A stretch of 35,855 bases of DNA, from positions 1 to 35,855 of the forward strand of contig CAVOMX010000021.1 of NCBI GenBank assembly GCA_963697165.1, in the 5' to 3' direction. The stretch is from Candidatus Bathyarchaeota archaeon (GTDB lineage Archaea; Thermoproteota; Bathyarchaeia; Bathyarchaeales; Bathyarchaeaceae). Numbering within the stretch: the first letter of the stretch is position 1; the number at the start of each line of letters is the position of its first letter. The notes under the pieces are model-generated. The model was not told where the DNA came from and did not search any database. It saw nothing but the letters and a program-made list of their open reading frames with translations. The position numbers and the translations under genes were made by a program. Shown piece by piece: positions 1 through 35,855 of this stretch.

Positions 1-164
1 AATTAATAAATAGAAACAGTATTCAAAATATAAGCCTTAACATACTGCCTACGCGCGCTAGGGTGTTTAGACATTAATTTATTGCTTGCGTTATCTTCTG
101 TTAGGAAGAAGCTTTAAGCATTAAGCAAGTTTTGATAAAAACACTTTTGTGTATGTTATAAAAG

Positions 165-230
165 GTAAGTCACAACGTAAGTAAGTTACAACATAAATGA
201 ATTTGACTGAACCTCTAGAAACGTTGTGAC
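165..230. repeat. Tandem 16-bp direct repeat plus 10-bp inverted copy
   Basis: GTAAGTCACAACGTAA (165-180) and GTAAGTTACAACATAA (181-196). GTCACAACGT (169-178) is the exact reverse complement of ACGTTGTGAC (221-230). Confidence 0.6.
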
Positions 231-319
231 AAAAAGTCTTGCCTATTTTTTTGTTTCAACTTGGCATTCGTAGACTCGAACTCCCTTTTCTCTGTGCAGT
301 TTTCATGTCCAACTTCAAT

Positions 320-478
320 TCATCTTAATCTGTGCTTCTTCGTTTCGCGTCTTCTCTTTTCATCTACTGCTTGACGTATCCATTCTGAAGGCTTACCAAC
401 AGTCCTCAAATATTTAAGCTGCTCCGCGGTTAGGCGCACTCCATAGTGGAGTTTCCGGTCACTCATGGATTCCACCAT
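320..478 (-). CDS. Small putative ribbon-helix-helix (CopG/Arc-like) DNA-binding protein, 52 aa
   Basis: Manual translation MVESMSDRKLHYGVRLTAEQLKYLRTVGKPSEWIRQAVDEKRRRETKKHRLR*. The beta-strand (HYGVRL), helix A and G-x-x-S-E-W-I-R-x-A-V helix B pattern fits RHH. Below the ORF-track cutoff. Confidence 0.55.
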   Translation of the reverse strand: MVESMSDRKLHYGVRLTAEQLKYLRTVGKPSEWIRQAVDEKRRRETKKHRLR

Positions 479-688
479 TCTAATCGATATTGAAAATAAA
501 GAAAAGCTTTATGAAATCAATATATTGACTTATAATACAGCCATTTCTTAACAGGAAATTGCCAGCTAAAGCCCTTCGAAGCTACAGGTTGATGCTGCGG
601 TTTTGCGTGTGAAGAAATATAAATAAGTGACGCAATGCTCAGAAAGCAACAAAATGCCCTTAAGAAATGTTTGGGAGGAAAACGGGCG

Positions 689-2032
689 ATGGAAAATGAC
701 TTCTTGAAATTAGCTCTCGGGTTAATTGAGTCCAGCGAAGACCATGAACGTTACCGGGGAGAAGATTGCATAAATCTGATTGCAAGCGAGGGACTCAAAT
801 CTCCGGCAGTTAGTGAAATGCTAAGCTTGTCACAGGACTTGGAATCCAGATACGCTGAAGGAGAAAATAACCTTGAGGGTCATGTTAAAGCACGGCACTA
901 TCAAGGTCAAAAATACATTACAAAAATCGAGAATTACGCAACAGATTTGATGAAAAACCTGTTCGGATGCACTTGGGCTGACGTTAGACTCGTTTCAGGT
1001 ACCCACGCAAATCTTGCCACCTTCAAAGGCATCTCTTTGGCAACAAAAAATAACCGGATGGTAGTCTTGCCCCTCAGCGCTGGGGCTCATATAACTCATG
1101 ACTACTCTGGACTAGCCGGCAAGGTCTTGGGGCTAGAAACCATCAATCATGCTTACAATATAGATGAATTGAACATTGACCCAGAAAAGTCTGCAACTAT
1201 AATCGACGCAGCTAGACCCGGCATAGTGACTTTCGGAGGCAGTGTCTTCCCATTTCCCCATCCAGTTAAAGAACTGGCAAATGTTGCTAAAGAAACGGGC
1301 GCCTATGTTGTTTATGATGCAGCTCATGTCTTGGGCTTGATTGCGGGTGGAGAGTTTCAGGATCCCTTCGGGGAGGGCGTGGATTTCATAACTGCGTCAA
1401 CTCACAAAACTTTTCCAGGACCTCAAGGTGGAGTTATCCTCGCAAATTGTGAAGATGAGCGGATGAAGAAGGCAATCAAGAAGGTGCAGCATGCGGTGTT
1501 CCCATTAAGCGCCTCGAACACTCATCTTGGTCGGCTTCCTGCCTTGGGCTTAGCCGCATTGGAACTGAAACTGTATGGTAAGGAGTTGGCTAAGCAGACA
1601 ATTAAGAATGCTCAGACCGCGGGCAAGTGCCTGTTCGAGAATGGGGTGAAGGTTTTGGGAAGAAAGAATGGGTTTACTTGTTCCCATCAGATCACTGTTG
1701 ACGTTAGGGAATATGGTGGCGGACAGAAGCTTGCGTTTAGTCTTGAGGATGCTCACATTATTTTGAACAAGAATCTTTTGCCATACGACAATCAGCATAA
1801 CCATGGTGACCCGTCGGGTCTCAGAATAGGTTTCCAAGACGTAACCCGGAGAGGCTTCAAAGAAAAAGACATAGAGTGCCTGTGTTCTTTGATGTTGGAT
1901 GTCGTGAAGGGCAAGAGGACCCCCACCGAAGTACGAAAGGATATCATCAAATTGAGGCAGAGCTTCAATGAAATTAAATACGGTTTCAAAAGCGTCAACG
2001 AAGCAAAAGAATACCTCATGAAATATGTTTAA
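689..2032 (+). CDS. glyA: Serine hydroxymethyltransferase (archaeal type)
   Basis: INLIASE, YAEG, YDAAHVLGLIAG, STHKTFPGPQGG (PLP Lys), NKNLLP, SGLRIG motifs. Start set at ATG 689 after GGAGG; the ORF track begins at 635. Confidence 0.95.
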   Translation: MENDFLKLALGLIESSEDHERYRGEDCINLIASEGLKSPAVSEMLSLSQDLESRYAEGENNLEGHVKARHYQGQKYITKIENYATDLMKNLFGCTWADVRLVSGTHANLATFKGISLATKNNRMVVLPLSAGAHITHDYSGLAGKVLGLETINHAYNIDELNIDPEKSATIIDAARPGIVTFGGSVFPFPHPVKELANVAKETGAYVVYDAAHVLGLIAGGEFQDPFGEGVDFITASTHKTFPGPQGGVILANCEDERMKKAIKKVQHAVFPLSASNTHLGRLPALGLAALELKLYGKELAKQTIKNAQTAGKCLFENGVKVLGRKNGFTCSHQITVDVREYGGGQKLAFSLEDAHIILNKNLLPYDNQHNHGDPSGLRIGFQDVTRRGFKEKDIECLCSLMLDVVKGKRTPTEVRKDIIKLRQSFNEIKYGFKSVNEAKEYLMKYV

Positions 2033-2095
2033 GCATTCAAGACGTATGGGCATAGGTGTACTTTGAAGTCGTCTTTTGTATCCATTTTTTCTCTA

Positions 2096-2112
2096 CGATA
2101 ATTTTTTATATA
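2096..2112 (+). promoter_or_regulatory. Putative archaeal BRE/TATA promoter of the aspartokinase-aromatic operon
   Basis: CGATAATTT followed by TTTATATA (2105-2112), implying a TSS near 2136. Confidence 0.55.
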
Positions 2113-2149
2113 AGAAGGGGGTTTTGTGTCAATCAAGGAAACTGGGTCT

Positions 2150-2221
2150 ATGAATAGCCACTTGATGACTTCGACAACTTCTTGGCACTTCTATAGCTTT
2201 GGCTATTTCTTTTATAATTAA
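2150..2221 (+). CDS. Putative leader peptide (uORF), 23 aa, aromatic-rich
   Basis: ATG 2150 to TAA 2221 gives MNSHLMTSTTSWHFYSFGYFFYN*. Eight of the last 12 residues are W/F/Y. It lies between the TATA box and the first gene of the aromatic operon. Confidence 0.6.
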   Translation: MNSHLMTSTTSWHFYSFGYFFYN

Positions 2222-2263
2222 GCCCAGCTAGCTGAAATTTAACGTCTTTAGTTTTCTGGGCTT
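2220..2263 (+). promoter_or_regulatory. RNA hairpin directly after the leader ORF stop
   Basis: AAGCCCAG (2220-2227) pairs with CTGGGCTT (2256-2263). Inner stem AGCTGAA (2230-2236) pairs with TTTAGTT (2247-2253) using GU pairs. The hairpin ends just before ATG 2265. Confidence 0.55.
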
Positions 2264-2264
2264 C

Positions 2265-3533
2265 ATGGATGGTTTAGTTGTTATGAAACAAAATAATGAA
2301 AAAAAACCTAAAAGAATCGTGGTTAAATTTGGGGGCTCTAGCCTCGCAGATAACGAACGGATATTGAGGGCAGTTACGGCAGTTGCTGAAGAAGCAAAGA
2401 AGGGTACACAAATTGTCGTGATTGTTTCAGCTATGGGAAAAACAACTGACACGCTTTTTAATGCAGCCAAAAACAGCTCTAATGGCAGGTTGCATAAGAA
2501 AGATTTAGATGAGATTCTGGCCATGGGGGAAAGAACCAGTATCAGAATTATCGCTGCAGCATTAAAGGCGCAGGGAGTGGATTCCCGTTACGTGGACCCA
2601 CACGATCCAGAATGGCCTATCCTAACAGACGACTCGTTTTCGGACGCCAACCCAATCTTGGATACATGCTACAAACGAGCTGAACAGAATGTGCTTCCCC
2701 TTGTTGAGGCTGGCGTTATTCCCGTGATTGCGGGTTTCGTGGGCAGAACCAAAGACAATCGAGTAACCACATTGGGGAGAGGCGGAAGTGATACAACTGC
2801 CTTCATATTAGCGAAGGCTTTAGAGGCGGATGAGCTTATCTTAGTCACTGATGCGGAGGGAATTATGTCCGCTGACCCAAAGATTATTGGTAGTCCAAAG
2901 CGGATTCCAGAAATTGACGTGAACACTTTGGTTGGATTGGCAGACTCTGGCACAAAATTCATTCACAGAAAGGCATTAAGATACAAGGATGCGTCAATAA
3001 AAGTTAGGGTAATCAAACACAGTCACGGCGATCTGAACGCGGAGGGCACTCTGATTGTTGGAGCGCTCTCAAACGACTTGAATGTTGAATTGACAAGTCC
3101 GTCTCCTGCTATGTTAATCACTGTTGTAGGCAAGGGCGTCTCCGAGCAGCCTCAAGTTATAAAAGAGCTGACTGAATCAGTGAAAAATCATGCTGAGCTG
3201 CTGGGTTTATCCTTGAACTACGACTCGTTGATACTCTATACTTCAGAGAACTCGGATTCGAATCTACTCCTCGAAAAAATTCATGAAATAATACTAGCCC
3301 ATCCGGAGACATTGGCTATGTCTGTTAGAAAGCAATTGGCTTTTCTTACAGTCAAGGGTGTTGGCTTAGAGAAGACTCCGGGTCTCACAGGAAGAATATC
3401 TGAGGCTCTGAGACTGAACTCCATCAACATCTTCGGCTTGATGACAATCACGTCAAGCATTCTTCTATTTGTAGAATGGAAGGAAAAAGAGAAAGTCCTA
3501 AACTTAGTTAGAGACGCATTAGAAGGTGACTAA
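2265..3533 (+). CDS. lysC: Aspartate kinase
   Basis: VVKFGGSSLA, VSAMGKTTD, TTLGRGGSDTTA, TDAEGIMSADPK motifs and C-terminal ACT-like region. Start is 2265 or 2283. Confidence 0.93.
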   Translation: MDGLVVMKQNNEKKPKRIVVKFGGSSLADNERILRAVTAVAEEAKKGTQIVVIVSAMGKTTDTLFNAAKNSSNGRLHKKDLDEILAMGERTSIRIIAAALKAQGVDSRYVDPHDPEWPILTDDSFSDANPILDTCYKRAEQNVLPLVEAGVIPVIAGFVGRTKDNRVTTLGRGGSDTTAFILAKALEADELILVTDAEGIMSADPKIIGSPKRIPEIDVNTLVGLADSGTKFIHRKALRYKDASIKVRVIKHSHGDLNAEGTLIVGALSNDLNVELTSPSPAMLITVVGKGVSEQPQVIKELTESVKNHAELLGLSLNYDSLILYTSENSDSNLLLEKIHEIILAHPETLAMSVRKQLAFLTVKGVGLEKTPGLTGRISEALRLNSINIFGLMTITSSILLFVEWKEKEKVLNLVRDALEGD

Positions 3534-3535
3534 AA

Positions 3536-4573
3536 ATGTTGAAAGCAGCTGTATTAGGAGCAACAGGCAACGTCGGACAAATCTTCGTCCAACTGCTAGA
3601 GGGGCACCCCTGGTTCGAAGTTTCAACGGTTGCAGCCTCAGAAAGAAGCACAGGAAGAACATACAATGAAGCGTCCAGATGGCGACAATCAACACCAGTT
3701 CCCGAAGCTGTCGCCCAAATGGAAGTTGTAGACATCGACCCACGAGCAGTTAAGGATGTTGACATTGTCTTCTCAGCGTTACCATCTGACGTAGCGGGAA
3801 ATGTAGAGGAAGCATTCGCCATGGCAGGATATGTTGTGGTTAGCAACGCCTCTGCCCATCGAATGGACACTGACGTTCCCATGCTGAACCCTGAAATAAA
3901 CTGCAGCCACGTCAGCCTCATAGAAGAACAGCGCAGAAAAAGAAAGTGGGACGGAGCAATCGTAACAAACCCCAACTGCAGCACAACCGTTCTAACATTG
4001 CCCCTAAAGCCAATCTATGACGAGTTTGGCATCAACAGCCTCATAGTATCTACGATGCAGGCAATCTCAGGCGCTGGATATCCAGGTGTTGCCTCCCTTG
4101 ACATAGTGGACAACGTTATTCCATATATCGGAGGAGAAGAGGCAAAGATGGAAACCGAAACACAGAAGATTTTGGGCACTGCCTCAAAACCTGCGGACTT
4201 TAAGGTTTCATCTAGTTGTCACAGAGTTGCAACGATTGATGGTCACATGGAAGCGGTATTCGTAGAGACGAAAAAGAAGGCGGAGCCTAATGCTGTAGCT
4301 GAGGCTATGGAAAACTTTGTTGGGGAACCTCAAAAGCTGAAGCTTCCGTCAGCCCCCGAAAAGCCAGTTATTGTTACGTGGGAGAATGATCGTCCGCAAA
4401 CTCGATTGGACAGGATGGAGGGCAATGGCATGAGCACTGTAGTTGGTAGAATCAGAAAGGATCCAGTGTTAGATGGGGTGAAATTTATTGCTCTGGGACA
4501 TAATACCATACGGGGAGCTGCTGGCTGTGGCATCCTTAACGCGGAATACTTGAAAATGAAAAAGTTCATCTAA
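3536..4573 (+). CDS. asd: Aspartate-semialdehyde dehydrogenase (archaeal/fungal type)
   Basis: LGATGNVG, NPNCST (catalytic Cys), QAISGAGYPG, GHNTIRGAAG. Confidence 0.96.
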   Translation: MLKAAVLGATGNVGQIFVQLLEGHPWFEVSTVAASERSTGRTYNEASRWRQSTPVPEAVAQMEVVDIDPRAVKDVDIVFSALPSDVAGNVEEAFAMAGYVVVSNASAHRMDTDVPMLNPEINCSHVSLIEEQRRKRKWDGAIVTNPNCSTTVLTLPLKPIYDEFGINSLIVSTMQAISGAGYPGVASLDIVDNVIPYIGGEEAKMETETQKILGTASKPADFKVSSSCHRVATIDGHMEAVFVETKKKAEPNAVAEAMENFVGEPQKLKLPSAPEKPVIVTWENDRPQTRLDRMEGNGMSTVVGRIRKDPVLDGVKFIALGHNTIRGAAGCGILNAEYLKMKKFI

Positions 4574-4588
4574 AGGAGATAGAAACTT

Positions 4589-5381
4589 TTGGAATCCGGT
4601 AAAAAAAGACGGTTAAGACGAATCTTCCGAAGCGACAACAGAACAGTAATTGTTCCCATGGACCACGGCGTAACACTTGGTCCAGTTAAGGGACTAGGGA
4701 ATATGCAGAGCATCATTTACAAGCTGTTGCTTGGGGGTGTTGACGCGGTTGTCATCAACAGGGGCATAGCAAAAAGTGTTGATGCTGGAAACGCAGGATT
4801 AATTGTTCACTTGTCGGGAATTTCTGTTCATTGTCCTGACCCAAACAATAAGGTGCAAATCTGCTCTGTGGATGATGCTGTCCGATTGGGGGCTGATGGT
4901 GTTTCAGTGCACATTAATGTGGGTGCTAAACAGGAAGCCCAGATGCTCTCGACGTTTGGTAAGGTAGCCTGTGAATGCGACGATTACGGCATGCCACTTC
5001 TGGCTATGATGTATCCTCGAGGACCAAACATAAAAGATTCACATGCAGTGGATTTGGTTGCTCACGCTGCTCGTTTAGGCGCAGAGTTAGGAGCAGACAT
5101 CGTCAAAACAAACTACACTGGCGATGTTGAATCATTCAAAGAGGTTATCAGCAGTTGCCATGTTCCAGTTATTATTGCTGGTGGACCAAAAATGGAGACA
5201 AGCAGTGATGTCCTTGCAGATGGTAAAGGATTCCATAACTGCTGGAGGGGCAGGTCTTTCCATAGGACGAAACGTGTTTCAGCACGAAGACCCAGCCAAG
5301 ATAGTCATGGCTCTCTCAGCTATTGTCCATTCTGAGGCGTCAGTCGCTGAAGCCCTGAAGATTCTTGGTGAATCCAAATGA
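4589..5381 (+). CDS. aroA': 2-amino-3,7-dideoxy-D-threo-hept-6-ulosonate (ADH) synthase, DhnA-type aldolase; frameshift near 5212
   Basis: [28 protein letters not shown]. The C-terminus ([14 protein letters not shown]) is in the next frame (ORF 5124..5381). Adjacent to DHQ synthase II. Confidence 0.88.
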
Positions 5382-6448
5382 AGGAACTTTGGCTCGAAAT
5401 AGACCATTCCCTTCCTGAAACCCCGAAAACTAAATTGCTAAAGTCTGCGGCTCAGACCTGCGATGCCGTGCTCGTTGATGTAAAGGACATAGAGAAAGCC
5501 AAAAATTCTGGAATTAAATCTGCCTCAACTTCTCCGGAGGCTGACATCACCGTTCTTTCTGTGTTTGACTCTGAGAAACTGAAGGCGTTGAAGGCTAAGG
5601 GCAGAATTGTCGCTGTGAAAATAATCATTGAAGGAAAACAGGATGAGGAGACTGCAATAGCCGCGGCTGAGCTTTCATGCGATTACGTTATTGTTGGCAC
5701 TCCAGACTGGAAAATTATTCCCTTAGAAAACCTCATCGCCAAGACCAGAGGAAAAACCAAGCTGCTTGCAGAAGTCTCCAGCACAAAAGAGGCGAAGGTT
5801 GCCTTGGAAACTTTGGAACTTGGATCAGACGGTGTGGTCCTGAAGACAGCTAGCCTCGAAGAACTCAAACAGACAGCAGAGTTTGCCAAGAAGGACGCTC
5901 TTGCGCTTGAGTTGGTTGCTGTTGAGGTTGTTGAGTTGAAGGAGATTGGAACAGGCGCCCGAGCCTGCATCGACACGTGTGACCTTATGAAGCCTGGAGA
6001 GGGTATTCTTTTGGGTTGCCAGTCTTCTGGGCTGTTTCTGGTTCAGGCTGAGGTTCATGAAAGCCCATACGTGGAAACCCGTCCCTTCCGTGTAAACGCT
6101 GGTCCTCTTTCGTTGTATGCTCTCACGTCCCCCGCTAGGACTAGATACTTGTCTGAGCTAAAGTCTGGGGAAGAGGTTCTTATTGTGGACCGGCAAGGAA
6201 ACGTCCGGTTAACTAATGTTGCCCGTGCTAAGATTGAGTGGCGACCAATGCTTCTCATCGAGGCAGAATACGGCGGCAAAACGTTGAAGTTGATTGCCCA
6301 GAACGCCGAAACAATACGGGTTGTGACTCCCGGAGGCTCCAAGGCAGTAACTGACCTAAAGAAGGGCGACAAGATTCTGGCTCGCGTGGAAGCGGGCGGC
6401 AGGCACTTCGGAACATTAGTGAAAGAAGAAGCAGTGATAGAGCGTTGA
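5378..6448 (+). CDS. aroB': 3-dehydroquinate synthase II
   Basis: [47 protein letters not shown]. Confidence 0.93.
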
Positions 6449-7128
6449 TCATAAAAATCTGCGTTGCAGTTCCTCCCAAGACAATTGATGAAGCCTTTGA
6501 GTTAATACGAAAAGCGGAGGCAGAGCACCCGGACCTCATTGAAGTAAGACTAGACAGCCTAAAAAACCATGACCAAATAGCAGATATTCCATCATGCAGC
6601 AAGACTCCCCTGATAGCTACAAACAAATCAACCGAAAAGCATGGCAATTTTTCTGAAAGCGAAACTGAACGCCAAAAAATTTTGGTCGATGCCGCGAGAA
6701 ACGGCTTCGAATACGTGGACGTAGACTTGGGCACACCCAACCAAACGAAGTTAATCCGTAATCTGCATGAAGCTGGAGCAAAAGTTATCGTTTCGTTTCA
6801 TGATTTTGAACAGACCCCTCCGTTGTCAAAACTGGTTAAGGTTCTCGATGAGGAAGTTGCTTTGGGTGCTGATGTCTGCAAGATCATAACCACAGCCAGA
6901 ACTGTAGAAGATAATCTGATTACATTAGATTTTGTTTCAGAGGCTTCCAAGAAAGCCAAGATAGTCTGCTTTGCCATGGGAGAATTAGGTAAGCACTCTA
7001 GGTTGGTGTCTCCTGTTTTTGGTGCTTTCTTCACTTTTGCATCTCTTGACGAAAAAAGAAAAACGGCAAAAGGACAATTAACCATACAAGAAATGAAAAG
7101 TGCATACGAGGCTCTGGGGCTAAAATAA
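6445..7128 (+). CDS. aroD: Type I 3-dehydroquinate dehydratase
   Basis: EVRLD, SFHDFEQTP, ADVCKI, FAMGELGKHSR, GQL. Confidence 0.92.
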   Translation: MIIKICVAVPPKTIDEAFELIRKAEAEHPDLIEVRLDSLKNHDQIADIPSCSKTPLIATNKSTEKHGNFSESETERQKILVDAARNGFEYVDVDLGTPNQTKLIRNLHEAGAKVIVSFHDFEQTPPLSKLVKVLDEEVALGADVCKIITTARTVEDNLITLDFVSEASKKAKIVCFAMGELGKHSRLVSPVFGAFFTFASLDEKRKTAKGQLTIQEMKSAYEALGLK

Positions 7129-7129
7129 G

Positions 7130-8000
7130 ATGGGAATCTCCGGAAAAACTAAGGTTTGTGCAATCATCGGCGACCCAGTAGAGCACTCCCTAAGTCCCAT
7201 AATACACAATGCTGCATTCAAAGAATTGGGGCTTAACCTAGTTTACGTGGCTTTCACAGTAACAACACGAGAATTGCAGACCGCAATTTTGGGCGCAAAA
7301 AGTTTAGGCCTTTGGGGATTAAACGTGACCATGCCCCACAAAAACGCTGTCATGAACTACCTAGATGAGGTGGACTCCACGGCAAAGTCTATCGGCGCAG
7401 TAAACACTGTACTCAATAACAACGGAAGGCTGATTGGATACAACACAGACGGAAACGGCACCATGATTGCCCTACAAGAAAACGGCGTGTACCTCGAAGG
7501 AAAAGAAGTTGGTTCTTATCGGAGCTGGAGGCACAGCAAAAGCCATAGCCTATCAGGCAGCCCAAGATGTAGAGGAGCTTGTTATCCTCAATAGAACTCC
7601 CGAGAAGGCAAAAAAATTAGCTGAAATGCTAAAGAAGAGTTTTGGCAAAAACGTGAAGGGCGCTGCTCTCTCGTCCGAAGTTCTGGAGGAGGAACTGGAA
7701 ACCACAGATATTCTGGTTAATGCCACATCCGTGGGCATGGATCCAGACGTTAACAGTAGCCCAGTTCCGTCGAGTTTGCTGAGGCGTGATTTGTGCGTAA
7801 TGGATATAGTCTACAATCCCCTAGAAACAAGGCTTGCAGCAGACGCAAAATCTGTTGGCGCCAAGGTTGTTTCGGGCATTGAAATGCTTATTTATCAGGG
7901 AGCCGTCGCCTTCGAAATCTGGACTAACTGCCTTGCTCCAGTTGAAGTGATGAGGAAGGCAGCATTGAACGAACTTGAAAAACAGGGTGTTCACTATTGA
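7130..8000 (+). CDS. aroE: Shikimate dehydrogenase; frameshift near 7500
   Basis: GDPVEHSLSP, NVTMPHK, GAVNT, GYNTDG in ORF 7130..7594. GAGG, VNATSVGM, DIVYNP in ORF 7467..8000. Extra A in GGAAAAGAAG. Confidence 0.92.
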
Positions 8001-8870
8001 CTAGAAAAGCTGAAGCGATATCTCACGGAGCGGCTACGATAATTAATGCGATAGCAACTGGCAATGGAGCCGCCATCGGAGTGGACCTTTGGACAAAAGC
8101 TGTCGTAGCCCTCACAGACGAAGCAGGACATGTGGATGTTACTATTCGTTCTGACTCTTCAGAGAATCCTGCTTTGGCACAAAAAACCGTTGAACGCATC
8201 CTCAAACACTTCGGTTTAGAACAGCAGTTTGGCGCCAAAATAGAAACCACATCAAACATTCCCGTAGCAAGGGGACTAAAGAGCAGCAGCGCAGCAGCGA
8301 ATGCCATAGCATTGGCGACAACAGCCGCCCTAGAACATAGCTTGGATGATGTTTCAGTGGTGAAGCTGGGCGTTGACGGTGCATTAGACGCTAAGGTTAC
8401 AATAACTGGAGCCTTCGACGATGCCTGTGCCTCATATTTTGGCGGAATCGTAATCACCGATAACATGGAACGAGCAATCATCAAGCGCTTCGAGCCAACT
8501 GAAGCACTTGCCGTTCTGTTTTATGTTCCAGCAGAAAAAACCTATACTATATGTTCGGATGTGAAGCGAATGAAGGGCATGGCCTCCGCCGTTAAGATAG
8601 CCTACAAAGAAGCCCTGAATGGTAACTACTGGGCAGCCCTAACCCTGAACGGTTTAATCTACTCTTCAGCACTAGGATACGATTCATCCCCCGCTGTAGA
8701 TGCTCTCATAACAGGAGCAGTAGCTGCTGGGTTGTCTGGAACTGGACCCGCTGTTTCCGCCATCGTTCCTGAAGACAAGATAGAACTTGTGAAAGGATGT
8801 TTGGCGTAAGCGTGAGGGAGAAATCTTGGATGCTCATATTAATCTTGAGAAAGCTAAGGTGATGGGCTAA
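7997..8870 (+). CDS. aroK: Archaeal (GHMP-family) shikimate kinase; probable frameshift near 8792
   Basis: GAATIINAIATG, GLKSSSAAA, TGAFDDACAS, GLSGTGP. Removing one A at GTGAAAGG extends the protein with DVWRKREGEILDAHINLEKAKVMG* to 8870, abutting aroA. Confidence 0.9.
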
Positions 8871-8873
8871 ACA

Positions 8874-10151
8874 ATGCATGTTACAGTCAAGAACACTGAT
8901 CATCTGGAGGGCGTAGTCTCGGCTCCTCCCTCAAAAGCTTACACTCACAGGATGCTAATAGCCGCATCATTGTCGAATGGAACCTCAAAAATCTTTGATC
9001 CACTCATTTCTGATGACACACAAGCGACCCTAGAGGCAGCAAAGGCATTTGGAGCCAAAACAGAAATACATGAAAAATACTGGACTATACATGGACAAGA
9101 AACACTCAAGACGCCTGACCATCCCATAGACTGCAGAGAGTCGGGTTCAACTCTTCGTTTCACGATTCCACTTTCAGCCCTTGCCTCTGGCTCTTCAACA
9201 TTTCTTTTTGGGGCATCATTTGAGCGAAGACCTGTAGCGCCACTTCTTGAGAGCCTCAAGGAACTAGGAGTCGAATCTACTGTTCAAAGAAACGGTTCAT
9301 CTGTTATTGTTCATGGAGGCGGAATCAGGGGAGGAAAAACTTCGATAAGGGGCGACATAAGTTCACAGTTCATTTCTGGACTACTTTTTGCTTGTCCAAA
9401 GGCAAAAGAAGACACAGAAATTGTGGTCACAACTAATCTGGAGTCTAAGGGCTACGTTGAAATGACACTTGAAGTTCTGGTTAAGCATGGACTCGAAGGA
9501 GCTGTAAACCCTAATCTTTCTCACATGTGGATTCCTGCAACTCAAAGCTATCGTCCATGCGATCATACTGTTCCGGGAGACTTTTCGTCTGCAGCCTTTC
9601 TATTGGCAGCTGCTGCGGTTACTTCATCGCGGGTAACAGTGAAGAATCTTGAGTATCTAACGGCTCAGGGCGACAAAGCAATATTGGGCATACTTGAGGA
9701 GATGGGTACATCAGTTAACATAGGAGATGATTCTGTGGAGGTTAAAGGCGGGCAACTTGTTGGGATTGATATTGACGCAAAGGATATTCCAGATTTGGTT
9801 CCTGTTTGCGCTGTTCTTGGCTGTTACGCTGAGGGGCGTTCGGAGATATATAATGCGAAGCGGCTTAGGTACAAAGAATCAGATAGGCTCGATTCGATAT
9901 GCACTGAATTGAAGAAGATGGGGGCGGATATTGTCGTGAACGAGGATGGATTAGCCATAAACGGTTCACCTGGTTTGAATGGGGTAACTATTGATCCCCA
10001 TAATGACCACAGGATCGCTATGTCCTGTGCCGTGGCTGCTCTTGGAGCCGTTGGCGAAACGAAGATTCAAAACGTTGAATGTATAAATAAGTCGTATCCG
10101 CAGTTCTTCAGTGATCTGCGTGTGTTAGGAGCTAATGTCGTTGGTATCTAA
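8874..10151 (+). CDS. aroA: EPSP synthase (3-phosphoshikimate 1-carboxyvinyltransferase)
   Basis: PPSKAYTHR, ESGSTLR, SSQFISGLL, LRYKESDR, DHRIAMS, KSYPQF. Confidence 0.96.
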   Translation: MHVTVKNTDHLEGVVSAPPSKAYTHRMLIAASLSNGTSKIFDPLISDDTQATLEAAKAFGAKTEIHEKYWTIHGQETLKTPDHPIDCRESGSTLRFTIPLSALASGSSTFLFGASFERRPVAPLLESLKELGVESTVQRNGSSVIVHGGGIRGGKTSIRGDISSQFISGLLFACPKAKEDTEIVVTTNLESKGYVEMTLEVLVKHGLEGAVNPNLSHMWIPATQSYRPCDHTVPGDFSSAAFLLAAAAVTSSRVTVKNLEYLTAQGDKAILGILEEMGTSVNIGDDSVEVKGGQLVGIDIDAKDIPDLVPVCAVLGCYAEGRSEIYNAKRLRYKESDRLDSICTELKKMGADIVVNEDGLAINGSPGLNGVTIDPHNDHRIAMSCAVAALGAVGETKIQNVECINKSYPQFFSDLRVLGANVVGI

Positions 10152-11226
10152 TTCGATAGGAAAAGAATTCGTTGTAACATGTTTCGGCGAAAGCCATGGC
10201 AGATGCGTTGGAGCAGTCATAGATGGGTGTCCAGCCGGTCTTCCCCTTGCAGAGGAGGATATCCAGAAGGAACTGGACAAACGGTTACCCAAAAAAGAGG
10301 AGATTGTTTCTGCCCGAAGAGAAGAAGACGCTGTTGAACTTCTCTCGGGAACTTATGAGGGCTTCACAACTGGTGCTCCAATCTGCGTTTTAGTGTGGAA
10401 CAAGGAGGTTATTTCTGACGATTACGATGCAATAAGGCATACTCCCAGACCCGGACACGCAGACTATCCCGCCAAGATCAAGTATTTAGGCTTCAATGAT
10501 CATCGCGGCGGAGGACGATTCTCGGGTAGAATCACAGTTGCTTTTGTTATGGCTGGTGCTATTGCCAAGAAGCTGCTACAACTCGCAGACATCCAAGTTC
10601 TGGCATACGCCACTGAGATTGGAGGCGTCAAAATGCTTGCTGTTCCATCCCTTGAGGATGTTCGGGAGAAGACTTACGAAAGCGCGGTAAGGTGTCCAGA
10701 TTCGAAGGTTGCTGTGAATATGGAGGAAACGATTCTGAAGGCGAAGAGTGAGGGTGACAGTGTGGGTGGAATTGTTGAGTGTGTAGCTTCTAACGTTTTG
10801 GCGGGGGTCGGTGAGCCTCTTTTTGATTCGTTGGATGCTGAGCTTGCGAAGATGCTTTTTGATATTCCAGCTGTTAAGGGTGTCGAGTTTGGTGTTGGAT
10901 TTGAGGCTGCTCGGTTGAAGGGTTCAGAGAATAATGATTCCTATGTGATGAGGGATGGAGAAATCAGGGCAGTAACCAATAATGCTGGTGGTGTTTTGGG
11001 TGGTTTATCGTCTGGGATGCCTATTGTGGTTAGGGTGGCTGTAAAGCCGACGCCTTCGATTTCGAAAGAGCAGAGGACTGTGGACATGTTGAATATGGCG
11101 GATACGACAGTTCAAGTGAAAGGCAGACATGATTCATGTATTGTGCCAAAGGCTGTTCCGGTTGTTGAGGCTTCTGTTGCTATTGTTTTGGTTGATCAGC
11201 TGCTTAGAGCAGGTTTGACTACCTAA
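10135..11226 (+). CDS. aroC: Chorismate synthase
   Basis: FGESHG, RPGHAD, GGGRFSGR, IPAVKGVEFG, GRHDSC. A possible extra base near 11218 would extend the C-terminus (LPKVLG...) to 11275. Confidence 0.96.
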   Translation: MSLVSNSIGKEFVVTCFGESHGRCVGAVIDGCPAGLPLAEEDIQKELDKRLPKKEEIVSARREEDAVELLSGTYEGFTTGAPICVLVWNKEVISDDYDAIRHTPRPGHADYPAKIKYLGFNDHRGGGRFSGRITVAFVMAGAIAKKLLQLADIQVLAYATEIGGVKMLAVPSLEDVREKTYESAVRCPDSKVAVNMEETILKAKSEGDSVGGIVECVASNVLAGVGEPLFDSLDAELAKMLFDIPAVKGVEFGVGFEAARLKGSENNDSYVMRDGEIRAVTNNAGGVLGGLSSGMPIVVRVAVKPTPSISKEQRTVDMLNMADTTVQVKGRHDSCIVPKAVPVVEASVAIVLVDQLLRAGLTT

Positions 11227-11237
11227 AGTGTTGGGAG

Positions 11238-11513
11238 TTGAGGCTGTTGGAGAATATAGTGACATTACGGAATAAGATTGATGCAATCGATGCAAAGATT
11301 GTACTTCTGTTGAAAGATCGGATGGAAATCTGTAAAAGTATTGGGGCTGTCAAAGTAAAAAATGGTTTAGCGGTTAAGGATCATCGGAGAGAAGATGCAG
11401 TTTATTTGCATGTCATGGCAAAGGCGCTGGAGTCAGGTCTTGATCCACAAAAAGTAGAAGCAATCTTCAAAGATATAATTGCTTTGGGCGTCTTTGTTCA
11501 AGGTGCCGAATGA
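11238..11513 (+). CDS. Chorismate mutase (AroQ, type II)
   Basis: LRNKIDAIDAKIVLLLKDR...IGAVK...DHRRE pattern and operon context. Confidence 0.88.
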   Translation: MRLLENIVTLRNKIDAIDAKIVLLLKDRMEICKSIGAVKVKNGLAVKDHRREDAVYLHVMAKALESGLDPQKVEAIFKDIIALGVFVQGAE

Positions 11514-11587
11514 GAAGATTTAAAGCGGTATTACACAATTCTTGATGAGAAAAAATAGTCGTTCTTTCTCTCTTGGAGTTGAGTAAG

Positions 11588-12660
11588 ATGCTATATGAAA
11601 TAAGCGAAAAAGCGATGCAACTTGAGAATCAGGGAAAAGAGGATTATCAAGTTTAATCTAGGTGACCCTGACCTGCCGACTCCGCCTGAAATAGTTGAGG
11701 CTGCATACGTGGCTATGAAGCAAGGAAAAACGAAGTATTCTTCTGCGGCTGGCGAGAAGGAGCTGCGTGAGGAATTGGCTAGAGATTCATGGTGTGTCTG
11801 TGGACAATGTTGTGGTGACCACTGGTTCAAAGTGGGCAATTTTTTCTTGATGTTTCTGTTTTGAAGAAGGCGAGAATGTTGTTGTTCCGTCTCCTCACTG
11901 GACAAGTTACGAGTTAGCCGCAAAGAAGGTTGGGGCTGAAATTCGGTTTTTGAAGAGCGACCTTGCGTCTGACTGGAAGGTTGACGCTGATCAGCTTGAG
12001 GCATTGATTGATGAAGATACGCGGATGATAATACTGAATAGCCCTAACAATCCGACAAGCAAGGTTATTGATGACAAAACTTTCGGTAAGATTGTTCAGG
12101 TAGCACAAAACAAGGGCGTTACTGTTTTGTCGGATGAGGTTTACTCGGACATCAGTTTCGTGAAGACTAAATCTATTCTAGATTTTGGGGAAGATAATAT
12201 TCTGGTGAGCGGGTTTTCTAAATCGTTTTTGATGACTGGATGGAGAATCGGATACGCTGTTGTTGAGAAGGAGCTGGCTAAGCGAATGATTAAGCTGAAC
12301 CAGATAACCACAACCTGTGTTCCAGCGTTTATCCAGTACGGCGCTTTGAAGGGTTTGGAGTCTAGGAAAAAGATTGCGGATGATATCAGGACCGAGTTTA
12401 AAGTTAGGGCAGATGTTGCTTACTCTGTTCTTTCGAAGTCAAAGATGAAGTTTTCTCGACCTGATGCCCCATTTTATCTATTTCCTAAGGTTGATGGCTT
12501 GGATTCTGAACGTTTCGCCTTGGATCTTCTGGACAAGGGAGTTGCTGTGGCTCCAGGAACCGCATTTGGAGATTACCGAGAATACTTTAGGATAGCCTTA
12601 ACTGTTGGCGAGCAAAAGATTAGAGAGGGCTTGAAGAAGCTCTGTGAGGCTCTACCTTGA
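11588..12660 (+). CDS. Class I/II PLP aminotransferase (aspartate/aromatic); several frameshifts at 11630-11870
   Basis: ATG 11588 MLYEISEKA..., FNLGDPD, VVVTTGSKWA, PSPHWTSY, LNSPNNPT, SDEVY, GFSKSFLMTGWRIGY distributed over changing frames. Confidence 0.85.
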
Positions 12661-13526
12661 GAGTAGCGGTTATTGGCGCGGGAAAGATGGGTCGATGGTT
12701 CACAAGATTCTTTAAGACTGAAGGATTTTCGGTAGTTGTTTCTAGCCGAACCAAAAGCAAAGCAGAGGCGTTAAAGGCTGAGTTTGGGGTTGAGGTAGCC
12801 CGTAACAACGTGGAGGCTCTTGATGGCTCTGATTGGATTCTGTTGTGCATGTCCTTGGATGGCCTAGAGCCTGTCCTAAAGGAGATTGGCTCTCAAGTGC
12901 GCCCCGATCAGGTTGTTATGGACATCGGTTCTATCAAGGAGATTCCCGTGAATCTGCTGCACCAACATGTGGAACATGGAGTTACATTGGGAACACATCC
13001 TGTGTTTGGTCCCGGCGCAAGAAGCCTTGAGGGACAAAACTTTGTTCTTACTCCAGTAGGCACTGAGGAGAAACGGTTTGCTGACGAGTTCATGGGCTGG
13101 CTGGAGAAACATGGAGCGAAGGTGTCTGTTTTGTCGCCTAGAAAGCATGATGAGTTGATGTCTATGGTTTTGGGTTTTCCTCATTTTGTGGGCTTGGTTG
13201 CCGGTGACACGCTGATGGATAATGCTAACTTTGTTGATGCGAAAGCGGTGGGTGGAGCCAGCTATAAGCTCTTGTTGACTTTGGCTGAGGCTGTATCTTC
13301 TGAGGAGCCGCATTTCTATTCGAATCTTCACATGAGCTTGCCTGAGATGGAAAAGATTGAGGGCTTATTCTTGGAGAAAGTAGAAGAGTGGCTCAAGCTG
13401 GTGAAAAGTAAAGATTGTTCAGGTTTCTCTGGTAAGATGGGACATGTTAAGAAGCGATTGCAGGAATTAGACCCTGAATATGAGCGGTATTATAGGCTTA
13501 TGTATCGGCTTTTGGATGATTTCTAG
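12657..13526 (+). CDS. tyrA: Prephenate/arogenate dehydrogenase
   Basis: IGAGKMG, DIGSIK, HPVFGP, HDELMS. Confidence 0.92.
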   Translation: MRVAVIGAGKMGRWFTRFFKTEGFSVVVSSRTKSKAEALKAEFGVEVARNNVEALDGSDWILLCMSLDGLEPVLKEIGSQVRPDQVVMDIGSIKEIPVNLLHQHVEHGVTLGTHPVFGPGARSLEGQNFVLTPVGTEEKRFADEFMGWLEKHGAKVSVLSPRKHDELMSMVLGFPHFVGLVAGDTLMDNANFVDAKAVGGASYKLLLTLAEAVSSEEPHFYSNLHMSLPEMEKIEGLFLEKVEEWLKLVKSKDCSGFSGKMGHVKKRLQELDPEYERYYRLMYRLLDDF

Positions 13527-14362
13527 AGTTTGATGTTTTGTTTTTTGGCTGCCTTGTAGGAGCCCAAAATTTTTATGAATATTGTTTTGTCTTTGATGCT
13601 TTCTAGTGCTTCTTGGCATTTTGTTTCGGTTCTGTGTCCCTCAAAGTCTAGGTAGAAGTGGTACTCCCATGGGGTCTGTTTGGTGGGTCTAGATTCTATC
13701 TTTGTTAGGTTTATGTTCCTGTCAGAAAATTCTTTGAGAACCTTATAGAGGGCTCCGGGGATCGATTTGGCTGCAAAAATTATCGAGGTTTTGTCTTCTC
13801 CAGAGTAGTGCGAATCCTGCTTGTCTATAACAAAGAATCTGGTAGAATTGTTTTTGATGTCCTCTATTTCTCTTTCTAGTATGGTCATGTCGTAGATTTG
13901 GGCTGCTCTTTCGCTGGCTATTGCTGCTGCGTCCATCATACTTTCTTCTTTAATCATCTTAACGCTGCCTGCAGTGTCGAAGGTAGAGATTGCCTTGAGT
14001 TTATGTTGTTCTAGAAATTTTCTGCATTGAGCTAGGGCTTGGGGGTGACTATAGACTGTTTCTATCGAGTCTATGCTGGTTCCTTTGTGGGCTATGAGAC
14101 AGTGGCTGATTCTGATGATTATTTCACCGCAAACTTTGAGGTCATATTCTAAAAACAGATCGTAGGTGCGGTTTACGCTACCCTCGATAGAGTTTTCAAT
14201 TGGAACAACCCCGTAGTCTACTTCTCCAGTTTTGACGCTTTTGAAGACGGCACCAAAATTTTTGCAGGGCTTCACAATTGCAGACTGACCAAAAAAACTG
14301 TAAACTGCACTCTCACTATAAGCACCAAGCTCACCCTGAAAAGCAACCCGCAACACAAACAC
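13523..14362 (-). CDS. pheA: Prephenate dehydratase with ACT domain
   Basis: FQGELGAYSE, PIENSIEGSV, SHPQALAQC, NSTRF, INLTKIESRP. Confidence 0.95.
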   Translation of the reverse strand: MFVLRVAFQGELGAYSESAVYSFFGQSAIVKPCKNFGAVFKSVKTGEVDYGVVPIENSIEGSVNRTYDLFLEYDLKVCGEIIIRISHCLIAHKGTSIDSIETVYSHPQALAQCRKFLEQHKLKAISTFDTAGSVKMIKEESMMDAAAIASERAAQIYDMTILEREIEDIKNNSTRFFVIDKQDSHYSGEDKTSIIFAAKSIPGALYKVLKEFSDRNINLTKIESRPTKQTPWEYHFYLDFEGHRTETKCQEALESIKDKTIFIKILGSYKAAKKQNIKL

Positions 14363-14737
14363 ACCGTTAATTATCTGGAAGCGAAGCCAAAATAAAACAC
14401 TTTACCACAAAAACCAGCATGAATACTAGCATTTTTTCTTTTTCAAAGATAGCCTTTTAATTTTAACTCCCCAAACACACCGAGACGCCTGCACGTGTAC
14501 ACGTGTACGTGTGTTTACACCCGCTCTCTTTCTCTATTGCCTATTCTCTTTCACCCGCCGCAAAGAAAATAAAAACCAACCCAAAAATAAGATGCACGCG
14601 CATCCGCAGCCACTAGTCTTATAAAAATTAAAACCACATTTGAACTATAGACCGATTAATAATTTTACGAAATTCGCAAACAATTCTGATTTTTTCCAAG
14701 CAAAGAACAAATACTTAATACAATTACCACATTCGTT

Positions 14738-15157
14738 ATGTATATGCAACAGGAATCCGAAACAGCCAACAAAACAAAAGCCAGCCAAAAACTTGTCCGT
14801 GCACTCTTATTTGTTGCAGGGACAATCTCTCTTTCCCTTGGAGCCATCGGAATAGTGTTGCCTGTTTTGCCAACCACGCCCTTCCTGTTGCTTGCTTTAG
14901 CCTGCTACTTCAGAAGTTCAGAGCGGATGACCCGCTGGATGCTAACTAACAGGTATTTTGGAAAATACATCCAAAGATACAAGGAAGGCAAAGGAATCCC
15001 CCTGAAAACAAAACTATTCGCAATAATATTTTTATGGACTGCAATAGTTTACTCCGCAATTTTCATTGTTCCAATTTGGATAGCACAAATAATCATGTTC
15101 GCAGTCGCAGCTGCAGTAACAATACACCTGACTAGACTGCCAACATATAATCACTAA
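14738..15157 (+). CDS. YbaN/DUF454 family membrane protein
   Basis: LGAIGIVLPVLPTTPFLLLALACYFRSS motif. Confidence 0.85.
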   Translation: MYMQQESETANKTKASQKLVRALLFVAGTISLSLGAIGIVLPVLPTTPFLLLALACYFRSSERMTRWMLTNRYFGKYIQRYKEGKGIPLKTKLFAIIFLWTAIVYSAIFIVPIWIAQIIMFAVAAAVTIHLTRLPTYNH

Positions 15158-15181
15158 ACATATGTGGAACGAAAAAGTTTG

Positions 15182-16318
15182 CTACTGATCGATTATTTGT
15201 TTTCTTGGTCTTTGCCTTTTTACAAAATCAGGCAACTTCGTTAACGATTTCTTTAACACTTCAATGCTATCCAAGTATTCTTGTATGTCAATGTGCTCAT
15301 TGGGTGTGTGATCTAGCCGCGAGTCTCCGGGTCCATACGTAACCACCGGAATCTTTAACACATTACCCAGAACATTCATGTCTCCTGTACCCGTCTTCCT
15401 TGAGAAAGAGGCATAATTTAGTGTTGTTTTTCTTATACCCCAAGCCAAAGCACGTACAATCACGGATCTGCGGTCAGCCTCAAATGCTTTGGCAACATCC
15501 ACCATCTCCACACTAACAGTAACCTTCGGGTTAGTCGACTTGTATCTGTCAATTTTCCGCTTTACCTCCTCAAACACCTGCTCGGGAGCAAGTTGAGGCG
15601 GAATCCGCAACTGAATAAGAATCTCACAATAAGACGGAATAAACGAAGCAGAACTGTTGCCACCCTTTATCCCAGTCAAACATGAAGTGATCGAATAGAA
15701 GCGGCTCTTCAGTTTCTCCTCCCGCATATGAAGCCTGTTAATCTGCCTCCAAAACTCCATTGCCTTCTCAATTGCATTTTCAAACAACCACGGAGCAGCA
15801 GAATGACCCGAAGGAGTCTCAACAGTAATCTTCACAGTCAAAATGCCCTTATAGCCAAAAACAACCTTCTCCAAGCCGCTTGGCTCACCAAAAATGGCGT
15901 AATCAGGCTGTATGCCTTCTTCGACAAAATGCTGTATGCCTTTTCCTGAGCCCTCCTCATCAACCACGCCAACAACAAGAATCTTACCCGGAAAGCCATC
16001 CTTAACAAACTTGGAAGCAGCAACAATCATTGCTGCTAAAGGGCCTTTCGCATCTACAGAGCCCCTACCATATAGTTGTCCATCCTCAACATGAACAGGA
16101 ATCTCTCCCTCAACAGTATCCATGTGCCCACACAGCAAAATAATAGGAGAGCCCTCACCAACCTCGCCTATAACGTTTCCAACTTTGTCCCTGTTAACAC
16201 GAAAACCAAGCTTCTTCATCTCATCAGCCAAGAACAGGGAAATCTCCTCTTCATTGCCCGAAGGACTGTAGATCTTTATCATACGCGTCAGCAAATCAAT
16301 CGCATAATCGTCGCTCAT
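15182..16318 (-). CDS. lysK: [LysW]-lysine/ornithine hydrolase (M20 family)
   Basis: YSPSGNE, GHMDTV, GRGSVDAKG, GEPSG, GTGDMN, YGPGDS..DHTPNEH. Start at ATG 16318 overlapping the lysJ stop. Confidence 0.9.
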   Translation of the reverse strand: MSDDYAIDLLTRMIKIYSPSGNEEEISLFLADEMKKLGFRVNRDKVGNVIGEVGEGSPIILLCGHMDTVEGEIPVHVEDGQLYGRGSVDAKGPLAAMIVAASKFVKDGFPGKILVVGVVDEEGSGKGIQHFVEEGIQPDYAIFGEPSGLEKVVFGYKGILTVKITVETPSGHSAAPWLFENAIEKAMEFWRQINRLHMREEKLKSRFYSITSCLTGIKGGNSSASFIPSYCEILIQLRIPPQLAPEQVFEEVKRKIDRYKSTNPKVTVSVEMVDVAKAFEADRRSVIVRALAWGIRKTTLNYASFSRKTGTGDMNVLGNVLKIPVVTYGPGDSRLDHTPNEHIDIQEYLDSIEVLKKSLTKLPDFVKRQRPRKQIIDQ

Positions 16319-17499
16319 TTGTTCTCCTTCTCCATAGCCGCATCCAGAACCTCTACTACAGTGTCGATTTGCTTCTTCTCGATAACCAGCGGCGGCAGAA
16401 ACCTTACAACGTTCCTTCCAGCATCCAAAACAAGAACACCCTTGTCCATGCAATCAAGCAGTATATTGTAAACGTCAAATCGCAACTCCATCCCAAGCAT
16501 GAGACCTAAACCGCGAACCTCCCTGACAATCTTATATTTCTCGGCTAGCGTCTCCAGCTTGCCCTTGAAATAGTTTCCATGGGTTGCAGCCCGCTCAGGA
16601 AGTTTCTCCTCAATTAGTACATCTATTGCAGCAGAAGCCGCGGCACAAACCAGCGGATTACCGCTAAACGTGCTAGAATGGTCTCCACGCTGAAAAGCCG
16701 TCATAACATCTTCTCTCGCAAACGTTGCTCCCATAGGCAAACCGCCCGCAACAGACTTTGCAAGACACATAATGTCAGGAACAACATTCCAGTGCTCGCA
16801 GGCGAAAACTTTTCCTGTGCGACCAAAACCAGTCTGCACCTCATCAAAGATTAGCAGAACATCTTTTTCGTCACAAATTTCTCGCAATCCAGGAAGAAAA
16901 TCGTCTGACGGAAGCAGAACTCCGCCCTCTCCCCTGATAGGCTCCACAAGAACCGCAGCGGTTTTGTCTGTAATAGCTGCTTTCATTTTTTCAAGATTGT
17001 TTGGAGGAACATGATTGAACCCCGGAACCAAAGGCATGAATGGATCACGATACTTCTTTTTCCAAGTTGCAGAAAGCGCACCCATAGTCTTACCATGAAA
17101 CGCACCCATCATGGCAACAATCTCAGGCTTACCCGAATATTTTCGAGCTAACTTGATGGCGCACTCGACTGATTCGGCGCCGCTGTTCGAAAGAAAAACC
17201 CTATCAAGTCCCTTAGGGGCTATCCCAATTAGCTTCTTTAGCATCTCTGATCGGGCATCGTTATAGAATGATGCGTGACAGGCGATCAGCTTTTCCACTT
17301 GCTTTTGTACCGCTTCAACAACTCTTGGGTGACAGTGACCAACAACAGCGACTCCATAGCTGCCTGTGCAGTCTATGTATTCGTTGCCGTTGATGTCCCA
17401 AACTAGGGCTCCCTTACCCCTTGTGATAACACGGTCTCTTTTGGCGAACGTGTTTGCCATAATTTTTTCTTCAAGATCAACTATTTCTTTTTCATTCAC
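16315..17499 (-). CDS. lysJ: [LysW]-aminoadipate/glutamate semialdehyde transaminase
   Basis: NSGAESVE, FHGKTMG, FDEVQTGFGRTG, LAKSVAGG, TFSGNP and cluster context. Confidence 0.9.
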   Translation of the reverse strand: MNEKEIVDLEEKIMANTFAKRDRVITRGKGALVWDINGNEYIDCTGSYGVAVVGHCHPRVVEAVQKQVEKLIACHASFYNDARSEMLKKLIGIAPKGLDRVFLSNSGAESVECAIKLARKYSGKPEIVAMMGAFHGKTMGALSATWKKKYRDPFMPLVPGFNHVPPNNLEKMKAAITDKTAAVLVEPIRGEGGVLLPSDDFLPGLREICDEKDVLLIFDEVQTGFGRTGKVFACEHWNVVPDIMCLAKSVAGGLPMGATFAREDVMTAFQRGDHSSTFSGNPLVCAAASAAIDVLIEEKLPERAATHGNYFKGKLETLAEKYKIVREVRGLGLMLGMELRFDVYNILLDCMDKGVLVLDAGRNVVRFLPPLVIEKKQIDTVVEVLDAAMEKENK

Positions 17500-18298
17500 T
17501 ACTTATCACCGTACCACTTTCATGCTTCAACGCAGAAGAAATTGGATTCTTCCTGACGCCCGAGCAGATAATCACTTCGTCAACACCACTTTTGAGTGCT
17601 TCCTGAGCCGCGTAAACTTTCGTTATCATGCCGCCTCCAATTTTTTTAAGCTTCTTTTCAACGTCAGAAGCAGACATGTTTGACACCAGTTTGCCATCCA
17701 ACATTAAGCCTTCCACGTCAGTTAACAGAACTAGCTTGTCAGCCTTCAAAGCTCCAGCGATGTTGGCTGCGGTTCGGTCAGCATCTACGTTGAGGGGCTC
17801 AAACTCTTCGCTCACCGCAACTGGAGAAACCAATGGCACATAACCGTTCTCAAGTAATAGCTTTAGCAGAGAGGTGTTAACTTGAGTAACCTTTCCTGTG
17901 TATCCGCCGTCGATTACCCGTTTTCTGCCTCGATCATCAACTACAATTAGCCGCTTCTTTCGTTCTGCCCGCAAAAGATACCCATCCAAACCTGAGAGGC
18001 CCACAACAGGTATGTTCTGCTTCTGAAGGGCGGAAACGAGTTTCTTGTTTATTTTGCCGGCCATAACCATTGTGAAGATTTCCATTGTCTCCTTGTCTGT
18101 GTATCTGCTGCGAAAACCAGTTGGCGAGAACACGAACTGCTGTTCCTTGCCTAGTTTTGAGGCTATTTCTGTGACGCCTTTTCCTCCGCCATGAACCAGA
18201 ACCAGTTGGTTACCTGAGAGAACATTCTTTATGTCTGATACTATTTCGAGTGGCACCTCTTTGAGGATGCTCCCACCAACCTTAACTACAATCAGCAT
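17492..18298 (-). CDS. lysZ: [LysW]-aminoadipate/glutamate kinase
   Basis: VVKVGG, VHGGG, SRYTD, GGYTGKV, LNVDADR, GGGM. Confidence 0.9.
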   Translation of the reverse strand: MLIVVKVGGSILKEVPLEIVSDIKNVLSGNQLVLVHGGGKGVTEIASKLGKEQQFVFSPTGFRSRYTDKETMEIFTMVMAGKINKKLVSALQKQNIPVVGLSGLDGYLLRAERKKRLIVVDDRGRKRVIDGGYTGKVTQVNTSLLKLLLENGYVPLVSPVAVSEEFEPLNVDADRTAANIAGALKADKLVLLTDVEGLMLDGKLVSNMSASDVEKKLKKIGGGMITKVYAAQEALKSGVDEVIICSGVRKNPISSALKHESGTVISSE

Positions 18299-18307
18299 CT
18301 TTTTTTA

Positions 18308-19360
18308 TCACATCGGATGATAACCTTGACATTCTAACCCAGTTGTTTCGTCTAAACCGAGCATAACATTCATACACTGAACCCCTTGACCAGAAGCGCC
18401 CCTCATGAGGTTGTCAATCGCAGAAAACGCGATTATCCTCTTTGTGCGTGGATCTAACTCGAAGCCGATGTCAACATAGTTTGTTCCCATCGTAATTTTG
18501 GGGTCTGGCAGCTGATATGGGCCTTTCTTGAATTTTACAAAGCGTATGAAATGTTCGTTTTGATACTGGGAACGGTAAAGTTTCCAGACGTCTTTTGTGT
18601 CTAGGGGCTTCTTTAGGAAAGCGTGAATTGTTGAAAGTATGCCCCTGATCATGTTTACTGCGTGGGGCGTGAAAGAGACGGTTACTTTTTCGTCTGTTAG
18701 CAGGTTAAGTTCCTGTTCGACCTCTGCTATGTGCCTGTGATCTGCTACTTTGTAGGGTCTTACGCCTCCAGCTCTTTCAGGATGATGAGACGTAACTGTG
18801 GGTTTTTGGCCTGCACCAGAAGAACCAATCTTCACGTCAGCAACTATCCTGTTTTTTTCGATTACGCCAGCCCTTACTAGAGGAGCCAATCCCAGAATCG
18901 TGGCTGTGGACATGCATCCTGGACAGCCTATCAGTTTTGCATTCTTTATTTCTTCGCGGTGAAGCTCAGGTAAACCGTAAACTGCTTCCTTTAGTAGTTC
19001 TGGATATGTGTGTTTCCATCCGTACCATTTGTCGTAATCTTCTGGGTTGTTCAGGCGGTAATCTGCGCTCATGTCGATAACTTTTACTCCTGTTTCGAGT
19101 AGCTGTGGAACTAGGTTCACTGATTTGCCGTGGGGCATCGCAGCAAACACTAAGTCGCAGTTGTCTGTAACTTGGGTGATGTTTGGGGGAGTAAATTTTA
19201 GTTGGGTTGCTGCTCTGAGGTTTGGGTGAACGGTGAAAATGTATTCGCCTGCGTTTGCGCGGGATGTTACTGTGGTCAATTCTACTTTGGGGTGGGGGAG
19301 TAACAGTCTTACAAGTTCTCCGCCTACGTATCCTGAACCGCCAATTACTCCAACTCTCAT
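18308..19360 (-). CDS. lysY: [LysW]-aminoadipyl/glutamyl-phosphate reductase
   Basis: GGSGYVG, DMSADYR, PGCMST, GSSGAG, HRHIAE, IDNLMRGASGQ. Confidence 0.9.
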   Translation of the reverse strand: MRVGVIGGSGYVGGELVRLLLPHPKVELTTVTSRANAGEYIFTVHPNLRAATQLKFTPPNITQVTDNCDLVFAAMPHGKSVNLVPQLLETGVKVIDMSADYRLNNPEDYDKWYGWKHTYPELLKEAVYGLPELHREEIKNAKLIGCPGCMSTATILGLAPLVRAGVIEKNRIVADVKIGSSGAGQKPTVTSHHPERAGGVRPYKVADHRHIAEVEQELNLLTDEKVTVSFTPHAVNMIRGILSTIHAFLKKPLDTKDVWKLYRSQYQNEHFIRFVKFKKGPYQLPDPKITMGTNYVDIGFELDPRTKRIIAFSAIDNLMRGASGQGVQCMNVMLGLDETTGLECQGYHPM

Positions 19361-19371
19361 TGTTATCTCCT

Positions 19372-20553
19372 CTATTCAGAATCGATTATGCTCTGGGCTC
19401 CTTTTAGCAGTGCCTCTGCCAAATCTATCCCAGCAGCCAATCGGGTTTGTTCCCAGAATTCGGGACAAGCATTAGTTTCGTGGAACATGATGTTGTGTTT
19501 GTTTTTTTCCATGTTCTCTTCGATAACTTCTTTAATGTTCAAATAAGCATCTTGGCTCTTGTAGTTTTCAAAAGCCTTTTCCAGCTTCTTGTTCCATTCT
19601 GGAAAGTTCGTCCGCTTAGTCTTGTCACGTTTAACGTTTTTCACACCACCAAATGAGGGCTCAAGCTTGTCGAACTCTCCTATTAGGTACTCGTCGTCAA
19701 TGACTTTGTTGTTGCCCACCTCAATCATGCCATCAAAAGCTAAAAGGTATGCTTTACTGTCTCCGCCCATGGCTGCGCCACATTTGGCTGAAATGTCTCT
19801 GATGTGTTGAGGTAAGTTTACTCCAATAACCATGTTGCCCAAGAAAGTGTTTGTCCTGAAGTCTTTAAATCCTGCTCGCGCCAATGCTGTGGGATAACAA
19901 TATGGTTTTTTGCCGTCCTCTTTGGTTACGATTATTCTCAAGTCGTAAAACCATTTCTGAACAAGATTTTGAGCGAGAACTCCCACAGGATTAATTATTG
20001 AGGGCTCAACTTCTCTAAGAATATTTAACAATTCTTCACGGTCTTTAGCGAGTTTAACACTTTTTCCATGAGTACCAGCGTCTGGTTTGACTACAATATT
20101 GTTGTCAAGTTCCTGCTGTAACAAATCGGCTATGTCCTCTTCGTTGTGTATTTCTCGTCCATCCAACGTTTTTTCTTTAGAATCAACTGGAACATAAACT
20201 GTGTCAGGAATCCTAATTCCGGCCTGCCAAAAATGAAGTAAGGACCTTAATTTGCTAAAGCAGGCATATTCTACACATTGAGGGTTTATCACATGTTTGC
20301 CGAAAGCTTCCAGAACATTGGCTGCGAAGAGCCTTCTGTTCTTGCTTTGCGCACGATTTAGCACTACTTTGATGTCTTTGAGAATGTTGGTGTAATCTTT
20401 TCCTTTGGTTCGGAGCTTGTAACCGTTTCCATCGAATCGAACAGCAACTTTGCGGAAAGGAATGTAAACCAAGTCTATTCCCATCTCTTCCGCAGTCATT
20501 TTGATTCCTTTTTCGTCGGTTTCGGAGCTCTCAAACAAAATTCCGATGCTCAT
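19372..20553 (-). CDS. lysX: Divergent LysX/ArgX-like ATP-grasp amino acid--LysW ligase
   Basis: Between lysW and lysY. NRAQS, INP...ACFSK, VVKP, DLRIIV, RTNT and ETN align by eye with LysX/RimK motifs. Unusually long at 393 aa. Confidence 0.72.
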   Translation of the reverse strand: MSIGILFESSETDEKGIKMTAEEMGIDLVYIPFRKVAVRFDGNGYKLRTKGKDYTNILKDIKVVLNRAQSKNRRLFAANVLEAFGKHVINPQCVEYACFSKLRSLLHFWQAGIRIPDTVYVPVDSKEKTLDGREIHNEEDIADLLQQELDNNIVVKPDAGTHGKSVKLAKDREELLNILREVEPSIINPVGVLAQNLVQKWFYDLRIIVTKEDGKKPYCYPTALARAGFKDFRTNTFLGNMVIGVNLPQHIRDISAKCGAAMGGDSKAYLLAFDGMIEVGNNKVIDDEYLIGEFDKLEPSFGGVKNVKRDKTKRTNFPEWNKKLEKAFENYKSQDAYLNIKEVIEENMEKNKHNIMFHETNACPEFWEQTRLAAGIDLAEALLKGAQSIIDSE

Positions 20554-20659
20554 CTCTTTTCTTTCAACCTCGCTTCAAGTGTTCTATTTTTCTATAGATG
20601 TTTCTTGGTCTACTTTTTTGTTTCGCATGTAGCTTATAAAAAGAAATAATGAGGGGAAC

Positions 20660-20845
20660 CTATTCGCCCCAGTCTTCCCCTTCAATTCCAAGTTCTTTAA
20701 GTTCGACGCAGTCGCCCTTGTTTTCAGTCACTTCTAGTTCAAGACCGCAGCTCGGGCAGCTCAGGATCTCTCCTTTCATGACATCCTCTGGGACTTCGAT
20801 TTCCGCGTCACAGTCGGGACAATTGGCTTTCTTCACAACTTGCAC
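20660..20845 (-). CDS. lysW: Amino-group carrier protein LysW
   Basis: CPDC...CPSC zinc ribbon and C-terminal EDWGE. True start may be GTG at 20836, with GAGGTG upstream. Confidence 0.95.
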   Translation of the reverse strand: MQVVKKANCPDCDAEIEVPEDVMKGEILSCPSCGLELEVTENKGDCVELKELGIEGEDWGE

Positions 20846-20885
20846 CTCTTTGGTTTAAAGTGAGCCATTATAACAAATATTGCTG

Positions 20886-21073
20886 TTTATAAGAATTTCG
20901 GAGTATTAGCTGATGGTTTTGCAGTTTTTCCAACTTATTATACGAAATTCGTAGGATTTGTGCTGTAACCGTCAAAAAAATCCAAACCTCGAACATCCGC
21001 CGTTATGGTGAGAAAATGGGAACTGAGATACGGAAATCGTTACAAATTTGCTGCAAATTGTTCAGAAATCGTT
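20886..21073. promoter_or_regulatory. Divergent lysW / Lrp control region with BRE-TATA and repeated semi-palindromic sites
   Basis: Minus-strand CGAAATT-CTTATAAA (TATA 20893-20886). TACGAAATTCGTA (20941-20953), TACGGAAATCGTT (21029-21041), TTCAGAAATCGTT (21061-21073). Confidence 0.5.
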
Positions 21074-21112
21074 AAATTTTTCCGCAACTATAGTATAATG
21101 AGAGTGAAGAAG

Positions 21113-21523
21113 ATGGACGATACAGACAAGACGATAATCGAAATTCTGAAGCATGATGGTCGCGCCACTTATAGCGATATAGGAAAAAGAATTGACTTGT
21201 CTGAGGGAGCTATTCGGAAGAGAATCAAAGCTCTTGTTGATTCAGGGGCAATAAGGCGATTCACCGTCAAGGTTGGACTTACGGAAGGCGCTGAAGCAAT
21301 CGCTTTGCTTTCGGTTGACCCCTCTTTGCCGACTTCGGAGGTTTCCCAAGAATTGAAGAAGTTCTCTAACGTTGAAACAGTCTACGAAATTACTGGTGAA
21401 TACGATATCGCCGTTACCATATCAGGATTGAACATAACCGAAGTCAATGAATGTCTCGAAAAAATACGACGCCTTAAGGGTGTCGCCAACACAAACACCA
21501 TGATCGTTTTACGTAGCTGGTAA
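21113..21523 (+). CDS. lysM: Lrp/AsnC family regulator, LysM-like
   Basis: MDDTDKTIIEILKHDGR...LSEGAIRKRI HTH and YEITGEYD RAM domain, inside the lysine cluster. Start set at ATG 21113; the track starts at 21005. Confidence 0.8.
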   Translation: MDDTDKTIIEILKHDGRATYSDIGKRIDLSEGAIRKRIKALVDSGAIRRFTVKVGLTEGAEAIALLSVDPSLPTSEVSQELKKFSNVETVYEITGEYDIAVTISGLNITEVNECLEKIRRLKGVANTNTMIVLRSW

Positions 21524-21677
21524 ACTTTCCATTGATGACCAATTACGGTTTCAGAAACAATGGTAATCTTTTCGTATTATACTCAGTCTATTTTTACATA
21601 AAGTATATATATTTGTGCGTTTTGTATTCTTCCGCAACCTAATTAACAAAACATTGTGAAAAGGAAGTCTCACCAAA

Positions 21678-22916
21678 TTGGAAAACGAATATGTTAACGA
21701 ACAGGGGCAAAAACTACTAGAACAACTGAAAAGGGAAGGAATTCTTCCAAGTCCCTACAACTTCGCTAACTACAAAGCGCCCTCTTTAGACGAATATATT
21801 GTTCACGACAGTACTCTACGAGAGGGAGAACAGACCCCCGGCGTCATCTTCAGTATAGAAGACAAACTGAAAATCGCCAAAAAACTAGATGAGGTTGGAG
21901 TACCACAGATAGAAGCAGGATTCCCGGCAGCCTCAGAAAAACAGAGAAAATGCGTCGACGCACTAGTTGACCTGAACTTAGATGCTCAATTATCCGCCTT
22001 TGCTCGAGCTAAAAAAGAGGACATTGATGCTGTAGCTGACAGCGGAGCCGACGGTATCGTAATGTCCCTATCCATTTCTCCTTACCATAGGAAATACAAA
22101 TTCAAGGACATGAGCAAAGAAACGTATCTGGAAAAGCTGGTTGAACACATCAGCTACGCAGAAAGCTATGGACTCTTCGTAATATACAGCGCAGAGGACA
22201 CAACCAGAGAAAACGACATAGACTTCCTGAAAAAAGCATACAAAACAGCAGAGGAAGCAGGAGCAGACAGAGCACGAGTAGTTGACACTCTGGGATGTGC
22301 AAGCCCCAACGGAATGGCATATCTTGTCAAAGAAATCAGAAAAGAAATAGACATACCCATCGAGGTGCACTGCCACAACGACCTTGGCTTAGCTCTGGCA
22401 AATTCCTTGGCATCCGTAGAAGCCGGCGCATCAACAGTATCAACATCCGTGAATGGCTTAGGCGAAAGAGCTGGAATAGCAATGACAGAAGAAATCATTC
22501 CTGCCCTGCACATATTGTATGGCGCAAGCTCCTTTGAGATGAGCCAACTAACTTCTTTAGCTAATCTTGTTCAAGAGATTTCTGGAATAAGCATGCCTCC
22601 TCACAAACCATTAACTGGCAATAACGTAAATGCCCACAGTTCAGGCATACACCAGCATGGCGTTCTCGTTAACCCGACGACATACGAGTTTTATCCGCCC
22701 AGAATGATGGGACAGAAACGAAAAATTTACATTGACGAATTGGGTGGTCGGCATGGAATCATATATGTGGCGAAAGAGCTTGGTCTAGAAATCTCTGACG
22801 AAACGGCAAAGAAGGTTCTTGAGAGAGTAAAGACAGCCTTTTCTTGTGAGGGACGGAGAAGTTCCTACACTCCCGAAGATATCAAACAACTAATAGATGA
22901 AATTGAAAAGAGTTGA
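21678..22916 (+). CDS. Homocitrate synthase (HCS/IPMS family)
   Basis: DSTLREGEQ, HCHNDLG, GLGERAG, AHSSGIH. No IPMS C-terminal regulatory domain. Lysine cluster context. Confidence 0.8.
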   Translation: MENEYVNEQGQKLLEQLKREGILPSPYNFANYKAPSLDEYIVHDSTLREGEQTPGVIFSIEDKLKIAKKLDEVGVPQIEAGFPAASEKQRKCVDALVDLNLDAQLSAFARAKKEDIDAVADSGADGIVMSLSISPYHRKYKFKDMSKETYLEKLVEHISYAESYGLFVIYSAEDTTRENDIDFLKKAYKTAEEAGADRARVVDTLGCASPNGMAYLVKEIRKEIDIPIEVHCHNDLGLALANSLASVEAGASTVSTSVNGLGERAGIAMTEEIIPALHILYGASSFEMSQLTSLANLVQEISGISMPPHKPLTGNNVNAHSSGIHQHGVLVNPTTYEFYPPRMMGQKRKIYIDELGGRHGIIYVAKELGLEISDETAKKVLERVKTAFSCEGRRSSYTPEDIKQLIDEIEKS

Positions 22917-24160
22917 AAACCATGGCATCTACAATAACTGAAAAAATCTTGGCAAACGCTTCACACCAAAAAGAAGTGGTTCCAGGAGATTTTGTTGTAG
23001 CAGATGTAAGCTATGCCATGGCCCACGATTCAACAGCACCCTTAGCAATCGAAAGCTTCAGCAAAATCGCGGATAAAGTCTTCGACAAAGACCGAGTGAT
23101 AATCGTATTCGACCATTTTTTCCCCGCACCATCAGTAGCCGGAGCGACACTGCACCAAAAATCAAGAACATTTGTAATGGAACAAAACCTTTCTGGATTC
23201 TTCACTAACGGAGTTTGTCACCAACTTTTAGTTGAAAAATTCATTTCCCCTGGAGACATCTTGGTTGGAGCTGACTCACACACATGCACTGAAGGAGCCT
23301 TGGGGGCATTCACTACTGGTTTGGGATCAACTGACATTGGAGGAGTTATGGCTACTGGAAAATGCTGGTTCAAAGTTCCTGAAAGCCTGAAATTCAATAT
23401 AACTGGCTCAACAAAGAAGGGCGTCTACGCCAAGGACGTTATCCTAAGTATTGTCGGAGATGTTGGAGCTGCTGGTGCACTCTACAAGGCTTGCGAATTT
23501 ACTGGCGACTACGTGAAGAACGCAAGTGTTGCATCGCGTTTGACTTTGTGTAACATGGCTATTGAGATGGGCGGCAAAAACGGCATAATTGAAGCTGACC
23601 AAAAAACCCTTAATTTTCTGACAGGACGAACCGGAACAATCTTCAAGAGCGACAAAGATGCAGTCTACGAAGAAGAATTCGAGATCGCGGTTGAAGATAT
23701 TGAGCCGCAAGTTGCGCTTCCTCCAGTAGTAGACAACGTGAAGCCCGTTTCTTCAATTGAAGGAAAAACAATAGATCAAGCATTCTTGGGAACATGCACC
23801 AACGGGCGCCTCGAAGACATTGAAGTTGCCACAAAAATATTGAAAGGCAAAAAAATTGCCCGAAACGTCAGGTTCATAGTTACTCCTGCGTCACAAGACA
23901 TCTACTTTGCAGCCCTCGAGAAAGGGTACCTGCAAGACCTAATTAATGCGGGTGCAGCAGTTTGCAACCCCACCTGTGGACCTTGTGTAGGTAGACACGG
24001 GGGAGTGCTGGCTGAGGGTGAGGTTTGTATTTCAAGCCAGAACCGAAACTTCACTGGACGAATGGGTGCTCCTAAAGCGGAAATTATTCTAGCTTCTCCT
24101 GCAACGGTTGCGGCGTCAGCTTTAGCTGGAAAGATTGTTGATCCGAGGGACTATATGTGA
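22913..24160 (+). CDS. Homoaconitase / isopropylmalate isomerase family large subunit
   Basis: GADSHTCT, LCNMAIEMG, GTCTNGR, CGPCVG, NRNFTGRMG. Confidence 0.88.
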   Translation: MKTMASTITEKILANASHQKEVVPGDFVVADVSYAMAHDSTAPLAIESFSKIADKVFDKDRVIIVFDHFFPAPSVAGATLHQKSRTFVMEQNLSGFFTNGVCHQLLVEKFISPGDILVGADSHTCTEGALGAFTTGLGSTDIGGVMATGKCWFKVPESLKFNITGSTKKGVYAKDVILSIVGDVGAAGALYKACEFTGDYVKNASVASRLTLCNMAIEMGGKNGIIEADQKTLNFLTGRTGTIFKSDKDAVYEEEFEIAVEDIEPQVALPPVVDNVKPVSSIEGKTIDQAFLGTCTNGRLEDIEVATKILKGKKIARNVRFIVTPASQDIYFAALEKGYLQDLINAGAAVCNPTCGPCVGRHGGVLAEGEVCISSQNRNFTGRMGAPKAEIILASPATVAASALAGKIVDPRDYM

Positions 24161-24642
24161 GAGTTTGGAAGTTTGGAGACGACATAAACACTGACGTTAT
24201 CACGCCAGGTAGATATACTGTAACAACAGACAAAAAACGATTAGGCGAAATAGCATTCATAGAGTACAGACCAGAATTTGGCAAAGGCGTAAAAGAAGGA
24301 GATGTGATCGTTGCAGGAAACAACTTCGGTTGTGGTTCCTCTAGGGAGCACTCTCCTGTTGCGATAAAGGCTGCTGGAATAAGTGCTGTTATCGCTAAAT
24401 CGTTTGCTCGTATCTTCTTTAGAAATTCCATAAACATTGGGCTTCCACTGTTTGTTTCTGAGGACGCTGACAAAATTGATGACGGCGACGAGGTTGAAAT
24501 AAACATCAAAACTGGTGAGATTCGCGACAAAACTAAAGCCATAGTTCTCAAGGCGAAGCCGCTGCCAGAGTTTATGCAAAAGATTGTGAATAAGGGTGGC
24601 TTAGTAAACTTTCTGCGAGGCGACGGCTATGACAACATATAA
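24157..24642 (+). CDS. Homoaconitase / isopropylmalate isomerase family small subunit
   Basis: DDINTDVITP, NFGCGSSREH, SFARIFFRN. Confidence 0.88.
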   Translation: MRVWKFGDDINTDVITPGRYTVTTDKKRLGEIAFIEYRPEFGKGVKEGDVIVAGNNFGCGSSREHSPVAIKAAGISAVIAKSFARIFFRNSINIGLPLFVSEDADKIDDGDEVEINIKTGEIRDKTKAIVLKAKPLPEFMQKIVNKGGLVNFLRGDGYDNI

Positions 24643-25624
24643 TCTAGCGGTCATTCCTGGTCCTGGAATTGGGGCTGAGGTTGTCACTGAAGCGATTAGG
24701 TTACTGGAGAGCACAGGCTTAAATTTTGATTGCAGATACATGGAGATTGGCTACGAAGTTTTCAAAAGAACGGGTAATCCCGTTCCTGATGATGTCTTGG
24801 CGGAGATACGGAAAACTCAGGCTTGCCTGTTTGGGGCTACAACTACTCCTGTTGGTGTTCCGGGCTACAAAAGCGCGATTATAACGTTGAGAACAGCCTT
24901 GGGGTTATATGCTAATGTTAGACCCGCAAAGAGTTATCCTATTCAGAAAAGTATGAAAGATGTTGATTTGGTGATTGTGCGGGAAAACACGGAAGGCATG
25001 TACAGCGGCATGGAGTTTGAGTTGCCCGATTCTGCATTTACCATCAGGGTGATTACAAGAAAGGCGACTGAACGGATTAGCCGCTTTGCTTTTGATTTGG
25101 CAATGAAGCGGCGCAAAAAGGTGACTGTTGTTACTAAGGCGAACGTGTTGCGTAAGTCGGATGGTCTCTTTCTTGATGTTGCACGCAAAGTTGCGGAAGA
25201 TTATCCTGACGTGGAAGTCGAGGAGGCTTTTGTTGACGTTACAGCAATGAGACTCATTCTTAAACCCAATATATTCGATGTGATTGTTACTTCCAACCTT
25301 TTCGGTGATATTCTTTCTGATGAGGCTGCGGGTTTAGTTGGAGGGTTAGGGTTAGCTCCCAGCGCGAACATAGGAGCAGATTATGCCCTATTTGAGCCTG
25401 TTCACGGTTCTGCACCAGCGCTTGCAGGAAGGAAGATAGCGAATCCTATGGCGGCGATGCTTGCCTCTAAGATGATGCTGGATTATCTCGGCGAAAACAG
25501 GTGGGCTGAGCGCATCGAAAACGCTATCGTAAACGTTTTGAAAGAAGGAAAAGTTTTGACTCCAGACCTTGGAGGCTCTTCGTCCACAACGCAGGTTACA
25601 GATGCAGTAATAGCTGCAGTGTAA
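24629..25624 (+). CDS. Homoisocitrate / isopropylmalate dehydrogenase family
   Basis: YANVRP, IVRENTEGMY, KANVL, NLFGDILSD, FEPVHGSAP. Confidence 0.87.
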   Translation: MTTYNLAVIPGPGIGAEVVTEAIRLLESTGLNFDCRYMEIGYEVFKRTGNPVPDDVLAEIRKTQACLFGATTTPVGVPGYKSAIITLRTALGLYANVRPAKSYPIQKSMKDVDLVIVRENTEGMYSGMEFELPDSAFTIRVITRKATERISRFAFDLAMKRRKKVTVVTKANVLRKSDGLFLDVARKVAEDYPDVEVEEAFVDVTAMRLILKPNIFDVIVTSNLFGDILSDEAAGLVGGLGLAPSANIGADYALFEPVHGSAPALAGRKIANPMAAMLASKMMLDYLGENRWAERIENAIVNVLKEGKVLTPDLGGSSSTTQVTDAVIAAV

Positions 25625-25778
25625 AACACCAATATTTTTGATGCAATGCCAGAATTAACGTTTTGAAGCTGGCTAGCAACTAAATAATCTCAGAAGATAG
25701 TGCATATGCCTTAGCTTTATCTTTCAAGTTCCACTTGACCTTTTAGAAACAAGAATAATCTTCATTGGGACAGAAAAC

Positions 25779-26150
25779 CTAGTGTCTTCCTCTGTATCTT
25801 GAGTTTCTTTCTTGCTTGTTCTGTTTTTGTCGCCAGTCTCTTTTTCTCTGGGTTTCTATCTTGTCCCTCGAGAACTCGTAGTGCCTAGACTCGCCTCGTC
25901 TGTAATCATCTAATGCTCGGTAAAAGTTTGAGTAACCCATTTCGTCATTAGAAAGGGAAGTTATGATGTCATTTAATTCGTTTCTTGTGTTTGTTGAATC
26001 TATTTTATCCCACGCCTCAGAGTAGGCAATATAAGCTGCATGAAATTTAAAATCGGACGGTTTGTCGATCAATAATTTAGTTGCTGTTTGAGTTTGGGTT
26101 TCTTCTGGTTGCTGGGTTTCTTCAGTTTGGGGATTCGTTTCTTCAGTCAT
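25779..26150 (-). CDS. Hypothetical protein (acidic N-terminus, basic C-terminus)
   Basis: 123-aa ORF filling the intergenic space. No family recognised. Confidence 0.7.
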   Translation of the reverse strand: MTEETNPQTEETQQPEETQTQTATKLLIDKPSDFKFHAAYIAYSEAWDKIDSTNTRNELNDIITSLSNDEMGYSNFYRALDDYRRGESRHYEFSRDKIETQRKRDWRQKQNKQERNSRYRGRH

Positions 26151-26254
26151 AACTTTCTATACCCTAGAGCTGATGGAGATACTACACACATCGACACTAT
26201 AAAAATTTATCTAACAATACCGAAAAACCAGATTTTCTGTTATTCTAGAGCCGG

Positions 26255-26917
26255 CTATCCACGTTTTTCTCCACTGCAGAAACGTGTAATATACTCTAGC
26301 GTTAAGTCGGAGGCGCTTTCTAGAACTTCTTCAGTTATTCCGGGAACTCCGCAAACCACTATAGACACGTTTTCTGTTTTTTCGGTTACTTTGGTGTTGT
26401 CAGCATCCCTGTGAGGATAAACTGCTATCAGGTTCTCTTGGTCGGAGATAATTATTTCTCTCCCTTTCAGAATCAACGGCTTTTCCATGCCGATTCCCAA
26501 GATTTGTTCTCCTTCTTTTGCGAATCTCATGAGAAGTTTTCCGTCCAGTTTGTCTGCGTCAAAAGTTGCTATGGCAATTCTGGTCTTGATTGAGGCTAGG
26601 TTGTAGGTGTCAACAAGAGTATTTATGCATGGAAGCGTTTTTCCTGCAAGAATTCTTCTCGTCAAAGCCTCAGCAGCTGGACGAGTTTTTGTTGGATCTA
26701 TCCCTATCCTCCAAAAAAAGGTTCGGTAAGCCCTGAATGTCGGAAGATCCTTTACTGAATCTAGCGTATACTCATTTCTAATGTGCCTCATTACTTCAAG
26801 CTTAAAGTTTTCCAGTTCAGGGGCTTTCTTTCTAATATTCACTCCATCAATATCAAGCGTAAGAGCAGTCAGTTCTGGAAAATGGATCTTAAGTTCAGAA
26901 TCAATCTTTAGGCTCAA
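26255..26917 (-). CDS. Stand-alone B3/B4 (PheRS beta editing-like) domain protein
   Basis: RAYRTFFWRIGIDPTKTRPAAEALTRR, INTLVDTYNLAS, FDADKL. Confidence 0.85.
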   Translation of the reverse strand: MSLKIDSELKIHFPELTALTLDIDGVNIRKKAPELENFKLEVMRHIRNEYTLDSVKDLPTFRAYRTFFWRIGIDPTKTRPAAEALTRRILAGKTLPCINTLVDTYNLASIKTRIAIATFDADKLDGKLLMRFAKEGEQILGIGMEKPLILKGREIIISDQENLIAVYPHRDADNTKVTEKTENVSIVVCGVPGITEEVLESASDLTLEYITRFCSGEKRG

Positions 26918-26974
26918 CAGTTCCTTGTCTCCTGTATCTTGAAATGCTTATGTTTCTGTTGTCGGGTACAGTTT

Positions 26975-28159
26975 TTAAAAATCTTGGGGATAATCTGCAA
27001 AATCCCAGTCTTCAAAGGTTCCTTGAGTTTCCGCTGGCTTTCTTCGCGTTAACAACGTCAACACTAGAAGAATCACTAAAAAGAAGACCAGAACAGCTCC
27101 AATCATAAACAACTCCGAAGGTATAACTATCAGCCTGAATGTGCTACTGTCTGCACCGCTGTAGTCATCGTCTCCTGACCAATTAGCTCTGACAGAATAT
27201 ATTCCGCCGGCTGGGGACTCCCACACATAAGAATACTGCCCATCAGCTTCGGTTACAACAGTTGCCAACATAACTAATGGGGACCCCATCGAACTGATAT
27301 ACAACGTAACTGTTTCTCCAGCCAAAGAAGGCGAAAGCGACCCAGCTATCTCTACATATTTTTGAGAAATTACAAAATTTGTGGAAAGTGACATGTAAAT
27401 TGCCGAGGAATCAGGAATAACGTAACTGGACGAAACCTGCGCCGGAGCTGTTTGCTCATAATTCATTAATGGTATAACTTTTGCGTATGATTTTTGAAGT
27501 ATCTCGGGGCACTCACCAACGCGCCATCCATTCTCCCATTTGCCGCCCGTAGTCTCCGCGACATAGTATTTCTTTCCTTCATATCTATAAAAATAGAGCT
27601 GCGATCGAGCGTCCTTTGGACTCTCTGACAGATGAACACCCAACAGCATATGATCCTGCTGCTCAAGAAGTAGCAACACTACGTCGAGTCCCCCCGCTTT
27701 CATTATAGACGCAGCCACTATAGTGAATAGGTCACAGTCTCCTTCATCTTCAAAAATCGTTTCCACTGGATACTTCTGAGGATCACTCTCCACATACGAA
27801 ATCTGATGCACAATCATAAGAACACCATTCGCAAAATCCTCTTCATTGCTATAGATAGTCCACAAATCATCAGCAATCGGCTTCAAAGCATCGGGAGTCA
27901 CAAACTTGGAAAAATCATAACCATACAAATTATGGTTTTGGGTACTATTATAGTACTCATAAAGTGTATCATTTATTGTAACCGTTAAACGATAAACTGT
28001 AGAGCCGTCTGGACTGTCTAAAAGATGATAACTGTATTCGTGGGTATCGGCTAAACATCTGCCTGATGGAAGAAGCAGTAACAAAATGACTAATGAGACA
28101 ACGATTATCTTCCGGAGCCTAAACGATGAAGACATACATGTAAGCATTCTTCTTCGCAC
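26975..28159 (-). CDS. Membrane-anchored transglutaminase-like domain protein with Ig-like domain
   Basis: Signal-like N-terminus, GDCD...H...ETT putative triad, GSLSP...GQYSYVW...RANWSGD beta-sandwich, C-terminal TM. Confidence 0.6.
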   Translation of the reverse strand: MRRRMLTCMSSSFRLRKIIVVSLVILLLLLPSGRCLADTHEYSYHLLDSPDGSTVYRLTVTINDTLYEYYNSTQNHNLYGYDFSKFVTPDALKPIADDLWTIYSNEEDFANGVLMIVHQISYVESDPQKYPVETIFEDEGDCDLFTIVAASIMKAGGLDVVLLLLEQQDHMLLGVHLSESPKDARSQLYFYRYEGKKYYVAETTGGKWENGWRVGECPEILQKSYAKVIPLMNYEQTAPAQVSSSYVIPDSSAIYMSLSTNFVISQKYVEIAGSLSPSLAGETVTLYISSMGSPLVMLATVVTEADGQYSYVWESPAGGIYSVRANWSGDDDYSGADSSTFRLIVIPSELFMIGAVLVFFLVILLVLTLLTRRKPAETQGTFEDWDFADYPQDF

Positions 28160-28362
28160 TATTTATTTTTAGTCAAAACATTAAATATTATGCTGCACGA
28201 AAATCGACAAATGGTTGAACAAAAAACACGCCCCGCAATGTAAACAAAGAAAAACTGCACAATATTAGAAGACTAGTAATGCATCATTGTTGAAAACAGC
28301 CTATTTCTCAGAAAACATGGAAACACAAAAAAGTCTTTTCCATGTGCCTGTTTAATTACTGC

Positions 28363-28803
28363 TTATTTTCGTCTGCTTGACACTATTCCTTTGCTGTTCT
28401 GGTATGACCCATTGTAGCCTTTCTTTGCAGTGCTTCCAAGACTGTGAAACACAATCTGCACAATACGCTCGCCCTCGTTCAATGTGACCTCTTTATCGCT
28501 AACATTATGAAGATTCAAAGTCAACTGCCCTCGAAAGCCAGGGTCCACAACAGCGAAACTTCCAATAATGCCTTCCCGCGCAAGCGACGAGCGAATATGA
28601 AGAAAAGCCGCCACATTCAAACCCAACTCAACGGTTTCCAGCGTCGCCACAAGCACATACTGTTTCGGCTTCAAAACCATAGTCTTGGAGCACCTCAAGT
28701 CGTAACCTGCGGGATTCAAGCAAGACGAAACATCAGAGGGCACAAGCCCGATTTCTCCTGTTCTCATATATTCCAGTATTTCCGAGTCAGAAAGCACAGT
28801 CAA
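28363..28803 (-). CDS. dcd: dCTP deaminase / trimeric dUTPase family
   Basis: LSDSEI, PAGYDLR, RSSLAREG, VDPGFRGQLTL, YNGSYQ. Confidence 0.85.
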   Translation of the reverse strand: MTVLSDSEILEYMRTGEIGLVPSDVSSCLNPAGYDLRCSKTMVLKPKQYVLVATLETVELGLNVAAFLHIRSSLAREGIIGSFAVVDPGFRGQLTLNLHNVSDKEVTLNEGERIVQIVFHSLGSTAKKGYNGSYQNSKGIVSSRRK

Positions 28804-28862
28804 CGAAGTTCACAGCCCTTCATGATAAGAGTTGACAAAAAAGAATCTTTCGATACTTTTGG

Positions 28863-29801
28863 TTACAATATCTTGAGTTCCTGTAGCATCTGGCAGGATC
28901 TGCAGATGTCGCCAACGGTTGGTTCACCACACAGTCTGCACTCATTTAGCTGTATTTCCTTAGCGAAGGCTTCCAGCGCAGGCCGAAGCTTCTCTATGGA
29001 CCTAAAAACTGTGAACAACGTTCCTGCATGCTTATGTTCCATCCGATTAAGCATGTTCCTTATGTCATTTCTCAACGCAGTTTGGGCATAAGGACAATCA
29101 ATACACTGAAACTCGATTCCCTTAAGATAAGCATAAAAAACAACTTCCTTCTCTGGCACAATACAGAGAGGCTTCACGCGCTGCACAAGCTTCGGATGAA
29201 TCACATCCAAAACAGGCTTCGACCGCGTAATCCGCATAGGATCCCCATGAACCACATTAAGGAGCATAGTCTGCGTTTCATCGTCTAGACTGTGGGCAGT
29301 AACAAGCTTGTCCACGCCAGCATCACGAGCCAACGTGTTGAGAGCCCTCCTTCGGAGCACCCCACAGTAGCTACAAGGTGTCAACCCCTTCTCGCTCTTC
29401 TTTTGGGTTAATTTCACGATTTCATCCAGTTCATACCCAAACAGTTCCTTGAAGGAGGCAACCATATGCTCTACTCCAAGTTTTCGACAGTTTTCTTTTG
29501 CAATTTTTAGTGCCTCATCACGGTAGTTCCGTATTCCTTCATCAATTGTGCCTGCGCAGAAACTAACAGCTGGGAACGGTTTCTCAATCTTCGTCAATAT
29601 GTGAAGTAGGGTAACACTGTCTTTGCCTCCGGAGACAGCCACCATAAAATTGGCCTTATGTCCAAGCATCTTATATTTTGAGATAGTTTTTCGCACCTTA
29701 TCTTCGACGGTTCTGCAGAAGCATCTTCCACAAAGATTCTCCCCAGAATAACTACGCCCAAAAACGGCTTCGTTCCTTTCACACATGGTGCAAGCAGTCA
29801 T
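28863..29801 (-). CDS. TtuA/Ncs6-type tRNA 2-thiolation protein
   Basis: N- and C-terminal CxxC Zn fingers, SGGKDS PP-loop, CSYCGVLRR, HSLDDE, CPY. Confidence 0.88.
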   Translation of the reverse strand: MTACTMCERNEAVFGRSYSGENLCGRCFCRTVEDKVRKTISKYKMLGHKANFMVAVSGGKDSVTLLHILTKIEKPFPAVSFCAGTIDEGIRNYRDEALKIAKENCRKLGVEHMVASFKELFGYELDEIVKLTQKKSEKGLTPCSYCGVLRRRALNTLARDAGVDKLVTAHSLDDETQTMLLNVVHGDPMRITRSKPVLDVIHPKLVQRVKPLCIVPEKEVVFYAYLKGIEFQCIDCPYAQTALRNDIRNMLNRMEHKHAGTLFTVFRSIEKLRPALEAFAKEIQLNECRLCGEPTVGDICRSCQMLQELKIL

Positions 29802-30151
29802 GTTTTTTGTGTCAACTCACTTTTTTCCAGAGCCACTAATCATCTTGTCATGGTCTATCCAAACTAACTATATCTGATATTACCTAAACAGTGTAGTATT
29901 GCTTTCTTCAACACTTTTTTTGGTTAATAAAGCTAAATTAGGCGTTTCTTTTAAGGGCTTTGAACACCCGTGTAGGAGAAGCCGCAACCAAAACGCCAGA
30001 AGGAACATGAACAAACATTCAGCTTTTTTTATATATAATGATTAATAATTCATATTTATGGAAATGTTTATATATGAATCCATCAATATTTGGATGCTAA
30101 CTGAACAAAAACATTCAACACAGGATTGAACAAAGATTAGGAGCTTTAGAA

Positions 30152-30835
30152 ATGAAAATAGCAATTTCTTGGAGTGGCGGAATTGAATCAGCCCTAGCAT
30201 GCTACAGGGCAATAAAAGAAGGACACGAAGTAGCATACCTTGCAGTTTTCGTTGCCGACACATGGCCCTCATTCTGTCACCCGCTATCCATCATGGAGCT
30301 CCAATCTAAAGCAATGGGAATACCCCTTCTAAAGCTCAAAGTAAAAGAACCATACGAACAAAGCTACAGAGAAGCCATAAAAAAACTGATAGAAAAAGGC
30401 ATCGAAGGCATAGTAACCGGAGACATCTACGTTGTGGACGACTTGCATGGACGATGGATGGATAAAGTAACCGAGGGATTAGACATATCCGTAATTATGC
30501 CCTTGTGGGAGCAAAACACAAGCAAAGTGCTAGAAGAAGAAGTGTCAACGGGATTCAGATCGGTCTTCACTTGCTTGGGGGAACAATGGTTCACTGAAGA
30601 ATGGCTTGGACGAGAACTCAACAAAAACTCTGTCAACGACTTGAGGGCACTAGCAAAAAAGACTGGAATGGACCCCTGCGGAGAAAACGGAGAATACCAC
30701 ACCATGACTATCGATGGACCAACATTCAAAGAAACCATCGAAATTTCAAAATTCACAAAAGAAAAACGCAACGACAGGCTGTTCATAAAAATCAGTGAAT
30801 ACACCCTAAAACCCAAGAATGTTCAATCAACGTAA
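30152..30835 (+). CDS. Diphthine--ammonia ligase (Dph6/DUF71) family ATP-binding protein
   Basis: SWSGG, VTGDI, PLW, DPCGENGEYHT...DGP. Confidence 0.8.
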   Translation: MKIAISWSGGIESALACYRAIKEGHEVAYLAVFVADTWPSFCHPLSIMELQSKAMGIPLLKLKVKEPYEQSYREAIKKLIEKGIEGIVTGDIYVVDDLHGRWMDKVTEGLDISVIMPLWEQNTSKVLEEEVSTGFRSVFTCLGEQWFTEEWLGRELNKNSVNDLRALAKKTGMDPCGENGEYHTMTIDGPTFKETIEISKFTKEKRNDRLFIKISEYTLKPKNVQST

Positions 30836-30926
30836 ACATAGAATACATTACTAGAAAATCGGGGCCATTTTTTTCAAAGGTTTTAAATGCATTTACAACA
30901 TACCTCACTGGGAGGGAGGTGAAGCT

Positions 30927-31199
30927 ATGATTGGAGCAGTCATTTTTGTCATAGCATTTGTTCTTTTCGTGTTAATTGGCCTTGCAGGCATAGGGTTACC
31001 CCCAGGAGATTGGATAGTCCAACAATACATTCCCGATTTGCTTCAAACAGACTATGCACACATTAGCTGAAGGCATTATCAACGGAGTCATATTTGGATT
31101 ATTATCTGGATTGCATTCAGCATAGCAATGATGATCTACGAAAAACTCCGAGGACCCAAAGAAGTAGTCGTAAAAGTAGAAACGAAAAACGCAAAATAA
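30927..31199 (+). CDS. Small membrane protein, apparently frameshifted
   Basis: GGAGGTGA precedes ATG 30927. MIGAVIFVIAFVLFVLIGLAGIGLPPGDW... continues via frame changes as LAEGIINGVIFG / IIWIAFSIAMMIYEKLRGPKEVVVKVETKNAK*. Confidence 0.55.
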
Positions 31200-31740
31200 A
31201 GACTGCCGTAAATAGGGAACCCACAACAAACAATATGGGCGTATCTATGTTAAATTAGAGTAGCAAAAACAGATCTTGTCTCCCCTTCATGACGCAGTTA
31301 ATCTTTGTTGCTGACAGTCGCGCACATATTAAGCCCATATATCTCTAAACCCGAATATTTCCAATGGAACAACACCAAACTTTCGTCACATTCTTAATGT
31401 TATTTTTTTGAATTAATTTTCTCAAAAGAAATGACAGCAAGTGACACGTGTAAAGGGATAAGAAACGGAGAAATCGACATTTAAGAGAGTGGCAGGTAAT
31501 TCATGGGCGACGGCATACTTGTCTCGGGCATTACAAACAAAGATGAGCCTTCAAGATAGGCTGGAAAGCGAAACAGCATGACTGGTTGGATGACACTGTG
31601 GAAGTTTATGTCCGATTCAAAGGAACAGAAAAGCATCACCCATCAAAAACCTATACCTAAAGAATCAGAGTGTTATTCTGTCTCAAAAAGAAAAACAGCT
31701 CACTAGTTAAACCAAATTTTTCCATTCTTTTTTTGGCACA

Positions 31741-32168
31741 TTATTTGGCTAGTAATGTGGCGATTATGGCAAAAATTATGCCGATCCAGCCAACAGATTG
31801 AGACATAATGAGCAAGAAATCTATTGCGCTAGCCCAACCGTGCAATAAAGCAGAAGCTAATATTAACAGAAAACCGATCAGATCCCATTCCAGCGCCAAG
31901 ACCTATGATGAATCTGCCTATTCTCTTTCTTTCAGTAAGGACAAATGAGCCACCTATAATTACAGCTACACCGCCTAAATCAGCAACAAAATTTAGCAAC
32001 TTGTAAAACCATCGAGAGAAAGTCTGCGGTGGCGCCACCTAAATTTTCAATCATATATTCTATTACTGTTCCAACAATGCCAACAGAACCTGTTGCTCCA
32101 GCAAGCAACAGAAGCGTACCTCCAATATAAGCCAGTAACGCAGCAACCTTTGAAGAAACCATATTCAC
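31741..32168 (-). CDS. Multi-TM membrane protein, apparently frameshifted twice
   Basis: ORFs 31980..32168 and 31829..32038 plus third-frame LIGFLLILASALLHGW...GIIFAIIATLLAK* join into one hydrophobic protein. Confidence 0.6.
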
Positions 32169-32451
32169 TTAGTGGACTCAAAGCCAATAAAAAAGTTGTT
32201 ACCACAAACCCCTTAAGAAAGGAAGAAAAAACCGAACAGTATTCCAAATTTGTAACTAGTATTCTGGATTCATCAATTCATGATACCGTAGCGAAATCAC
32301 CCGATTAAATCCCGCAACTCCACCTTTTTTCGGATTGTCAATTCTTAAACGACAACGTGCGCAAATATTTTGGGTTTGGGGTTTTTGCATAAAGAATATG
32401 GAGGCAAATGACAGAATATTTTTTTATATTTAATGTGTCTCAGATGTATCT

Positions 32452-32790
32452 ATGAATCTGAAGATGGTTTTGGGCTCGATTCTAGTTGCTGTTCTTTTCT
32501 TTTTGGGAATTATTTTTGCTTTCGCTTCGGTGTATGCGGCTTCAAGATTAGTCGTTGCTGGCTTATTTTTTGTTGTTGGTTTTGGGATCGTATATTACAT
32601 TACTAGAAAACCTAAGGTGAGTATTCAGAGATTGGAGTTTTCGGGTCAGATGAAAGCTGTTGCTTTGAAATGTCCAAACTGTTCGGCTTCTATAAATTCA
32701 GATACTATAAAGATTGTTTCTGGAGTGCCATATGCTACTTGTGATTATTGTGGTCATACTTTTGAGGTAGTTGAGGAGCCAAAATGGTGA
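32452..32790 (+). CDS. 2-TM membrane protein with C-terminal zinc ribbon
   Basis: Two hydrophobic helices, then CPNC...CDYC. Overlaps the next gene start. Confidence 0.75.
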   Translation: MNLKMVLGSILVAVLFFLGIIFAFASVYAASRLVVAGLFFVVGFGIVYYITRKPKVSIQRLEFSGQMKAVALKCPNCSASINSDTIKIVSGVPYATCDYCGHTFEVVEEPKW

Positions 32791-34422
32791 AGTCGTCTGC
32801 TGTTCTGGTTTTGTTGCTTGTTGGGTTAGTGTGTATTTCATTTGTTCCCGGAGTTGTTGCTCAGAGGCAATATTTTTTTGGGCAGGAATGGGCGCAAGTT
32901 TGGATTAATTCGGATGGTTCTATTGATCTTTTTTATAATGTTAGCTTAACTCTTGATTTTGGTCAGGAAATTAATTGGATAAGTATTGGTCAACCTAAAG
33001 GTGATTTTTCTATCGGTTCTGCTGTGGATCAGTTTGGGAATACGTTAGAAACAGCTGATATCAGTTCTGGAAGTGACTATAAGGTTAGGGTTAATCTTGA
33101 TTCTCCTTTACAAGCTGGACAGACTGTTTGGTTTACTTTGGTTACGAATGTAGCTCACATGATTTATGAGGATGAAACTAATCCGGGAAATGATGGAATG
33201 CAATTTACTTTGTCTTGGTTTTCAGAAGCAGTTATTGAAGATGCGCGGGTGCTTATTGTTTTGCCTCCTGGAGTCTCTGAGAGTGAAGTGAAAACAGGGT
33301 CAATCTTTTGGAGTAATGTCCAGTATGAGGATGATAGGTTAGCGGTTTATTGGGAAAAGCAAAATCTTTTGCCAGATGAAAGATTTACGGTTGGAGTTTC
33401 CTATCCAAAACAGGAAGGATGGACCTCTTTTACTGACGGATCTGATGGTTTAGGGAATTTTTTTGGAGACTTTATTTGTTTGGCCTATTATTGGTGTTTG
33501 GAGTCATTGGGATTGTGTTGTTTTTGTTTTATTTGTTTCTCGTAAGCGACCCTATACAAAACCTACCATTGGGATTGAATGTCTTGGAATAGTAAGGGGG
33601 TTAACTGCTGTAGAGGCTTCTTATCTTTTGGATTTAAAGCCGTCTCAGATTGTCACTGAGATTTTGTATAGTGTTCTTAAGAAGAGGGCTGTTTGGGTTG
33701 AGAACACTTCTCCTTCTCTTAGGTTTAGGATACTAAAGCCTTTCCTTGACAAAACGGGAACAGCAGAGAATCCGTTGAGATATTATGAGATTGATTTTCT
33801 TAATTCTATTAATGATGACGGGTCTCTTGATGAAGAGAAGCTTGCATCAACGATTATGTTTGTTCAATCTACTGTTGAGGAAAAGTTGAAGGGATATTGT
33901 AGACGTGATACAGTAGATTATTATCGAAAGATTGTTGAGAAGGCTTGGGGGCAGGTTGAAGGTGCTGGAACAGCAGAATTAGCCTCTAAAGCTTATGATG
34001 AACAGTTGCTTTGGTTGTTCTTGGATCCGAAGGTTTCAGATCGAACTCAAACTGTGTTTAGTAATAGAGTTTTTGAGCCTGATCCTTTTTGGTTTTGGTA
34101 TTGGTATTCTTATAGGTATTATTCTCCAAATCCTACTTACAAGCCTAATATTGGGGTTCCGGCTCAAGGGCAAAAGCCTCCTACAATTCCTGGTGCAGAT
34201 TTTGCTAATAATATTGCTACTGCGATAGAAAAGAGCGCTAACAATTTTGTTGTTAACATGGAAAAATTTGCTAATTCTATAGTTCCTATGGGTCCTAAGC
34301 AGAAATCATCTAAGCAGCCGGTGCAACAAAAAGCCAAGTGTGTATGTGCTTGTGCTACGTGTGCATGTGCCTGTGCTTGTGTTTCATGTGCCTGTGCATG
34401 TGCTGGTGGAGGAGTTGGGTAG
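32784..34422 (+). CDS. Membrane protein (DUF2207-like architecture) with Cys-Ala-rich C-terminal tail; frameshift(s) at 33460-33545
   Basis: Signal peptide, INSDGSID extracellular domain, T-rich TM region where the frame changes, GLTAVEASYLL cytoplasmic domain, ends CVCACATCACACACVSCACACAGGGVG*. Confidence 0.7.
34339..34404 (+). repeat. TGTGCN hexamer-like repeats encoding the (Cys-Ala)n tract
   Basis: Repeated TGT-GCN codon pairs with varying third bases; 10 Cys codons. Confidence 0.8.
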
Positions 34423-34438
34423 TAAAGGAGGTTTGATT

Positions 34439-35787
34439 ATGGGTTTTGTACGTAAGATTTTTCGGAGATCAAAAATTCCTCAAGGAAGATTCACCTATCG
34501 AGGGGAAGGCAATTTTAGGGGTTTAGCTCTTCAGCTTCGGGTTGAACCTGACGGTAATGGGCTTTTGATTATTAATGCGAACACTGTTTTGTTTTTGAAC
34601 GAGACTTCTACAGCTTATGCGTATTTTTTGATGCAGGGTTTGACAACTGAAGAGGTTATCTCTAAGATTAGAGGTATTTTTCGGGTGAAAGAGAGACAGG
34701 CAAGGGCTGATTATGAAAAGTTGGTTTATACTGTTAGTACATTGGCGCAGACTGAAGAAGTGGATCCTATATCCTATCTTGATTTAAAGAAGATTGAGCC
34801 TTTTAGTCAAGAATTTTCTGCTCCATTACGTGTTGATATGTCGCTTACTTTTAGATGTCAGAATAGTTGTGTTCATTGTTATGCTGGGGGACCGCATGAA
34901 ACTGATGAACTTACGTACTGATCAATGGAAGCAGGTTATTGATCATCTTTATCGGGTTGGTGTTTTTATTTTGACTTTTACGGGTGGAGAGCCAACCTTA
35001 AGGGAGGATTTGCCTGAACTTCTTAGTTATGGGCAAAAAAAGGGTTTAGTGACAGGTCTAATTACCAATGGAAGAAGTTTAACTGATAAAAAATATGTTA
35101 GAATTCTCGAGGAGTCTGGGCTTGATTTTGTTCAGGTAACTCTTGAGTCTCATAAGCCAGAGATTCATGATTTGATGACGGGTATTAAGGGAAGCTGGAA
35201 CGGAGACGGTAGCAGGAATTAAGAATCTGATTCCAACAAAAATTTACACAACTACAAACTCGACATTAAGTAAGCATAATGCGGAGGATTTTCTTGATAC
35301 TGTAGATTTTATTAAGGAATTGGGGGTTGCTGCTTTTGGATGTAACAGTTTGATTTATTCTGGAAAAGCAAAAGATGTTATTGAAGATTTTGTTTTTCCT
35401 CTTGAAGATTTGAAGATTCTTTTGCCAAAGGTTCAGGATAAAGCAGCTAAGCTGGGACTAAAATTTTTGTGGTATACTCCAACCCAATATTGTAAGTTTA
35501 ATCCAATCAAGCTTGGTTTGGGTATAAAATCGTGTTCAGCTGCAATGATTAACATGTGTGTTGGACCAAACGGGGATGTGTATCCTTGCCAGAGCTACTT
35601 TGAAAGTTTAGGTAACATCTTGAAGAATGATTGGAAAAGCATTTGGAATCATCCATTAGCGGTTAGAATTAGAAATAGAGAATATGTAGAACCAAAATGT
35701 AAGGAATGCCCCCAACTGCAGATCTGTGGAGGAGGATGCCCTCTTGAACTCCAAAAGAAGAATCATATTTGTGCTGCTATGGGATAG
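34439..35787 (+). CDS. Radical SAM/SPASM protein with N-terminal PqqD/RRE-like extension; frameshifts near 34915 and 35200
   Basis: AAGGAGGT before ATG 34439. CQNSCVHC, FTGGEPTLR, ITNG, and SPASM CSAA...GDVYPC...GNI...CKEC...CGGGC. The N-terminal LIINANTVLFLNETS plus helices resembles an RRE. Confidence 0.85.
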
Positions 35788-35855
35788 ACAAAAGGGAAGC
35801 TATAATTCTGAAGAGAGGATAGACTTCAGTCCCAATTAACATCCCAAAGAATGCG

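What the first reader, a model, noticed from the sequence alone, without database searches (positions are those of the whole stretch)
2096..2285. Attenuator-like aromatic leader peptide ahead of an archaeal aromatic amino-acid operon
Seen: a TATA box (2105-2112), then an unannotated ORF 2150-2221, MNSHLMTSTTSWHFYSFGYFFYN*, with 1 Trp, 4 Phe and 3 Tyr in its last 12 codons, preceded by a Met/Thr patch (MTSTT). These residues match the outputs of the downstream genes: chorismate-derived Trp/Phe/Tyr, and Thr/Met from aspartokinase/Asd. Structure seen: AATAGCCA (2153-2160) pairs with TGGCTATT (2200-2207), and a second hairpin (2220-2263) starts at the stop codon and ends just before ATG 2265. Competing pairings are GGCT 2201-2204 with AGCC 2221-2224, and CTGGG 2142-2146 with CCCAG 2223-2227. 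Established: bacterial pheL/trpL/thrL leaders work this way, and archaea couple transcription and translation. Inference: a multivalent, ribosome-sensed attenuator, which to my knowledge is barely described in archaea. There is no U-tract after the hairpin, so control may be translational or factor-dependent.
Basis: partly seen in the sequence, partly recalled or inferred. Interest (0 to 1): 0.9.

Follow-up and report, generated by a model that had tools for sequence, protein, structure and literature searches.

The report
Archaeal Phe/Tyr leader-peptide switch
A tiny, evidently translated gene that ends in a run of phenylalanine and tyrosine codons, followed at once by an RNA hairpin, sits in front of the aromatic amino-acid operon of this uncultured archaeon and most of its relatives, and looks like an amino-acid sensor of a kind described so far only in bacteria.

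Summary
The window comes from a Bathyarchaeia genome (record titles). The 23-codon uORF 2150-2221 is intact in 25 of 25 species of the genus. Both indels inside it are 3 nt long, whereas the 8 in the non-coding leader are 1-2 nt. A Phe/Tyr-rich uORF stands at the same place in 79 of 103 hand-picked aspartokinase upstream regions across the class, with diverging peptides but a constant aromatic tail. A hairpin begins within 3 nt of the stop codon in 67 of 79 and ends 0-8 nt before a Shine-Dalgarno-like motif in 68 of 79. Its stem sequence differs between families.

Corrections: the aspartokinase start is ATG 2283, not 2265. Trp is not conserved. The Thr/Met idea is not established. The operon also encodes chorismate mutase and prephenate dehydrogenase, so Phe and Tyr are its products.

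Best reading: a ribosome slowed at hungry Phe/Tyr codons keeps the hairpin open and raises operon expression. The output step is inferred. No RNA data covered the leader. Five paper searches found no archaeal precedent. Earlier notes of this scan describe the same element on other genomes.

The parts
2094..2113 (+). Archaeal promoter: conserved TACGATAA block (BRE-like) followed by the TATA box TTTTATATAA
   Evidence: Nearly invariant in 25 of 25 genus loci in the MAFFT alignment. Other families have a different but equally placed box, for example CCGAAACGCTTTTAT about 40 nt before the uORF ATG. A TSS near 2135-2140 is inferred from the usual TATA-to-TSS distance, not shown.
2135..2146 (+). 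Short 5' UTR block AAGGAAACTGGG: probable SD of the uORF (AGGA) plus CTGGG, which can pair with the hairpin's 5' arm
   Evidence: A2, G3, G4, A5 and G12 are invariant in alignment A1. CTGGG/CCCAG forms pairs in 95.2% of cells with 1 compensatory change. Complementarity of the 5' UTR to the 5' arm reaches p<=0.05 against shuffles in 38% of 78 leaders, against 9% for a control pairing.
2150..2221 (+). Leader ORF, 23 codons, MNSHLMTSTTSWHFYSFGYFFYN*
   Evidence: Intact in 25 of 25 genus genomes (24 ATG, 1 TTG; 23-24 codons). The two distinct indels inside it are both 3 nt. The stop position is fixed while stop identity varies (TAA, TAG, TGA).
2183..2218 (+). Aromatic tail (codons 12-23: W H F Y S F G Y F F Y N), the presumed sensing codons
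   Evidence: Across 77 distinct leader peptides the tail is 30% Y, 29% F and 3% W. The last aromatic codon lies 0-2 codons before the stop in 77 of 77.
2220..2263 (+). Hairpin that starts inside the stop codon: outer stem AAGCCCAG/CTGGGCTT, inner stem about 4 bp
   Evidence: -18.0 kcal/mol. In the genus the outer stem is paired in 99.5% of cells and the inner stem in 98%, with 3 GC-to-AU compensatory cells. A hairpin at the same place but with different stem sequences occurs in other families. Shuffled controls have a median of -9.2 against -18.8 observed.
2267..2272 (+). Shine-Dalgarno of aspartokinase (GGATGG here, GGAGG in most relatives), 3 nt after the hairpin
   Evidence: An SD-like motif begins 0-8 nt after the hairpin in 68 of 79 leaders.
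2283..3533 (+). Aspartate kinase gene, first gene of the operon (start corrected to ATG 2283)
   Evidence: NCBIfam NF005159, E 4.6e-117. The start codon is conserved in the genus alignment.
3536..13526 (+). Rest of the operon: asd, ADH synthase, DHQ synthase II, aroD, aroE, archaeal shikimate kinase, aroA, aroC, chorismate mutase, aminotransferase, prephenate dehydrogenase
   Evidence: NCBIfam and Pfam hits. All genes are on the + strand with short or overlapping junctions. That they form one transcript is inferred.

Best explanation
This is a ribosome-sensed leader-peptide switch for Phe and Tyr supply at the head of the aromatic amino-acid operon (aspartokinase, asd, the DKFP-type shikimate pathway, chorismate mutase, tyrA) of a Bathyarchaeia archaeon. 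Transcription starts about 15 nt before the uORF (inferred). A ribosome translates the 23-codon leader, whose last 12 codons hold 7 Phe/Tyr codons and 1 Trp codon and run up to one codon before the stop. A 44-nt hairpin begins inside the stop codon and ends 3 nt before the aspartokinase Shine-Dalgarno. When Phe-tRNA and Tyr-tRNA are plentiful, the ribosome terminates and leaves. The hairpin then closes against the ribosome-binding site, and little aspartokinase is made. When they are scarce, the ribosome dwells on the last aromatic codons and covers the 5' arm, so the hairpin stays open, the binding site gains single-stranded room, and aspartokinase translation rises. A stall at an earlier aromatic codon may instead free the 5' UTR to pair with the 5' arm. 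Through translational coupling and protection of the transcript, expression of the whole operon would rise. Shown here: the uORF, its coding signature, the codon bias, the geometry, the hairpin and their conservation. Inferred: the stalling, the direction of the effect, and whether the output is translation initiation, transcript termination or both.
For: Translation signature: start and stop are kept in 25 of 25 genus genomes. Both indels inside the uORF are 3 nt, while the 8 distinct gap runs in the non-coding leader are 1-2 nt. Stop identity varies at a fixed position. Codon content is conserved rather than peptide sequence: 79 of 103 aspartokinase upstream regions from 20 family labels (f1 35/35, f9 20/20, f6 2/2, f5 3/4, f11 5/7, f14 2/2, f27 3/3, f30 2/2, f36 2/2, and others) carry an aromatic-tailed uORF at the same distance, with very different peptides such as FYSFGYFFYN, SFDYYFYYYYFT, NPYYYYYYYCFF and RFFDFFYYYFYFE. 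Null: 1 unrelated case in 1821 regions of the same genome. The families without the leader give best scores of only 2-5 aromatic residues, at scattered positions. Match to products: the operon encodes chorismate mutase, an aminotransferase and prephenate dehydrogenase, and the tail is 30% Tyr and 29% Phe. Geometry: the last aromatic codon is 0-2 codons from the stop in 77 of 77 peptides. The hairpin's 5' base lies within -3 to 0 nt of the stop's end in 67 of 79, and an SD-like motif follows 0-8 nt after it in 68 of 79. The hairpin is real: median -18.8 kcal/mol against -9.2 for shuffles, with 11 of 158 shuffles as stable as their own observed hairpin; 99.5% and 98% of cells are paired in the genus, all one-sided changes in the outer stem are wobble-compatible, and there are 3 compensatory cells; stem sequences are replaced wholesale between families. 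Specificity: the paralogous aspartokinase next to dapB has no such uORF, nor do the trp operon or the his operon. Constrained folds of the window sequence show the 5' UTR pairing first with the aromatic codons, then with the 5' arm once that is made.
Against: There is no expression data. The four metatranscriptome runs laid gave contigs only over the aspartokinase and asd genes, so the TSS, uORF translation and any regulated 3' end are unseen. The SD is not inside the hairpin. An alternative pairing of the 3' arm with the SD is no better than shuffles (5% at p<=0.05), so the textbook RBS-sequestration form of translational attenuation is not met. That a hairpin 2-6 nt upstream of an SD inhibits initiation is taken from bacterial work that I recall, not from archaea. 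Only stalls at the last 3-4 codons can cover the 5' arm directly, yet aromatic codons spread over about 12 codons. The helper pairing that would cover earlier stalls has modest support: 38% of leaders overall and 25% outside the genus, against a 9% control. The sampled regions were chosen by hand. The positive rule (5 or more aromatic residues in the last 14 codons; stop 40-100 nt before the start) was set after seeing the data, and two loci that fell 1 nt outside the window (L014, L026) were added by hand. Kin are not independent. Families f26 (0 of 7) and f34 (0 of 7) have the same operon without this leader.
Confidence: 0.6

Rival explanations
1. It is a transcription attenuator of the bacterial kind. 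The hairpin is a terminator or a termination-promoting structure, acting with a U-run where present or with a termination factor. An alternative pairing of the 5' UTR with the hairpin's 5' arm, freed when a ribosome stalls on the aromatic codons, acts as antiterminator. The decision is taken once, by the first ribosome that follows the polymerase.
For: Complementarity of the 5' UTR to the aromatic codons (27% of 79 at p<=0.05) and to the 5' arm (38% of 78) exceeds a 9% control. In the genus CTGGG/CCCAG is paired in 95.2% of cells, and the one C-to-U change in the 5' arm (L006) is matched by G-to-A in the 5' UTR, not in the 3' arm. Stepwise folds switch from UTR:codons to UTR:5' arm to hairpin. 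A T-run of 4 or more lies next to the hairpin's 3' end in 17 of 79 leaders, for example CTCTTTTTTGGGGG.
Against: This genus and 55 of 79 leaders have no T-run of 3 or more at the hairpin's 3' end, whereas archaeal intrinsic termination is known to depend on oligo-T (recalled). Bacterial-type terminators are not enriched in the window: 15 found against 20 expected. The tight and conserved hairpin-to-SD spacing has no role in a pure terminator. Median z-scores of the alternative pairings are weak (-0.95 and -1.2).
Confidence: 0.22
2. The leader senses Thr and/or Met as well as Phe and Tyr, because aspartokinase and Asd also feed Thr and Met synthesis.
For: Thr makes up 17.5% of body residues (13.6% outside the genus) against 5.9% in the proteome. 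Runs such as TTSTT, STTSTTTSS, PTTPTT and ATTTTTQ recur, and Met often stands just before the tail (SSMFY, SLMMFY, PTMFY).
Against: Ser, which is not a product of the pathway, is enriched as much as Thr (19% and 13.3%). Thr runs are absent from many leaders (f9, f14, f30). These codons lie too far from the hairpin for direct occlusion. Aspartate semialdehyde is itself a precursor of the aromatic pathway here, so no Thr/Met logic is needed.
Confidence: 0.2
3. The nascent peptide itself is the sensor: an arrest peptide that responds to free aromatic amino acids, as TnaC does. Alternatively, the uORF encodes a functional micro-protein and the hairpin is only an RNA-stability or processing element.
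For: The core S-F-G-Y is kept at both nucleotide and peptide level in several families. Third codon positions in the tail are nearly invariant in the genus although genome codon usage is balanced (TTT 55%/TTC 45%, TAT 51%/TAC 49%).
Against: Outside a few families the peptide sequence is not conserved, only its aromatic composition and its position. The invariance of third positions is also explained by overlapping RNA pairings. Nothing points to a role in trans.
Confidence: 0.08

Closest known systems
Enterobacterial leader-peptide transcription attenuators (pheL-pheA, trpL, hisL, thrL; names and details recalled)
   Same: A short translated leader ORF is enriched in codons for the operon's own products. 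It lies between the promoter and the first biosynthetic gene, and a stable hairpin follows it. In pheL the Phe codons also run almost to the stop.
   Different: The domain is Archaea. There is only one strong hairpin, and it starts inside the stop codon. This genus has no U-tract. The hairpin abuts the next gene's SD. The candidate competing strand lies 5' of the ORF rather than 3' of it. The leader senses two amino acids (Phe and Tyr) and heads a 12-gene operon that begins with aspartokinase.
Translational attenuation by amino-acid-codon stalling: polycysteine leaderless sORFs of mycobacteria (bioRxiv 10.1101/834739, abstract read)
   Same: Ribosomes paused in a run of codons for the end product change an mRNA structure and raise translation of the 3' gene, giving operon-level control without a terminator.
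   Different: There the structure sequesters the ribosome-binding site. Here the SD lies outside the hairpin, and SD sequestration was tested and not found. Here the sORF has a short 5' UTR and is archaeal.
Earlier notes of this scan on other genomes (e1-5300638, e1-6523347, e1-6413016)
   Same: The same element: a Phe/Tyr-rich leader, a hairpin starting in the stop codon and ending before the next RBS, ahead of the aromatic operon in Bathyarchaeia.
   Different: These are unpublished AI notes, not literature. This report adds family-by-family counts, nulls and pairing controls, the corrected gene start, and the second class of leader in f26, f34, f17 and f35.

Membership tests
Leader-peptide transcription attenuator (trpL/pheL type) | Short translated ORF in the 5' leader, enriched in codons of the regulated amino acid | tested here: met
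   Eight of the last 12 codons are aromatic. Coding signature. Seen in 79 of 103 related regions. Null of 1 in 1821. Translation itself was not observed.
Leader-peptide transcription attenuator (trpL/pheL type) | Intrinsic terminator (hairpin plus U-tract) between the leader ORF and the first gene | tested here: not met
   The hairpin is present, but the window has UUC after it. A T-run of 4 or more occurs in only 17 of 79 leaders.
Leader-peptide transcription attenuator (trpL/pheL type) | Mutually exclusive antiterminator pairing controlled by ribosome position | tested here: inconclusive
   Pairing of the 5' UTR with the 5' arm reaches p<=0.05 in 38% of leaders against a 9% control. One compensatory change in the genus. 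Median z only -1.2.
Leader-peptide transcription attenuator (trpL/pheL type) | Expression responds to charging of the cognate tRNA | not testable with these tools
   Uncultured lineage. The RNA runs gave no cover of the leader.
Translational attenuation (ermC, cat, mycobacterial Cys sORFs) | An mRNA structure sequesters the downstream ribosome-binding site | tested here: not met
   The SD-like motif starts 0-8 nt after the hairpin in 68 of 79. Pairing of the 3' arm with the SD is no better than shuffles (5% at p<=0.05). Pairing of the 5' UTR with the RBS equals the control (9%).
Translational attenuation (ermC, cat, mycobacterial Cys sORFs) | The footprint of the stalled ribosome overlaps the regulatory structure | tested here: met
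   The last aromatic codon is 0-2 codons from the stop in 77 of 77. The hairpin starts -3 to 0 nt from the stop's end in 67 of 79. The footprint size is recalled, not measured.
Any Rfam family | Match to a curated covariance model | tested here: not met
   For 2030-2330 on both strands the best E-value was 2.

The most novel reading that the evidence does not exclude
Archaea have their own class of ribosome-mediated amino-acid attenuators, widespread in Bathyarchaeia, that works without an intrinsic terminator. A ribosome starved for Phe or Tyr is parked on the last codons of a leader ORF and holds open a hairpin wedged between the leader's stop codon and the next gene's Shine-Dalgarno. This licenses translation, and through coupling transcription, of a 12-gene operon. 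Sister lineages (f26, f34, f17, f35) carry a related leader built from tandem units of an SD-like element followed by a single Phe, Tyr or Trp codon, with the aspartokinase frame open far upstream. That leader may act by shifting hungry ribosomes into the aspartokinase frame.
Probability: 0.35. Interest if true: 0.92.

Novelty: new variant of a known kind. Interest (0 to 1): 0.85.

Why it matters
Leader-peptide attenuation is a textbook bacterial mechanism that rests on coupled transcription and translation. Five full-text searches found no paper describing one in Archaea. A conserved archaeal example in a globally abundant uncultured class would show that direct ribosome sensing of tRNA charging also evolved, or survived, in the archaeal domain. 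It would give a natural handle on transcription-translation coupling and polarity in archaea. It would also offer a compact amino-acid-responsive part for archaeal genetics. In addition, it explains why aspartokinase and Asd head an aromatic operon in these genomes. The one-hairpin geometry differs from the bacterial four-segment design, so it can test how little RNA structure such a switch needs.

Tried and rejected
Rfam scan of 2030-2330: nothing, best E-value 2.

Public RNA runs: 6 candidates. Four were laid as contigs and covered only parts of 2617-3900 and nothing over the leader. This says nothing about the TSS, expression or attenuation.

Bacterial-type terminator scan of 1-20000: 15 found against 20 expected, so it is uninformative. 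The sigma-70 part of that scan is irrelevant for an archaeon.

Pairing of the 5' UTR with the aspartokinase RBS was suggested by RNAalifold and by the MFE. It was rejected because it reached p<=0.05 in 9% of leaders, the same as the control.

Sequestration of the SD by the hairpin's 3' arm was rejected as a general feature (5% at p<=0.05), although the consensus of the genus can form an 11-bp GU-rich pairing (L003, -8.4 kcal/mol, p 0.045).

A genome-wide scan of G000 for other amino-acid-rich uORFs was mostly noise. A His-rich candidate on C14 and a Trp-rich one on C12 precede unrelated or frameshifted genes. No Trp leader was found before trpE of G005. No His leader was found before the his cluster of G000. 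Nothing was found before pheA, the lysine genes or the homocitrate synthase gene in the window. The trp region of G000 itself is too fragmented to read.

One search failed on wrong coordinates and was repeated correctly.

My regex for the tandem units of the second leader class missed most GGTGA units, so I give no count of units.
Full report
WHAT IS THERE

The TATA box TTTATATA lies at 2105-2112. ATG 2150 opens a 23-codon frame, MNSHLMTSTTSWHFYSFGYFFYN, that ends at TAA 2219-2221. A hairpin, AAGCCCAG...CTGGGCTT, spans 2220-2263.

The genes around it were named by NCBIfam and Pfam.
- Serine hydroxymethyltransferase lies upstream at 635-2032.
- On the + strand follow aspartate kinase, aspartate-semialdehyde dehydrogenase, ADH synthase, DHQ synthase II, aroD, aroE, archaeal shikimate kinase, aroA, aroC, chorismate mutase, an aminotransferase and prephenate dehydrogenase (to 13526).
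- Prephenate dehydratase is convergent at 13523-14362.

The operon therefore makes chorismate and then Tyr and Phe precursors. From recalled knowledge of the archaeal DKFP route, aspartate semialdehyde is a substrate of ADH synthase. This explains why aspartokinase and Asd sit at the head of the operon without any appeal to Thr or Met. Record titles from a pattern scan of GTDB genomes name the carriers as Bathyarchaeia or Candidatus Bathyarchaeum MAGs (26 loci, one titled Thermoproteota SAG and one Nanoarchaeota MAG). Rfam has no match.

CONSERVATION WITHIN THE GENUS

All 24 other sampled species of the genus have the orthologous aspartokinase at 77-88% identity. SHMT was found upstream in 23 of them (the L008 locus ends 181 nt before the gene). 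For 22 of these the estimated intergenic distance is 217-241 nt; L022, whose SHMT match is partial, gave 98 nt.

The alignments show several conserved features:
- a nearly invariant promoter block;
- a conserved 5' UTR, AAGGAAACTGGG;
- the uORF;
- the hairpin;
- an SD (GGAGG in most, GGATGG here at 2267-2272);
- a conserved ATG at 2283.

The uORF is intact in 25 of 25 (24 ATG, 1 TTG; 23 or 24 codons; stops TAA, TAG or TGA at one position). Its tail reads F-Y-S-F-[GSN]-Y-[FY]-[FY]-Y-x in 24 of the 25; L025 reads FFSYGYFFYYN. Trp is present in 18 of 25.

The distinct gap runs in alignment A1 point to coding. The two runs inside the uORF are each 3 nt. The eight in the non-coding leader are 1 or 2 nt. 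Third codon positions of the tail hardly vary, although the genome uses TTT/TTC at 55/45 and TAT/TAC at 51/49. RNA-level constraints therefore overlap the coding constraint. The same genome holds a second, 98% identical copy on contig C8, and no further copy.

CONSERVATION BEYOND THE GENUS

The aspartokinase ortholog was found in 162 of 301 sampled genomes of the order (E<=1e-90) and in 139 of 301 of the class (E<=1e-80). I picked 75 further upstream regions by hand to spread over families and genera. I scored every small ORF in them by the number of F, Y and W in its last 14 codons. Together with L001-L028 this gives 103 regions.

By a rule set after seeing the data (5 or more aromatic residues; stop 40-100 nt before the gene start), 77 pass. 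Two more (L014, L026) miss the distance window by 1 nt, and I counted them, which gives 79 of 103.

Results by family label:
- Leader present: f1 35/35, f9 20/20, f6 2/2, f5 3/4, f11 5/7 (the seventh being the g37 locus, 39% identity), f14 2/2, f16 1/1, f19 1/1, f27 3/3, f30 2/2, f31 1/1, f32 1/1, f36 2/2, f17 1/3.
- Leader not found: f26 0/7, f34 0/7, f35 0/2, f33 0/1, f12 0/1, f15 0/1 (borderline, MPRRIATTATMGSSFYTYY).

One miss in f5 (L094) had only 139 nt of upstream sequence.

The peptides diverge almost completely while the aromatic tail stays. Examples are FYRYRYFFYR, SFDYYFYYYYFT, RFTYYFSGYWFTY, NPYYYYYYYCFF, ARFFDFFYYYFYFE and FFSGYATYTTY. Over 77 distinct peptides the last 12 residues are 30% Y, 29% F and 3% W. 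The last aromatic residue is 0, 1 or 2 residues from the stop in 25, 45 and 7 peptides.

The same scoring over 1821 upstream regions of G000 gave 7 or more aromatic residues at the right distance three times, two of them the leader's own copies. The paralogous aspartokinase beside dapB has no such ORF.

THE HAIRPIN

For each of the 79 leaders I searched for the most stable hairpin whose 5' base lies between -3 and +8 of the end of the stop codon.
- The median is -18.8 kcal/mol and 44 nt.
- The 5' base lies at -3 to 0 in 67 of 79, so the stem usually includes part of the stop codon.
- An SD-like motif begins 0-8 nt after the stem in 68 of 79.
- A T-run of 4 or more lies beside the 3' end in 17 of 79, and no T-run of 3 or more in 55 of 79.

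Mononucleotide shuffles of the same 88-nt stretches, two per leader, gave a median of -9.2. Eleven of 158 were as stable as their own original.

In the genus the outer stem is paired in 99.5% of cells, and every one-sided change is wobble-compatible. The inner stem is paired in 98% of cells, with three GC-to-AU compensatory cells. Between families the stems are different sequences at the same place: GCCCAGAAC/GTTCTGGGC, GGAGAAGCCGCG..., AAGCTTCGAAACC/GGTTTCGAAGCTT and GAGCCGGTAGG.... This is the strongest evidence that the structure matters rather than the sequence.

OTHER PAIRINGS

- AATAGCCA/TGGCTATT is paired in 90.5% of cells, with two compensatory cells but 10 of 25 mismatches at one pair.
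- CTGGG/CCCAG is paired in 95.2%, with one compensatory change.
- GGCT/AGCC is paired in 90%, and 169 of 500 shuffles scored as high.

Across all leaders I compared duplex energies with shuffles.
- The start region against the aromatic codons reaches p<=0.05 in 27% of 79 (median z -0.95).
- The 5' UTR against the hairpin's 5' arm reaches it in 38% of 78, and in 25% outside the genus.
- A control pairing (5' UTR against aspartokinase coding sequence) reaches it in 9%.
- The 5' UTR against the aspartokinase RBS also reaches it in 9%.
- The 3' arm against the SD reaches it in 5%.

The first two are therefore enriched about three- to four-fold over the control but are far from universal. The last two are rejected.

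Constrained folds of the window's own leader show a sequence of structures. The 5' UTR pairs with the Phe codons while only the ORF has been made. It pairs with the 5' arm once that arm is made, and also when a ribosome footprint is placed on codons 12-17. The local hairpin forms in the full leader.

HOW IT MOST LIKELY WORKS

Four things are shown here: a translated-looking leader whose only conserved property across the class is a terminal run of Phe/Tyr codons, its position at the head of the Phe/Tyr operon, a hairpin locked to its stop codon, and an SD locked to the hairpin's 3' end. The rest is inferred.

The geometry places a ribosome that waits on the last aromatic codons, or on the stop, over the first 10 nt or so of the 5' arm (footprint size recalled). 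While it sits there, the hairpin cannot exist.

I take the closed hairpin as the low-expression state. It leaves only 2-6 single-stranded nucleotides in front of the SD, which in bacterial work (recalled) lowers initiation. Starvation lengthens the time a ribosome holds it open.

Stalls at earlier aromatic codons cannot reach the hairpin. There the 5' UTR, released from the aromatic codons by the ribosome, could take the 5' arm instead. This part has only modest support.

Higher aspartokinase translation would spread down the operon through tightly spaced genes and through protection of the transcript from factor-dependent termination (recalled, not tested).

The main rival is a co-transcriptional terminator/antiterminator switch. 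The T-runs found in 17 of 79 leaders make this likely in some lineages. For this genus there is no U-tract. I put about 0.8 on ribosome sensing of Phe/Tyr as such, about 0.6 on the statement as a whole, and leave the output step open.

WHAT IS KNOWN

The closest described systems are the enterobacterial leader-peptide attenuators (recalled) and the translational attenuation by polycysteine sORFs in mycobacteria (abstract of 10.1101/834739).

Five full-text searches listed only bacterial work. In PMC2965389 and PMC4833913 the word 'archaea' occurs only in reference lists. In PMC13158618 attenuation is mentioned in the introduction's account of ilv operon regulation, and the one leader-peptide reference is to Corynebacterium. 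I did not read any of these papers in full. Subscription journals are not in the library, so this is not proof that nothing is in print.

Earlier notes of this scan report the same kind of leader on other genomes. One describes the same one-hairpin layout (e1-5300638) and one describes it across Bathyarchaeia (e1-6523347). My tests agree with both. Notes on Woesearchaeota, an Asgard archaeon and a hot-spring archaeon I did not check.

LIMITS

- There is no RNA or ribosome data for the leader.
- The TSS is inferred.
- The sample was picked by hand and contains related genomes.
- The thresholds were chosen after inspection.
- Shuffle controls were mononucleotide shuffles.
- The G000 assembly carries frameshifts in several genes of this very operon. 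The uORF, however, is identical in the second copy and conserved in 24 other species.

Noticed in passing
L105-L113, L126, L128-L130, L134-L136, L138, L139 (upstream of aspartokinase in families f26, f34, f17, f35): The lineages that lack the aromatic-run leader have the same aspartokinase-asd-aro operon but a different conserved mini-ORF. Examples are MGDxLFGDGVY... in f26..GYIFGGHIYGGHYW.. and MGGHLYWH.. in f34, and ..VFRGxxFY.. in f17 and f35. By eye it is built of tandem units: an SD-like GGTGA or GGGGG, a short spacer, then one TTC, TAY or TGG codon. The aspartokinase frame stays open for 62 or more codons at the region's end in 12 of 14 f26 and f34 regions, against 60 or more in 6 of 79 regions with the aromatic-run leader. 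I could not tell which frame is translated.
   Followed up: partly
window 7130-8000; 4589-5381; 11513-12660; G000 C24 (L034): Several genes are split by frame changes. aroE is split into 7130-7594 and 7467-8000. ADH synthase is cut at profile position 217 of 267. The aminotransferase begins at profile position 118. The whole trp region of G000 is fragmented, whereas it is intact in G005. These look like assembly indel errors or decay. The leader itself is unaffected.
   Followed up: partly
G000 contig C8, about 2742-4150 (- strand): A second copy of the leader plus aspartokinase, 98% identical. The uORF is identical, and its few differences in the leader fall in the hairpin and just after it (C to T giving G-U, T to C giving G-C). 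It is either a strain variant binned together or a recent duplication.
   Followed up: partly
window 14666-14678 and 20941-20953: A palindromic box TACGAAATTCG(TA) lies in two divergent promoter regions: pheA/DUF454, and lysW/Lrp-family regulator. With up to 1 mismatch it gave 5 matches against 1.85 expected, and 5 of 100 shuffles did as well. It is a candidate operator for the AsnC/Lrp regulator at 21005-21523. The leader's own promoter has a similar half-site, TACGATAA.
   Followed up: partly
window 15182-25624: Lysine appears to be made by the alpha-aminoadipate route. The region holds a RimK-like ligase, an amino-acid kinase, a semialdehyde dehydrogenase, an aminotransferase, an M20 peptidase, homocitrate synthase, both homoaconitase subunits and an isocitrate/isopropylmalate-type dehydrogenase. 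A small Cys-rich ORF at about 20664-20837 (-) resembles LysW (resemblance recalled). This aspartokinase is therefore not needed for lysine.
   Followed up: no
all 79 leaders: Tyr codons in the leaders are TAT 242 times and TAC 67 times (160 and 61 outside the genus), while G000 genes use them 51% and 49%. Phe codons are even (161 TTT, 149 TTC). This may be selection for the wobble-read, slower Tyr codon, or simply for A/U-rich RNA.
   Followed up: no
L062 (JBBSWN010000004.1, 7.4 kb contig): A MAG titled Nanoarchaeota carries an exact match to the Bathyarchaeum leader pattern. The contig is probably mis-binned.
   Followed up: no
hairpin loops, e.g. window 2234-2249; L078-L086: Most loops contain an A-run followed by a T-run (AAATTT, AAAATTTTT). 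This extends the stem with A-U pairs and puts a T4-T6 run about 15-20 nt after the stop codon. Whether this oligo-T acts as an archaeal pause or termination signal is open.
   Followed up: no

Follow-up and report, generated by a model that had tools for sequence, protein, structure and literature searches.

The window analysed here is the whole 35,855-nt stretch of contig CAVOMX010000021.1 from a Candidatus Bathyarchaeota archaeon. Near its end lie three co-oriented genes (Table 1), linked as tightly as the original prediction had described, with a 7-nt overlap between genes 1 and 2 and a 16-nt gap between genes 2 and 3. The gene 1 product has two predicted transmembrane (TM) helices followed by a C-terminal zinc ribbon (CxxC at residues 74–77 and 97–100) and a conserved EEPKW end, and belongs to no named family. 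The gene 2 product consists, in order, of a signal helix, a beta-sandwich ectodomain, one TM helix, a cytosolic folded domain, a linker and a Cys-Ala tail; the ectodomain is predicted to be outside and the tail inside the cell. Gene 3 codes for a radical SAM/SPASM enzyme with an N-terminal RRE.

Table 1. Genes and features of the three-gene cassette (positions in the window)
Feature	Position	Strand	Remarks
Zn-ribbon membrane gene (ORF1)	32452..32790	+	112 aa, hydrophobic N-half, CxxC...CxxC
Large single-pass membrane protein gene (ORF2)	32784..34422	+	TAG at 34420-34422
Predicted RRE recognition segment, juxtamembrane YxxPx(hydrophobic), Y255-P258	33553..33570	+	Complex model, motif conservation
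10-Cys (Cys-Xaa)n tail, three blocks, AGGGVG end	34339..34419	+	Proposed core for modification
RRE-radical SAM/SPASM enzyme gene	34439..35787	+	ATG at 34439, stop at 35787
RRE, enzyme residues ~27-100	34517..34738	+	Profile match, Pfam PqqD, model fold
CxxxCxxC radical SAM cluster motif	34856..34879	+	72/72 aligned rows
SPASM region of enzyme	35491..35772	+	Pfam match, Cys conservation

Gene 2 has one frame break in the window (33453–33525) and gene 3 has two (at ~34915 and ~35200). The same genome holds a second, overlapping copy of the cassette on contig C2, 94.8% identical; there gene 2 is intact (543 aa), and the break in gene 3 lies elsewhere than in the window copy. Housekeeping genes of the window are likewise split, namely shikimate dehydrogenase (7130/7467) and an aminotransferase near 11950. 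The extra bases 33464–33487 were absent from contigs of close relatives in four of four runs, while in the same comparison extra base 34916 was left out in two of four runs and extra base 35202 in three of four. Judged from these comparisons, the frame breaks in genes 2 and 3 are likely to be assembly errors; recent decay of the cassette is a less likely cause. No RNA holder was found for the cassette.

The 10-Cys tail that had been read at the end of gene 2 is present exactly as predicted, in the 3′ frame of ORF2. CACAC occurs in only 2 of 21 324 six-frame ORFs of 40 or more aa in this genome, both being the two copies of this gene. The last six tail codons have 65 different DNA spellings over 81 tails in 80 loci, indicating that selection acts on the protein. 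Chance occurrence is ruled out by the rarity of CACAC together with the varied codon spelling, and DNA slippage as the origin of the tail was rejected by the codon-spelling analysis. Among the best 150 of 650 matches to a tail-free profile, the tail was at the C-terminus in 85 of 88 representatives of 500 or more aa; it was absent in 45 of these 150 matches, mostly short fragments, and two representatives (P0306 and P0353) have a different C-terminal end. An earlier search had given tails in 120 of 120 cases, a biased count because the query contained the tail. The tail has 5–11 Cys, only three terminal Gly, strict alternation of Cys and Xaa and near-invariant Ala (93–99% in the last block). 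It is the most invariant part of the membrane protein. It has no conserved acidic or Gln residue, and thus the Cys-x-x-(x)-Asp/Glu/Gln acceptor motifs of the ranthipeptide/CrpA type are absent.

In the monomer model both the linker and tail (residues 500–543) and the unstructured juxtamembrane segment (residues 248–264) have pLDDT <50, while the ectodomain and the cytosolic domain are folded as well as conserved. The cytosolic domain has three invariant Trp and a weak match to the Vps74/GOLPH3 fold (Z 6.3–6.4, rmsd 4.4–4.7, 156–163 residues aligned). The YxxP motif was present in 111 of 120 placed representatives from the best 150 of 650 matches. As had been noted earlier, no separate short precursor gene is seen among the window ORFs, nor is there one among the neighbour-gene clusters of 80 loci. 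A 32-codon Cys-rich ORF (34338–34436), considered as a precursor, is the shadow frame of the tail; it needs TGT codons, yet TGC accounts for 129 of the 243 terminal Cys codons.

By profile comparison, the gene 2 product is a distant relative of DUF2207/TIGR04222 and not a DUF2207 member by cut-off. Three of 50 members matched DUF2207 (PF09972/PF20990) at E ~1e-3, none reaching the Pfam cut-off; HMM-HMM comparison gave a global probability of 76 (E=2.8e-6) and a local one of 26%; the Atlas value was 0.88. The ectodomain-TM-cytosolic domain plan, [YF]xxP after the TM helix and a Gly-rich end in G-x-R are common to both, whereas the protein here lacks the extra TM hairpin in the C-domain and has a Cys block inserted in the Gly tail. 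In ordinary Gly-tailed DUF2207 loci [YF]xxP was found at the aligned place in 12 of 17, so conservation of the motif alone is no proof of RRE binding; 13 rows of ordinary relatives ending in a Gly tail contain 0 Cys.

The enzyme is 447–448 aa long in whole relatives. Two of the features first ascribed to it, CxxxCxxC and a SPASM domain (Pfam PF13186, E=3e-11, above cut-off), were found; the N-terminal extension was put at ~120 aa, while the motif begins 139 residues after the start. The RRE expected at the N-terminus is there: it matches the profile of the lasso-peptide RRE TfuB1 (6JX3, E=1.5e-5), Pfam PqqD matches 36 of 42 members of the enzyme family, and the modelled N-domain has three strands and three helices. 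The SPASM Cys 351, 365, 383, 420, 423, 429 and 433 are invariant over the 72 rows, C373 is present in 67 and the terminal SPASM Cys in just 31. From the alignment, C351 could complete the ligation of the first auxiliary cluster as its fourth ligand, the arrangement found in SuiB and anSME. In CteB and CrpC the site at this cluster is open, as it is in SkfB even though that enzyme has a Cys like C351.

Clustering with cofactor-type Ahb/NirJ enzymes and lack of an RRE had been named as the case that would speak against the original prediction; instead, the RRE is present and the clade splits from seven AhbD-like sequences. Scores on the NCBIfam AhbC/AhbD/NirJ heme models are 148/134/122 bits against cut-offs of 500–650 (NirJ2, 148, and AhbD, 134, both with a cut-off of 500, are the best of all NCBIfam scores), with 85 bits on the StsB model NF045574 (cut-off 625) and 116 bits on the MftC model TIGR03962 (cut-off 265); the C-terminal Val-Tyr of MftC-type precursors is absent. 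In a quick tree the enzyme clade stood apart from the seven AhbD-like and six MftC sequences with moderate support (SH-aLRT 84–88). Both enzyme trees were quick searches; the AhbD-like comparators were just under the family cut-off (447–488 bits) and had no RRE score, and StsB does not appear because no StsB-family members above cut-off were found in the 121 genomes searched.

Six active-site positions of the enzyme read Y,T,I,T,Q,S. Three of six letters are identical in StsB and in SkfB, one in PqqE and none in SuiB, CteB and MftC; four AhbD-model matches have two of six in common with the enzyme, which makes this profile a weak one. The letters lean towards sactipeptide-type chemistry. The closest solved relative by both sequence and fold is the sactisynthase SkfB of sporulation killing factor (6EFN; profile E=8e-29 over RRE and barrel, Foldseek E=1.5e-19; Y,T,F,S,Q,L at the six active-site positions), which differs in having a twitch instead of a full SPASM, 21% identity and a short peptide substrate.

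Among 301 genomes of the class, the tail-free membrane profile matched in 59 and the RRE profile in 60; both matched in 58, and in all 58 the genes were adjacent. With the enzyme in 58 of 59 genomes and in 78 of 80 GTDB loci (three of the 78 with a Cys-less paralog alone), tail proteins without the enzyme, which had been named as contrary evidence, are nearly never seen. The enzyme was also present at 55 of 57 metagenome loci with at least 1.5 kb downstream. The gene 1 family was found in 75 of 80 loci, four of the five misses being at contig edges or masked DNA. Half of the same-genus genomes (12 of 24) have the cassette, in varied neighbourhoods, indicating that the three genes travel as a unit. 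A strong membrane match was seen in 22 of 151 Anaerolineae-type genomes; all 22 have the RRE domain, in 17 nearby on the same contig. Among the exceptional genomes, G167 stops at a contig end, G198 has a short remnant, the match in G254 has E=8.7e-6, and an extra copy in G127 is a Cys-less paralog.

Twenty-four weak membrane matches in Anaerolineae-type genomes had been taken as tail-less, enzyme-less controls; the 10 examined proved to belong to a sister system. The architecture is unchanged in all 10 loci, but the tail is (CHSA)n, and a gene for a related RRE-radical SAM/SPASM enzyme adjoins the tail gene in eight of them; its RRE did not pass the E-value limit used in the RRE search. In the tree, the enzymes of this system group on the side of the (CA)n enzymes, with subclades that follow tail type (active-site positions 4–5 T,Q vs S,S). 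In both tail types the periodic Cys are kept and the spacers differ.

A model of the enzyme/membrane-protein complex scored 0.63 (best control 0.01), passing a mark attained by 116 of 157 solved pairs and 2 of 215 mismatched pairs, with at least 50% contact agreement between runs and partner pLDDT of at least 73. In the model, RRE strand 49–57 and helix 78–98 contact the YxxP segment in the RRE cleft; the cleft and the motif are those described for lasso RREs. The RRE is thus predicted to dock on membrane-protein residues 252–266. Co-folding of tail and enzyme, suggested earlier as a check, placed the juxtamembrane YxxP and not the tail in the cleft, with no confident tail/active-site contact. 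The modelled membrane-protein chain started at residue 252, making the bound segment a free end, and resemblance to RRE-leader complexes already solved may explain the passing score. Covariation was underpowered (95 pairs, effective number 43) and is evidence neither way: the predicted interface pairs were unenriched (mean z 0.2, a level reached by 15% of random sets).

Known systems share parts of this arrangement. The hairpin sactipeptide pairs StsB/StsA and BlaB/BlaA likewise combine an RRE-dependent radical SAM/SPASM enzyme with [WY]xxP, a CxC(xC) core and a Gly-rich end; in the parts of Precord et al. (2023, PMC10288494) used here, StsA/BlaA-class precursors have [WY]xxP leaders and CxC(xC) cores, and StsA has three Cys-to-Gly sactionines. 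Here, by contrast, the precursor would be a 540-aa membrane protein with ~260 residues from the leader-like motif to the first Cys, the RRE is fused to the enzyme, and the many-Cys tail has Ala spacers and does not match the spacing of the StsA core, CxCxCx4GxGxG. In the supplement of that paper, three C-terminal pieces of this tail are machine-listed among the 'Other Uncharacterized' short precursors (group 40), and nothing in the parts used here connects them with a membrane protein. Methanococcus voltae has another archaeal RRE-radical SAM/SPASM system, CrpC/CrpA (TIGR04463; Dieter et al. 2026, PMC13692751), with thioethers on a whole protein in its C-terminal Cys-rich part. CrpA (29 kDa) has a leader-like region at its N-terminus and CxxQ/D repeats that give ranthionines, whereas the protein here is membrane-anchored and without Asp/Gln acceptors; its Cys content would fall below the screen thresholds of that study, and the enzyme's top 25 matches in NCBIfam do not include TIGR04463. 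TIGR04222 membrane proteins have Ser/Gly-rich, Cys-containing C-terminal tails and are proposed MNIO substrates (PMC12452194); the CHSA sister protein scores 39.1 bits on this model (cut-off 43). In those systems the enzyme is of another class, linkage is loose and the tails are predicted periplasmic, in contrast to the radical SAM enzyme, tight linkage and predicted cytosolic tail here; no recurring MNIO (DUF692) family was apparent among the neighbour clusters of 80 loci.

In our preferred reading, the membrane protein next to the enzyme is likely the substrate that it matures, in the manner of a RiPP precursor of giant size anchored in the membrane. According to the prediction, the RRE binds the YxxP segment immediately inside the membrane; the enzyme would then cross-link the tail ~260 residues from the docking segment, joining tail Cys by thioether, most likely to the alpha carbon of Ala or Gly in the same tail. 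That the tail is the modified site seems to us highly probable. We lean, by a little, towards a thioether as the bond formed, of whatever kind; Cys-to-Calpha bonds in a nested two-residue register, by analogy with StsA, are plausible but fall somewhat short of probable. Taken whole, thioether (probably Cys-to-Calpha) cross-links in a tail that stays on the protein are the best reading, one we mildly favour. The enzyme could alter the tail otherwise, by epimerisation of alternate residues, by Cys oxidation or desaturation, or by preparing a site for a methyltransferase, which we consider rather unlikely. Strict alternation and near-invariant Ala would suit such a backbone-directed reaction, as would a first auxiliary cluster that is possibly fully ligated, and a methyltransferase family is linked in 38 of 54 bacterial loci and, in a third subfamily of Methanomassiliicoccales type, in 21 of 30 loci, staying beside the enzyme where the membrane gene is non-adjacent (L153, L154, L156). 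Yet this family is absent from 26 of 26 archaeal GTDB loci and went undetected in the window's genome (top score 44 bits), the closest solved enzyme is a sactisynthase, and it is the Cys period that both tail types retain while their spacers vary.

It is unlikely, and a shade more so, that the tail stays unmodified and binds metal or Fe-S, with the membrane protein just anchoring an enzyme whose substrate is a lipid, some small molecule or the cytosolic domain, which is rich in aromatic residues. Repeats of CxC and CHSA make good ligands, the juxtamembrane segment alone was docked in the model, and the cytosolic domain keeps its three Trp; moreover, Cys-less pseudo-enzymes are maintained in 38 of 54 bacterial loci with the RRE intact (CxxxCxxC in 0 of 32 rows), which shows that docking has a non-catalytic use. 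An unmodified tail is, however, harder to reconcile with its being the most invariant part of the protein, with the lack of Cys in ordinary DUF2207 Gly tails and with enzyme subclades that follow tail type. Release of the modified tail as a free RiPP, an option raised by the original prediction, seems quite improbable: the flexible linker and a core resembling those of StsA and BlaA would allow it, but the 80 loci have no peptidase, transporter or exporter family in common (a signal peptidase-like family is confined to 8 related loci), and the ectodomain and cytosolic domain remain conserved and folded. If the product of the preferred thioether reading does stay on the protein, it might, with free Cys and the Zn-ribbon partner, form a module that handles metals or redox state on the inner face of the membrane, a suggestion we make tentatively.

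We found no description of the system in the literature searched; subscription journals, the large PMC10288494 SI and the PMC12710340 datasets were outside that scope and may bear on novelty. Whole-protein radical SAM thioether chemistry has few tested cases, CrpA and QHNDH (as cited in PMC13692751), and the literature searched gave no case on the cytosolic tail of a membrane protein. If the preferred reading is true, small-peptide chemistry would extend to a whole membrane protein. The three genes stay together in many archaea and bacteria: about one-fifth of the sampled genomes of the archaeal class have the cassette, and it also occurs in Chloroflexi and further lineages. No family name exists for it, and mining for short precursors either overlooks it or lists it wrongly. 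It offers a cheap test, with one soluble domain and one enzyme, as well as a predicted recognition sequence inside the protein and a way into the role of DUF2207-like proteins. One could speculate that it represents a widespread membrane-tethered RiPP-like class: a DUF2207-derived single-pass receptor-like protein, in which a folded domain of 260 residues separates the leader from the core. The cores, (CA)n or (CHSA)n, would be exchangeable, each matured by its own radical SAM enzyme, and in some lineages an RRE-keeping dead paralog and a methyltransferase would provide tuning; together with the Zn-ribbon partner, such a protein may constitute a transmembrane device for sensing or handling metal or redox state.

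The closely spaced genes described in the original prediction were all present in the window: three linked genes with a 7-nt overlap and a 16-nt gap, a 10-Cys tail, CxxxCxxC and a SPASM domain. It corresponds to contig C21 in a genome of 2.0 Mb, close relatives of which carry the label Bathyarchaeia. Its membrane protein and enzyme genes are frame-broken; in a second, overlapping copy of the cassette (contig C2 of the same genome, 94.8% identical) the membrane gene is whole and the enzyme gene is broken at a different place. As housekeeping genes of the window are also split, and contigs of relatives do not have the extra bases found in the two cassette genes, we based the analysis on whole relatives, mainly genome G011 (membrane gene 78-84% and enzyme gene 87-90% identical). 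Both contig ends are duplicated, 179-6277 on contig C8 (98.2%) and 29604-35855 on C2 (94.8%), with scattered 1-2 nt indels; this is a strain mixture plus assembly errors.

The Zn-ribbon protein ends in a conserved KW, the codons of which (32781-32790) share bases with the membrane gene's start codon, an arrangement that suggests translational coupling of the two. In the C2 copy the enzyme gene is followed by a gene (locus L017, 6171-7934) for a 587-aa protein with an N-terminal rubredoxin-like CxxC...CxxC domain. The remaining window is devoted to ordinary amino-acid metabolism (see table).

Linkage of the genes was observed well beyond the window, though the counts include kin and are hence not independent. 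Among the same 301 genomes of the class the membrane protein body was found in 59 and the RRE in 60; 58 had both, adjacent in every case. The enzyme gene was present in 78 of 80 GTDB loci (both misses carry it elsewhere in the genome) and the Zn-ribbon gene in 75. Homologs with the tail usually come with the radical SAM enzyme; the reverse would have counted against the original prediction. Metagenome loci had the enzyme in 71 of 80 cases, and in 55 of 57 where 1.5 kb or more lies downstream. For Anaerolineae-type genomes, all 22 strong membrane protein matches had an RRE in the same genome (nearby in 17), and two genomes had an RRE with no strong membrane match. The linkage covers two domains of life, amid changing neighbourhoods.

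Features of the membrane protein model, the window and variant loci
Feature	Where	Coordinates
Signal helix	structure model	residues 4-24
Beta-sandwich ectodomain	structure model	residues 29-208
Single TM helix	structure model	residues 231-250
Unstructured juxtamembrane stretch	structure model	residues 248-264
Folded cytosolic domain	structure model	residues 273-438
Two helices, then disordered tail	structure model	helices at residues 468-497
Aromatic pathway operon; LysW-type genes with RimK-like ligase; isopropylmalate/homocitrate-type operon	window	within 635-13526 and 15182-25624
Tail-less short paralog	L060	10920-11924
Tail-less short paralog	L084	10876-11757
Tail-less short paralog	L152	6669-7664

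The membrane protein was modelled with a mean pLDDT of 78, and the fold of its ectodomain resembles those of ribophorin I and of the sandwich at the N-terminus of M1 aminopeptidases (Z 16.6, rmsd 3.0, 180 aligned). A signal helix and one TM segment are followed by basic residues; therefore the Cys-Ala tail would lie in the cytosol. Since its Kyte-Doolittle hydrophobicity (window 34339-34410) is as high as that of a TM segment, the tail may lie against the membrane. The protein is a distant relative of DUF2207. In the same class, ordinary DUF2207 proteins terminate in Gly runs that contain no Cys. A search with a tail-free profile matched 650 clusters; in the best 150, which were inspected, 85 of 88 proteins of 500+ aa had the tail at the C-terminal end (the exceptions being a variant ending, a 3-Cys remnant and a protein stopping short), with 5 to 10 Cys per tail and a last CACACA block 98-100% invariant. 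Source labels include Bathyarchaeia, Anaerolineae and other Chloroflexi, Methanomassiliicoccales, Korarchaeota, Methanocella, Zixiibacteriota and Cloacimonadota.

The N-terminal domain of the enzyme is an RRE, as anticipated. Co-folding of the G011 enzyme with membrane protein residues 252-543 gave confident contacts for the juxtamembrane segment and none for the tail. The score was 0.63 versus 0.01 for the best control, against a mark reached by 116/157 solved and 2/215 mismatched pairs; at least 50% of contacts recur between runs, partner pLDDT is at least 73, and the model is to be read with caution, as like complexes are already solved and the modelled segment was a free chain end. Residues 252-266 follow RRE strand 49-57 and Tyr255 contacts helix 78-98, in what the model presents as the classic leader-binding mode of an RRE. 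This segment carries YxxP, the lasso recognition motif; in PMC10288494, StsA/BlaA-class precursors have [WY]xxP ahead of CxC cores. YxxP occurs in 111 of 120 placed representatives and also in 12 of 17 ordinary DUF2207 proteins; we infer that RRE recognition took over a juxtamembrane motif already present in the ancestor. Covariation between enzyme and membrane protein was blank.

The enzyme reached no NCBIfam cut-off; its best solved match is SkfB. A quick catalytic-core tree (12 CA-type and 4 CHSA-type rows, the latter from cassettes with a (CHSA)n tail, with 7 AhbD-model hits, 6 MftC and 4 other enzymes of the window's genome) set the CA/CHSA clade apart from all of these (SH-aLRT 84-88), and grouping with heme-type Ahb enzymes was not seen. 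At the six active-site positions defined by Precord et al. (PMC10288494) the enzyme has Y,T,I,T,Q,S, the third of which varies. StsB and SkfB each share three letters, four Ahb-like sequences two, PqqE one, and SuiB, CteB and MftC none. These letters lean weakly towards Cys-to-Calpha chemistry; a counterargument is that Cys351, which is invariant, may complete the first auxiliary cluster.

A Cys-less enzyme paralog, with RRE and barrel kept and cluster cysteines lost (CxxxCxxC in 0/32 rows), was found in 38/54 bacterial and 0/26 archaeal GTDB loci; others are in loci L149/L150 and one Bathyarchaeia-class genome, which has a normal cassette as well as the stand-alone paralog (L110, 2134-3420). 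The quick tree needs three origins for them, and a very long branch carries one of these. A class I methyltransferase family, not found in the window's genome, occurs at 38/54 bacterial loci and 21/30 loci of a third subfamily. Tail-less membrane protein paralogs of ~330 aa, with several TM helices and the cytosolic domain, adjoin active enzymes in three Chloroflexi loci. In L154 (990-4409) a 1139-aa kinase/ATPase-like protein directly before the enzyme has as its C-terminus the final 150 residues of the membrane protein, Cys-Ala tail included; it is either a real fusion or a mis-assembly.

A sister family of the same plan and motif has a (CHSA)n tail in 10/10 loci examined, with a related RRE-rSAM/SPASM enzyme adjoining the membrane gene in eight. 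Exchange of the Cys pattern, with leader-like motif and enzyme kept, matches the leader/core prediction for RiPPs and is the strongest indirect argument that the tail would be the substrate. CHSA-type cassettes (L144, 5798-7495; also L140, L142, L145, L148) have an added 387-aa coiled-coil gene, and the Zn-ribbon membrane gene, where one was seen after the enzyme, is of another kind.

Most likely the enzyme would dock at the membrane through its RRE, cleave SAM and then abstract a hydrogen from the alpha carbon of Ala/Gly residues in the tail; the tail cysteines would close thioethers there, nested with a two-residue register, as PMC10288494 shows for StsA. We consider thioether formation somewhat favoured. 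Other chemistry on the tail is unlikely, and an unmodified, metal-binding tail a little less likely still. Release of the tail as a peptide, an option in the original prediction, is quite improbable: no peptidase or exporter recurs at the loci, and the modified tail would for that reason stay attached.

We found no description of the cassette in the searched literature; in the spreadsheets of PMC10288494 three rows list fragments of the Cys-Ala tail as 'Other Uncharacterized' precursors. It is a real, tightly conserved system with no name in print. One could speculate that, with the Zn-ribbon protein as partner, it forms a metal/redox module. The cassette would add a new form of RRE-radical SAM protein maturation, with predicted chemistry.
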